Positions 1 to 64,000 of a stretch of 64,000 nucleotides of DNA are shown here, piece after piece. The notes under the pieces are model-generated. The model saw only the letters and a program-made list of their open reading frames with translations. It was not told the origin of the DNA and made no database searches. Source of the DNA: Octopus sinensis (taxonomy: Eukaryota); the NCBI RefSeq assembly GCF_006345805.1, contig NC_043001.1, forward strand, positions 21,328,001-21,392,000, given 5' to 3'. A program made the position numbers and the translations under genes. Each line of letters opens with the position of its first letter. Within the stretch, counting starts at the first letter, position 1.

Positions 1-227
1 TTTCGAATCTCCGCTACAACAGTTTAGCAATAACTGAAAGCAGTAGCATAGCTAGGTTGGGGGCGATCAAGCAGTCCTCCTCGGAAGACACTTTTATATA
101 TAGGAGCGGCATGTTTGGGTCTGCTGTATAAGGGAGTTTTGTTGCGGATGAAGCGGGAAATCCAAGGGCTGCCCCGGACGGCACACACTCTAGCTACACC
201 ACTAACTGAAACATACTTTTCCTGTAT

Positions 228-408
228 AGGCGTAGGAGTGGCTATGTGGTAGCTTGCTTACGAACCAATGGTTCCGGGTTCAGTCCCACTGCGTGCCACC
301 TTGGGCAAGTGTCTTCTAGTATAGCCTCGGGCCGACCAAAGCCTTGTGAGAGGATTTGTAGACGGAAACTGAAAGAAGTCCGCCGTATATATGTATGTAG
401 TATGTATT

Positions 409-466
<58 letters not shown>

Positions 467-722
467 GGTGTGTGTCTGTGTGTGTGTGTGTGTGTGTTCA
501 TGTATATGCTTGTGTGTCTGTGTTTGTCCCACCCAACATCGCTTGACAACCGATGGTAGTTTACGTTACTCCCCGTAACTTAGCGGTTCGGCAAAAGAGA
601 CCGATAGAATAAGTTCTAGGCTTACAAAGAATAAGTCCTGGGGTCGATTTGCTCGACTAAAGGCGGAGCTCCAGCATGGCCGCAGACAAATGACTGAAAC
701 AAGTAAAATAGAGTAAAAGAGA
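228..722 (+). mobile_element. tRNA-derived SINE with internal (TA)n/(TG)n microsatellite, representative copy
   Basis: Head ggcgtaggagtggct.tgtggta..ggttcagtccc, then ccttgggcaagtg, microsatellite, and tail ..gactgaaacaagtaaaagag. Near-identical copies near 2715-3150(-), 6898-7320(+), 15760-16575(-), 27910-28310(+), 29030-29670(+), 31915-32290(+), 52435-52830(-) and 63160-63360(-). Confidence 0.85.
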
Positions 723-864
723 GATTGCAGCTAATTAGCAAAAAACCTTCCTGAATGTTCCAGGGTTTTTATATGGATTCTCCACTAAATAGGCTCCCCA
801 TATAGTTGTCCCTGCATATTCAAATTAGTAGGCCGATCATGTTTTTGATGTTACAGTGATTTCT

Positions 865-1212
865 TTACTACCCACAAGGGGCTAAACACAGAGAAGACAA
901 ACAAGGACAGAACAACGGATTAAGTCGATTACATCGACCCCAGTGCGTAACTGGTACTTAATTTATCGACCCCGAAAGGATGAAAGGAAAAGTCGACCTC
1001 GCGGAATTTGAACTCAGAACGTAACGGCAGACGAAATACCTATTTCTATTTCTTTACTACCCACAAGGGGCTAAACACAGAGGGGACAAACAAGGACAGA
1101 CCAACGGATTAAGTCGATTACATCGACCCCAGTGCGTAACTGGTACTTAATTTATCGACCCCGAAAGGATGAAAGGTACAGTCGACCTCGGCGGAATTTG
1201 AACTCAGAACGT
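865..1212 (-). mobile_element. Nin/Deu-like SINE dimer
   Basis: Two units joined at the same ag|gtatttcgtc junction (about 1040). Other copies lie near 14860-15060, 32360-32520, 35270-35470, 37670-37850, 44140-44530, 46290-46520, 50290-50670 and 54280-54475. Confidence 0.8.
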
Positions 1213-1587
1213 ATATATTTATGATGTTACAGTGATTGGTAGTTTACTAACTAAACGACTGCTGCTGCCGCTGCCGCTGCTGCTGCTACACGTGATGTTT
1301 CTGTTTTCGGTTTCTGTCAGATGACTGAGTACATGCTTCTCCTTGTCACAATAACAAGTACATCTGATCTCTTCAATATATAAAATAAATAAAAAGCTGA
1401 CACAGACTCACTTCCTGTTGATCTCATTCTTCAATTGCATGATTGTTATTTACACTTAACACTGGTTGTGTTTTAGTTAGGGGGGAAAAGGGTGCAGTAT
1501 GGCCGAATGGCTAAAACGTTCGTTTCACAACTACGAAGACATATATATATGTCGGTTCGTTCCATCTCTTGTCCTCCCATTTTAATT

Positions 1588-1634
<47 letters not shown>

Positions 1635-1757
1635 GAAAAATACAAACTGGGACAAAACGTAAAAATTTAGAAGACGATACAAAAAAACACGGACGGGACA
1701 CTCGAAGCCTTCAATCTTCAGTCAAGAACCGGATCATCCTAGCAATTTCGGGATATG

Positions 1758-1846
<89 letters not shown>

Positions 1847-1883
1847 TATATATACTTTATTTAAAGCAGCAGAAAATTCAACA

Positions 1884-1928
1884 AAACCTGTTACTCTGAG
1901 TTTCCCGTTGCCGTTCATCAGACAGTTT
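1884..1928 (-). ncRNA. Minimal type I hammerhead-like motif
   Basis: CUGU / CUGAUGA / ACG-GCAA-CGG / GAAA / ACU-CAG-AGU / A / ACAG. Helices I and III pair, but the first pair of helix II is A.G instead of G-C. Confidence 0.5.
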
Positions 1929-2121
1929 ACTCCGGTATATATATATATATATATATACAAAATGAGAAAATGGAGAAATATATCTAAATCAATCATCAAC
2001 TATCAGATAATACCCAATCAATACTTTATTAAACCACTACACAATAGCAATGATATTATACATTAATATAGTACAAATATAACAAGACATAGAAATAGAA
2101 ATAGAAATACATTTACATTGT

Positions 2122-2234
2122 AGCTGACAGCTGTTTCGGCCGTGAAGACAGGTATGTCTCATTTAACATATTAGCCATATAAAGCAGGTATAAATGAGAC
2201 ATTAACAAGAATATCTCACGGCCTCTTCAGAGAT
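2122..2234 (-). ncRNA. Type I hammerhead ribozyme motif, Penelope-type
   Basis: CUGAAGA, then 8-bp helix II GGCCGUGA/UCACGGCC with a long structured loop, then GAAA, palindromic helix III ACAGCUGU and a GUC site. Helix I is short with one mismatch. Confidence 0.7.
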
Positions 2235-2928
2235 TTTAATGCAAGTATGAGTACAAATCCAAAAAAATTACATATAATATAAAATATGTGTGCATACACA
2301 CTCATATTCTTACATATATATATATACCACAATAATACAATATAAACAATATAGATTAATATACATCAACAAACACAATAATGTTCCATATTGAACTCCA
2401 CAGCTCCTCAACCAACATCAAGAAACCACAACAGATACACTCACACTAAAGCAGGCATATAATTAAACAGTCCAATATATTAAAATGTGTCATTCACAAA
2501 AGTCAATAAAATTAATATCACCACGACGACGGTACCATCCATGCAAGCGGACATCCGCATTATATACGTAATCAGTCGAATTCCTCTGCCCGCATGGTAT
2601 TAATTTTCACAGATGGATTCGGTTGGCCTATACTTTTAAATTTGAATTACAAATTATGATGGTACCGTACCGCATGGTCTTCACGTCTGCTCTCTCTCTC
2701 GCTTTCCTATATATATATATTCACTCTTTACTCCTTTACCCTTTTACTTGTTTCAATCATTTGACTGTGGCCATGCTTTTAGTCGAGCAAATCGATCCCA
2801 GGACTTATTCTTTGTAAGCCTACAACTTATTGTATCGGTTTCTTTTGCCGAATCGCTAAGTTACGGTGACATAAACACACCAGCATCGGTTCTCAAGTGA
2901 TGTTGGGGGGACAAACACAGACACACAA

Positions 2929-2995
<67 letters not shown>

Positions 2996-3497
2996 CGACG
3001 GGCTTCTTTCAGTTTCCGTCTACCAAATCCACTCACAAGGCTTTGGTCGGCCCGAGGCGATAGTAGAAGACACTTGCCCAAGGTGCCACGCTGTGGGACT
3101 GAACGCAGAACCAGGTGGTTGGGAAGCCAATTTCTTACCACGCAGTCACACCTGTGCCATGTTACAGAAAATCAAGGAGAATATTGCTCCTGTCACCCCT
3201 CCCCGCCTAAACAATGATCTTTTGTGCTAATCACTGATTCAAGAACTTCTGAAGCCTTTGGAGAAGAAATGTGACAGATCATAAAGATACACCCAAGTTT
3301 CATTCCCTGCCACCAAACCGAGAAGTGGAGGAAAGGTCATCGTTGGTTTTAAACGCTTTCAGTAAACCAGAGCAGTAAATCATCCTTCTGTTTGGAGTTC
3401 ATTATTTGCTTTGTATGAACAGAAAGAATACTTATTGTAGAGGCACGTTTAGTCCATCGGCACGTTGTTTCTGTAATTCCTTAAAACAAAACTCCAC

Positions 3498-3834
3498 CCA
3501 TCTAACACCCGTGGACATATTTACAAAGTCAGAAAACAGCACAGCTCCCATGACTTCAGGAAACATTTTTTCACGCTGAGAGTTGCTGAAGCATGGAACA
3601 AACTGCCGGCATCAGTTGTCAGTTGTCGGAGCACTGCATCCTTCAAAACTTCCATGCTTTCTGAGATTCACCAACACTACACTTGATTTTCTCTCCTCCA
3701 TACACACACAAGCATGTATCTGACTCATACATTGTTCGCTTTCCAGACATTTCTACATTACTGCATGTACTTTATATGCACTTTCTGACAAGTTATGGTG
3801 CACCTGAGCACTGTATACAATAATTTCATTATTA
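3498..3834 (+). mobile_element. CR1-clade LINE 3' end
   Basis: TRGHIYKVRKQHSSHDFRKHFFTLRVAEAWNKLPASVVSCRSTASFK...* is a typical CR1 ORF2 C-terminus; followed by an (ATT)n tail. Confidence 0.8.
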
Positions 3835-3844
3835 TATATAAAAG

Positions 3845-5210
3845 CTGGGGCTGCTTATTCCATCGGAAAAGTTTTCGGCTGGTCAAGCAGTCATTTATGC
3901 ATCGCTTCCTGCACTTCTTCGCCTGGTAGCAAATTGGTGACCCCGGAAAGGATGTTTGAGCGGCCCAAAGAGGATATTGACGTAAGGGGCGAGATCTGGA
4001 CTGTATGCAGGGTGTTCCAGCAACCCGAAACTCAATTTTTCAATGATTTTAATGCTGTGGGCGTGCATTGTCGTGTAACAATAACATTTACTTTGACGAT
4101 AGACCTTGGCGTTTAGTGTGAATTGATGGTTTCATTTTGTTGGCCAGTATTTCAGTATAGCCTACACTGGTGACTGTAGACCCCTTTACCAGGTAATGTT
4201 CCAGTATAGGACCTTTTGCGTCCCCAAAAGCAGTTAGCATCACTTTCTGCGGAAGGTTGAATCTTGAATTTCTGTTTTATTAACGATTCCGGGTGTTTCC
4301 TTTCCATACACTGCCTTTTGGATTCTAGCTCCATGTGATGGACCCAGATCTCATGACCTGTGACTATTCTCTCCCAAAAAAGCTTCACCTTCATCGTTGT
4401 ATCGGTCGAATAAGCATTGACAGATCTCCACACGATTGCGTTTAAGCGCTTCGGTAAACTCTTTTGGCACCCATCTTGCACAGACTTTATGGAAGCGATG
4501 CTTGTCGTAGACAATTTCGTATGTAGAATCATGACTAATTTGCAGAGAACATTCTACCTCATCGATGGCGGTCACTGGTCGGTTCGTCAGAACCATCTGT
4601 CGAGCTTGTTGAATTTTCCTCAGTGGTGGAAGTTGATGGAGGTCCTGCTCTTGCTTCGCGCGTGTCCGGCCATTTTAAAAGTTCTCGATCCACTCGTAAA
4701 CACTTATACCTATTTCTTTACTACCCACAAGGGGCTAAACACAGAGAGGACAAACAAGGACAGACAAACGGATTAAGTCGATTACCAGTGCGTAACTGGT
4801 ACTTAAGTTATCGACCCCGAAAGGATAAAAGGCAAAGTCGACCTCGACGGAATTTGAACTCACAACGTAATGACAGACGAAATACTGTTAAGTATTTCGC
4901 CCGGCGTGCTAACGTTTCTGCCAGCTCGCCGCCTTATACCTCGTAGTGTACTGTTCTTGCATTGTACTGAAAGCTTGCTATGAATTTCAGCCCCTGGCAT
5001 ATCTTCAACCCATAGAAATCGGATCATTGATCTCTGTTCTTCCTTGGTGCACACTATCAGCGGAGTGGTCATATTTACTCTGTAACACAAGAAAGAAAAC
5101 TGGAATGACCAAGGTCAAATTTCCGTTTCGTAATCACAAGAGTACCACGTCTTAGTACGCGAACGCTGAAGACAGTGCAGTTAACCCAAAGAAAGTTTTA
5201 GCGGAAGTGC
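3845..5210 (-). mobile_element. Decayed mariner (Tc1/mariner) transposon, interrupted by a SINE
   Basis: Fragmented minus-strand ORFs give CTKEEQRSMIRFLW, KVCARWVPKEFT, IVTGHEIWVHH and QKFKIQPSA, which are mariner HTH, WVPxEL and DD34D-region motifs. Frameshifted; boundaries approximate. Confidence 0.85.
4705..4933 (-). mobile_element. Nin/Deu-domain-like tRNA SINE inserted in the mariner
   Basis: Core gcctttcatcctttcggggtcgataa..aagtaccag (variant). TTATA is duplicated on both sides, and removing the SINE restores mariner continuity. Confidence 0.8.
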
Positions 5211-5237
5211 GCATATTTGTTTTATTTCCTCTTGTGT

Positions 5238-5268
<31 letters not shown>

Positions 5269-5270
5269 CC

Positions 5271-5302
<32 letters not shown>

Positions 5303-5605
5303 TGTATGTATGTATGTATGTATTATGTATGTATGTATGTATGTATGTATGTGTATGTATGTACATACGAATATATATATATATATATATATAAATATAT
5401 GTATATATATATATATGTATATATATATCAGGCGTGGCTGTGTGGTAAGTAGCTTGCTTCCCAACCACATGATTCTGGGTTCAGTCCCACTGCGTGACAC
5501 CTTTGGCAAGTATCTTCCACTGTAGCCTTGGGCCGACTAAAGCCTTGTGAGTGGATTTGGTAGACGGAAACTGAAAGAAGCCCGTCGTATATATATATGT
5601 GTATG

Positions 5606-5673
<68 letters not shown>

Positions 5674-5948
5674 AAATAAACTTCTACCGTTACAAATTGG
5701 TGGTCCCGACGTTGCACCATAACAGGCATTGATTACAATTAGTGACTCAACCGTTACAAAAATAATTCTCAGTCCTTACAACTGGTGACCCCGAGCGAAA
5801 GAATTGCTGCCTTCTGAAGCTACATTACCAATACACACACACTTACAAAGAATAAGTCCTGGGATCAATTTGTCCGACTGAATGCGGTGCTCCAGCATGA
5901 CCGGAGTCAAATGACTGAAACAAGTAAATAAAAAAGAATATATATATA

Positions 5949-6228
5949 GTGACGTATATTTGCCATTCGAATATGGCTAACCCCTAAGGGTGGATGCTAC
6001 TGTAGTTTGTAGCCCCAGGAGGACACCTCCTCCAGCTGGCTATAGACACACTTTCTGTGACCTATCGGTATTTGCAAAGGGAAGCCATCCTTCCCGTCTT
6101 CAACTTATGATACACACGGACTCGAGTTTCAGGGTATTGACCCGTCATCGGCGTGTGACAATCATAGCTGTCGACGAGAAGTAAGGTTCCCTTCACAAAT
6201 ACATATACTTTTTCCAGTATCGATTGAC
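5949..6228 (+). repeat. One-armed relative of the 43.5-kb palindrome
   Basis: Same left arm and loop, but only a short diverged right arm before (CA)n. Confidence 0.8.
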
Positions 6229-6233
6229 ACACA

Positions 6234-6300
<67 letters not shown>

Positions 6301-6565
6301 ATATATATATGTATATATGCATGTATGCGTACGGCGTCCACACAGTTTCCATCGACCGAATTCACTCACAAGGCATTGGTTGGCTCGGGTCCTTTGTAGG
6401 TGTCGCACAGTGGTTCAGTCCCAAGGTGCTGTGCAGTGAGATTGAACCCGAAATCAGGTGGTTGCAAAGTGAGGATAGCTAATTAAAAAAAAAAAAGTTG
6501 TCCGCTTTTGAATTACTTTCGGTTCAATACTCGTATACAACGCTCACTTGCACACACATACGCAA

Positions 6566-6624
<59 letters not shown>

Positions 6625-7477
6625 TTGATACAGAGAGAGGGGGGGAGGCGGAGGGAGGGAGAGATTCATGTAGCTACATGACAGGATGAGGAAGGTGGTA
6701 AAGGATGATGATTCAGCAAAGAGGTGCGGTGAGGAAGTTGAAGGTCGCGAAATAGAAAAAATGACAATAAGAGGAAATTTATTTTGACTAAATAAAAATA
6801 AAGGAATTAATTATTTGATGGGAAAAGGAACAAAATAAATATCAAATAATTCAACAGGGTGCTGGTAGTTAGGTAACTTCGAGGGGGAAAAGGGAACAAG
6901 GCGTAGGAGTGGCTGTGTGGTAAGTAGCTTGCTAACCAACCACATGGTTCCGGGTTCAGTCCCACTGCGTGGCATCTTGGGCAAGTGTCTTCTGCTATAG
7001 CCCCGGGCCGACCAATGCCTTGTGAGTGGATTTGGTAGACGGAAACTGAAAGAAGCCTGTCGTATATATGTATATATATATATATATGTGTATGTATGTA
7101 TGTATGTTTGTGTGTCTGTGTTTGTCCCCCTAGCATCGCTTGACAACCGATGCTGGTGTGTTTACGTCCCCGTCACTTAGCGGTTCGGCAAAAAGAGACC
7201 GATAGAATAAGTACTGGGCTTACAAAGAATAAGTCCGGGGTCGATTTGCTCGACTAAAGGCGGTGCTCCAGCATGGCCGCAGTCAAATGACTGAAACAAG
7301 TAAAAGAGTAAAAGAGTAAAGTGTGTTAGGAAAGGAGGAAGGAAAACAATGAGAGGAGGGTGAACGAGGAAGATGGTTAACAGAGAAATAACGAAGGGAA
7401 GGAGTGTCGCTTAAATTGAAAGTACACACGAACGCGCGCAATACACATGCACGTGAAAATATATGGGGGTAAAGGAA

Positions 7478-8400
7478 GGCGGCGAGCTGGCAGAGACGTT
7501 AGCACGCCGGGCGAAATGTGTAGCCGTATTTCGTCTGCCGTTACGTTCTGAGTTCAAATTCCGCCGAGGTCGACTTTGCCTTTCATCCTTACGGGGTCGA
7601 TAAATTAAGTACTAGTTACGCTCTGGGGTCGATGTAATCGACTTAATCCGTTTGTCTGTCCTTGTTTTTATCTCCTTTGTGTTTAGCCCCTTGGGGGTAG
7701 TAAAGAAATAGGTATTTCGTCTGCCGCTGCGTTCTGAGTTCAAATTCCGCCAAGGTCGACTTTGCCTTTCATCCTTTCGGGGTCGATAAATTAAGTAATC
7801 GACTTAATCCGTTTGTCTGTCCTTGGTTGTCCCCTCTGTGTTTAGCCCCTTGTGGGTAGTAAAGAAATAGGTATTTCGTCTGCCGCTGCGTTCTGAGTTC
7901 AAATTCCGCCAAGGTCGACTTTGCCTTTCATCCTTTCGGGGTCGATAAATTAAGTAATCGACTTAATCCGTGTTTCTGTCCTTGGTTGACCCCTCTGTGT
8001 TAAGCCCCTTGTGGGTAGTAAAGAAATAGGTATTTCGTATGCCGCTACGTTCTGGGTTCAAATTCCGCCGAGGTCGATTTTGCCTTTCATCCTTTCGGAG
8101 TCGATAAATTAAGTACTAGTTACGCTCTGGGGTCAATATAATCGACTTAATCCGTGTGTCTGTCCTTGGTTGTCCCCTCTGTGTTTAGCCCTTTATGGGT
8201 AGTAAAGAAATAGGTATTTCGTCTGCCGCTACGTTCTGAGTTGACTTTGCCTTTCATCCTTTTGGGGTCGATAAATTAAGTACCAGTTAGCACTGGGGTC
8301 GATGTAATCGACTTAATCCGTGTGTCTGTCCCCTCTGTGTTTAGTAAAAGAAATAGGTATTTCGTTTGTCTTTACGTTCTGAGTTCAAATTCCGCAGAGG
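7478..8400 (+). mobile_element. Head-to-tail array of about 6 Nin/Deu-like SINE units
   Basis: One full head at about 7480, followed by five junctions reading aaagaaatag|gtatttcg at about 7711, 7870, 8029, 8213 and 8356. Confidence 0.85.
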
Positions 8401-9844
8401 TCGACTTTCAGTTTCTATCTACCAAATCCGCTCACAAGGCTTTTGGTCAGCACAAAGCTGTAGTAGAAGACACATGCCAAAAGTACCATGCAGTGGGACT
8501 GAACTCGGAACCATGTGCCTGGGAAGCATTCATCTTACCACACAGCCACTCCCAGATGTTAAATGATAATGATGCAGATATATTTGACATATTAATTTGA
8601 ATGCTAAATGGTTAAACTGTTGTGGTTCCTGAACTACAGGAAAGACATAAGCGGAGCAGAGATCCTAGAGAAGCGTTGTTGGGGGGACAAACACAGACAC
8701 ACAAACATATACATATATACGATGGGCTTCCTTCAGTTTCCGTCTACCAAATCCACTCATAAGGTTTTGGTCGGCCCGAGGCTATATTAGAAGACACTTG
8801 CCCAAGGTGCCACACAGTAGGACTGAACCTGGAACCATGTGGTTTGTAAGCAAGCTACTTACCACACAGCCACTCTCACGCCTATACTTACCACATAGCC
8901 ACTTCCAAACGTTAAATTAATTTATCAGGTATATCTGATAAATTAATCTGAATGCTAAATGGTTAAACTACATTCTGAGCTCAAATTCTGCGGAGGTTGA
9001 CTTTCAGTTTCCATCTACCAAATCCACTCACAAGGCTTTTGGTCAGCATAAAGCTGTAGTAGAAGACACATGCCAAAAGTACCATGCAGTGGGACTGAAC
9101 GGAAACTGAAGGAAGCCTGTCGTATATAGGTATGTGTGTGTATGTATATGTTTGTGTGTCTGTGTTTGTCCCCCAACAACGCTTCTCTAGGATCTCTGCT
9201 CCGCTTGTCTTTCCTGTAGTTCATGAACTACAATAGTTTAACCATTTAGCATTCGGATTAATTTTATGCGGAATCAACCCCAGTGCTTTCTAGTGCATCA
9301 AGCAATTATTTAGAGGCCTCTCTCTATGGATTGTGGACGCCGCCGCCACCACCACCACCATTTAATGACTGTTTTCCATGCAGGCACAGGTTGGATGGTT
9401 TGACAGGAGCTGCACCAGGTTTCACTGTCTGTTTGGCCCGCTTTCTAAAGCTGGATGCCCTTCCTAATACCAGCCACTTTACAGAGTGTACTGGGTGTTT
9501 TTTTTTTACATGGCACTAGCATCAGGAGTAATTGTAGAAGGCATAAGTGAGTTAGTTTAGGAATGCAGGAAAGTAGTTAAGGATAGGTTTACAAGAGCTT
9601 GATTTAGTCCTGGAAAATTTTAGAGTCAGAGGAAAGTTACAAAGGAAATGCTCAATGCGAACACGAAAGTATTTTTCTCATTGTTTTCTTATCACTTGAC
9701 ATCTTTTTAGTTCTAATTTTCTATTGTGATTCTGAAATGGGGTCCATATAAGATTTTGCTGTTATCTGCAACAGATTGATTATACATCTACAATGCACAA
9801 AAATTTTTAACAATTCTTTTTACACAATTTCTAATAATATTTAA

Positions 9845-10425
9845 ACCTGGGACGAGGTGGTGAAGCATGACCTTCGAACTTTAGGTCTTTCCGAGAAAAT
9901 GACTAGAGACCGAGACCTTTGGAAGTATGCTGTGCGTGAGAAGACCCGGCAGGACAAGTGAGACCATAACCCGTGGCCTCTACCTGGGATGTAGCTGGTC
10001 CACTTATGCATACCTTTCCTTCTTGGGACACAAAACTCTACTTGTGAAGACCTGTTGAGGCAAGTGAAAATCGAAATCGATCAACATCAATGGAAATTGC
10101 AGCTGAGATACCAGTGCCGGTGGTACGTAAAAAGCACCATCCGAACGTGGCCGTTACCAGCGCTGCCCCGACTGGCCTTGTGCTGGTGGCACGTAAAAAG
10201 CACCATCCGATCGTGGCCGTTTGCCAGCCTCGTCTGGCACATAAAAAGCACCCACTGCACTCATGGAGTGGTTGGCGTTAGGAAGGGCATCCAGCCGTAG
10301 AAACATTGCCAGATCAGACTGGACCTGGTGCAGCCTTCTGGCTTCCCAGACCCCAGTTGAACCGTCCAACCCATGCTAGCATGGAAAGCAGACGCTAAAC
10401 GATGATGATGATGATGATGATGATA
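9845..10425 (+). mobile_element. RTE 3' end plus 3' UTR repeat
   Basis: acctgggacgaggtggtgaagcatgaccttcg..gagaagacccggcaggacaagtgag matches the ORF end of the 21-22 kb copy and continues into the short repeat and (GAT)n tail. Confidence 0.8.
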
Positions 10426-10614
10426 GGAATATAAAAGGATTTTTTAAAACATTGAATGGCTATGAGGATCCACCTGAATAAAACAGGAATCAAAGACAGT
10501 CTATAGGTAAGAAAAAAATGGTTGAGAAACTGAAATAAAAGAAATCTTTCCACCTCAACTGTCATTGGGTCAACTAAGAATTGAAACTGAATCTTGGCCT
10601 TTACTGAACTGACG

Positions 10615-11647
10615 TTTATTTCTTACTCTATATTAGCTCACAAGGCACAACTTAAAATATTAAAAACAGAGAAAAGAAAAGGCAAAATTATATAAATTTA
10701 AATACACATTTTATTTCAGACAGATAATACAAATACCAGAATGTTGATAGAATTTAAATAAACAAAAAAAAAAATGTAATTTAAAAAAAATTTTTTACCT
10801 TTTTTGTTTTTTGGTCAAGAACAAAGCCATAAAAACCAATTCTGGTATATAATTTGTTTACAAAAATTCATATCTGGCATATTTTTCTTCCCAATATAAG
10901 ATAGTATCTAACACAAAATTGACAAAGAGGCAGTCAAATTTGCTAGCAATGAATTTTTAGAACCCACAGAAAAACACAAATGTTTTTCACTCAAGGTGCT
11001 TAGTGGTATTTCTCTCCTTCAACCCTAGGCTTTGACCATTAGAGATATGAATGTATTCCAAAGAATTAACTGTATGTAATAGAGGAGCAAAAGAGCAACA
11101 CTAATTTGGATGTTTCTTAACGAGAGACTGACCTTAGCTGAACCTGCATCAGACAGAGACCTTATTTCTGTCTCATGCATGAGTCTGTGCATACATATGA
11201 AGAATATACGTGTGCACATTTCTTCATTAATTCTTTCCTATGCTTGACGAATCGTAGAACTTTAAACGGACAAAAAACAAACAAAACACAGGCAGTTAAC
11301 ACCAATATACATGAATCAACAGACAAAGACACGGACTAAAAAAAGATAAATATTATCTTATTTTTCTTATTCTTTAATCTCAAATTTCCTTCTATTTATG
11401 AAATAAATCAGATCTCAAAATGGTACATTTTACTAGCCAGGGTAAACCATCTCGTGTCACTAATGTAGCAGTATAAGAGGGACAAGTGTAATGTTGATCC
11501 AAGCTCCTACAAGTGAGACAGAGACAGAAAGAGCTAGAAGTAGAAAGAAAGAAACTGGTGGTTTGCTTAGTCAAGGAAAATATCTTCCAAAACTGCAGAA
11601 AATTGCAACTAATCTTTCCAATATACTTGGAAATAAAGGTTACACCT
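10615..11647 (-). other. TADA3: TADA3 3' UTR with candidate AATAAA signals at 10710-10715 and 10615-10620
   Basis: Unique, U-rich (minus strand) sequence after the stop codon. The + strand reads tttatt at both positions. Confidence 0.45.
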
Positions 11648-11776
11648 TCAACCATCAAGTTGCTTCAGGATATCCTCCCTGTCGTGCAAAATTTTCCAAA
11701 CTGCATCCTTCTCCTTCTTGGTTGGTTGTCTCTTTTTTTGCCGTGCACTTTGAACTTTACGATAGGCTTCAAGTAA
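11648..11776 (-). CDS. TADA3: TADA3 coding exon 9, terminal (LLEAYRKVQSARQKKRQPTKKEKDAVWKILHDREDILKQLDG*)
   Basis: Matches the TADA3 C-terminus ARQKKR.PTKKEKD..WK.L..RE.ILK.LDG*. Acceptor ttatttcag; TGA at 11650-11648. Confidence 0.96.
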   Translation of the reverse strand, partial: LLEAYRKVQSARQKKRQPTKKEKDAVWKILHDREDILKQLDG

Positions 11777-11859
11777 CTGAAATAAATAAGAAATGATATT
11801 TTAGCATCCATTCAGAAAATGTTAGTCCAATAATTCAGTAACAGCGACTGATTTATCCT

Positions 11860-12300
11860 AATCGCAAATCTTCACCGTCAGCGACTAAACCGGCAACCCC
11901 ACCAAGCTTGCTTGGTGAGGAGGGTGTTTATTGGACACCCTGCGGGATGAAAAACAAAACCCGTCAAAAGGCGGAGGAACTCTTGAGAGTCAACGGCCAT
12001 CCAATAAATGTGTAATTATATATCACCTCATTGTGGTAAGGGGGTGAAACGGGAGTGTCAGAGCTATGCCGTCGGAGACTTTGGTTTCTGGTAGAGCCAC
12101 CCAAGGGATTGTTGATTGTTCTGACACCCAGCGGCATCAGGGTCGTACCCGGCTAATGGGGCTCTGGTGAACAGAAGTGTCTGATCCAACAACCTGCAGC
12201 TTCAACCCATCCTGTCCCTGCGTCAGTGTCCCTACGACAAACAAGACGTTCTCCCAACAGGGATATACTTGCGGCTGGGGACTGCTAGCGAACTGCCTAT
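11860..12300 (+). mobile_element. Probable 5' end of an RTE-like LINE (structured 5' UTR, short uORF, start of endonuclease)
   Basis: GC-balanced block with hairpins (caccaagc/gcttggtg, agggtgt/acaccct). Ends in LRLGT, which resembles the start of the APE domain. Confidence 0.45.
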
Positions 12301-12400
12301 TCCCAAGATGCTTCAAATATTCCTCATAAATAAAAAAATAATCTCAAATCTGTCAACACTTTCTAACAGAAAGAAACATAAATTTAATCAACAGCACATT

Positions 12401-12745
12401 TACCTCCGCCCTAACAAAGGTAGAGGTATTGTTTTCAGTCATGTTTGTTTGTTTGTCCGTGGACAAGATATCTCAAGAACAGCTGGATGGATTCGGATGA
12501 AACTTTCAGGGATGTCTGACCTCGTGACTGGCACAAACTGATTAGATTTTGGGATCGATCCAATACCAAACAAGGATTCTGAATTATTTTCTGTTTTTTT
12601 TTTACTTAATTTTTGAGAGTAGTTGGGTTCATTTTCAGTATTCTCGTTTGTGAGAGCAGTCAAGTTTATTTCAGATATTCTCATTTTAAAAATCGTCTCT
12701 GGCTAATCATTGAGAGGACATTGGTGTTGCCTTGGCGGAGTGCTC
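12401..12745. mobile_element. Unclassified non-autonomous DNA element with TACCTCCGCC / CCTTGGCGGAG ends
   Basis: Imperfect terminal inverted repeats; internal gtttgtttgtttgtccg..ggatggatt..atgaaacttt is typical of this widespread repeat type. Confidence 0.5.
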
Positions 12746-12928
12746 TTGTTATTGTTTAGAATGATGGACCAAATGGTTTGTGGTTTTTGTACTATGTTCA
12801 AATCCCGCTGGGGCAACTTTGAATTTCATCCTTCTGGAATCATTGTCATCATCATCATCACCAAAGTGCTGTTCAATGGAATTGAACCTAGAATCACATG
12901 GATGGGAAGCAAGCTTCTTAACCACAAG

Positions 12929-12961
<33 letters not shown>

Positions 12962-14083
12962 GTTTAACGTCCATTCTCCATGCTAGCATGGGTTGGACGG
13001 TTCGACCAGGGATCTGGGAAGCCAGAAGGCTGCACCAGGCTCCGGTCTTATCTGGCAATGTTTCTACAGCTGGATGCCCTTCCTAACGCCAACCACTCCG
13101 TGAGTGTAGTGGGTGCTTTTTACGTGCCACCTGCACTGGTGCCAGGCGAGGCTGGCATCGGCCACGGTCGGATTGGTGCATTTTATGTGCCACCTGCACA
13201 GAAGCCAGTCGAGGCGGCACTGGCTTCGGCCACGATTCGGATGGTGCTTTTTACGTGCCACCGACACGGAAGCCAGTCGAGGCGATCTGCACCAATCAAT
13301 AACATATAATTGACTTGCGTTTTGTATCTCTCTCACTATCCTCCAGAGCAATGCCTTTCCCATTTTGTCAGCTGGGACCATGAGGCAGACTGACAAGCCT
13401 TTTCAGACATTACTTGGTATTTTCTGTTGATATATGACATCATAGCTGTTATATTCAGTTCTATTTTGTTTACTTTTATTAAAGTTTATTCAATGCTTTT
13501 ACATGAGTCCATTACTTCAAAATGTAAATCATTATTTCAACCAAAGTTAAAAAAAAATCAATCAGCACCATCCGAGGGTGATCGTTGACAGAGCGGCTAA
13601 CTGGCTTCCGTGCCAGTGGCACATAAAAAGGCACCATTTGAGTGTGATCGTTACCAGCATCGCCTTACTGGCATTTGTGCCTGTGCTAGTAGGGTGCCAA
13701 GAGCACCATCCGAGCGTGATCATTGCCAGAGGAGCCAACTGGCACGTAAAAGGGCACCATTTGAGCGTGATCGTTACCAATGTCGCCTTACTGGCACCTG
13801 TGCCGGTGGCATGTGTAAAAAGATTCGAGCAAGGTCGTTGCTAGTACTGCCTGACTGGCCTCCGTGCTGGTGGCATGTAAAAAGCACCCACTACACTCTC
13901 GGAGTGGTTGGCGTTAGGAAGGGCATCCAGCTGTAGAAACTCTGCCAGATCAAGATTGGAGCCTGGTGCGGCCGTCTGTTTCGCCAACCCTCAGTCAAAA
14001 TCGTCCAACCCATGGAAAGTGGATGTTAAATGATGATGATGATGATGGGAACAACAGAACTGAAACAGGAGAATCCTTCAATA

Positions 14084-14839
14084 CAGGGCTTGCCAAAGGG
14101 GGACCCTAGGGGTCAGAGAGGAATTAAAGGGGTCAATGATAGCCAAGGGGTCGACGTGTGAAAGACCAGCCCACCCACATGAACTGCTTGAAATACTTAG
14201 CCAGTGCCATGCTCATCCCTCACATGGATGTTGTCAATTTCAATAAAAGATATTCCAGCAATATGATGCATTTTTCACATTTTCTAACCGTGAAAACAAC
14301 TTCATAAAAATTGAAAGTTTAATACTGTATACTCACACACATAGTTTTAAATATAAAGTGTGTATCGTCATCTTCAACAGAATTTCTTAATTTGTCGTAC
14401 ATGTATCTTTTAAAAATAAATAAAAAATAAATGCGCCCTTTTAAAGCCTAGGCTCATGGGCCCAGTTTCCCGGTTTCGATGGTGTATGTGTTCCCCAGCT
14501 GTACGGAATGCCAGTCCATCCCAGCGCTACTCATTTTTGCCAGCTGAGTGGACTGGAGCAATGTGAAATGGAGTGTTTTGCTCAAGAACACAATGCATTA
14601 CCCAGTCCAGGAATCGAAACCACAATCTTACGATCATGATGCTGACACCCTAAGCACTAAGCCATGCGCCTCCACACATGTATCTTTTAACTAACATTTT
14701 AATTGGCAGCATCAGTACCCAATTTAAGATATGGTACGGTAGGGTAGGGTATTAAGGTATTTTAAATGAGGAGGGTGGTCAATGCCGAAGGAGAAGTGGC
14801 TAAAGAGGGTCAATGGTTGAAAAAGTCTGGTGACCCCTG
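14084..14839. mobile_element. hAT-type non-autonomous element with 8-bp TSD
   Basis: Ends CAGGGcttgccaaa and tctggtgacCCCTG. Exact TSD cttcaata at 14076-14083 and 14840-14847. Confidence 0.8.
14414..14675 (-). mobile_element. Third tRNA-SINE family (CORE/Meta-like body) nested in the hAT element
   Basis: Head gtggaggcgcatggcttagtg..ggtttcgattcctgg, body tgtgttcttgagcaaaacact. 15-bp TSD acatgtatcttttaa at 14399-14413 and 14676-14690. Confidence 0.8.
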
Positions 14840-15316
14840 CTTCAATATATTTTTAAATCAAGGCAGTGAGCTGGCAGAAATGTTAGCATGCCAGACGAAA
14901 TGCTTAGCAGTATTTCCTGTCTCTACGTTTTGAGTTCAAATTCCACCGAGGTCGACTTTGCCTTTCATCCTTTCGGGGTCGATAAATTAAGTACCAGTTG
15001 CGTACTGGGGTCGATAAATCGACTGATCCCCTCCCTGAAAATTTCGGGCCTTGTGCCTAGAGCAGAAAAGAATATAACTTTAAAATCTCCTACAAACGAT
15101 GCATCTCAGATGCTAATGCTACATTTGTTTTTAAAGCCTGCTACTTTCACTTTCACTTTCACTTTCTGCCTACTCGAGAAAAGCTTTGGTCAGACTATAG
15201 AAGAAAATATTTATCCAAGGGACAGAACATAGAACCATGTGGTTGGGAAGTGAAGTTTTAATTCGCTTGTAACATCTAACTTTTAACCGAAAGGGATATT
15301 TAATCAAATAACTTAC

Positions 15317-15510
15317 TTCAGCATCAAGTGCAACTAATTTTTTTCTAAGCTTCTGAGATTCTATTTCCTCTCTTGCCAATTTCATTAATCTTTTTGTCAT
15401 TATTGTGTTTTGATGATTGATGGCTTTTAGTTCTTCTTGTTTTCGGCGTAATTCTGAGAGAATTTCATCATCCGGGTTATCTTCAACTTTTTCATCAAAA
15501 TCCAAAATTC
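15317..15510 (-). CDS. TADA3: TADA3 coding exon 8 (GILDFDEKVEDNPDDEILSELRRKQEELKAINHQN...LVALDAE)
   Basis: Overlaps track ORF 15170..15505. DE.L.ELR..Q.ELKA coiled coil of the ADA3 domain. Acceptor aatacag, donor gtaagt; phase 1 in, phase 0 out. Confidence 0.96.
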
Positions 15511-17243
15511 CTGTATTTAAAAATCAATAAAAACAATTAAAAATAAACAAAAAGAGAAAGAAAGACTTTTAAAACCCCACAAACGCAGGTCATCAATAAT
15601 GTACAACCTAAGATAATTAAGGTAATTAAGATGCTGAAATTTGCCCCTTGACTGGAGGAAGAAAACACAGAGCAAGCTGCAGTTGCTCCTGACTCTGAAA
15701 GAAAACTGAAGATAACCTCAAGAAATTCAGGTCCAATTTCTCAAATCAATTTATATACTCTTCTATTTGTTTCAGTCATTTGACTGCAGCCATGCTGGAG
15801 CACTGCCTTTAGTTGAACAAATCGACTCTAGGACTTATTCCCTGTAAGCCTAGCACCTATTCTATCAGTATCCTCTGCCGAACCGCCAAGCTATGGGGAT
15901 GTAAACACACTGGCATCAGTTGTCAAGCAATGGTGGGGAGACACACATACATATATATATATATGTTTAGGACAGGCTTCTTTTAGTTTCCGTCTACCAA
16001 ATCCACCCACAAGGCCCTGGTCAGCCCAAGGCTACAGTAGAAGACACTTGCCCAACCCAAGGTGCCATGCATTGGGACTGAACCCGGAACCATGTGGCTG
16101 GTAAGCAAGCTACCTACCACACAGCCACTCCTGTGCCTATGTTTAGGAAAAGATGAGGTAAGAGATGCATAGTACAGTCAGAACAGTAAATACTCTTTTA
16201 CTTGTTTCAGTCATTTGACTGTGGCCATGCTGGAGCACCGCATTTAGTTGAAGAAATCGACCCCAGGACTTATTCTTTTGTAAGCCTAGTACTTGTTCTA
16301 TTGGTCTCTTTTGTCGAACCGCTAAGTTACAGGGACGTAAACACACCAGCATCGGTTGTTGAGCGATGTTGGGGGGACAAACACAGACACACAAACATAC
16401 ACACACATATATATATATACATATATACGACGGGCTTCTTTCAGTTTCCATCTACCAAATCCACTCACAAGGCTTTGGTCGGCCCAAGGCTATAATAAAA
16501 GACACTTGCCCATGGTGCAATGTAGTGGGACTGAACCTGGAACTATGTGGTTCATAAGCAAGCTACTTACCAAAAATATACATTTTTTTTTTATAGAAAA
16601 GATTTATGGACATTTTTGGCCAAAATAATAAACTGAAACATGTTTGTAGAAGTTCCTTGAATGCAAACTAATAACAGACTATTCTTTCTCTAAACATATA
16701 TAAGGTGCATTTTTTTTTTCTAAAATCAAATTCTCAAAGGAAAATCAGTGTAGGTCCTATATGTGAAGTTGGGTCTATATTACATGCCTTAATGCACTAA
16801 AGAATTTATTTCCCTGAATATGTGCTGCTGAAATTGTGGCGGCAACTAATATACCTGTACATATTTTAGGCCATATACAGGAAATAAACTTGAGAAATTA
16901 ATTGATTTTCTTGAAATTGTTTCCCTAATTCTTTCAGAGTTGCTAACAATTGCCATCAAGTTATGCTTACTTCTTACAAGAGAAACATTTCAGTTAAGAA
17001 TTTATTACATACAACATTCAGTACCGCACACTTCAATCTAGTTATTCAAATTCATTCCCTTGGCTCACATATGTTATTACCCATAGCTTATTTTATTTTT
17101 TTGATTTAAGATACCTCACCCTAAGAGATAAGTTTGTTCATTTGCTTTTCCATGCTAGCATGGGTTAGACAGAAATGATAACACTATCACTACTCACAGT
17201 GACTTTCTTAGAGCACACATGTAAACAAACACAAAGACACACT

Positions 17244-17279
<36 letters not shown>

Positions 17280-17951
17280 CTTTCATCCTTTTTAACGTTT
17301 GTTTTCTATGCTGGCATGGCTTGGATGGGACATGGGCTTACTCTTTCACCCTCTCTTTCTCACATACCTCCCTCCCCCATAAGCCCACCCACCCCTACAC
17401 ATTTCTACTCCACCTTCCCTATCCTTCCGATGCCCCCATCCTATCCCACAAACCCTCTCCCACATACCCCAACCCTCAGCCAAACCCACACCCCACCCGT
17501 GCTTTCCTCACTCTCGCTTCCCCCACCTCCCAACATCACACCACACCACATTACACCATATATTACACATCACATCACAACACACCACCCACACACCTAT
17601 CCCCATATACATACACGCACACGTCCAGACCACCAGCCCTCTTTCACACACACATACATACTCTCTTATACACACATGCATCTTTGTGTTGGGGGGGGGT
17701 CATCTTTACTTTGTTATCTCCCCTACTTTCCCTCTCGTGTGTGACCCTTCTGTCCGAGCCAGTCGCCATGATAGATCGTTAGCCACTACACACATTTTTT
17801 TTCTCTCCTTGTTTTTTCTGTGTCCCTTTCTGTAGAAGAGCTTAGGCTTGAAACGCAAAAGACTTTTTCTATTCCTGAGCGTTACACTAATACATCTGTT
17901 TGTTTTGTACACCACCTGTCTTCATCTTTTGTTTTTTTCGTAAACTCTCCC

Positions 17952-17985
<34 letters not shown>

Positions 17986-18373
17986 ATGATGGGCCTCTTT
18001 CAATTTCTGTCTATCAAATTCGTACTTACCAGGCTTTGATTGGCCTTGGGATATAGAAGACATTTGCTCAAGGTGCTGTGCAGTGTAGCCGAACCCAAAA
18101 CTAAAGGATAGGAAAGGAAACTTCTAAACCATACAGCCATGCCTGCATCTATATTAATTATCCAAATCCATATCAGTAACCCCTCCTTAAGGGGTGGGTG
18201 GGGGTTAGTGATATGGATCTCTCTCTCGCTCTCTCTCTGGCATACATGCAATTAATCCCTATGTAATTTACAATAGAAAATTGTTGAAAACATATTTTAG
18301 TCCCTGCCCCATAGGAGTTGTGTGCAATTAGCGAAATGACTTTGAGTGAATATTTTAATGTAAATGAATTAAC

Positions 18374-18481
18374 CTTGTTCTTCTAGTTCTTTTTTAATTC
18401 TTTTTTCAAGCTGAACAGCATTGCTGATATTTAGCTGTTTGGCTAACATCTTTGGAGAAATTGATGGTGGATCTTCTAGGT
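18374..18481 (-). CDS. TADA3: TADA3 coding exon 7 (DLEDPPSISPKMLAKQLNISNAVQLEKRIKKELEEQ)
   Basis: 108 nt, phase 1-1. LE.RIK.EL matches TADA3. Acceptor ttttacatttcag, donor gttaat. Confidence 0.92.
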
Positions 18482-19447
18482 CTGAAATGTAAAAAAAAAT
18501 TCATCAAAATAGAGCAAATTCTATTCAACATTTAATCTAAGCTTTAACCTGTGAATTGTGTAATTGTTGCTAAAGCAAAACATCATATAAAGTTAGTGAA
18601 CAAAGGGATTTTCTGTACTGTTAGAGTAAAATGCATGTTAGATAAGATTCAATAAAAAAAACAAAAAAAAAAAAACAGAAAAAAGTTTGCATTTGTATAT
18701 CAATAAAGCTTCAAAGTAACATCTACTTTTCCATGTTTGCATGAGTCAGATGGAATTTGTTGAGTCAGATTTTCTACAGCCGCATACCATTTCTGTCGTC
18801 AATACTTACTTGTTTCCAGGCAGTCAAATTTCCCATGGAAACTATACGATGATGTTGCTTGACTTGTGATGCCAAAACAAGGGTGCATATACTCACACAT
18901 ACACTAATACATGCATATATAAGATGGGCTTCTCTCAGTTTCTGTCTACCAAATCCACTCACAAGACTTTGATTGGCCTAGGGCAATAGTAAAAGACACT
19001 TGCCCAAGGTGCCATGCAGTGGGATTGAACCTGAGACCACATGGTTGGGAAGCAAGCTTCTTAACCACACAGTCACACATGTAGCAATAAATTATTTAAT
19101 GCAAATCAACGCTGCTGTTTCTAAAACCTGTGAAAGGCAATGAGGAAGCTGATATAGTCATTTGAACTGCTACAAATAGCAGCAAAAATCTCTCTCAAAT
19201 CAAATCTAGTCTTAAATAAGGACATAGTGAACAATATAGTCTCAGCTACATAAAGATGGAATGGCCATGGATGGAATGCCTTTGACCACAGGCTTGCTTA
19301 ATCAGGGCAAACTTGTTGCTAAACAATATTATTAACAACAAATATAGCATATATGTAGTATATTCAAAATGTTGGCCAAAAAATTATTTCCAAAACTCAT
19401 TTATAAATATTTAGGGCCTTAGAACATTTGTTATAATATTATTAATT

Positions 19448-19685
19448 CAATTGCAGCGTGGAAGGTGTTTATAAGCCATTTAAGAAACACACAAAAACCG
19501 TTAGATTCATTTCAACATTTAAATTTAATTTGTCAAAATATTTTTGTCGAAGTTTTGTCAGTGAACAGGTTGCTGTCTCAAAGCGACGAAAATATTTTGA
19601 CAAATTAAATTTAAATGTTGAAGTGAATCTAATGGTATTTGTGTGTTTCTTAAATGGCTTATAAACACCTTCCACGCTGCAATTG
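19448..19685. repeat. Inverted repeat, arms about 100 bp, loop about 35 nt
   Basis: caattgcagcgtggaagg...gtcaaaatattt pairs with aaatattttgac...ccttccacgctgcaattg. Confidence 0.95.
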
Positions 19686-19805
19686 TTTTCGTTCCAGCAC
19701 ACACGATCTCAGATCAGGTCACTTGCTATGCAAGAACATCTCTGTAATTATTAATTCAAGTAGTGAGAAAGTGATAAAGTCAATCAACCATAGAGTATTT
19801 AATAC

Positions 19806-19918
19806 CTTTAGTGCTTATATCCGCTGTCGTATCGTCAACTGGTGCCATTACATGTTCTTCAATAAGTGCAGTAACAAGCCGTTGAGTAAGGGGACCAAAA
19901 GGGGAATCATCATTGGAA
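19806..19918 (-). CDS. TADA3: TADA3 coding exon 6 (SNDDSPFGPLTQRLVTALIEEHVMAPVDDTTADISTK)
   Basis: Carries the ADA3 motif PFG.LTQRL..AL.EE. Acceptor tttgtttcctttcag, donor gtatta; phase 2 in, phase 1 out. Confidence 0.95.
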
Positions 19919-20675
19919 CTGAAAGGAAACAAAAATTGCAATAACTAATTAATTGTCAAAATATAATGAGTACAACCAATGTCTTTGAATGAGGCATGAA
20001 CATCACACAATCTCATTTCTTCTGTCTTTTAATGCTGAAATGTTATGTTCGTGTATGTATCTAATATTTCTCAAACTATAAAGAAAATTTGAAGTAACTG
20101 TCTAACAAGTCAAGTCCTTGACTCAGTTTACAGATTTGGCCATATCGTAGACAGTCCGCTTCAACTTACTTCAGAAAGGCAAGATTATCATATCGTATCA
20201 TCACATCTCGACCACTGCCACCCTCTGTTACATGTACATAAAGCCTTCTGTCAGTGTAACATCACAAAAAAAAAAAAAAAACCTAACCAAAAAAAAACAC
20301 TATATTCCCAAAGCTAATACAACCAGTCTTTCTGTAACAAACAGAGGCACTTTCAAGAAAAGTTACAAAGAGTGTTTTCATTGCACAAACAATGGATGGT
20401 TAAGAATGGTCACATGACATAATAAATGTACTGACGATGAGATATTTCTTAACCAAGTGCATTACTTACTCAGACACAAACAGTCTTCATTCTGTGAATA
20501 TATTTCCTATGATTTAGCAGTAGATAGGTTTAGTGTAAATATTTAGTCAACAATGCCCTATCATCAAAGACATTTTAGTCTTAATCATCTCATGCTTTAG
20601 ATATAGTTTGCTCCTAATTACATTTTATTAAATGAGTCTTCTTTTTAAAGAAGACTCATTTAATAGAACTCAAAT

Positions 20676-21009
20676 TCCATCTGTCTAACACCCATGGACA
20701 TGTTTACATAGTCAGAAAACAGCACAGCTTCCATGACTTTCGGAAACATATTTTCACGCTAAGAGTTGTTGAAGTATGGAACAAACTGCCGGCATCAGTT
20801 GTTAGTTGTCAGAGCACTGCATCCTTCAAAACTTCCTGAGATTCGCCAACACTACACCTGATTTTCTCCCCTCCATACACACGCAAGCATTATCTGACTC
20901 ATACACTGTTCACTTCCCAGACATTTGTACATTACTGCATATGCTTTATACGCACTTTTGACAAGTTGTGGTGCACCTGAGCACTGTATACAATAGTTTC
21001 ATTATTATA
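20676..21009 (+). mobile_element. CR1-clade LINE 3' end, second copy, abutting the RTE copy
   Basis: Highly similar to 3498-3834. Confidence 0.8.
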
Positions 21010-21010
21010 T

Positions 21011-22945
21011 CAAGCCATGTACAGAGATGCCGTAAGTAAGGTTAGGGTTGGCAACATGTACACAGAAGAATTCAAAGTAGAGGTTGGGGTCCACCAGGGT
21101 TCAGTACTCAGCCCCCTCCTATTTATCATAGGCAACTACGGAGGAATTCAAGACAGGCTGTCCCTGGGAGCTCCTCTACGCTGACGACCTTGCTCTTATT
21201 GCTGAGTCACTATCAGAACTGGAGGAGAAGTTCCAGGTGTGGAAGGAGGGTTTAGAATCAAGGGGCCTTAGAGTCAACCTAGCTAAAACCAAAGTACTAA
21301 TAAGTAGAAAGGTAGACAATCCACAAATATCTTCAGGAAGATGGCCCTGCTCGATCTGTAGAAAAGGTGTAGGTAGAAACTCTATAAGATGTACCCAGTG
21401 TAAGCTATGGATACATAAAGGTGCAGCAATGTCAAACTGGGAAGATAGTTTTTGTATGTGGCAGATGCTCGGGAGCATTAACCCGAAAATCTGCAGAAAA
21501 CAACTTCCGTCACTTTCCAGGGGGAAAAACTAGAAGTAGTTGATAGCTTCCGTTATCTAGGTGACCAAGTCAGTAGTTGGGGGGGTGCGCTGAAAGTGTT
21601 AACTGCTAGAATAAGAATAGCCTGGGCAAAGTTTAGGGAGCTCTTACCTCTGCTGGTGACTAAAGGCCTCTCGCTCAGAGTAAAAAGCAGACTGTATGAT
21701 GCGTGTGTACGAACAGCCATGCTACATGGCAGCGAAACATGGGCCGTGACTGCTGAGGACATGCGTAAGCTCGTGAGGAATGAAGCCAGTATGCTCCGAT
21801 GGATGTGTACATACTCGACAGAGCGTTAGCACCTTGAGAGAAATGTTGTACCTAAGAAGCATCAGTTGTGGTGTGCAAGAGAGACGATTGCGCTGGTATG
21901 GTCATGTGGCGAGAATGGATGAAGATAGGTGTGTGAGAAAGTGCCAATCCCTAGCAGTTGAGGGAACCCGTGGAAGAGGTAGACCCAGGAAAACCTGGGA
22001 CGAGTGGTGGTGAAGCACGACCTTCGAACTTTAGGCCTCACTGAGGAAATGACCAGAGACCGAGACCTTTGGAAATATTCTGTACATGAGAAGACCAGGC
22101 AGGACAAGTGAGCCCAGCCCACTTATGAATGCCTTTCCTCCCTTGGACACAAAGACCGGTTGAGGCAAGCGAAGTCGATATAGAACCTCATCCGACGACA
22201 GACACCCATGCCAAACCCCCATGCTTGCGAAGACATGTTGGGGCAAGCGAAATCGAAATCGAAATCGAAACCGAATTGAACCAGCCAGGATCCCTGGCCT
22301 GGTGGTACGTAAAAAGCACTATCCGACTCGTGGCCGTGGCACGTAAAATACTCCAATGCGACCGTACGACAGGCACCCATGCCAACCCCTTTGCTTGTGA
22401 AGACATGTTGGGGCAAGCGAAATCGAAATCGAATTGAACCAGCCAGGATCCCTGGTCTGGTGGTACGTAAAAAGCACTATCCGACTCGTGGCCGTGGCAC
22501 GTAAAATACTCAATGCGACCGTACGACAGGCACCCTTGCCAACCCCTTTGCTTGTGAAGACATGTTGGGGCAAGCGAAATCGAAATCGAATTGAACCAGC
22601 CAGGATCCCTGGTCTGGTGGTACGTAAAAAAGCACTATCCGACTCGTGGCCGATGCCAGCACCGCCTCGACTGGCTTCCGTGCCGGTGGCACATAAAATA
22701 CACCAATCTGACCGTGGCCGTTGCCAGCCCCGCCTGGCACCTGTGCAGGGTGGCACGTAAAAAGCACCCACTACACTCACGGAGTGGTTGGCGTTAGGAA
22801 GGGCATCCAGCTGTAGAAACATTGCCAAATTAGACTGGAGCCTGGTGCAGCCTTCTGGCTTCCCAGAACCCCGGTCGAACCGTCCAACCCATGCTAGCAT
22901 GGAGAACGGACGTTAAACGACGATGATGATGATGATGATGATGAT
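21011..22945 (+). mobile_element. 5'-truncated RTE-clade LINE: RT C-terminal half, Cys/His finger, tandem-repeat 3' UTR and (GAT)n tail
   Basis: Translations include GVHQGSVLSPLLFII, LLYADDLAL, GLRVNLAKTKVL, ARIRIAWAKFRELLPLL, RLRWYGHVARM and GRGRPRKTW. Frameshifted. The sequence continues into the abundant tggcacgtaaaaagcacc repeat. Confidence 0.9.
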
Positions 22946-23852
22946 GGTAGAGCCAACAAAAATCTAGGCAGTCCATCATCATCATCATCGTTTAGTGTCC
23001 GCTTTCCATGCTAGCATGGGTTGGACGGTTCGACTGGGGTCTGGGAAGCCAGAAGGCTGCACCAGGCCCAGTCTGATCTGGCAATGTTTCTACGGCTGGA
23101 TGCCCTTCCTAACACCAACCACTCTGTGAGTGTAGTGGGTGCTTTTTACGTGCCAGACGAGGCTGGCAAACGGCCACGATCGGATGGTGCGTTTTACATG
23201 CCATCGGCCAGTCGAGGCAGCGATGGCAACGGCCACGTTCCTTTCAATTAATTCCAAAGGAAAAAAGTACTCAAAAATTCATTTACTTTCTCCGTTTCTT
23301 AAATATTCAAAATCTCAAAGTTAAATCAATCTAGCTTACAAAAAAAAGAATGAATCAAGACGAAATTTAATTTGATACATTAATGTTGAATATTTATTAA
23401 TCAAAACAACTACAAATTAATTATAATGGAAAGTTATTTTCTATCAATATTAGAATGCATTTCTTTCTTTCTTTTTTTTTGCTCTCAGCGCAACAGTGAA
23501 TTTTTGAAGCATACAAGAAGTGAATAGGACAAACAATCGAAGCATTCAGGTGGATATGACAATTATTTAGGAGATTTGTGTGGAAGTAACAAGCAACAAG
23601 TCAATAGCAGGAGATAAAAAAAAATCCCAAAATAAACAAGCATGTTAGAAAGAGAGAGAGAGAGAAAAAAAGGAAAGGTTTAATACCCAGTGCAAAGAAG
23701 ATTGCTCATATGTTAATAGAAGAAATATTTGAAATAAAATATGCTTTAAGAATTTCTTTTTTTTTCCAAAAATTCCTTACAGTTTCTTACGAGTCTTAAA
23801 TTGCATACCACATTTCAATTAAAGAATTATCGACTCAGTAAGATGATTTTAA

Positions 23853-24076
23853 CCCTTTAGCATTTAAACAAGCCATATCTGACCCAAATATTCTACCAGT
23901 TTTTTGTTCAAACTGGTCAGATCTGGCCTGTCATACCTATCCTACAATGTCATTCTAAAAAATATATAATCGCATCATTGAAATCTCAAAGTTACAAAGT
24001 AGTGTAGGATTAATTCAAAACATTGTGAATAAATAAGCATTACATTCGACAGAATAATAACCATGATGCTAAAGGG
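23853..24076. mobile_element. piggyBac-like MITE
   Basis: TTAA|CCCTTTAGCAT ... ATGCTAAAGGG|TTAA, i.e. a TTAA target duplication with CCC-starting TIRs. Confidence 0.8.
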
Positions 24077-24604
24077 TTAAGGAATTTCAGTTTCAAAAAT
24101 TAAAAAAGCTTCAATTAGAGAGAGAAGGGGATGGGGGAGGAATCTTGAGTAGAACTTGTTTTCTTTTCTCCAATTTCTTAACCGTGGAAGAAGATAAGGT
24201 GGGGAGAAGTATCAAGAAAAAAAAAAACAAAAACGAATTAGATGAAAGATAGAAGGAACAAGCAGAATTTGAGGTAAATGTGATTCCTGGTAAGGTAAGG
24301 TAACAGGGGAGGGGGTAGGGGGTAGGAATATAAATCAAAAAATATACTCACCCTTTCCTGTTGTAAGAGCAACAAGAAAGAAATAATTGTTAGTTAGATT
24401 GTCTGTAGTTGAGATTACTTTCATAAAACCTCACTAGTAACTAAAGCAAACATTTACAAAATATACCGAGTTTAAGTGAGCTGTGATAACACTCGCTTGA
24501 AAAACACAGCCTTTATACTAAGTGAAGACTGATGATATATCTGCACTGAATGGTAAGCTTTCTGTTGTTGTTATCAGTGTAATCTGTTAGTAAACAAAAT
24601 AAAA

Positions 24605-25540
24605 TCATCATCATCATCGTTTAACGTCCGTTTTCCATGCTAGCATGGGTTGGGCGGTTAGACTGAGGTCTGGGAAACCAGAGGGCTGCACCAGGCTCCA
24701 ATCTTGATCTGGCAGTGTTTCTACATCTGGATGCCCTTCCTAATGCCAACCACTCCGTGAGTGTAGTGGGTGCTTTTTACGTGCCAGGCGAGGCTGGCAA
24801 CGGCCACGATCGGTTGGTGCTTTTTATGTGCCACCGGCACGGAAGCCAGTCAAGGTGGCACTGGCATCGGCCACGTTCGGATGGTGCATTTTACGTGCCA
24901 CCAGCATGGAAGCCAGTCAAGGCGGCGCTGGCATCGGCCACATTCTGATGGTGCATTTTACGTGCCACCAGCATGGAAGCCATTCAAGGCGGCGCTGGCA
25001 TCGGCCACATTCTGATGGTGCATTTTACATGCCACCGGCAGTGTTACATGCCATCTGGCAGTGTTTCTACATCTGGATGCCCTTCCTAATGCCAACCACT
25101 CCGTGAGTGTAGTGGGTGCTTTTTACGTGCCAGGCGAGGCTGGCAACGGCCACGATCGGTTGGTGCTTTTTACGTGCCACCGGCACAGAAGCCAGTCAAG
25201 GTGGCACTGGCATCGGCCACGTTCGGATGGTGCATTTTACGTGCCACCAGCATGGAAGCCATTCAAGGCGGCGCTGGCATCAGCCACATTCTGATGGTGC
25301 ATTTTACATGCCACCGGCAGTGTTACATGCCATCTGGCAGTGTTTCTACATCTGGATGCCCTTCCTAATGCCAACCACTCCGTGAGTGTAGTGGGTGCTT
25401 TTTACGTGCCAGGCGAGGCTGGCATCGGCCACGTTCGGATGGTGCATTTTACGTGCCACCAGCATGGAAGCCAGTCAAGGCGGCGCTGGCATCGGCCACG
25501 TTCGGATGGTGCTTTTTACCACAGGGATCACAACTACAAT
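24605..25540 (-). repeat. RTE-3'UTR/Ceph-like short repeat with internal tandem triplication; representative of about 15 copies
   Basis: catcatcgtttaacgtccg..ctggatgcccttcctaa.gccaaccactcc. Other copies near 12940, 13565, 22976, 29975, 38625, 40200, 51465, 55055, 56130, 56650, 57805 and 60640. Confidence 0.85.
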
Positions 25541-26057
25541 TTCCAATGAACAGAATTGTAGCTTGTATTTTGTTTTGGTAAATAAGAAATAATGACATCT
25601 TCTACGAGACTGTACAACAAGCTGAACATCCCTCTATGTCAGGCATTTTTTTAATCTTCTTCTTGTTCCAGTCATTAGATCAAGGCCATGCTGGGGCACT
25701 GCCTTGCAGGATTTTTAAACAAATGAAATGGCTCCAGTACTTATTTTCTTACTTTTTCTATTGGTCGCTTCCCCTCCGGACTGCAAAGTTACAGGGATGT
25801 AAACACACCAACACCGGTTGTCAAGCAGTGGGTGGAGGCAAACACAGATACAAAGACACACAGGATATATATATATATTCTTTTATTTGTTTACTTGTTT
25901 CAGTCATTTGACTGCGGCCATGTTGGAGCACCACCTTTAGTTGAACAAATCGACCCTAGGATTTATTCTAGGGTTACAAGGACGTAAACACACCAGCATC
26001 GATTGTCAAGCGATGGTGGGGTGGGGGGACAAACACACACATAAACATATATATATA

Positions 26058-26577
26058 TACTAGCAGTATCGCCCGGCGTTGCTCGGATTTGTAAGGGAAA
26101 TAACTATATAAGCATTTTTAGAGAGTTACTTCCCTTATAGATGCCAATTCGGGCTTTCTTAGCCATTTCTGTTTTGGTGTCTTCAAGCCATGAAGTCGTT
26201 GTTCTAAAAGAACGCTGGTCTCCTTGACAACGCTTTACGACGTTGATTTCCTTACTCTCCCTTCCCCACAGCTTCACGAGGGAGGGAAGAAGGGGGAGAA
26301 GCAAACACAGGTGCAGGTGTTTGAGCGTGGACGCCAACTCCACCGCCATCGACACACGAAAAATTATGCATTAAAATGGAATAAAAAATGATGTTAAATT
26401 ATTTTTAAAATCGTAGACTCATCGTAGACGCGCGCTAATACTCAGACGGGCTCGATATGAATCACGACTATAAGATACCCGAATTTGGTTAAACTGCACC
26501 GCAAAATGTGGGAGTAGTTAGGAATCTAAATCGAAGGGGACAGACACTCACACAACTACAGTTTTATATATATAGAT
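26058..26577 (+). mobile_element. Non-autonomous Helitron-like (Lep1/HINE-type) element inserted in a SINE (TA)n tract
   Basis: 5' end tactagcagtatcgcccggcgttgctcgg, 3' end acagacactcac..ttttatatatatagat. No TSD; it splits a SINE copy. Confidence 0.65.
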
Positions 26578-27823
26578 ATATATATATGACAGGCTTCAAT
26601 TTCCGTCTACCAAATTCACTCACAAAGCTTTGGTTGGCCCGAGGGTAGAGCAGAAGACACTTGCCCAAGGTGCCATGCAGTGGGACTGAACTCAGAACTA
26701 TGTGGTTGGTAAGCTTGCCACATAGCTACTCCTCCTACAACATATATATATATATATATATATATACACAACAGACTTCTTTCAGTTTCTGTCTACCAAA
26801 TCTACTCACAGGGCTTTGGTTGCCTGAAGATTATAGTAGAAGACACCTGCCCAACTTGTCACGCAGTGGGACTGAACCTAGAACCATGTAGTTGAGAAGC
26901 AAACTTCTTACCTCACAGCCAATGTACAACCTTTTCCAAGAAGTGCGTTGCATGAGACAAGGCTCTTCATCAGGTAAGTCACAATACCAAAAAAAAAAGA
27001 TTCAAGGTAATTTTTTGTTAGGCATACCATTCAGAAAGTACTCCAGGCTGCAGTTCACTCATGGTTACTCTATGTCATTACTCATCCTACTAGAAAAAGC
27101 AACCAATTTCCTTCGACTACACCCTACTGTCTTGTATAAAGAAAGGACATGTTAGATAATGTATCCTACATAACTTTAATTAAGACAGGATATATACAGC
27201 TGGAACACCTTTGATCATACATCTGCTCAAATAAGGTTGATAAGGGGATAGCTAAGCAACAAATGCAATAGGCAATAGTGTTGGTCCCATCATATATAGA
27301 GGACTGCAGCCTCTATATTTTTGCATCTTCAAGTAAAATATACTAGATATTAAAGGTGAAATAATTTTGAAAAATAATGTTTTCTACATATTTTTTTATG
27401 CTTTTTTTTTTATTGTTTACTTGTTTCAGTCATTAGACTGTAGCCATGCTGGGGCATGGCTTTGAAGAAAATTTAGTCGAATGAATCGAACCCTGTACTA
27501 AATTTTTTTTAAAAGCCTGGTACTTATTTTATTGGTTTCCTTGCTGAACCACTAAGTTACAGGCTCATAAACAAACCGGTAACAGGTGTCAAGCTGTGGT
27601 AGGGGACAAGCACAGACACACACACACACATATATGAGCTTCTTTCAGTTTCCACCAACCAAATCTACTCACAAGTGTTTGGTTGAGCTGAGGCTATACT
27701 AGAAGGCACTTGCCCAAGGTGCCATGCTGTGGGACTGAACCAGAACCATGTGACTAGAAAGTAAATTTCTTACCACACAGCCATGCTTGCACCGATCAAT
27801 ATAAAAAAATAAATTGATAAGTA

Positions 27824-27895
27824 GGTCTCATGGTGTAATGGTTAGCACTCTGGAATCTGAATCTAGCAATCTGAGTTCAAGTCTCGGTGAGACCT
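27824..27895 (+). tRNA. tRNA-Gln (anticodon CTG at 27857-27859), possibly decaying copy
   Basis: 72-nt cloverleaf: acceptor stem GGTCTCA/TGAGACC, D arm GGTGTAATGGTTAGCAC, anticodon arm CTGGA-ATCTGAA-TCTAG, T arm CTGAG-TTCAAGT-CTCGG. A TTTT run follows about 7 nt downstream. A32 and two G.U pairs deviate from the canonical metazoan Gln-CTG. Confidence 0.8.
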
Positions 27896-28587
27896 TATAT
27901 ACTTTTATAGGCACAGGAGTAGCTGTGTGGTAAGTAGCTTGCTTACCAACCATATGGTTCCGGTTCAGTTCCACTTGGCAAGTGTCTTCTACTATAGCCT
28001 TGAGCCGACCAAAGCCTTGTGAGTGGATTTGGTAGACGGAAACTGAAAGAAGCCCATCATATATATGTATATGTATATATGTGTGTGTGTGTGTGTATTT
28101 GTGTGTCTGTGTTTGTCCCCCCAACATCGCTTGACAACCGATGCTGGTGTGTTTACATCTGCATAACCTAGCGGTTCGGCAAAATAGACCGATAGAATAT
28201 GTACTAGGCTTACAAAGAATAAGTCCTGGGGTTGATTTGCTCGACTAAAGGCGGTGCTCCATCATGGCCGCAGTCAAATGACTGAAACAAGTAAAAGAGT
28301 AAAGAGTATCATTATTATTATTATTACTATTACTATTATTATTATTTAATGTTCTCTTCCCATGTTGGCATGGTTGGATGATTAGACAGGATCCTGCATC
28401 GAACTCCAGTGTCAGCTTTGGCATGCTTTCTATGGCTGGATGCCCTTCCTAACTTCAACCTTTTTACAGTATGTAATAAATAAAAGAAAAAAAACTGTAA
28501 ACATGAATTGGTTCCACAAACGAAAAAAAAAAGTTTCAATGAGAAAGAAGTACCTTAAAAAAATAAGTTACGAAACTTAAAACTTAC

Positions 28588-28681
28588 CAACTTTCAGATT
28601 TTTTTAAGAGGTTGGTAGATTCATTGGAATTTGTTGCAGTTGAGTTATTGTTATTCCGTCGTTTATCAGAGATCTTGGCAC
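28588..28681 (-). CDS. TADA3: TADA3 coding exon 5 (GAKISDKRRNNNNSTATNSNESTNLLKKSES)
   Basis: 94 nt, phase 1 in, phase 2 out, which links exon 4 to exon 6 in frame. LLKKSE matches TADA3. Donor gtaagt; acceptor is a weaker aaaaag. Confidence 0.85.
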
Positions 28682-29179
28682 CTTTTTAGGAAGATAAATG
28701 AAAGAAAATGGTTTAGTAATAAGATGAAAAAAAGTTTCAAGATGAATTAAAAAATCGAATTTTACAAAAATTCAAGAATCCTCAAGACAGCTGCATGAGT
28801 CAGATTTGAGATCAAAGAGTTATGAAGTTGGAAAGTCCATTTCAGTTACATTGCAACAAAATAAACCAAAAAGTTGTTAACCTAAATCAACTTGGTTAAT
28901 GCTCCCCTCCCAGCTGAAGCGGGGTTTTATCTTGCAAGTTACTTGGTGACTATGTTTGTGCTGGCACCATGTAAAAAGTAGCAGTGTTGATGCCATGTAA
29001 AAAGCACTGGTGATGGTGCCATGTAAAAAGAAGTGGCTGTGTGGTAAGTAGCTTGCTTACGAACCACATGGTTCCGGGTTCAGTCTCACTGCGTGGCACT
29101 TTGGGCAAGTGTCTTCTACTATAACCTTGGGCCGACCAAAGCCTTGGATTTGGTAGATGGAAACTGAAAGAAGCCTGTC

Positions 29180-29208
29180 GTATATATATGTATATCTATA
29201 TATATATG

Positions 29209-29263
<55 letters not shown>

Positions 29264-29272
29264 CTATATATA

Positions 29273-29318
<46 letters not shown>

Positions 29319-29422
29319 TATATATATGTATATCTATATATATGTATATATATATATATATATATATGTATATCTATATATATGTATATATATATATATA
29401 TATATGTATATCTATATATATG

Positions 29423-29469
<47 letters not shown>

Positions 29470-29470
29470 C
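29180..29470. repeat. Long compound (TA)n/(TG)n microsatellite inside a SINE
   Basis: Directly visible. Similar tracts at about 400-500, 1590-1855, 5240-5430, 6570-6620 and 63370-63540. Confidence 0.95.
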
Positions 29471-31515
29471 TGTGTTTGTGCCCCCCAACATCGCTTGACA
29501 ACCGATGCTGGTGTGTTTACATCCCTGTAACTTAGTGGTTCGGCAAAAGAGACCGATAAAATAAGTACTAGGCTTAAAAAAGAATAAGTCCTGGGGTCGA
29601 TTTCCTCAACTAAAGGTGGTGCTCCAGCATGGCCGCAGTCAAATGACTGAAACAAATAAAAGCATAAAAGAATACGCTCTGTAAAGTGGTTGGCTTCTAG
29701 CTGTAGAAACGATGCCAAAATAGACAATGGAACCTAGTGTGGCCCCTGGCCTTACTAGCTGCTGTCAAAAAGTCCAAACCAAGTTAGCATGGAAGGTAGA
29801 TGTTAAATGATGAGGATGATTATGATGAAGTGAATAATGAGAAAGGTCGATTCCTCACTGAGATCATACCGGCCACACACACACACACACACACGAGGTG
29901 TATGGTGATACTGAAATGAAGCCCCAGCTGCAGTACTGTGATGATAATACTACTACTACTACTACTACTTCGGCGTCGTCGTTTAACGTCCGTTTTCCGT
30001 GCTAGTATGGGTTGGACGGTTCGACCGAGGTCTGGGAAGCCAGGAGGCAGCACCAGGCTCCAGTCTGATCTGGCAGTGTTTCTACAGCTGGATGCCCTTC
30101 CTAATGCCAACCACTCCGTGAGTGTAGTGGGTGCTTTTTACGTGCCACCAGCACAGTTGCCAGGGGAGGCTGGCAACGGCCACGATCAGTTGATGCTTTT
30201 TACGTGCCACCGGTACAGAAGCCAGTCAATGTGGCGCTGGCATCGGCCACGTTCGGATGGTGCTTTTTACGTGCCACCGGCACAGAAGCCAGTCAAGGTG
30301 GCGCTGGCATCGGCCACGTTTGGATGGTGCTTTTTACGTGCCACCGGCACAGGTATCACAACTACAATTTCCATTTGATTTCTATTTTGATGTTGATGTA
30401 CTTGACTCAGTAGGTCTCCTCAACCACAGCAGCACTATTTATAAAATTACCAAGGATCCAAATACAAGGTATCACTAACAATGTTACCACAAAAAGTTTT
30501 TGCTTTATATTGGAAGGAGGAGGAGGAAAAGAAGGTGCTGCCACCACAATTTTAAATAGCAAATCTTTATATCTGTTTATACATTTACTTTGTTTTTATG
30601 TCTGTTTTTTCCATGGTAGCATGAGTTGGATGAATATATTATTGAGGTATGTGATTTTGGGTTCAATCCCACTTCATGGTATTTAGGCAGGTGTCTTCTA
30701 CTATAGTCATAGGCAAATCAAAGCCTTGTGAGTAGATATGGCAAATAGAAACTGAAAGAAGCCTGTTGCATGTGTAAGTTTCCTGTCTTGACATTGCACA
30801 TCTGTTGTAAGCAAGCATCACCATCATACAGTTGTTGTTTGTGTTTCCAATCTTTTGTGAAAATATCCCTTGGCAAGGGGAAAGATTACCTCCCTTGCAA
30901 ACAGGTGCTGGCTGGCAACAGGAAAGGCATCTTGCCATAGAAAAATCTGCCTTAACAAAATTCTCTGTGACACATGCTAGCATGGAAAAGTAAATGTTAA
31001 AATGATGATGATGATGACGATAAAGTTACACTGAATAAGAAATCCTCTATGTCTACCAGTGAGAAGCACAAATAGATTGTATTAACAAAATTTATGGCTG
31101 GATGCCCTTTCTGTAAAATTGTTGGCATCAGGAAGGGCATCCAACCATGAAGATCATGCTAAAAGAGACCTCGCGGTTGCTGGTGCTACATGTAAAAGGA
31201 ACCAATCTACTCTGTAAAGTGATTGGTGTTAGGAAGGGCATCCAACCATAAAAACCATACCAAAAGAAACCGTGCTGGTGTTTCTTGGAAAGCAGTCAGG
31301 TCACTCTGTAAAGTGGTTGGTGTTAGGAACGGCATCCAGCTGCAAAAAGCATGTCAAAACAGACAGTGGAGCTTAGTGTACTCCTCTGGCTAGCCAGATC
31401 CTGTCAAATTATCCGACCCATGCCAGCATGGAAGATGGACATTAAATGTTGATGATGATGATGATGAAAACTGATATACTGAAAAGCAAACAGAATGGGA
31501 ATTTAAGATATGTAC

Positions 31516-31765
31516 CTTCTTTTTGTTCATCCATGATATCTTCTTGAGCCCATCGTTCCGAGTAATGTTTGCCCAAAGGCGGAATTTTGAAAAACTCACT
31601 ATCATCTTTAATTGTCACCAGAACTTCTTCTAGAACTTTCATATCTTCAGTACTGATTTCTGCACAGTAAGGATCAACCGATGCCCAAAAGCGATTTACA
31701 ATATCATTTTTCTGGCTACGAGCTATGTCAGAAGATTCCGAAATGTCATAGTCAGGCATTTTCAC
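31516..31765 (-). CDS. TADA3: TADA3 coding exon 4 (VKMPDYD...NRFWASVDPYCAEI...FKIPPLGKHYSERWAQEDIMDEQKE)
   Basis: Track ORF 31442..31765 carries the hallmark ADA3 motifs NRFWASV.PYCA.I and KIPPLGKHYS.RWAQED. Acceptor ttttctctag, donor gtacat; phase 0 in, phase 1 out. Confidence 0.97.
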
Positions 31766-32692
31766 CTAGAGAAAATACAAATGTTTTTAAAAAATTAGGA
31801 GTCGTATTATTTTGGTTCTTTAATCTGTCACCTGAAAACAGAACATTAGAATTTTTAAAATCAAACATGTCAACACTAATATCTATTTTTTACTTAACAA
31901 AATCCCATAAAAATTATGCCAACCACATGGTTCCAGGTTCAGTCCCTCAGTATGGCACCTTGGGCAAGTGTCTTCTACTTTAGCCTCGGGCTGACCAAAG
32001 CCTTGTAAGTGGATTTGGTAGAAGGAAACTGAAGCCTGTGGTATAACCTACATACATACATATATATATGTATATGTGTGTATATTTGTGTGTCTGTGTT
32101 TGTCCCCGCACCATCTCTTGACAACTGATGCTGGTGTGTTTACATCCCCATAACTTAGCAGTTTGGTAAAAGAGACCAATAAAATAAGTACTAGGCTTAC
32201 AAAGAATAAAGTTCTGAGGTTGATTTGTTTGACTAAAAGGTGGTAGCCACAGTCAAATGACTGAAACATATAAAAGAGTAAAAAAAGAGCAACATGTAAG
32301 TCCTCAACACATTAGGTGCAAATAAATTTGCATTCTTAAACAGTGGTTTCAAATTAGGGCAGCAAGCTGGCAGAATTATTAACATGTTGGGCAAAATGCT
32401 CAGCAACATTTTGTCCGTGTTTACATTCTGAGTTCAAAACCTGCCAAGGTTGACTTTGCCTTTCATCCTTTCAGGGTCAACAAAATAAGTACCAGTTGAG
32501 CACTGGGGTCGATATAATCGATTACCCCATCTCTGCCAAAATTTGAAACCAATATAATGGTTTCAAGTAATGGCACAAGGCCAGAGATTTTTGGTTAGAG
32601 GTGGGGTGAGTCAATTACATCATTCTCAGTGCTCAACTGGTACTTTATTTTATTGACCCAGAATGGATGAAAACTGAAGTTGACCATGGTAG

Positions 32693-33000
32693 TAATTACT
32701 TGTACTTGTGGTGACATTCACCCTGGGTGAGTTGAGTCGGCTTCTTCTACCACCCTCAAGGCATCTCGAACCATGACAGCCCATGCACGACGGTCCTGCA
32801 CCAGTTCACAGGAGATAGTGAGCCAGTCACGGTTCCATAGGTGTAGGCCAACCACCTGCAGTCCCGTGAGCATGGAGAGGTCCTCCTTGATCGTTGTAAC
32901 CCAGGTCTTCAGCTGCCCGCCCGCGCGTTTCCGCCAGTTGGGAAGTGGAGTTGGGAGAAGGACATCACGGAAGTTGGGAGGACATCACCCGTGATGTCCA
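32693..33000 (-). mobile_element. 3' end of a different, GC-rich RTE family with 12-bp TSD
   Basis: Open frame RDVLLPTPLPNWRKRAGGQLKTWVTTIKEDL...QDRRAWAVMVRDALRVVEEADSTHPG* followed by a CAAGTA tail. TSD tgaccatggtag at 32681-32692 and 33001-33012. Confidence 0.8.
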
Positions 33001-33339
33001 TGACCATGGTAGAATTTGAACACAGAATGTAAAGCTGGAAGAAATGTCGCTAAGCATATTTCACAATGCAATAATGATTCTTCCAGCGCTCCTATTTTAA
33101 AAAAATATATCAAATTTTGTTACGAGGATATTTTTCTAGAGGCTGCTTTATGGAAAAGAAACCACCACTAGAACCCCTTGAGCAGCTAGTGTGTAGGAAA
33201 GCGGTGGAAGGAGTTCAGTGAATCGTAACCTCTTGGTAAAGGGAAGATTTCTCTTGCCACATGAATGACAGAAGCAAATGTAAGAATTGTGATGCTACAT
33301 GTTGGGAGACATGAACTATCTCTGTGTGAAATATTGACA

Positions 33340-34895
33340 GCAGGATCAGTCCTCAGCCCCCTCTTATTCATCATAGTCCTTCAGGCAATAACAGAGGAAT
33401 TCAAGATGGGCTGCCCCTGGGAGCTCCTGTATGCTGATGACCTTGCTCTACTAGCTGAATTATTATCAGAACTAGAGAAGTTTCAGGTGTGGAAGCAAGG
33501 TCGAGAATTGAAGGGCCTTAGAGTCACTCTAGCAAAAATCAAGTCTTAGTAAGTAAGAAGGCAGACAAATCACAAGTCCTTTCAGGTAGATGGCCCTGCT
33601 TGATCTGTAGAAAAGGCATAGGTAGAAACTCCATAAGATGTACCTGGTGTAAGCTATGGACATGCAGCAATATCAAAGGAAGGTTAACTGGGAAGATGGT
33701 TTTTGCGTGTAGCAGTTGCACAGGGGCAATAAACACCAAAGATGTTTATTGATTCCATCACATGCCAGGGGAAAAAACTAGAAGTAGTTGATAGCTTCCA
33801 TTACCTAGGTGACCAAGTCAGTAGTGGTGATGGATGCTCTGAGAGTGTAGCTGCAAGAATAAGAATAGCCTGGGCATAATTCAGAGAGCTCCTACCTTTG
33901 CTGGTAACAAGAGGTTTCTCACTCAGAGTGAAAGGTTGACTGTATGATGCAAGTGTGCAAACAGCCAATGCTACACGGCAGTGAAGCATGGGCTGTGACT
34001 GCTGAGGACGTGTGTAGGCTTGAAAGAAATGAAGCTAGTATACCTCGCTGGATGTGTAATATCAGTGTGCATACGTGAGAGAGTGTAAGCGCCCTGAGAG
34101 AAAAGTTGGGCATAAGAAGCATCAGATGTGGTATGCAAGGAGTAATATCAGTGTGCATACGTGAGAGAGTGTAAGTGCCCTGAGAGAAAAGTTGGGCATA
34201 AGAAGCATCAGATGTAGTATGCAAGGAAGATAACTGTGCTGGTATGGTCATGTGTTGTGTATCGATGCGGATAGCTGTGTTAAGTGTCACACCCTAAGAG
34301 TGGAGGGAATCTGTGGAAGAGGAAGATCCAGGAAGATATGGTATGAGGTGGTGAAGAACAACCTTCGAACATTGGATCTCACAGAGGCAATGACAAGCAA
34401 CCAAGCCCTTTGGAAATATTCTATAAATGAGAAAACCCGGCAAGTCAGGTGAGATCGTAGCTGTGGTTGATGCCAGTGTCGCATATGAAAGTACCCTTCA
34501 CTTGTCAGGCATTATGCTGTACTTGAGAAGACCTGTTGAGTCAAGTGAAATCATAGCCGTGGCCGATGTCAGTTCTGCCTGACAGGCACCCATGCCAGTA
34601 GCATGTAAAAAGCACCACTTGAGCGTGGCTGATGCTAGTGCCACCTGACTGGCATATAAAAAGCACCATTCAAGCGTGGTTGATGCCAGCGCTGCTGACT
34701 GGCCCCTGTGCCAGAGGTACGTAAAAAGCACCCACTACACTCTCAGGGTGGTTGGCATTAGGAAGGGCATCCAGCTGTAGAAACCTTGCCAGATCAGATT
34801 GGAGCCTGGTGCAGCCCCCTGGCTTGCCAGTCCTCAGTCAAACTGTTTAACCCATGCCAGCACGGAAAGCGGATGTTAAACAATGATGATGATGA
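33340..34895 (+). mobile_element. Second decayed RTE copy with the same 3' UTR; internal tandem duplication of about 85 bp near 34060-34230
   Basis: GSVLSPLLFIIVLQAITEEFKMGCPWELLYADDLAL in track ORF 33265..33549. Ends in gatgatgatg. Confidence 0.85.
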
Positions 34896-35767
34896 ATATA
34901 AACACTTCACTTCTACAAGACTTTCTCAGCTTGTGCTTTGCCTTTCATGTAGGTTAACATGACATAAACAATGGATCATAGTTACATCACTGCTGTCAAT
35001 CTTTCACACACAGGTAATTCATGTCTCCCAACATTTAGCATCACTATTCTAACATTTGCTTCTGTCATTCATGTGGAAAGAGAAATCCTCCATTTACCAA
35101 GGGGTTACAATTTCCTGAACTCCTTCCACATCTTTCCTACTCTCTGGCTGGTCAAGAGGCTCTGGTGGTGGTTTCTTTTCCATAAACCAGCCAAAGAGCC
35201 ACTTGAAAAATATCCATGTAACAAAATTTTATATATTTTTAAAAAATAGGAACAATATTGATTCAACGAATTAAGCTGGCAAGCTGGCAGAATCGTTAGC
35301 ATGCCAGACAAAATACTTAGAGGCATTTTGTCAGTTTTTATATTCTGAGTTCAAATTCCTCCGAGGCTGACTTTGCCTTTCATCCTTTTGGGATCGATAA
35401 AATAAATACCAGTTGATGTAACTGACTCAGTTCCTCTCCCGAAATTGCCGGCTTTGCACCAAAATGTGAAACCAGGGTTATTGCTGTGAATTAAAATGAT
35501 GTGAATGGGCTTGGGGTTACTGGTGCAGTAAAGAGGAGGGCCATAAATTCCATTATTGAAGCTGCGACTTGATCAACTGCAGGTGTGGATTAACTGGGTG
35601 AAGGGTCTGATGTTAAAAGACTCGAAACCCTCCATGGGACCCCACAAACATCACTGATGATGCATCCCAGAGTATCCATCAGATGTATCTCAGATCTAAG
35701 AAATATAATAATTTTAAATTTGCATGTAAAATTGGAACAATTAGAATTTAATTGGAAAGTTACTAAC

Positions 35768-35905
35768 TTGTGAATTTTTGTTCTTTGGCCTTCCTGGTCC
35801 ACTACAATGAGTGGCTTTTCCATTGCTGTCTTTGAATTTTTTGTTTGGTTTGTCTTCAGCTCCACTGCCACCTTTCCCCCGTTTCACGACTGGCACATCG
35901 GAAGC
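35768..35905 (-). CDS. TADA3: TADA3 coding exon 3 (ASDVPVVKRGKGGSGAEDKPNKKFKDSNGKATHCSGPGRPKNKNSQ)
   Basis: 138 nt, phase 0-0, open frame, with the GPGRPK.KN.Q motif of TADA3. Acceptor ttttgttttctccag, donor gttagt. Confidence 0.9.
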
Positions 35906-38900
35906 CTGGAGAAAACAAAAAAATGAAGCAAAAAAAAAAAAAAAAGAAAAAAGACACTCCTAAATACACATATATATTCTTGTATAAATATTTAAACATC
36001 AAAAAGGTCTAGAATTCAGTCTAAAAGGAAGAATATCAAGTAACAAATGCTAAATTTTCCAATGAGGAAGAAGCAGACATTATATCTGAAATATACCAAG
36101 TTATTCTCTTACTGGTTTCAGACTTTGGACTGCAGCCAAGCTGGGGTACCAACCTTCGTGGGTTTTGGTCAAACAACCCCAGTACTTATATTTTAGTCTG
36201 TACTGATTTTATCAATGTCTATTTTTCGAAAGGCTGAGTTTAAGTTTTGATATAAAGAGACACAACTTGATACCTGGTAAACATTGACAAGGAAACCACA
36301 TAAATACATTTATATATATATGTATATATATGTGTGTATATATATATATGTATATATATATTTACATAATGTAATGGGCTTCCTCTACAATTTTTGTCTA
36401 CCAAATTCAAGGCACAAGGCTTTGATCAACAAAGGCTACAGTTGCCTAAGATGTCGCAAAGTGGGATCAAAATGTGTCTAGCAGTTCTATTTTATAAAAT
36501 AGATTATTTAATTATTAAAACATACATAGCATTATCTTATCAAAACATATTAATTAAAATCTTCAGCTAAGCAAAAATATACAGAAATTATTTGATAGGA
36601 ATGATAATTGTATGCATGTGTAGATTTTTATCTGGAATAATTAAAAAGAATAATGTATAACTTTAAAATAAAATGATGAAAAATTATTTTTTTTATATTA
36701 AAAATAATTGCATAAGAAAAGTAAAAAAAAAAAATCAAACTGAAAAGCTTAGAACTAATTGTTGATAAATGCAATTATTAGCAAAAATTTTAAAACAGTT
36801 AACAGTGAAAAGTTCAGAAAACCTTAGAGGAAAGCAAAATGTTTTTTCTATATCTCAAACTTCAAAAATGACCATTTAATTGGAATTACTTCATTCTAGC
36901 AAGCAGCCTGCAAATTTATTGTTAATTTTCTAATTATTATGAATTTAGTTTCTTTGGCTAAGACAATGGGTAGCTCCAATGGGTTATATTTTAAATGAAA
37001 TTATAATTTTGAGAAAAAAATATCGTAACAAAGTTGTGCAGGAACAAATTTCAAAATACACAAAATGTCGGTACACTAATTTGAATTCTGATAACATAAA
37101 CTATTATTATTATTATTATTATTATTATTATGCTTTTTATATCAAGTTAGAAAACAATACAAAATCATAACTGGGTTGTTAAATATGGTCTTTGTTCAAG
37201 GATGAGATGCTTTAACAGTATTCCCAGTTCTATATTTACACGTAATAGAACTTAGTTCTAAGCTGGTCTACATCTGTTTGTTCTCAGCTTCTCAGCTAGA
37301 AAGAGTGAATGATATTCATTTTGCTGAAGCAACTGTTTTAATAGTTGAATTGCTGTTCAAGAGCCAATCATTCAGCCTTGAGTAGAAAGTGAATTTTCAC
37401 TGCCTGGTCCCAAAACTGTAGTATGGAATTTTGGCTAACAAACACCATAAGCTTACAGTGAATGCAGTAAAAAAACAGTTTTACATTATCATCCACAAGC
37501 ATGATAAGTGTTCATATACTAGAAGACTATCTGGAAAATAGGTAAAATATCCCTTAGTAGCTTTAATAAGACAAGACAATGCCAACATTTCATTATAAAT
37601 ATATATCATCATACAAATTTTGTTTTCCCATATTGGCATGGGATGGAGCACAAACAAGGTCAGCAATTTCGGGTGAAGGGAATAGTTGATAATATTGACT
37701 GAAGTTCTCAGTTGGTACTTAATTTATCAACCCTGAATTGATGAAAGGCAAAGCTGACCTCGGCAGTATTTGAACTCAGAATGTAGAGATGCAGGAAATG
37801 CTGGTAAGCTTTTCATCTGGCATGCCAATGATTCTGCCATCTCGTTGCCCTACTTTATTAATATTAACCTCAGTTACCACATACCTTAAAATACAATTTA
37901 AGTTTTGTAATTAGTATAACTAACTCACTAACTGGACCAAATGATTGAAACAAAATCTGTTTTTTTTTTTAACATAATATAAATTTCTAATTTTCCCAGC
38001 TCATTTTCATACCAAGTAACTTCATAATATAATTAGCCTATTCTATAATTAATTGTATAATTAATACTAACATTATTTAAGATATTTTCATTTATTTTCA
38101 AAGAAAATAATCATCTGACTTTTGATTGTCTGATTACTGATATTTTTAGTACAATGCCTTTACTAAAAATATTATGGCAATCATTAAATTGCTAGTAATT
38201 TTCCTTTTTGTGAAAATTGAGTAGTTTTAATGTTTTATAGGAACAATTTTTCATAAACACATCTGCAGAAAAACTTGGAAAATCTTTAGTAGTTTCCCAA
38301 ACTAACTAATGCTAAAAAACTGGAAATACATTAATAAACACACACACACACATGTGAATATATATATGTATATATATAAAAGTATATATTTTTGTATATG
38401 TTAGGTTGTTATATTTGAACAGTGAAGTGCTCAATCCAGACATAGAAATGTGTGCATATCAAACACTATTTATTGACTCATGTGCATCAGGAGAGTTTTT
38501 CTTAAAAGTTCTCAAGAAAACTGAGCATGTGGTGATAACAGGTATGGAATATTTCTGTATGTCAGGTCAGAAGAACCTTGCCTGGACCCATAACTAAATG
38601 TTGGTGCCCTGATCAGTTCTTACTCATCATCATCATCATCATCGTTTAGCGTCCGTTTTCCATGCTAGCATGGGTTGGAGACGGTTCAACTGGGGTCTGG
38701 GAAGCCAGAAGGCTGCGCCAGGCCCAGTCTGATCTGGCAGTGTTTCTACAGCTGGATGCCCTTCCTAACGCCAACCACTCCGTTAGTGTAGTGGGTGCTT
38801 TTTACATGCCACCTGCACAGGTGCCAGAGGAGGCTGGCAAACGGCCACGATCGGATGGTGCTTTAATATTAATATTTCTCTCTTCAGTTTTTGATTTCCA

Positions 38901-41900
38901 TACAAATCTTAAGTGCTGTACTGTTCTTTAAGTAGTCGTAACGAAATTAATGACACGATCTGTTCTACTAATCATCATCATTGTTTAACGTCCGCTTTCC
39001 ATGCTATCATGGGTTGGACGAATGACTGAGGGCTGGTGAACCAGATGGCTGCAGCAGGCTTCAATCTTGATCTGAAGAGATTATTTTCAATCTAAATCCC
39101 AATGTAGCTGGTTAAGATGTATTTTGTAGTGATGTCAATACAACAGAAAGGTATTTCTTCAGGCATCTTACTTTCAGGGGAGTTGGGGGGGGGGAGAAGA
39201 GCTCTATTCTTCAGCAATAAAAGCATGTTGAGATTTATATTTCTTGAACCATTTACAATGTTTTTGCACCGTATCCTTGATAATAGAGGGACATTTTTGG
39301 CAGGCATCAGAAGCGTGTTATACCTTGTTGAACAACCAATGCAATTTGTGGCCGTTTAGAAAAAGAATTCTTTCACAAAGAAGAAAACTTCTTACAACAC
39401 ACTTTTTCACATTGCGGTAATACTTCAGCTTTCTTCCATTTATTCATTTTCTCAGTCATTATAAGACAGCCATATATTCCTACAGGTGAGTACGTCATTT
39501 TGTGACTTTTGAAGGTGGCTTTATCTAAGGATAGGTGACCTAGTCCACTTAATGTCTTTACAATGATATTTCACAACTTTAGGCACATAATTTGATTTTG
39601 TACGTATATAAAATTTGTGGTAGTTTGGTTTCCTGAGGGTCTTAACTGGAGTATAACATTTACTTGGATGTAGAGAATGATGGTATTTGCTTATTACCAA
39701 GGAACTTCATAAAATTTCCAATGTAAAATGACAAAACCAGAGTTATGTGACTGTACAAATGCTATTTGCCCTATATTTTCTTCTTTTTTAAGGGGTTGCT
39801 TTTATTTTTTCTATGTTATCTTCAAGATTAGTGTTTCATTTTGCCAATGGTTCTGTTTTAGCAGTACACATACACATTAGATGATATAAACTGCCTTGTC
39901 AACTGATCTCCAGAAGGCAAATTCTGCAGATTAACAATAAGCTTAAAAAAAAAAAGCAAACAGGTCAACCACCAAGAAATGCCTGGGGAGAATTTATGCA
40001 GGTTTTTAATTAGTAACACCAAGTTAAACACCATGAATAAATCTCCCAATCTCAGAACCAGGGGGAGGGGGGCATGTCACATCAGATGAGATTTCAATGA
40101 AAATCTGTTGAGTAAATGAGATATTTGTAATCTTTCACATTGCACTAAAGCAATGAGGGTTTTCTACTGCACATGTACCAAACATCTCTTCTCTGTTCTC
40201 ATCATCATCATCATCGTTTAACATCTGCTTTCCATGCTAGCATGGGTTGGACAATTTTGACTGAGGGCTGGCAAACCAGATGGCTGCACCAGGCTCCAAT
40301 CTTGATTTGGCAGAGTTTCTACAGCTGGATGCCCTTCCTAACGCCAACCACTCCGAGATTGTAGTGGGTGCTTTTTGCATGCCACCGGCATGGGGGCCAG
40401 TCAGGCGGTACTGGCAACGACCTCACTCGAATCCTTTTACACATGCCACCAGCACAGGTGCCAGTAAGGCGACGTAGGTAACGATCATGCTCGAATGGTG
40501 CCCTTTTACGTGCCACTGGCACAGAAGCCAGTTGGCTGCTCTGGCAACAATCACGCTCAAATGGTGCCCTTTAAGTGCCACTGGTACGGAAGCCGGTTAG
40601 CTGTTCTGTCAATGATCACGCTTGTATGGTACTCTTTGCACCCTGCCAGCATGGACTCCAGTCATCGAATTTGATTTTGATCTTGCTTTTGATTGATTTA
40701 TTTGATTTCACTTGCCTCAACAGGTCTTCGCAAGTAGAGTTTTAGTGTCCAAAGAAGGAAGGAATGTTCTCTTGTCAGCAATAAGACATGGGGTTACTAC
40801 TGTCAATCAGCTAGAGTGATTTCATTATTACACATCCTTTTAATTGTTTTCCATTATTTTCTTGTTCCTAATTAAATATCGTTATCTGTTCTTTACATGT
40901 CTTCTCACCATTTGCTAGAACACATTTGCCAAACACTTTTCCTGTTGTTGTTCCTGATGTAAGCGACCATCATACATACGCCACATACAGAGGTGTGAGT
41001 GTGTGTGTATAAGTGTGTGTGTGTGTGCACAAACTCAGTAATAAACTAGGAAAAAGTTGAAATTATTTGATAAGAAGATGAGAATACTGCATAATTGAAT
41101 CCTTAACATCACTAGCAAGATTTTTTTTTTTTAATGTTACAGTTCTAAAACTGTGGATCACAATAGCAAATAATTAATAACAGATTTATATCCCAGTTAT
41201 AATTAAACATCACACAAAAGAAAGTGTTAATTCCATTTCATTCATGCAAGGCTTGGGGTATAATCTTGGGGATAATTAGCATTATCAACATCATCATCAT
41301 CCTCATCATCATCATCATCATCATAACAGCTGTGTTTTTTTTTGATCCACTGCTTGACACAGGGCTCCCTCATCACTCCTCATTTTCCCCTAACTCCTGT
41401 TCTAGCATTCCAGTTAATCCCTGCATGGTTTATTACCTCATTCCTCCATCTGCTTCTTGGACGACCCTATGTGAGGAAATACAGAATACCAAATAACATT
41501 AATGTTATTTTTGCTAATTAGTTATTATATTTGTTGAATTAGTAATTTTTTTTTTTTTTTTAAAAAGCAATGAAATAATTATAAACAATTGATAAAGAAA
41601 TAAAAAACAGCTCTTAATATGAAAACAATAAAAATAAAGGCAAAGTAAATAAAAATATAAAAAAAGATGAGAGAATAAAAATATAAATAAATACAACCAA
41701 CCAAAAACTTTCTAATTAATATAAAGAACCGATGAACTTGTCCAATAATTAGCTACAATACAATTAATTACACAATGCTAACAAAGTAATATTTGATTGG
41801 TACAAAAACACTGGCAGTTTGGTATAAAATTTGCCCAATCAACAAATTGTAATTTCTTTCCTTTTTTTCCTTTTAAGAAATCTTTGAGATTTATACAGTA

Positions 41901-43547
41901 GAGTTATGGTTAAGTGGCTTGAAACCCCAAACCTCCAGCAGCTGTATGAAAAATCTACAAAATAATTAATCACATGATGAATGGAGACCCCAATAGCGTC
42001 TTACAAATTGAATTCTTCTCCTAACTTTACCTTTGTGCAGCCGAAACTAGAATAAAGTAATTCAAATAAAATGGAATCATCATAGAACTATTGTTAATAA
42101 AGAAAGTTTTTTCTGTTTTTAAAGCCTGTCTCCCGTGAAAAAAATGAAATATAACAGAATAATTTGGCTGTGTTTTATAAGAAGTTTTGATTTAACTCAG
42201 TGACTTTGGAAACTTACAAATAGTACAAACTAATTTACTTTGTTACTTAGTTTTTTTTTTGTCTTATATAATACCATAATCAGAATACACATTTAGAAAA
42301 TTCCAGGTAAAAGACAGGTCACATAGAATAAATACATTTTCTTTTTTGTTTTACAATAATTTCGTTTCAAATATTTAATTAATATAATATGTTGTTTGTC
42401 ATAGACTGCTTTCTGATTTGCATGGTTTACATACTAATTCGAAACAACAAACACAAACTAAGTAGGAACAAATAATAATAGTAATAATAATAATCTACCT
42501 AATGGCATTTTACACAAATTGAAATACCTGCACATAATGAATGCAAAAAGTCAAAAATAGTGCCAAGTTATCCGAGAAAGACTGACAGTGATAAGTTTTG
42601 AAAAATTAAAAAAAAAAAAAAACTAGCATAAAACACAAAGTGATGAAAATACCACAAACAGCACTAAAAATACAACTGAGATTATCTTTTGTCTATAGAC
42701 ACAAATGACAGAACTGAAAGCAAATTTATGAGACTAAAACTGATTATGGATTAAAACTAAGCTTGGTTTTATGAAATAAGGATGGTGCTTAAATTAGGAC
42801 CACTGATAACAACAGAATGGATCACTAACCATGCAAAAGTTTCAAAATAAATTTCCTGTCCTTTGGACTTTATCAGATTCAGTAAGGCAAAGTAAGGACA
42901 AAGGAAATAAAATTTATTAAAACAAGATGCTTAGATTGAGATAAAAATTATAATTAGTTTAAAAAATGTATTACCAATGAAGCATGTCTAGAAAAGCTTT
43001 TGATAACAAGAAAAGCAACAGCAATAATGGAAAAATAAAAAGCAGACGGTAAGGAAAGGCTTACTAAATGAGGCAAAAATAATATAGGAGTTTGCCGTAG
43101 GTTCTACGAGAGGGTTGAGAGGTGCAAGGATTCTAGCCCAAAGAAGAAAGATTTAAATATAAAAGTGACAAAGGATATGCAAAGACAGTGCATAAAATAA
43201 ATTTATAATCAAAATCTAAGAATGAGGCTAGTTAAGTGGTGTTAAAAATGCAGAAAAATTTGAATCTAGATACTTACCTGCTTCTAAAGTGACCCCCACC
43301 CTCAAAGGGATAACTGAATAGATACCTTGCTAATATACAATGTCATACTTTGCCTAAAAGATACCTGATAATCTAGGCCAAAATTTGACACCACAAACAA
43401 TGAGATAAAAAGTTATATATTCAAATCAAATTGCTAATAGCTTTTTACATAATAATAATATTCAACTCTTATATTCTAACTTTAATAAGATCAACTTTAT
43501 TATGCTAGCAGAAAAAAATGAAGCCAGTATATATATATATATATATA

Positions 43548-43920
43548 GTGACGCATATTTGCCATTTGAATATGGCTAACCCCTAAGGGTGGATGCTACT
43601 GTAGTTTGTAGCCCCAGGAAGATATCTCCTCCAGCTGGCTTAGACACACTATCTGTGCCCTATTAGTATTTGTGAAGGGAAGTCATCCTTCCCGTCTTCA
43701 ACTTATGATACACATGGACTCGAGTTTCAAGGTGTTTACCTATCATCAGCGTGTGACAATCATAGTTGAAGACGGGAAGGATGACTTCCCTTCACAAATA
43801 CTGATAGGGCACAGATAGTGTGTCTATAGCCAGCTGGAGGAGATATCTTCCTGGGGCTACAAACTACAGTAGCATCCACCCTTAGGGGTTAGCCATATTC
43901 AAATGGCAAATATGCGTCAC
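43548..43920. repeat. Near-perfect inverted repeat, arms about 160 bp, loop about 50 nt
   Basis: gtgacgcatatttgcc...cttcaacttatgat pairs with atcatagttgaag...ggcaaatatgcgtcac, with about 3 differences seen by eye. Confidence 0.95.
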
Positions 43921-45479
43921 AATGTGTTACCGCCATTGTTTATAACTCGCTCTGAGATTTATCATTACATATATATATATATAAAGTAACATATAGTATT
44001 GATCTTTCTTGTACAAGCTAAATGCTGATGTTTAACCTTCATCTAAAAAACATACTTTTAAATCTATTAGTAGACTGCTAACATTTGTATTCTGACCTTG
44101 TATTTATTGTGAAGACATACAAACATATATTCTTTTCTATTCTAGTCACAAGGCCTGAAATTTTTGGGGAGGGAGGTCAGTTGATTAGGTTGACACTAGT
44201 ATGTAACTGGTACTTAATTTATTGACTCCAAAAGGATGAAAGGCAAAGTCGATCTTGGTGGAATTTGAACTCAGATTGTAAAAACAGACAAAATACCACT
44301 AAACATTTCGCCCGGTGTGCTAACGTTTCTGCCAGCTCGCCTGAAATTTTTGGGGAGGGAATTCAGTCGATTAGATCGACCCCAGTATGCAACTGGTACT
44401 TAATTTATTGACTCTGAAAGGATGAAAGGCAAAGTCGACCTCGGATGAATTTGAACTCAGAATGTAAAAACAGACGAAATACCACTAAACATTTCGCCCG
44501 GTGTGCTAACGTTTCTGCCAGCTTGCCGCCTTATACAAACATATATTTCAGATGAAAGACAATTAATACTAGCAGTGTTTAGACTATTAGTACCTGTCAA
44601 GAGCCCTAGTTATGGGTCAACTAGCAGATGGTATTGTGGCTGAAACATAAGGGCTCAGAGGAGGGCTGGCCTTTAGACATGTGTCACACAGGACTAATGG
44701 GTGTGGACATGCCTTGATGTTGGGTGAACCAGTCTTCCTGCCTTACACTTAAATAGGCCCTGCACCTCAAGAACAAGCTTGGGAAAATAGGAGACTAAAC
44801 TAAAAATAATTCCAAATAAATCATCATCATCATCATTTAATGTCTGCTTTCCATGCTGGTAAAAGTTGGACTGCGTCAAGTTCTACTGTTTGCGTTGGCA
44901 TAGTTTCTACAGCTCTTCATAATGCCAACCACTTTACAGAGTGTATTGGGTGCTTTTTAAGTGGTACTGGCAGCAGTGAGGCCACCAAGTAACTTGAAAG
45001 ACAAGAGTTTCCCACCACTTCTCCCATTCTCAACTGATGTGTGGTGTACTATTGAGGGACAGAAACAGGGGTCTAGCAGTAGAGGAGAAACATGGCTATC
45101 TCGGGTGGAAAAAGAGAGAGAGGCAGAAATAAGATGGTGTACATATGATGGGGCATAGACTCAAGTTATAGGGAGGTGTATATAGTGAAGGGGATTTGAG
45201 AGGATGAGTAAGTTCACAATACTGCAAATGGAGAGTGAAAGATGGAGTGGGGATTAGAAGGGTATGTTGTGGGGAAGAGATTTGACAAGACATTTGAGTG
45301 CAGGTAGGATAGCAAGGGTGAGTGGGAGACAGAGGAGAGGGGAATACTGAGGGTGGTGAGCATGGGTGGAGGGAAAGGAGGTGTCGGGAAGATGGAACAT
45401 GGGGGAGAGGTCTGCCAGGGATAGATTGTTTGTAGGGTGGTGGGGCATGGATGTAAAGGACATGCCTTTACGGCCTTGA

Positions 45480-47270
45480 TTTTACTTGGCTGGATGTGTC
45501 TTCTCAGGCACAGCAATGCACCAATTGTTTTGGTCCTTTGTCATCAACCCAATGAAGCTCAACACCTGAAAATCATCTCTCAACACTTTGTCCCATGTTT
45601 TCTTCTTGCAGAGGTCCCCCCCCACACACATTTAGAGATTGGCTCTTCTTTATGCAGCTGTCTTCATCCATATGCATCACATGACCATACCAGTGCAGTC
45701 TTCTCTCTTGCACACAACATCTGATGCCTCTTACACTCAAAACAATGCCAGTGTGCATGTCGTACATGCACACTGGCATTGCACATCCAGCAATTTGACA
45801 CCTCTGTAATCACTTCTGCCTAAGGCATATTCTTTACCTTCTAGCAGTTGACTATAATGCTGCTACACCAGTTATTGGGTATGACCTCTTCCTGGACAAC
45901 CTGATTAATTATACAGGTGACCAGGCCACATCTCACTCTGCCAGATATTTTAAGCATCCCAGCAGTAATTCCTGATGGGCCAGGGGCTTTTCCTGTCTTT
46001 ATATCCTCAATTGCTTTATCTATCATGCTGCTATCAAGTTGGATAGTTGGTCCTTCCGTTGTGCTCATGTTAAGATTTACCTTCACCCATGCATTCTCTA
46101 CATTTAGCTGCCTTTCATAATGGCACCACCATGCCTTTTTCTTTGCAGAATCACTAAGTACAAGAATGCCATCATCCATCGAAACATACATCACAATCTT
46201 GTTTGACTAACCTCGCGCCTCTGGTCCTCATGTTACAGAACATTGACAGACTTCTTCTTTTCTGTTTCTTCCCTAGCTAAATATACCTGTTTCTTTCCTA
46301 CCCACAAGGGGCTAAACACAGAGAGAACAAACAAGGACAGACAAACGGATTAAGTCGATTATATCGATCCCAGTGCATAACTGGTACTTATTTAATCGAC
46401 CCCGAAAGGATGAAAGGCAAAGTCGACCTCAGCGGAATTTGAACTCAGAACGTAGCGGCAGACGAAATACCGCTAAGCATTTCGCCCAGCGTGCTACAGT
46501 TTCTGCCAGCTTGCTACCCTAAAATATACCTGTTGCCTAGCTTCTCTTCCAGCTGCCTGGTATAGTTCTCTGCTACCCCCACTCTTACAGACCTTTTTCT
46601 TTGCTCTTATGGCCCTGTCTTCTTCACTGTTCCACTACCATGTAACCCTAGGTCTGGTTTAGTATGTGGCCCTCAGTAAGTTGCCCCATAGTAATTTCCA
46701 GTTGGTCTCTATGTTAGGTGTCTCTATCTTCTCCGCTTTGCTGAATGCTTCAATTAGGATGTCTCCAAAGCTCTAACTATTCGATGGGTCTTTAAGCTTC
46801 CAAATCTTCCTTTTCCAAACTGGTTTGCTTCTTGGAACCCTTCAAGCCTCAAGTCCGAAGTTGCTAATGACCAACCTATGCTGAGGAGTACATTCCTTCC
46901 CCGTGAAACTCTCTGCATTTATGAGCAACCATCTGTTTCACTTTCTAGTGATAATGTAGTCAATCTGTCTCATGCGGCCACCAGATTGATAAGTAACCAG
47001 GAGACTGGGTAGTTTCCTGAAGTTAGTGTTGCAGACCATTAGGTCGTTAGCATCACAGAACTCCAGTAGCCTTCTTACCTCCGCATTTAGGGAACCAACC
47101 CCTTAACCTCCATGCACACCACTGAAGTCACCTAACTGTTACCCAACATACCCACTGAAGTCACCAGCCATGAAGATACGGCCTTTATCATTTGTACTGA
47201 GGTAGTCTACGAAAAGGTATGATAAAATCGGTCAGTTTGTTCATCCTGCAGCTCCAGCTGGGGTTGTAAA
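45480..47270 (-). mobile_element. RTE fragment with APE endonuclease, linker and RT N-terminus, internally deleted; SINE inserted at about 46290-46520
   Basis: DEQTDRFY..IFMAGDF (APE) and KTGKAPGPSGITAGMLK..IPNNWCSSIIV (RT N-terminal; track ORF 45841..46194). SINE TSD aaatatacctgt at 46279-46290 and 46522-46533. Confidence 0.8.
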
Positions 47271-47855
47271 TGAGAAACGAAACAAATGAGCCAAGATATT
47301 TGTATTGGGATGACAGGAAGTTGGAGTTGGTCAACGGAAGTGACAGCCATGCTGCCACCACTGCAGACTAGTGAACAAGCCACATGACTTTCATGGGATG
47401 AAAATATACGACTTTATGACAAAGACAAGATATACAAATTTTCAACACATCAAAAAACTTTCATTGGATGAAATTAATGACCTTTGCCCAGAAATTTCAT
47501 AGAAACAATCTTATAAAAAAAGAGGAAACCAAACCAAACACTATCCTGTCAGAGTTAAACAATATATAACTAACATAACTCAAAGAATTCTATTTAGTTT
47601 AGCTTAACGACTAATATTGATTTGAAATGAGTTTTAACGTCTTCATGCTATTCTTTTCAATTTATAAACTTTTATTTTACATAAATTCTTATCATGTTCT
47701 CAATTTTGATAATAAAATAAAAGGGTTCTAGAATTAATGCTCATTTAATATAAAGTGAATAGAATTTGTAATTTAAGAAATATCAACCCTGTTGCAATAA
47801 AGAAAACAATTAATTCAGAGAGCCTCTATGCAGTCACTTGACTCACCAGACAAAC

Positions 47856-47924
<69 letters not shown>

Positions 47925-50900
47925 TAAAGAGTGAGAGAGGGGGAGAAATGGAGGGAGGGAAGGACAAATTGGGTAATGTTGTCCCAGATATCTCAGCCTG
48001 CAATAATGGCAAGATGGTCAATGAGAGAATTCTTTTGACTATAAGCTGCTCTATCAGGGTTAATATGGAATTAAGCAATAATGAACTGATGGAGATTTTT
48101 GTCATTTAAATTACATAAAATAACTGATTGCTAAGAATTGTAGAATTTGAGAAATTTAACAGTTAACAGCAGTACCATGTGATAAAAAGTTTACAGCACA
48201 AAAGATGGAATGAAGAAGGAGTAAACCTTTGAACAAAACTTTAAAAATGCTGATACTGGAATCTGACAAGAGCCACATAAAAGTGAAGACAAATATAAAC
48301 TACAATGTCACCATCATTATTTAAAGGCTGGTACCCATGTTGGCATGGGTTGGATGGTTTGACAAGGATCTGACAAGTTGAAGGTTTGCATCATGCTCTG
48401 TCTACTTTAGCATAGTGTCTTTGGCTAGATGCCCTTCCTAACACCAAACACTTCACAAAGTGTACAAAGTGCTTTTTATCCTGGCACCAGCTTTAGTGAA
48501 GATCACCTCATATCTTGCAATGTTAAGAATAGAAGCGAGAATGGGTAATGATTTTAGGTGGAGAAGGATGAGGGAGTGAAAATAGACGAAAGGAATAGTT
48601 GTGACAGAATGTAACAGAGTAAGTAGTAAAGCAATCACTATGTATATAAAGATGTATACCCTACACATGTGTGTGAAATTTAAAGAAATGATCTCTCTAC
48701 CAAATTACTAAGAATCAAAATGTAAAAGATGAAATACATGATTTATATATACATCAGCATCTAGCATGTCATATTTGTGATGAATTAGTTTAAATTATTA
48801 AATACCCATTCATTTACTACTATACATTCACTAAACTTTTTTTTTCATAGATTTTTACATTCTATGTAGATTAGCATTTTACCAGTGCAAAGATGTAATA
48901 TTTTTATATAATATCTTTAAAACTGTATTCAGCATTACAATTACAATTCATGAAGTCTTTCTTAAGCTGTATTATTTCACACACTGGCAACAATATCATT
49001 ATTCTGGAATATTACAAATATACCAAAAAACAAAAGGTTCTATTGCTATTGTGATATAATATAACCAAGTGAAAATTAAACTTTTAAAATGTTTAACAGG
49101 AAAAATTTTCTGAAATTACAAATTTGAAAAATTTCTTAAAGAAATGATGAAGATTGAAGAAAAATCAGAATAAACGCTATAACTAAATTACATAGGATGT
49201 AAATATTCAAGAAATACTTACAGGAAAATTCTTCAAAGTTTCATTTTTATTTTTCACAACACTGTTCTCCTGAAAGATACAAGAGACAAAGCAAGAAACC
49301 TACAGAACTAATTCGGTGTTGCATATGATATCAGAAGGAGGTCCCTCTTTATATGCAAGACTATGAAACTATTCATGGTTAATTAATAAAATTACTTTAC
49401 ACTGTCAGTCAATGTTACTTGATTGAAGTCAATACTTTTACCTGAGTTTTTACATAAAAGTTAGTTTAAATCATTATTATCAAACAATTTTGGTAAACAT
49501 TGTCATTAAACATGAACATAATTAGCATCAACACATCCTAGAAGTAATATTTTGATAAGAAAGACATTTCTAAAAACAGAAAGGCTTTTTTGATAAGTAG
49601 AATGAATAACCTCTACTTTTGACATTAAAGGAGGAAAGGTTAAGCTGGATCTAAGTGCAACATATATGATGCCCTGAGGTACACTAGAAGCTGCTTATTA
49701 TGATCACTTCAAGATAGACTCTTTTAAGTAATAACAGATAGATAACATTAAGCAGAGGATATAGCAGCATAATATCCTGAGTGTTTTTAGGATCCATTCA
49801 TTTTGATAACAATAACCATTTGATAATGTTATCTGTAATTATAATTAGTGGTGAATTGACAGAGTCATTAGAGAGTCATATAGAATGACTCATAATATTT
49901 GTTCTGAATCTGTGTGCTTTGAGTTAAGATGCTGCCAAGATCAACTTTATCTTCCATTCTTTCAGGATCAAAAAAAAAAAAAAAATATCAATTCAGGGTG
50001 GTGGATTGGGGGAATAGTAAGCGGGTCAGGCAAGATACTTTGTGGTATCTGTTTTGGATTTTTATATTCTAACAGAAATGCCTGCCATGACTGTAGTGTC
50101 ACACTGTATTGGATCAAGTTGATGACCTTTCCCTTGAATAAACATTGGTGACATGTAGAGGAGACATGCATACATCGGCAACCACAAGTCATCCTCAAAA
50201 ATCTTGCCTGAGCTGCACATACATGTACAGATGCATGGTCAACATAAACTGGTGGAGTCCTTACTCAGCAGTTTGATAACATTATTCTTTTCTATGCTAG
50301 GCACAAGGCCTGAAATTTTGGGGGAGCGGGCCAGTTGATTAGATCGACCACAGTATGCAACTGGTACTTAATTTATCGACCCTGAAAGAATGAAAGGCGA
50401 AGTCGACCTCGGCGGAATTTGAACTCAGAATGTAAAGACAGACGAAATACCTATTTTTTTACTACCCACAAGGGGCTAAACACAGAAAAGACAAACAAGG
50501 ACAGACAAACGGATTAAGTCGATTATATCGACCCCAGTGCGTAACTGGTACTTATTTAATCAACTCCAAAAGGATGAAAGGCAAAGTCGACCTCGGCAGA
50601 ATTTGAACTCAGAACGTGAAGACAGACGAAATACCGCTAAGCATTTCACCCGGCGTGCTAACGTCTCTGCCATATAACATTATCACTGATTATAATAAAT
50701 GGCTTCAACTATAATATGAAAATTTTCTTTTATTTCTCCACTGTTTGCAAATCACTTTTAAAAATTGTAAGTTATCAAATACTCAATGATAATAGTTACG
50801 AAAAAGATATTAAAATAAATACCTTACACAGAAAACTTTAAAAGAAAGAAAAATGAAAGAGAAAAAAATTAGCATAAATGACTAATGAGAAGATGGAATG

Positions 50901-52644
50901 GTTTTTACACAATAATATATTATTATGACATTTTTTCTTGGTTGAACTTGTTTTTCTATAATATCATCATCCTGTGCTGCACCAGAAATGTTTCCTAGGG
51001 GTCATTAGGATTAAAGCTCCTTTGAATAACCAGAGATTTAGAGACGTCCTAATTGAAGCATTTGACAAGGAGAAGATAGAGACATTTAACACAGAGGTCA
51101 ACATCAGGCACCCTAACCCAGGTGACCCAGTAGGGATTGATCAAACCCTAGCTTGTGTCAAGTTAGCACTACCCCTTCTAGGGCTCACACCATCTAATCC
51201 ACAGCCACTTTGAGAGGTAACCTCCACTGCTTCCACATCCAGCCTGATGACCTTTTGCCAACTGGGCCCCTATGGTGCCAAGCATGTTCTAAGCTCTGCA
51301 GAAGGGATTGGCCTGCAAACTCACTGCATCCTGTCTCAATAGGATTGTATCCCACTACCTGTTACCCATTGCTCAAGATTGGAAACTTGATATAATAGAA
51401 ACCATAAATATGGCTGAATCTTTGACTAAAGATATATTTGCAGATGGAGATGAATAAAGCAGGTGCCAAGAGCACCATCCGAGCGTGATCGTTGCCAGAG
51501 CAGCCAACTGGCTTCCGTGCCAGTGGCACGTAAAAGGGCACCATTCGAGCGTGATTGTTACCAACGTCGCTGGACTGGCACCTGTGCTGGTGGCATGTGT
51601 AAAAAGATTCGAGCGAGGTCGTTGCCAGTACCGCCTGACTGGCCTCCATGCCGGTGGCACATAAAAAGCATCCACTACACTCTTGGAGTGGTTGGCGTTA
51701 GGAAGGGCATCCAGCTGTAGAAACTCTGCCAGATCAAGATTGGAGCCTGGTGCAGCCATCTGGTTTGCCAGCCCTCAGTCAAAATCGTCCAACCCATGCT
51801 AGCATGGAAAGCGGACGTTGAACGATGATGATGATGATGATGAACATGAGAAAGTATGCAAGATGATGCATTGTGAGATAATGGCCAATAAGAGGTGAGA
51901 AACAGAGCTAAAGAAGGGAAAGAGAAGTAGAACAGGTTGATGTTACCTGAGAAAACTCAACAAAGAACAAAGAAAATTGATGACAGACATAAAATGATGA
52001 GACACATTATTAAAGAGTACCACTTACATAGCATTCACAGAGAAATGATGTATATAAAATGATAAACTATTGGAATGTCAGATAAATTCATTGGGTTTCT
52101 TTTGCCCATTTATTTTAATCCTTATTGTTCAGCAACAATTTTAACAGATCAATTAATGATACATTCTCCTTTGTTCACGACTTCTTGCAAACAGTCCACA
52201 AGCTTATCAATGGCTTAACGGGAGAAATCACCAGATTTAGGTTCAAACAATTTATTAAGCCATGGAAGGAAATAAAATCAATTTATCTGACAATCCAATA
52301 ACTGAATGTAAATAATGAGTACACGTATTATACATACATATAAACATACATTTGAGTCAATGAGAAGACATTTATATAAATATCTGACGATGGTGGACAA
52401 ACATATACACTTAAATAAACAAGAATGAAATTACTCTTTACTCTTTTACTAGTTTCAGTCATTGGACTGTGGCCATGCTGGAGCATTGCCTTTAATCGAG
52501 CAACTCGACCCCAGGACTTATTCTTTTGTAAGCCCAGTACTTATTCTATCGGTCTCTTTTGCCGAACCGCTAAGTTACGGGGGACATAAACACACCAGCA
52601 TCGGTTGTCAAGCAATGCTAGGGGGACAAACACAGACACACAAA

Positions 52645-52679
<35 letters not shown>

Positions 52680-53801
52680 GACGGGCTTCTTTCAGTTTCC
52701 GTCTACCAAATCCACTCACAAGGCTTTGGTCGGCCCAAGGCTATAGTAGAAGACACTTGCCCAAGGTGCCACGCAGTGGGACTGAACCCGGAACCATGTG
52801 GTTGGTAAACAAGCTACTTACCACACAGGATTATCTCTAGTAGTTTTAAACAGTGAGATGAACCAGGTTTGGCTTGGAAATGTTGAGAATTATTGTTAGT
52901 TTAAATATATAATCTCAGAATATCATCAATCCTTAACCTAGTCTGTTCTGCGCTGTTCACCACACCAATTCACTCAGGTCCCTATGTCCACAATCTCTGG
53001 TTTCTTGCAACAGTTTTTGTAGCACTCTGAGTAACTGTGAAGAGATTGTTAGACCCTTACAGAGCCCTATCACAGTGGTGTGTAAGAGGGTGGGAGAGTA
53101 TAATGTGTTTACTTGTATTTAAAGCTCATATACTAGTAATAAGAGCGAGCTAGTAAATTTAGTCTTGATGTGGACCAAGAAGGCAACTGAGATTTTTAAA
53201 AACCAGTTCAATAGTAATATAATTATTATATGAGTTGCAGTCATTTAATCAAAGGTCTGTCATAAACTTCAATCTGACAAATGTAAGATCCAACAAATAT
53301 TTATTCATACTTTGTAGTATGAAAAAAACAAAAAAAAAAAAATGAAAGAAAAGTTAAAGATGTGTGTGTGTGTATGTGTATATATATATATATATATATA
53401 CTCTTTTACTTGTTTCAGTCATTTGACTGTGGCCATGCTGAAGCACCGCCTTTAGTCGAGCAAATTGACCCAGGACTTAGTCTTTGTAAGCCTAGTACTT
53501 ACTTTATCGGTCTCTTTTGCTGAACCGCTAAGTCACGGGGACGTAAACACACCAGCATTGGTTGTCAAGCGATGTTGGGTGGACAAACACAGACACATAA
53601 ACACAAACATATACACACACACACAGAGCATATCTATAAGAAATGGTAACTCTGGGCAAATACCACAGTAAATTTGCGTATACATTAAGTATGATACAGA
53701 GATGGCTATTTTAATTCAATCCTGCTTCTATTCTGTGACAAATTAAGATAAAACAATGCATAAGATAAAGAAAAACACTCATGGAATATATCTATACTAA
53801 C

Positions 53802-53977
53802 AACTTTGCCGGGTGCAGGTTTCTTCTCTTTCTTGTCTTGCCAGTTATTCAATGTTTGTATTTCTTTTTGTAGCAGCTGTAGTCTTTTGCCTGCAGAAGC
53901 AAGCAGTGTTTCCAATTCTGTTTGTAAGCGGTCAATTTCATCTCCTCCAATGCCTTCTTCTTGAGTTCGTGATAAGA
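53802..53977 (-). CDS. TADA3: TADA3 coding exon 2 (VLSRTQEEGIGGDEIDRLQTELETLLASAGKRLQLLQKEIQTLNNWQDKKEKKPAPGKV)
   Basis: Lies inside track ORF 53706..54020. Matches the TADA3 motif GIG.EE.D.LQ.ELETLL.SA..R...L..E...L..WQDKK. Acceptor cttcttccttcag, donor gttagt; phase 1 in, phase 0 out. Confidence 0.95.
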
Positions 53978-56900
53978 CTGAAGGAAGAAGACAAGAACAG
54001 CAATAACAACACAACCACACAACTCTCCTACTACAAGTAAGAGGTCTCTTTACCTCCTACTGAAAGTAATTAATACAGAAGATATGTAAGGTGAACAAAT
54101 AAAGAAACTAATGTTGTAGTCTCCAATGGGTTTAGGTGCAAGGACTGCATACTGGAGCTTCAAGATATGGCGGCCCAATTTTCTTTGTATTATTGAAGAG
54201 AGAAACCACTCTTGTGAGCCATGGTGCCCTTTTGCCAAGGCCTTCTTGGCTGTCGAAGGTAGAAGTAGGTTATCCTAAAACTATGAGGGGACAAACAAAG
54301 GGATTAAGTCGATTACATCGACCTCAGTGCATAGCTGGTACTTAATTTATCGACCCCAAAAGGATGAAAAGCAGAGTCGACCTTGGTGGAATTTGAACTC
54401 AGAACGTAAAGACAGACGAAATACCGCTAAGCATTTTGCTTGGCGTGCTAACGTTTCTGCCAGCTCACCACCTTAATATTCTGCTGTATTCTGAAAAAGA
54501 ATATAACTATACCGCAAGAGAAAAAGGGTCGCAGAGCACTGCAATAGACTGACTGCTTCTGGCTTCATTTCTTCCACCCTTAAGGTAAGACACAACTATT
54601 CATACTTCTTTGTGAGATCGTGAACAGAGCAGTTGATCCAGTTCCTGAGTTTGTATAACAGTTACTGTAACTGAACATGCTTACGAAGGGAGATAATCTA
54701 TCTCACTATTCTCATTATTCTTCTTTACAATCAGTTTGGAAGTGTGAGTGCAACAACCTTTATCGTAGCAACAGTAGAGGATCACAGCTACATATGAGGC
54801 TGCCAGTGTATGGCTAAGTTGCTCTTTCATCACATTATGAATTAGTTGGCAACATCCTTTGGAATCTCAAATCTAATAATGCCAATTTTCCAAGTTATAA
54901 TACATCAAGACAGATCATTTGGAGTAACTGATTGAACATATCTTAAATGAAGACAGCAATGGGGTTTATAATTTTTACAAGGAATCAACTTTTGACCATG
55001 GATCTTGAAAATATTCCAAATTCATAAACTAAAGATAAATCATATAACTTGATGTCATCATCATCATCATTTAACATCCGCTTTCCATGCTAGCATGGGT
55101 TGGACGATTTGACTGAGGTCTGGTGAACCAGACTCCAATCTGATCTGGCAGAGTTTCTACAGCTGGATGCCCTTCCTAATGCCAACCACTCCGAGAGTGT
55201 AGTGGGTGCTTTTTTGTGCCACCTGCACAGGAGCCAGTCCAGTGGCACTGGCGACGACCTCACTCCAATGTTTCATGTGCCACCAGCACAAGTGCTAGTA
55301 AGATGTAATATTAAATATATGTAATTTTTTTATTTGTTCATAAGCAATTCTGTTTTTCTAAATGCAGTTTAGTTTAATATCAGGAAGTAGAATGACTGAT
55401 GCAATTACAACAGAACAAACAGGGGCATACGAAAGAAATTATTCATTTTTGGCTTGTTGCTCTGAAGAAAGCTTTTGATAGATGCACTTGAAGTAGTGAT
55501 ATAGTTACTAAGAAATTTAGGAGTAAAGGAAAAGTTGGTCAGAGTAGTGACATGACAAATGTATGAGTAGACAGTGGTAAGGATGAGAGTGGGTAACAAT
55601 GATGAATTTGAAGTAAAGGTAGGATTGTATAAGGGGTCAGTGTTAAACCCCAAATATTTGTATATGCCATGGAGGAGTAGGCACAAAGGTCTTTATTATG
55701 GGAGTTGTTGTAGACAGGTGATATAGTATTGACAATAGAGAGAATGGATGGCTCAAAGGAGAAGAATGGATGGAGGTAAATGTCATGAAGGTGAATACTG
55801 TAAAGACAACAGCAACGGCAAATGAAAAAGTATGTACTTAAGTGGAAATAAACCAGGAAGTGGCTGTGAGTAGAGTGGAATGAATTCCATTAAATGTGTT
55901 AAGAATTCGTTATTAACCAGTTTTCAAAACCCTCATTACTACACTATATTGCTGTCCAGTTGAATCATCCCTTCCAATCCTATCAAGTAAAACCTTCAAC
56001 TTTTCTGTATATTTTAGTAAGATTCCAGTTAGCTTTTTAGTGATACCAATTAAAAAATATTGTCCAGACATTACTATTAGATAAGCTTCTCTGTTTGGTG
56101 TTTTAGAACCTGACCTTTAAGCCAAGTATTGAGAAGACGACCCATCAAGTCAAGTAAAATCGCAGTCGTGGCAGATACTGGTGTCACACAAATGGGACAT
56201 GTGCCAGTGGCATGTAAAAACACCCATTATACTCTTAGAGTGGTTGGCTTTACGAAGGGCATCCAGCCATAGAAAGCATGCCAAATCAGATTGGAGTTTG
56301 GTGCAACCTTCCAGCTTGCCAGCCCTGGTCAAATCGTCTAACCCATGCCAGCTTGGACAATAGATGTTAAATGATGATGATGATGATGATGTGTAATATG
56401 CACTGGGTTGGGTCATCAGAAAAGCAATAGAGTGGAAGAGTTATTAATCAATGTGCATAATGGGAGCTACAAATGGAGGAAATAGTATGAAGATGGAAGG
56501 TACTTCAATGATATGATGACTAGAGTAGCAGGTGGATCAGACCCATTGCTGGTAGCCAGAGCGAGATGTACTTGGAAGTTCAGGGAAATGAGTGATGTGG
56601 ATGAGGTGAGAGCTACTGAAACTGAATGGAATGGTGGTTGCTGTCATCAGCATCATCATCGTTTAACATCCATTTTCCATGCTAGCATGGGTTGGACAGT
56701 TTGACTGGGGTCTGGGAAGCCAGGAGGCTGCACCAGGCTCCAGTCTGATCTGGCAGTGTTTCTACAGCTGGATGCCCTTCCTAACGCCAACCACTCCGTG
56801 AGTGTAGTGGGTGCTTTTTACGTGCCACCGGCACAGGTGCCAGAGAAGGCTGGAAACGGCCACGATCAGTTGGTGCTTATTACGTGCCACCGGCACGGAA

Positions 56901-57560
56901 GCCAGTTAAGGCGGCACTTGCATCAGCCACGTTTGGATGGTGCTTTTTACGTGCCACAACTACTGTATGTGTAAGAAATAGTATGATTTATGGGTGATAA
57001 GTACAGAGTAGCAGAAAAGACTGGAAAGAATAGTTCAGTGGATGGAGAGAGAGAGAGAGAGGGAATGAATTGCAGAGGTGGGTGTTATAAAGAGGAATGA
57101 GATAAGATGGTGGGGTTATGTAGTGAGGAGAGATCAAATGATCAGGTAAAAGGGATGATGAAAATGAATACTGAAGGAAATAAAGTAAGGGAAAGAAAGA
57201 AAAACGAGGGCAAAGTGGTTGGTAGGGTGAAGCTGTGGTGGAAAGGGCAAAATGGATATTCGTTATGGGGCTCCCAAGGCTAACCTCTGCTTCTGCAGGG
57301 GAAGTAGTCTTAAAACACTTGTGTTCTGTATCAAATGTTATTATGCTACCATTGTTTTAAGACACCGCTTCATTTTCTCTTCCTTTTATGTATATTTGGA
57401 TATAAAGGTTTGACCATCACCAGGTTGCTAGAGTTGCTATTATGGATTATCTGCTTAGTACAGAATATAAACAGATTTCACAATTGGAGTTATGACAAAC
57501 ATTAATGGAATTTACATTATTTACATTCGATGGATATTTGTCCTCATCTTGTTTGTTGTT

Positions 57561-57606
57561 AACACAACGTTTCGGCTGACATACCCTCCAGCCATCTTCA
57601 GGTGTC
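57561..57606 (-). ncRNA. Minimal type I hammerhead motif in a Penelope-like fragment (TADA3 intron, sense strand)
   Basis: GACAC / CUGAAGA-U / GGCUG..CAGCC / GAAAC-GUU / GUGUU. 5-bp helix I, 5-bp helix II, loop-less palindromic helix III (ACGU). Confidence 0.6.
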
Positions 57607-58447
57607 TTGGAAAAATTTCAAACCAGGGTTCTCATTCCTAAGGTATTTTTCGATGTTGTTGTTATTATTATTATTATTATTATCTTTTCTGTATTTTCCC
57701 TGGAGTTTTAATATGTCATTTTAATATTTTTACCAAATGCTTTACGATTTTAAACATAAATTCAATGTGTTATATATGCAACACTGAGTCTCTTATGATG
57801 TTTATATCATCATCATCATCATTTTGCATCCGCTTTCCATGCTAGCATGGGTTGGACAGTTCAACTGGGGTCTGTGAAGCCAGAAGGCTGCATCAGGCTC
57901 AGTCTGATCTGACAATGTTTCTACGTCTGGATGCCCTTCCTAACGCCAACCACTCCATGAGTGTAGTGGGTGCTTTTTACGTGCCACCCGCACAGGTGCC
58001 GGACGGAGCTGGCAAACGGCCACGGACGGATGGTGCTTTTTACGTGCCACCGGCACAAACGTTGGACTTTATATCTGTTCTGTAGATATAAATGAATATG
58101 AATATATGTATGTGTTTGATCTTTCTGTGGATTTGGTAATGTTCCTTTAGCTGCTGCTCAAATTGCCTCCCCTCGGATTAATAATTATTATTATTATTGT
58201 TGTAAAATATGTATTGTTGAATATAGAACTGTATGAATGGAATTTACTTGTAAAGCAGTTTTAAGAAACAGCTACTCATTAATCTGCTTGGGATAACCAT
58301 ATCATCCACAGGAAGAAAAGGTAATGAAAATACAATAAAAATAGAATTAACGAAGTAAATGGTCTAAAAAGCTTTGGGGCATATAAGGGCTTATGCATTT
58401 CAACATATTGGATAAACAAGACAGATATATTCAGAAAGAAAACTCAC

Positions 58448-58553
58448 CTGATGAGTAAAGCGGACATGATTTTGTGTGATCAACAGGTTTGAGATCTGGA
58501 AATTGGAGGGGACAATCTTTTGAGTCCCCTATCCCTTTACCTTTTCCCTTCAT
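58448..58553 (-). CDS. TADA3: TADA3 coding exon 1 (MKGKGKGIGDSKDCPLQFPDLKPVDHTKSCPLYSS), ends phase 1
   Basis: Manual translation resembles the metazoan TADA3 N-terminus (KDCPLQF..K.VDH...CP.Y). Acceptor ttgcag 5 nt upstream of the ATG (exon starts 58558); donor G|gtgagt at 58447. Confidence 0.92.
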
Positions 58554-59359
58554 GATGTCTGCAATGAAATAAATACCAGAACAAAAAGATATTTAGTGCT
58601 TCATTTCATTAGTTTTGTTTTTTTGCTCAAATATTATAATGAATAATATAACAATAATAGTGGATTTGGTAGACGGAAAATGAAAGAAGCCCATTGCATA
58701 TATGTACATTATCATTGTGTGTCTGTGTTTGTCCCCCCAACATCACTTCACAACCGATGCTAGTGTGTTTACGTCCCAGTAACTTAGCGTTTCAGCAAAG
58801 CAACTGATAGAATAAGTACTAGGCTTACAAAGAATAAATCCTGGGGTTGATTTGCTCGACTAAAGGTGGTGTTCCAGCATGGCCACAGTCAAATGACTGA
58901 AACAAGTAAAAGAGTAAAAGAGAGAGAGAGTAACCAATACAAAAAGAAAAATTAAGATGGTGAGAATAATTATGTGACAGGATCTGACTAGCCAGAGTGC
59001 TGTGTTGGGTTCCAATGTCTGCTTTGTCCAGTGGTAGAAATCTTGCCAAAGCAGACACTGGAATGCAATGCAGCTCTCAGAGTAGTTAGATTCTGTTGTG
59101 TTGAACAGCCTAATCCATGCCAGCATGCAATACAGATATGAAATGATGATGATGATGATGATGATGACTAATTAAAATTTTTCAATATAAATGTTGTCAT
59201 CTCTATCATACATAAGACAAAACTAACTCAATTCAGTGGACAAATATTCTAGCTACCTGGCTTATTTGATTACTATTTCATAAAGATTTAAATATTGTGA
59301 CACTTATAATTATGCACACACACACACACTATAGACACAATCACTATCAGACCTAGGGA

Positions 59360-60345
59360 AGAAGTTTCAGGTGTGGAAGCAAGGTCTAGAATTGAAGGGC
59401 CTTAGAGGTAACCTAGCAAAAACCAGAGTCTTAATAAGGAGGAAAGCAGACAAATCACAAATCCCCTCAGGTAGATGGTCCTGATCGATCTGTAGAAAAT
59501 ACGTAGATAGAAACTCCATAAGATGTACCTGGTGTAAGCTATGGATACATATAAGAGGTGCAGTAATATCAGAGGAAAGTTAACAGGGAAAATAGTCTTT
59601 GTGTGAAAGGTGCACAGGTACAATTAACACTAAAAATGTGCAGAAAATAGATTCCATCGCATGCCATCGGCGAAAACTAGAACTACTTCCATTACCTAGG
59701 TGACCAAGTCAGCAGTAGAGGTGGATGTGCTAAGAGTATAGCTGCTAGAATGAGAATAGGCTGGGCAAAGTTCTGAGAGCTCTTACCTCTGCTGGTAACA
59801 AAGGGCAGGCAGACCATATGATGCCTGTGTGTGAACAGCCATGGTACATAGCAGTGAAACATGGGTTGTGACTGCCAAGGACATGCATAGGTTTGTAAGA
59901 TATGAAGCTTGTATGCTTTGCTGGATGTGTAATGTCAGTGTGCATGCACGACAGAGTGTAAGCATCCTGAAAGAAAAGTTGGGCATAAGAGGCAACAGAT
60001 GTGGTGTGCAAGAGAGGCAGCTGCACTGGTATAGTCATATGATGCATATGAATGAGGACAGCTGTGTGAAGAAGCACTCTAATGGTGGAGGGAACCTGTG
60101 GAAAAGGTAGATCCAGGAAGACATGAGACAAGGTGGTGGAGCACGATCTTCAAATGTTGGGTCTCATGGAGGCAATAAGTAACCAAGATCTTTGGTGATA
60201 TGCTGCACTTAAGAAGACCCGTTAAAAGCACTCTTCAAGCATTAGGTAATATGCTGTGCTTGTGAAGACCTGTCGAGCCAAATGAGATCATAGTCATAGC
60301 CGATGCCAGTGCCATCTGACTGGCATGTAAAAAACACTGTTTGAA
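59360..60345 (+). mobile_element. Third decayed RTE copy
   Basis: Homologous to 21200-22200 (MVHSSETWVVTAKDM, GVQERQLHWY). Confidence 0.8.
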
Positions 60346-63300
60346 CATTGGGCCACATGGAGTCAGCCTCTTCTGACACCCTATATGTTGATGTCCCTTG
60401 ATTCTATTGAACCCTATAAACTGGTCTATATACATAGGGAGAATTCACAAAAAAAAAAAAAAAGACGAAGACAGGTGGTGTAGACAACAAACAGATGTAT
60501 TAGTATAATGCTTGGGAAGTGAAAAAGTCTTTAACGTTTTGAGCGTACGCTCTTTCACAGAAAGAAACACAGAAAGAAACAAGGAGAGTATATATATATA
60601 TGAAACAGGAAAAATAGAACTCAAAATATGAGTATATCATCATGATCATCGTTTAACGTCCGTTTTCCATGCTAGCATGGGTTGGACGGTTCGACTGAGG
60701 TCTGGGAAGCCAGGAGGCTGCACCAGGCTCCAGTCTGATTTGGCAGTGTTTCTACAGCTGGATGCCCTTCCTAATACCAACCACTCCGTGAGTGTAGTGG
60801 GTGCTTTCTACGTGCCAGGGGAGTCAGGCAACGGCCACGATCGGTTGGTGCTTTTTCTGTGCCACCGACGCGGAAGCCAGTCAAGGCAGCGCTGGCATAG
60901 GCCACATACGGATGGTGCTTTTTAGGTGCAACCAGCACAGGTACCAGGGTAGGCTGGCAATGGCCACGATCGGTTGGTGCTTTTTACGTGCCAATGGCAT
61001 GGATGTATAAACAATAGAGTGACTGAAGGTCTGAGAGTTTCATGTGTTGGCCCCAATAGACAAAACTCTCAGACCTTGAGTCACTCTGTTGCTTCTGCTA
61101 AATATTAATAAACATGTGTGTGGGTGTAAATTAATACAACATTTGTTAAAACTTGTCCCTCTCATGTTGCCTTCCTTTTTGTGCCCATTTGCCTTTTTAA
61201 CACCATCCAACCCCCACACATATATAGGGAACAATTTTTCTTCCAAACATGTCTAGTGTGTACTGGGTGTGCATATTTTGTGGCAGCAGCACTACAGGTT
61301 GCCAAAATATGTCAAGTGCCACCCGCTCCCCCTTTAATGTCTTTGTTTATTCATCCACTTCTTCACAAAAATGTACTGAATGCACTTTGTCATAGCATCA
61401 GTACTCGAGAGGCTGCCTTGTTGCAGGATCCTCACTACTCTATGCTATCTTTATTCAGGGTTACATGAGTGTTATATAGTAGGTAGAAAAGAGGGCAGTT
61501 GCAGGAGACAAATTAAGGTGAGAGGGAGTGGGGAGGCTGTCAGCAGAAAAGGACTTCAAAAATACAAGTACATCTAACTACTTTTACCGTTTACTTATTT
61601 CACTTTCTGATCTATATACAGGTTGCTGCTTGCCACCCCTCTTTCTCGATCTGCTTCTATCTTTCTCACCCCACCTCCATACTGACATTTTCTACCAGCC
61701 ACACCACCCTTGTACATAATTCACTACAATCACCTCAACCTCTATCTCTAACCATTTGTTACTCTCCACTCACACTCTTATGAAATTAACCATCCTCTCT
61801 GGTCCACTGTCTATATTCTCTCATACTCACCTCCTTGTACCTTGAGAGTTCACTTGGTAGTTTGTCTATCTTCTTTCTATGTGCTTCCACCTTTATATGA
61901 TGTGGAGTAACCTTTATCTCCTCTATAGCAAGACACCTCTGCTTATCTCTCCATCATACTTTAGTCTCTAAACATCGGGCATAAAGCTACCTTTCCCCTC
62001 TCTCAAATAAACTCCACTCAGTTGTGGAAACTTTTTCCTTTTCTTTTCTTGTCTTGCAAGTTATCTGGCAATCTCCTAAGTGCTGGTGGCATGAAAAAGA
62101 AAAAAGGACCCAGGTCCATCATAAATCACTGCTGAGATAACTTAGACTATCTGGCAGGTTGGCATATGAGCTGGTCATTCACATAGTAAACCAAGTTGTA
62201 CAGGATGGTGTCATAGCCAATGACTGATGTAAGTATCATTGTCAACTGTTATAAGGGCAAAGATAATGCATTAGAGAGAGAGAGAGAGGAAACTAGAGGT
62301 ATGAGGTTTGCAGAAAGGATTATAACACAATTGATTAGGGAAAGAGTCACCATAGATATCATGCAGTTTGGTTGTTGTGCCAGGAAGAAATACAAGCCTT
62401 GTGAAACAATATAATAGAAGTATCCAGCTATGAAGATACTCCTATACCTGGCTTTTGATAGATTTCTCCACTCCACGATCTGGTGGTCACTAAGGAAGCT
62501 TGAAGTGGACATTAGATTTCTTCCAATGTACAGGTGGTTCTCTAGAATAAATGACAGCTTATTTTACCGAGGAGACCTAATTAGGAGTGTAAGAATGGAG
62601 GTATTTTGAGAGTATAATCGTCAAAATAAGAACTAGGTAGAGTTCACGGAGCAAACAACGCATCTCTCCCAAATTGAAGGACAGACCATATAATGCTTGA
62701 GTGCTATGTGCAATGCTAAATGGTGAGAGTTGGATTTTGAATGCACAGGTTAAAAAGAAATGAAGGGAGCAGATGGCTATTTCTCTAGTATCGGTATCAT
62801 AAAAAACAAAAACAAAACAAAAAAACACACCCAGTACACTCTTAAAGTGTGAGGTTTCGTTGAAGACATAACACCTCTCGAGTACTGATGACACGAAAAA
62901 CGAAAAGTATCTAGTGTACTCGAAAGTGGTTGGTGTTAACCAAACGAAATAAAACGCGAGTTAGAATGGTCAACCTGACCGTCCAGGTCAGTATGCCCGT
63001 TCAACCCATGCCAGCACCGGACAGCGGATATCAAACGATGATGCTGACGATGTGTATTTATGTAAATATTTACATATATGCATATGTGTGTTCATATATA
63101 TATATATATACGCAGATATGTATGTGTGTGTGTGTATATATATATATACATATATATACTCTTTTACTTGTTTCAGTCATTTGACTGCGGCCATGCTGGA
63201 GCACCGCCTTTAGTCGAGCAAATCGACCCCGGGACTTATTCTTTGTAAGCCCAGTACTTATTCTATCGGTCTCTTTTGCCGAACCGCTAAGTGACGGGGA

Positions 63301-63369
63301 CATAAACACACCAGCATCGGTTGTCAAGCGATGTTGCGGGGGACAAACACAGACACACAAACACACACA

Positions 63370-63442
<73 letters not shown>

Positions 63443-63484
63443 ACAAATATATATATATACAAATATATATATATATATATATAT

Positions 63485-63535
<51 letters not shown>

Positions 63536-63924
63536 ATATCGGCATCATGAAACTAAAATAAGAAACATTGGTTTCTAATAAGACGTAAGAGGCTTTAGTT
63601 TCTCATAAAACATACAAACACCTATGTACCGAATGCTTATTTTCTTCGTTTGTAAACACAAACGTTCAGAAATGCTTTTCTCTCTCTCTCTCTCTCTTCC
63701 ACCCTCAGTCAGTCTGTGTCAGCCAGACCTTCGATCATGTTAACCTGACTACTGGACCGAAATCCAAAATAAAAACAAGTCGCACTGAAAAAACATTCCT
63801 CCTTTATTAAAGGTGCGATTATTATTAACGTGAAAAACTATAATCTCGTCTCCGTTATAGTCTCAACGAATGGAGCCGGTCCACACACCTGAGAAAAAGG
63901 GGAATGTAGGGACTTAAAAGTTAC

Positions 63925-64000
63925 CTGTGTTTATCTCCCTATAAAATTCGATTTCTCAGTGAAAAATTTCTAATCGCGCCGGGGATCGATGATACAAATC
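63925..64000 (-). promoter_or_regulatory. Candidate TADA3 5' UTR exon / promoter-proximal region
   Basis: The ATG exon has an acceptor 5 nt upstream, so a non-coding exon must lie further 5'. There is a donor-like CAG|gtaact at 63924 and locally more CpG (taatcgcgccggggatcgat) at the window end. Confidence 0.35.

What the first reader, a model, noticed from the sequence alone, without database searches (positions are those of the whole stretch)
24352..24357. Candidate 6-nt neural-type microexon (GAAAGG) in TADA3
Seen on the minus strand: aatctaactaacaattatttctttcttgttgctcttacaacag|GAAAGG|gtgagt. This gives a consensus branch point (ACTAAC, about 32 nt upstream), a clean pyrimidine tract, a UGC at about -12 to -14 and a strong donor. 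It is frame-preserving in the phase-2 intron: SES-C-SND becomes SES-WKG-SND. Established: a UGC near the 3' splice site is the signature of SRRM3/4 (eMIC)-activated neural microexons in bilaterians. Inference: a regulated, probably neural, TADA3 isoform that standard annotation would miss.
Basis: partly seen in the sequence, partly recalled or inferred. Interest (0 to 1): 0.75.

Follow-up and report, generated by a model that had tools for sequence, protein, structure and literature searches.

The report
Real 6-base TADA3 microexon, already annotated
The six bases GAAAGG are a genuine, alternatively spliced mini-exon of the octopus TADA3 gene that is conserved in argonauts and cuttlefish, but it is already in the public RefSeq annotation of this genome and its proposed brain-specific use remains untested.

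Summary
Window 24357-24352 (minus strand) reads cag|GAAAGG|gtgagt, with a doubled CUAAC branch site, a pyrimidine tract and a UGC at -14..-12. It lies in a phase-2 intron of TADA3, and inclusion turns SES-C-SND into SES-WKG-SND.

The exon is real:
- The window is 100% identical to Octopus sinensis chromosome CM016863.1. The 453-aa protein I built with the exon is an exact match to RefSeq XP_029636100.1 (O. sinensis isoform X3) and XP_014769423.1 (O. bimaculoides). The 463-aa isoform X1 also carries WKG.
- Sepia esculenta transcript assemblies exist with and without exactly these 6 nt at the same junction.
- The exon with both splice sites is the best-conserved colinear block of the 8.7-kb intron against Argonauta hians.
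- Haliotis and Lingula have the same phase-2 intron, but it is short and has no such exon.

The claim that standard annotation would miss it is therefore wrong for this genome. The O. vulgaris model, the Argonauta model I retrieved and the newer O. bimaculoides model do omit it.

Neural or eMIC-dependent regulation fits the cis-motifs but could not be tested here. This is an ordinary, already catalogued microexon of modest interest.

The parts
24352..24357 (-). 6-nt cassette microexon GAAAGG. With the split codon it encodes Trp-Lys-Gly in place of Cys.
   Evidence: Sequence and translation. The spliced product is an exact match to RefSeq XP_029636100.1 / XP_014769423.1. The same 6 nt are in the Sepia esculenta transcript L002 and absent from the otherwise identical L006 and L007.
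24358..24397 (-). 3' splice-site region: doubled branch site CTAACTAAC (24397-24389), pyrimidine tract (24386-24365), UGC (24371-24369, positions -14..-12) and AG (24359-24358).
   Evidence: The tract, the UGC and the AG are conserved in O. vulgaris, O. bimaculoides and Argonauta hians. Argonauta keeps a CTAAT branch-like site. The motif set matches the eMIC-exon description in PMC8797185.
24346..24351 (-). Strong 5' splice site GTGAGT, preceded by exonic ...GG.
   Evidence: Identical in all four octopod genomes.
24332..24392 (-). Conserved block spanning the microexon and both of its splice sites.
   Evidence: Best HSP between the Octopus and Argonauta orthologous introns: 85% over 66 nt, E = 8e-13.
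24213..24274 (-). Colinear conserved intronic block about 80-140 nt downstream of the microexon. It contains AATTCTGCTTG and is a candidate splicing-regulatory element.
   Evidence: 73% over 64 nt, colinear in Argonauta. Its function is inferred only.
23595..23651 (-). Second colinear conserved intronic block, about 700 nt downstream.
   Evidence: 80% over 60 nt, colinear. Function unknown.
28588..28681 (-). Upstream constitutive coding exon (...NLLKKSES + TG). Donor is TTG|gtaagt.
19806..19918 (-). Downstream constitutive coding exon (T + SNDDSPFGPLTQRLV...). Acceptor is tttcag|T.
11648..58553 (-). TADA3 (Ada3) coding region, from ATG to stop, on the minus strand.
   Evidence: tblastn with homologues and a manual splice model. 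The protein is identical to Octopus RefSeq TADA3 isoforms. The window is 100% identical to O. sinensis CM016863.1.

Best explanation
GAAAGG at 24357-24352 is a genuine 6-nt cassette microexon in a phase-2 intron of Octopus sinensis TADA3, the Ada3 subunit of the SAGA/ATAC histone-acetyltransferase module. Shown: it is spliced in or out. Skipping gives ...SES-C-SND... and inclusion gives ...SES-WKG-SND.... Both forms are public RefSeq isoforms, and both occur in Sepia esculenta transcript assemblies. The exon and its splice signals are conserved across octopods. The identical hexamer is used in a cuttlefish, so the exon predates the octopod/decapod split. Inferred: an exon this short cannot be recognised by ordinary exon definition. 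It depends on unusually strong flanking signals (doubled CUAAC branch site, long pyrimidine tract, GUGAGU donor) and on an activator bound near the 3' splice site. The conserved UGC at -14..-12, the long AG-free zone and the CUAAY branch site match the published cis-code of exons activated by the eMIC domain of Srrm234 (SRRM3/4). The most likely regulation is therefore eMIC-dependent inclusion enriched in neurons, with skipping elsewhere. At the protein level the three residues fall in a predicted disordered linker, 5 residues before the invariant SPFGPLTQRL helix. They probably tune an interaction of the acetyltransferase module rather than its fold.
For: Existence and annotation: the constructed 453-aa product is an exact match to XP_029636100.1 / XP_014769423.1, and the 463-aa X1 isoform also has WKG. 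The window is O. sinensis. Independent transcripts: Sepia L002 has TG|GAAAGG|TTC, and L006/L007 are identical over about 1.9 kb apart from a 6-nt gap and at most one mismatch. The L002 run, SRR31864759, is cited by a Sepia esculenta paper. Conservation: the exon and splice sites are identical in O. vulgaris, O. bimaculoides and Argonauta, and form the top colinear HSP of the intron. Not chance and not a repeat. Cis-code: UGC near the 3' splice site, a long AG exclusion zone, a UC-rich tract and a CUAAY branch site are the features reported for eMIC exons (PMC8797185), and all are present. Protein context: residues 271-273 lie in a segment with pLDDT below 50 (248-277), just before helix 282-293.
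Against: No tissue-resolved data could be reached. The only traceable inclusion transcript comes from whole larvae. In the Sepia-type cluster, inclusion was assembled in 1 contig against 17 contigs for skipped forms. That shows only that it is a minor isoform in those libraries. The UGC/branch-site/tract match is a resemblance to a motif profile, not a test of eMIC dependence. No paper in the library links TADA3 to a microexon. The AlphaFold model is of low overall confidence (mean pLDDT 65), and no solved TADA3 structure was found by sequence, so the protein-level effect is speculative.
Confidence: 0.55

Rival explanations
1. The microexon is real and conserved, but it is not a neural eMIC target. 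It may be included at a low, roughly uniform level, or be controlled by other factors or in another tissue or stage (for example gonad or embryo, through PTB-, MBNL-, CELF- or Nova-type proteins binding the conserved C/U-rich and UGCU-containing downstream blocks).
For: Inclusion was seen in whole-larva RNA and as a minority of assembled contigs. Conserved downstream intronic blocks exist at 24274-24213 and 23651-23595, and one contains UUCUGCUUG, which could bind other regulators. UGC trinucleotides are common in pyrimidine tracts.
Against: The full combination of eMIC-type features is present and conserved: UGC at -14..-12, an AG-free zone of about 44 nt, a CUAAC branch site and a UC-rich tract. 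Very short exons of 3-15 nt are, from published surveys (my own knowledge of Irimia 2014 and Torres-Mendez 2019), predominantly neural.
Confidence: 0.42
2. The site is a chance match to splice-site consensus, and the WKG isoforms are prediction or assembly artefacts.
For: Short motifs arise by chance. AGGAAAGGGT is expected about 0.12 times per 64 kb.
Against: There are independent Sepia transcript contigs with and without the hexamer and RefSeq isoforms in two Octopus species. The exon and splice sites are conserved in Argonauta within an otherwise diverged intron. Neither flanking splice site contains a GAAAGG that could produce the insert by an alternative donor or acceptor.
Confidence: 0.02

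Closest known systems
RefSeq TADA3 isoforms of Octopus sinensis (XP_029636098.1 X1, XP_029636100.1 X3) and O. bimaculoides (XP_014769407.1, XP_014769423.1)
   Same: It is the same exon. The protein spliced from this window with GAAAGG included is residue-for-residue identical to XP_029636100.1 / XP_014769423.1. The window is 100% identical to the O. sinensis chromosome that carries the gene.
   Different: Nothing differs at the sequence level. The database entries are computed models with no stated tissue pattern or function, and no paper found here describes the exon.
eMIC-domain (Srrm234 / SRRM3 / SRRM4)-activated neural microexons of bilaterians
   Same: It is 6 nt long and frame-preserving. 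It has a UGC close to the 3' splice site, a long AG-free zone, a UC-rich pyrimidine tract, a CUAAY branch site and conserved intronic flanks. It lies in a disordered surface linker next to a conserved motif.
   Different: Neural enrichment and eMIC dependence were not tested. The 5' splice site here is strong, which resembles mammalian rather than fly eMIC exons. TADA3 is not a reported microexon host.
6-nt neuronal microexon of TAF1 (exon 34', N-TAF1), and other microexons in chromatin or transcription cofactors such as KDM1A/LSD1 exon 8a (from my own knowledge, not checked here)
   Same: A tiny in-frame exon adds two or so residues to a general transcription or chromatin cofactor.
   Different: It is a different gene and lineage with no homology of the exon, and the neural specificity of the octopus exon is unproven.

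Membership tests
Cassette microexon (3-27 nt) | Length of 27 nt or less, with canonical AG...GT boundaries inside an intron | tested here: met
   6 nt, cag|GAAAGG|gtgagt, about 4.2 kb from the upstream exon and 4.4 kb from the downstream exon.
Cassette microexon (3-27 nt) | Present in spliced transcripts | tested here: met
   Sepia esculenta contig L002 carries ...GAGAGCTG|GAAAGG|TTCTAATG.... RefSeq isoforms with WKG exist in two Octopus species.
Cassette microexon (3-27 nt) | Alternative: both inclusion and skipping occur in one species | tested here: met
   L002 against L006/L007 differ by a 6-nt gap and at most one mismatch over about 1.9 kb. O. sinensis and O. bimaculoides have isoforms of 463/453 aa (included) and 461/451 aa (skipped).
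Cassette microexon (3-27 nt) | Preserves the reading frame | tested here: met
   Cys becomes Trp-Lys-Gly and the downstream frame is unchanged.
eMIC/SRRM-dependent neural microexon | UGC motif close upstream of the 3' splice site, with a long AG exclusion zone, pyrimidine tract and CUAAY branch site | tested here: met
   UGC at -14..-12, AG-free for about 44 nt, CTAACTAAC near -33. All are conserved in the Octopus species. UGC, tract and AG are conserved in Argonauta. Criteria are from PMC8797185.
eMIC/SRRM-dependent neural microexon | Higher inclusion in neural than in non-neural tissues | not testable with these tools
   No read-level or tissue-resolved data were available. The one traceable inclusion contig is from whole larvae.
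eMIC/SRRM-dependent neural microexon | Inclusion depends on the eMIC domain of Srrm234/SRRM3/4 | not testable with these tools
   This needs a minigene or a knock-down experiment.
Ada3/TADA3 (Pfam PF10198) | The host gene encodes an Ada3-family protein | tested here: met
   The homologues found carry PF10198 and are named transcriptional adapter 3. Identity is 100% to Octopus TADA3 isoforms and 56-60% to other molluscs.

The most novel reading that the evidence does not exclude
The 6-nt exon is a coleoid-cephalopod innovation. It is absent from the short orthologous phase-2 introns of Haliotis and Lingula. Together with the neighbouring 30-nt alternative cassette at 41466-41437, it would give neurons a distinct TADA3 and so a neuron-specific variant of the SAGA/ATAC acetyltransferase module. 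That would be a lineage-specific recruitment of a general chromatin cofactor into the eMIC microexon programme of a large-brained invertebrate.
Probability: 0.35. Interest if true: 0.45.

Novelty: already known. Interest (0 to 1): 0.22.

Why it matters
The result shows that a sequence-only reader can pick out a true 6-nt exon from its splice signals alone, which is useful as a positive control for the scan. Biologically it adds little, because the exon is already in the RefSeq models of this genome. Three points have some value. First, a 6-nt exon has kept the identical hexamer since before the octopod/decapod split. Second, it sits in a general chromatin cofactor. Third, several current cephalopod annotations omit it (O. 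vulgaris, the Argonauta model I retrieved, and the newer O. bimaculoides set), so microexon-aware re-annotation would recover it. If tissue data showed neural restriction, it would be one more documented lineage-specific eMIC-type target.

Tried and rejected
1. An exact look-up of my first 435/437-aa gene models failed. I had missed a 48-nt exon, and adding it gave the exact RefSeq match.
2. Lingula TADA3 has two extra residues (AES-VEL-SEE) at the same place, which suggested a homologous microexon. I rejected this. The Lingula gene has the same phase-2 intron (about 140 nt), and the extra residues belong to the downstream exon.
3. Haliotis rufescens has the same phase-2 intron. It is about 590 nt of tandem repeat, and I saw no microexon in it by eye.
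4. Among 67 TADA3 proteins from many phyla, only cephalopods carry WKG. These are single representative isoforms, so this is weak negative evidence.
5. A junction-peptide profile search for more WKG fragments returned only four short genomic-fragment ORFs and nothing useful.
6. Look-ups of P0171, P0051 and P0055 as genes failed, P0171 and P0051 probably because only the longest product of a gene is on record.
7. No PDB chain matched TADA3 by sequence.
8. Literature searches for TADA3 plus microexon, and for cephalopod or octopus microexons, found no description of this exon. The 2026 preprint with O. bimaculoides tissue splicing has no supplements held.
9. I checked the idea that the site lies in a transposon and rejected it. 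Positions 24000-24603 are unique in the window.

Full report
**Observation.** On the minus strand the window reads ...acagacaatCTAACTAACaattatttctttcttgtTGCtcttacaacag|GAAAGG|gtgagtatatt. GAAAGG occupies 24357-24352, the acceptor AG 24359-24358 and the donor GTGAGT 24351-24346. The UGC lies at -14..-12. The doubled CUAAC branch site puts a branch A near -33. The nearest upstream AG is about 46 nt away.

**Host gene.** tblastn with homologues, followed by manual splice-site placement, gives a TADA3 (Ada3, PF10198) gene on the minus strand from 58553 to 11648. The exons flanking the candidate are 28681-28588 (...NLLKKSES + TG | gtaagt) and 19918-19806 (tttcag | T + SNDDSPFGPLTQ...). The intron is phase 2. 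Skipping gives TGT (Cys), and inclusion gives TGG AAA GGT (Trp-Lys-Gly).

**Is it more than chance?**
- AGGAAAGGGT occurs once in the window.
- Both strands of the 64 kb hold 459 AG-N6-GT sites. Six have a GTRAGT donor, and only this one also has at least 70% pyrimidines upstream.
- Of 137 AG-N(3-27)-GTRAGT sites, it is the only one that also has a UGC, a CUAAY-like branch site and an AG-free zone. These criteria were set after seeing the site, so they are descriptive only.
- The surrounding 600 nt are unique in the window. A SINE-like repeat with more than 20 copies starts at 24604.

**Direct evidence that it is an exon.**
- A full-length search found Octopus, Argonauta and decapodiform TADA3 proteins. 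Aligning them showed that my first model lacked a 48-nt exon.
- Once that exon was added, the 453-aa protein with WKG was an exact match in the protein collection. It equals XP_029636100.1 (O. sinensis isoform X3), XP_014769423.1 (O. bimaculoides X3) and UniRef A0A0L8IFS5.
- The 463-aa isoform X1 (XP_029636098.1 / XP_014769407.1) also carries WKG. The 461-aa and 451-aa isoforms carry the single Cys.
- The window is 100% identical over 48.5 kb to O. sinensis CM016863.1 (GCA_006345805.1), where the 463-aa product is the gene's recorded product. The exon is therefore already annotated in the source genome.

**Independent transcripts.**
- A Logan-assembled transcript, L002, from run SRR31864759 encodes AES-WKG-SND and reads ...GAGAGCTG|GAAAGG|TTCTAATG....
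- A Sepia esculenta paper that sequenced pools of whole hatchling larvae cites that run.
- Two other contigs of the same transcript, L006 and L007, are identical to L002 over about 1.9 kb, apart from a 6-nt gap and at most one mismatch.
- This demonstrates alternative splicing of the same hexamer in a cuttlefish.
- In that protein cluster the inclusion form was seen on 1 contig, against 17 contigs for the Sepia-type skipped forms. It is a minor isoform in those libraries.

**Genomic conservation.**
- The exon and both splice sites are identical in O. vulgaris (L004), O. bimaculoides (L005) and Argonauta hians (L001, 22973-22978).
- Between the Octopus (8.7 kb) and Argonauta (7.8 kb) introns, the best HSP is the block 24392-24332, at 85% over 66 nt with E = 8e-13.
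- Two further colinear blocks lie downstream, at 24274-24213 and 23651-23595. The other hits are dispersed repeats.
- The pyrimidine tract and the UGC at -14..-12 are retained in Argonauta.
- Lingula and Haliotis have an intron at the same position and phase. It is short (about 140 nt and about 590 nt) and I saw no microexon in it. The two extra residues in Lingula belong to its downstream exon.
- None of about 60 non-cephalopod TADA3 representatives has the insert.
- Within this sampling the exon looks like a coleoid innovation inside an ancient intron.

**Mechanism.**
- Shown: the exon exists, is alternatively used, preserves the frame and is conserved together with its flanks.
- Inferred: a 6-nt exon is too short for normal exon definition and needs strong signals plus an activator.
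- The cis-features here are a UGC near the 3' splice site, a long AG exclusion zone, a UC-rich tract and a CUAAY branch site. These are the features reported for exons activated by the eMIC domain of Srrm234/SRRM4. That programme is described as neuronal and as dating to the bilaterian ancestor (PMC8797185).
- Neural, eMIC-dependent inclusion is therefore the most likely regulation. No tissue-resolved data were reachable, so I put it at about 55%, against about 42% for a real exon with some other regulation.
- In an AlphaFold2 model (mean pLDDT 65), residues W271-K272-G273 fall in a low-confidence linker (248-277), 5 residues before the invariant SPFGPLTQRL motif and helix 282-293. This fits the usual placement of microexons beside interaction motifs. 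The functional effect is speculative, and no solved TADA3 structure was found by sequence.

**Comparison with what is known.**
- As an object, this is the exon already modelled in RefSeq.
- As a kind, it is an ordinary short cassette microexon with eMIC-type motifs.
- No paper in the searchable library links TADA3 to a microexon or describes cephalopod microexons in detail.
- Annotation is inconsistent. The two O. vulgaris models and the one Argonauta model I retrieved (isoform X2) lack the exon. For the newer O. bimaculoides assembly the longest recorded product is the 461-aa skipped form.

**Verdict.** Novelty is 'already known' and interest is low to modest.

Noticed in passing
window 41437-41466 (minus strand): A 30-nt alternative cassette exon of TADA3 (catag|GGTCGTCCAAGAAGCAGATGGAGGAATGAG|gtaata, encoding GRPRSRWRNE). 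It is present in the 463/461-aa isoforms and absent from the 453/451-aa isoforms. It sits inside a block of about 245 nt (41540-41302) that is 90% identical to Argonauta, which is more conserved than most of the coding exons and suggests a regulated exon.
   Followed up: partly
window 49222-49269 (minus strand): A 48-nt coding exon (ENSVVKNKNETLKNFP), conserved in Argonauta and decapodiforms. It is present in all cephalopod proteins retrieved.
   Followed up: partly
window 24213-24274 and 23595-23651 (minus strand): Two colinear intronic blocks downstream of the microexon are conserved between Octopus and Argonauta. The first contains AATTCTGCTTG within a C/T-rich stretch. They may be splicing enhancers or silencers.
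   Followed up: no
window 24604-24700, and at least 20 further copies (e.g. 22836-22933, 29976-30062, 60636-60732): A SINE-like element of about 100 nt is repeated throughout the window at 75-94% identity. Tandem arrays of related sequence lie at about 22100-23300 and 24600-25600 inside the same intron.
   Followed up: partly
window about 21017-22013 and 33265-34452: ORFs that look to me like reverse-transcriptase fragments (e.g. ...VGVHQGSVLSPLLFII..., ...YADDLALLAE...). They are probably LINE remnants in TADA3 introns.
   Followed up: no
L009 (Haliotis rufescens) 3480-3930: The orthologous phase-2 intron in abalone consists almost entirely of a tandem repeat of about 38 nt (GATACGTTGTAACATGTGCTTGTGGTTGTTGAGATTTT).
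   Followed up: no
L005 (O. bimaculoides GCA_001194135.2): The genome keeps the intact microexon (about 28215). Even so, the longest product on record for this assembly is the 461-aa skipped isoform, so the newer annotation seems to have dropped the WKG isoforms that the 2015 annotation had.
   Followed up: partly
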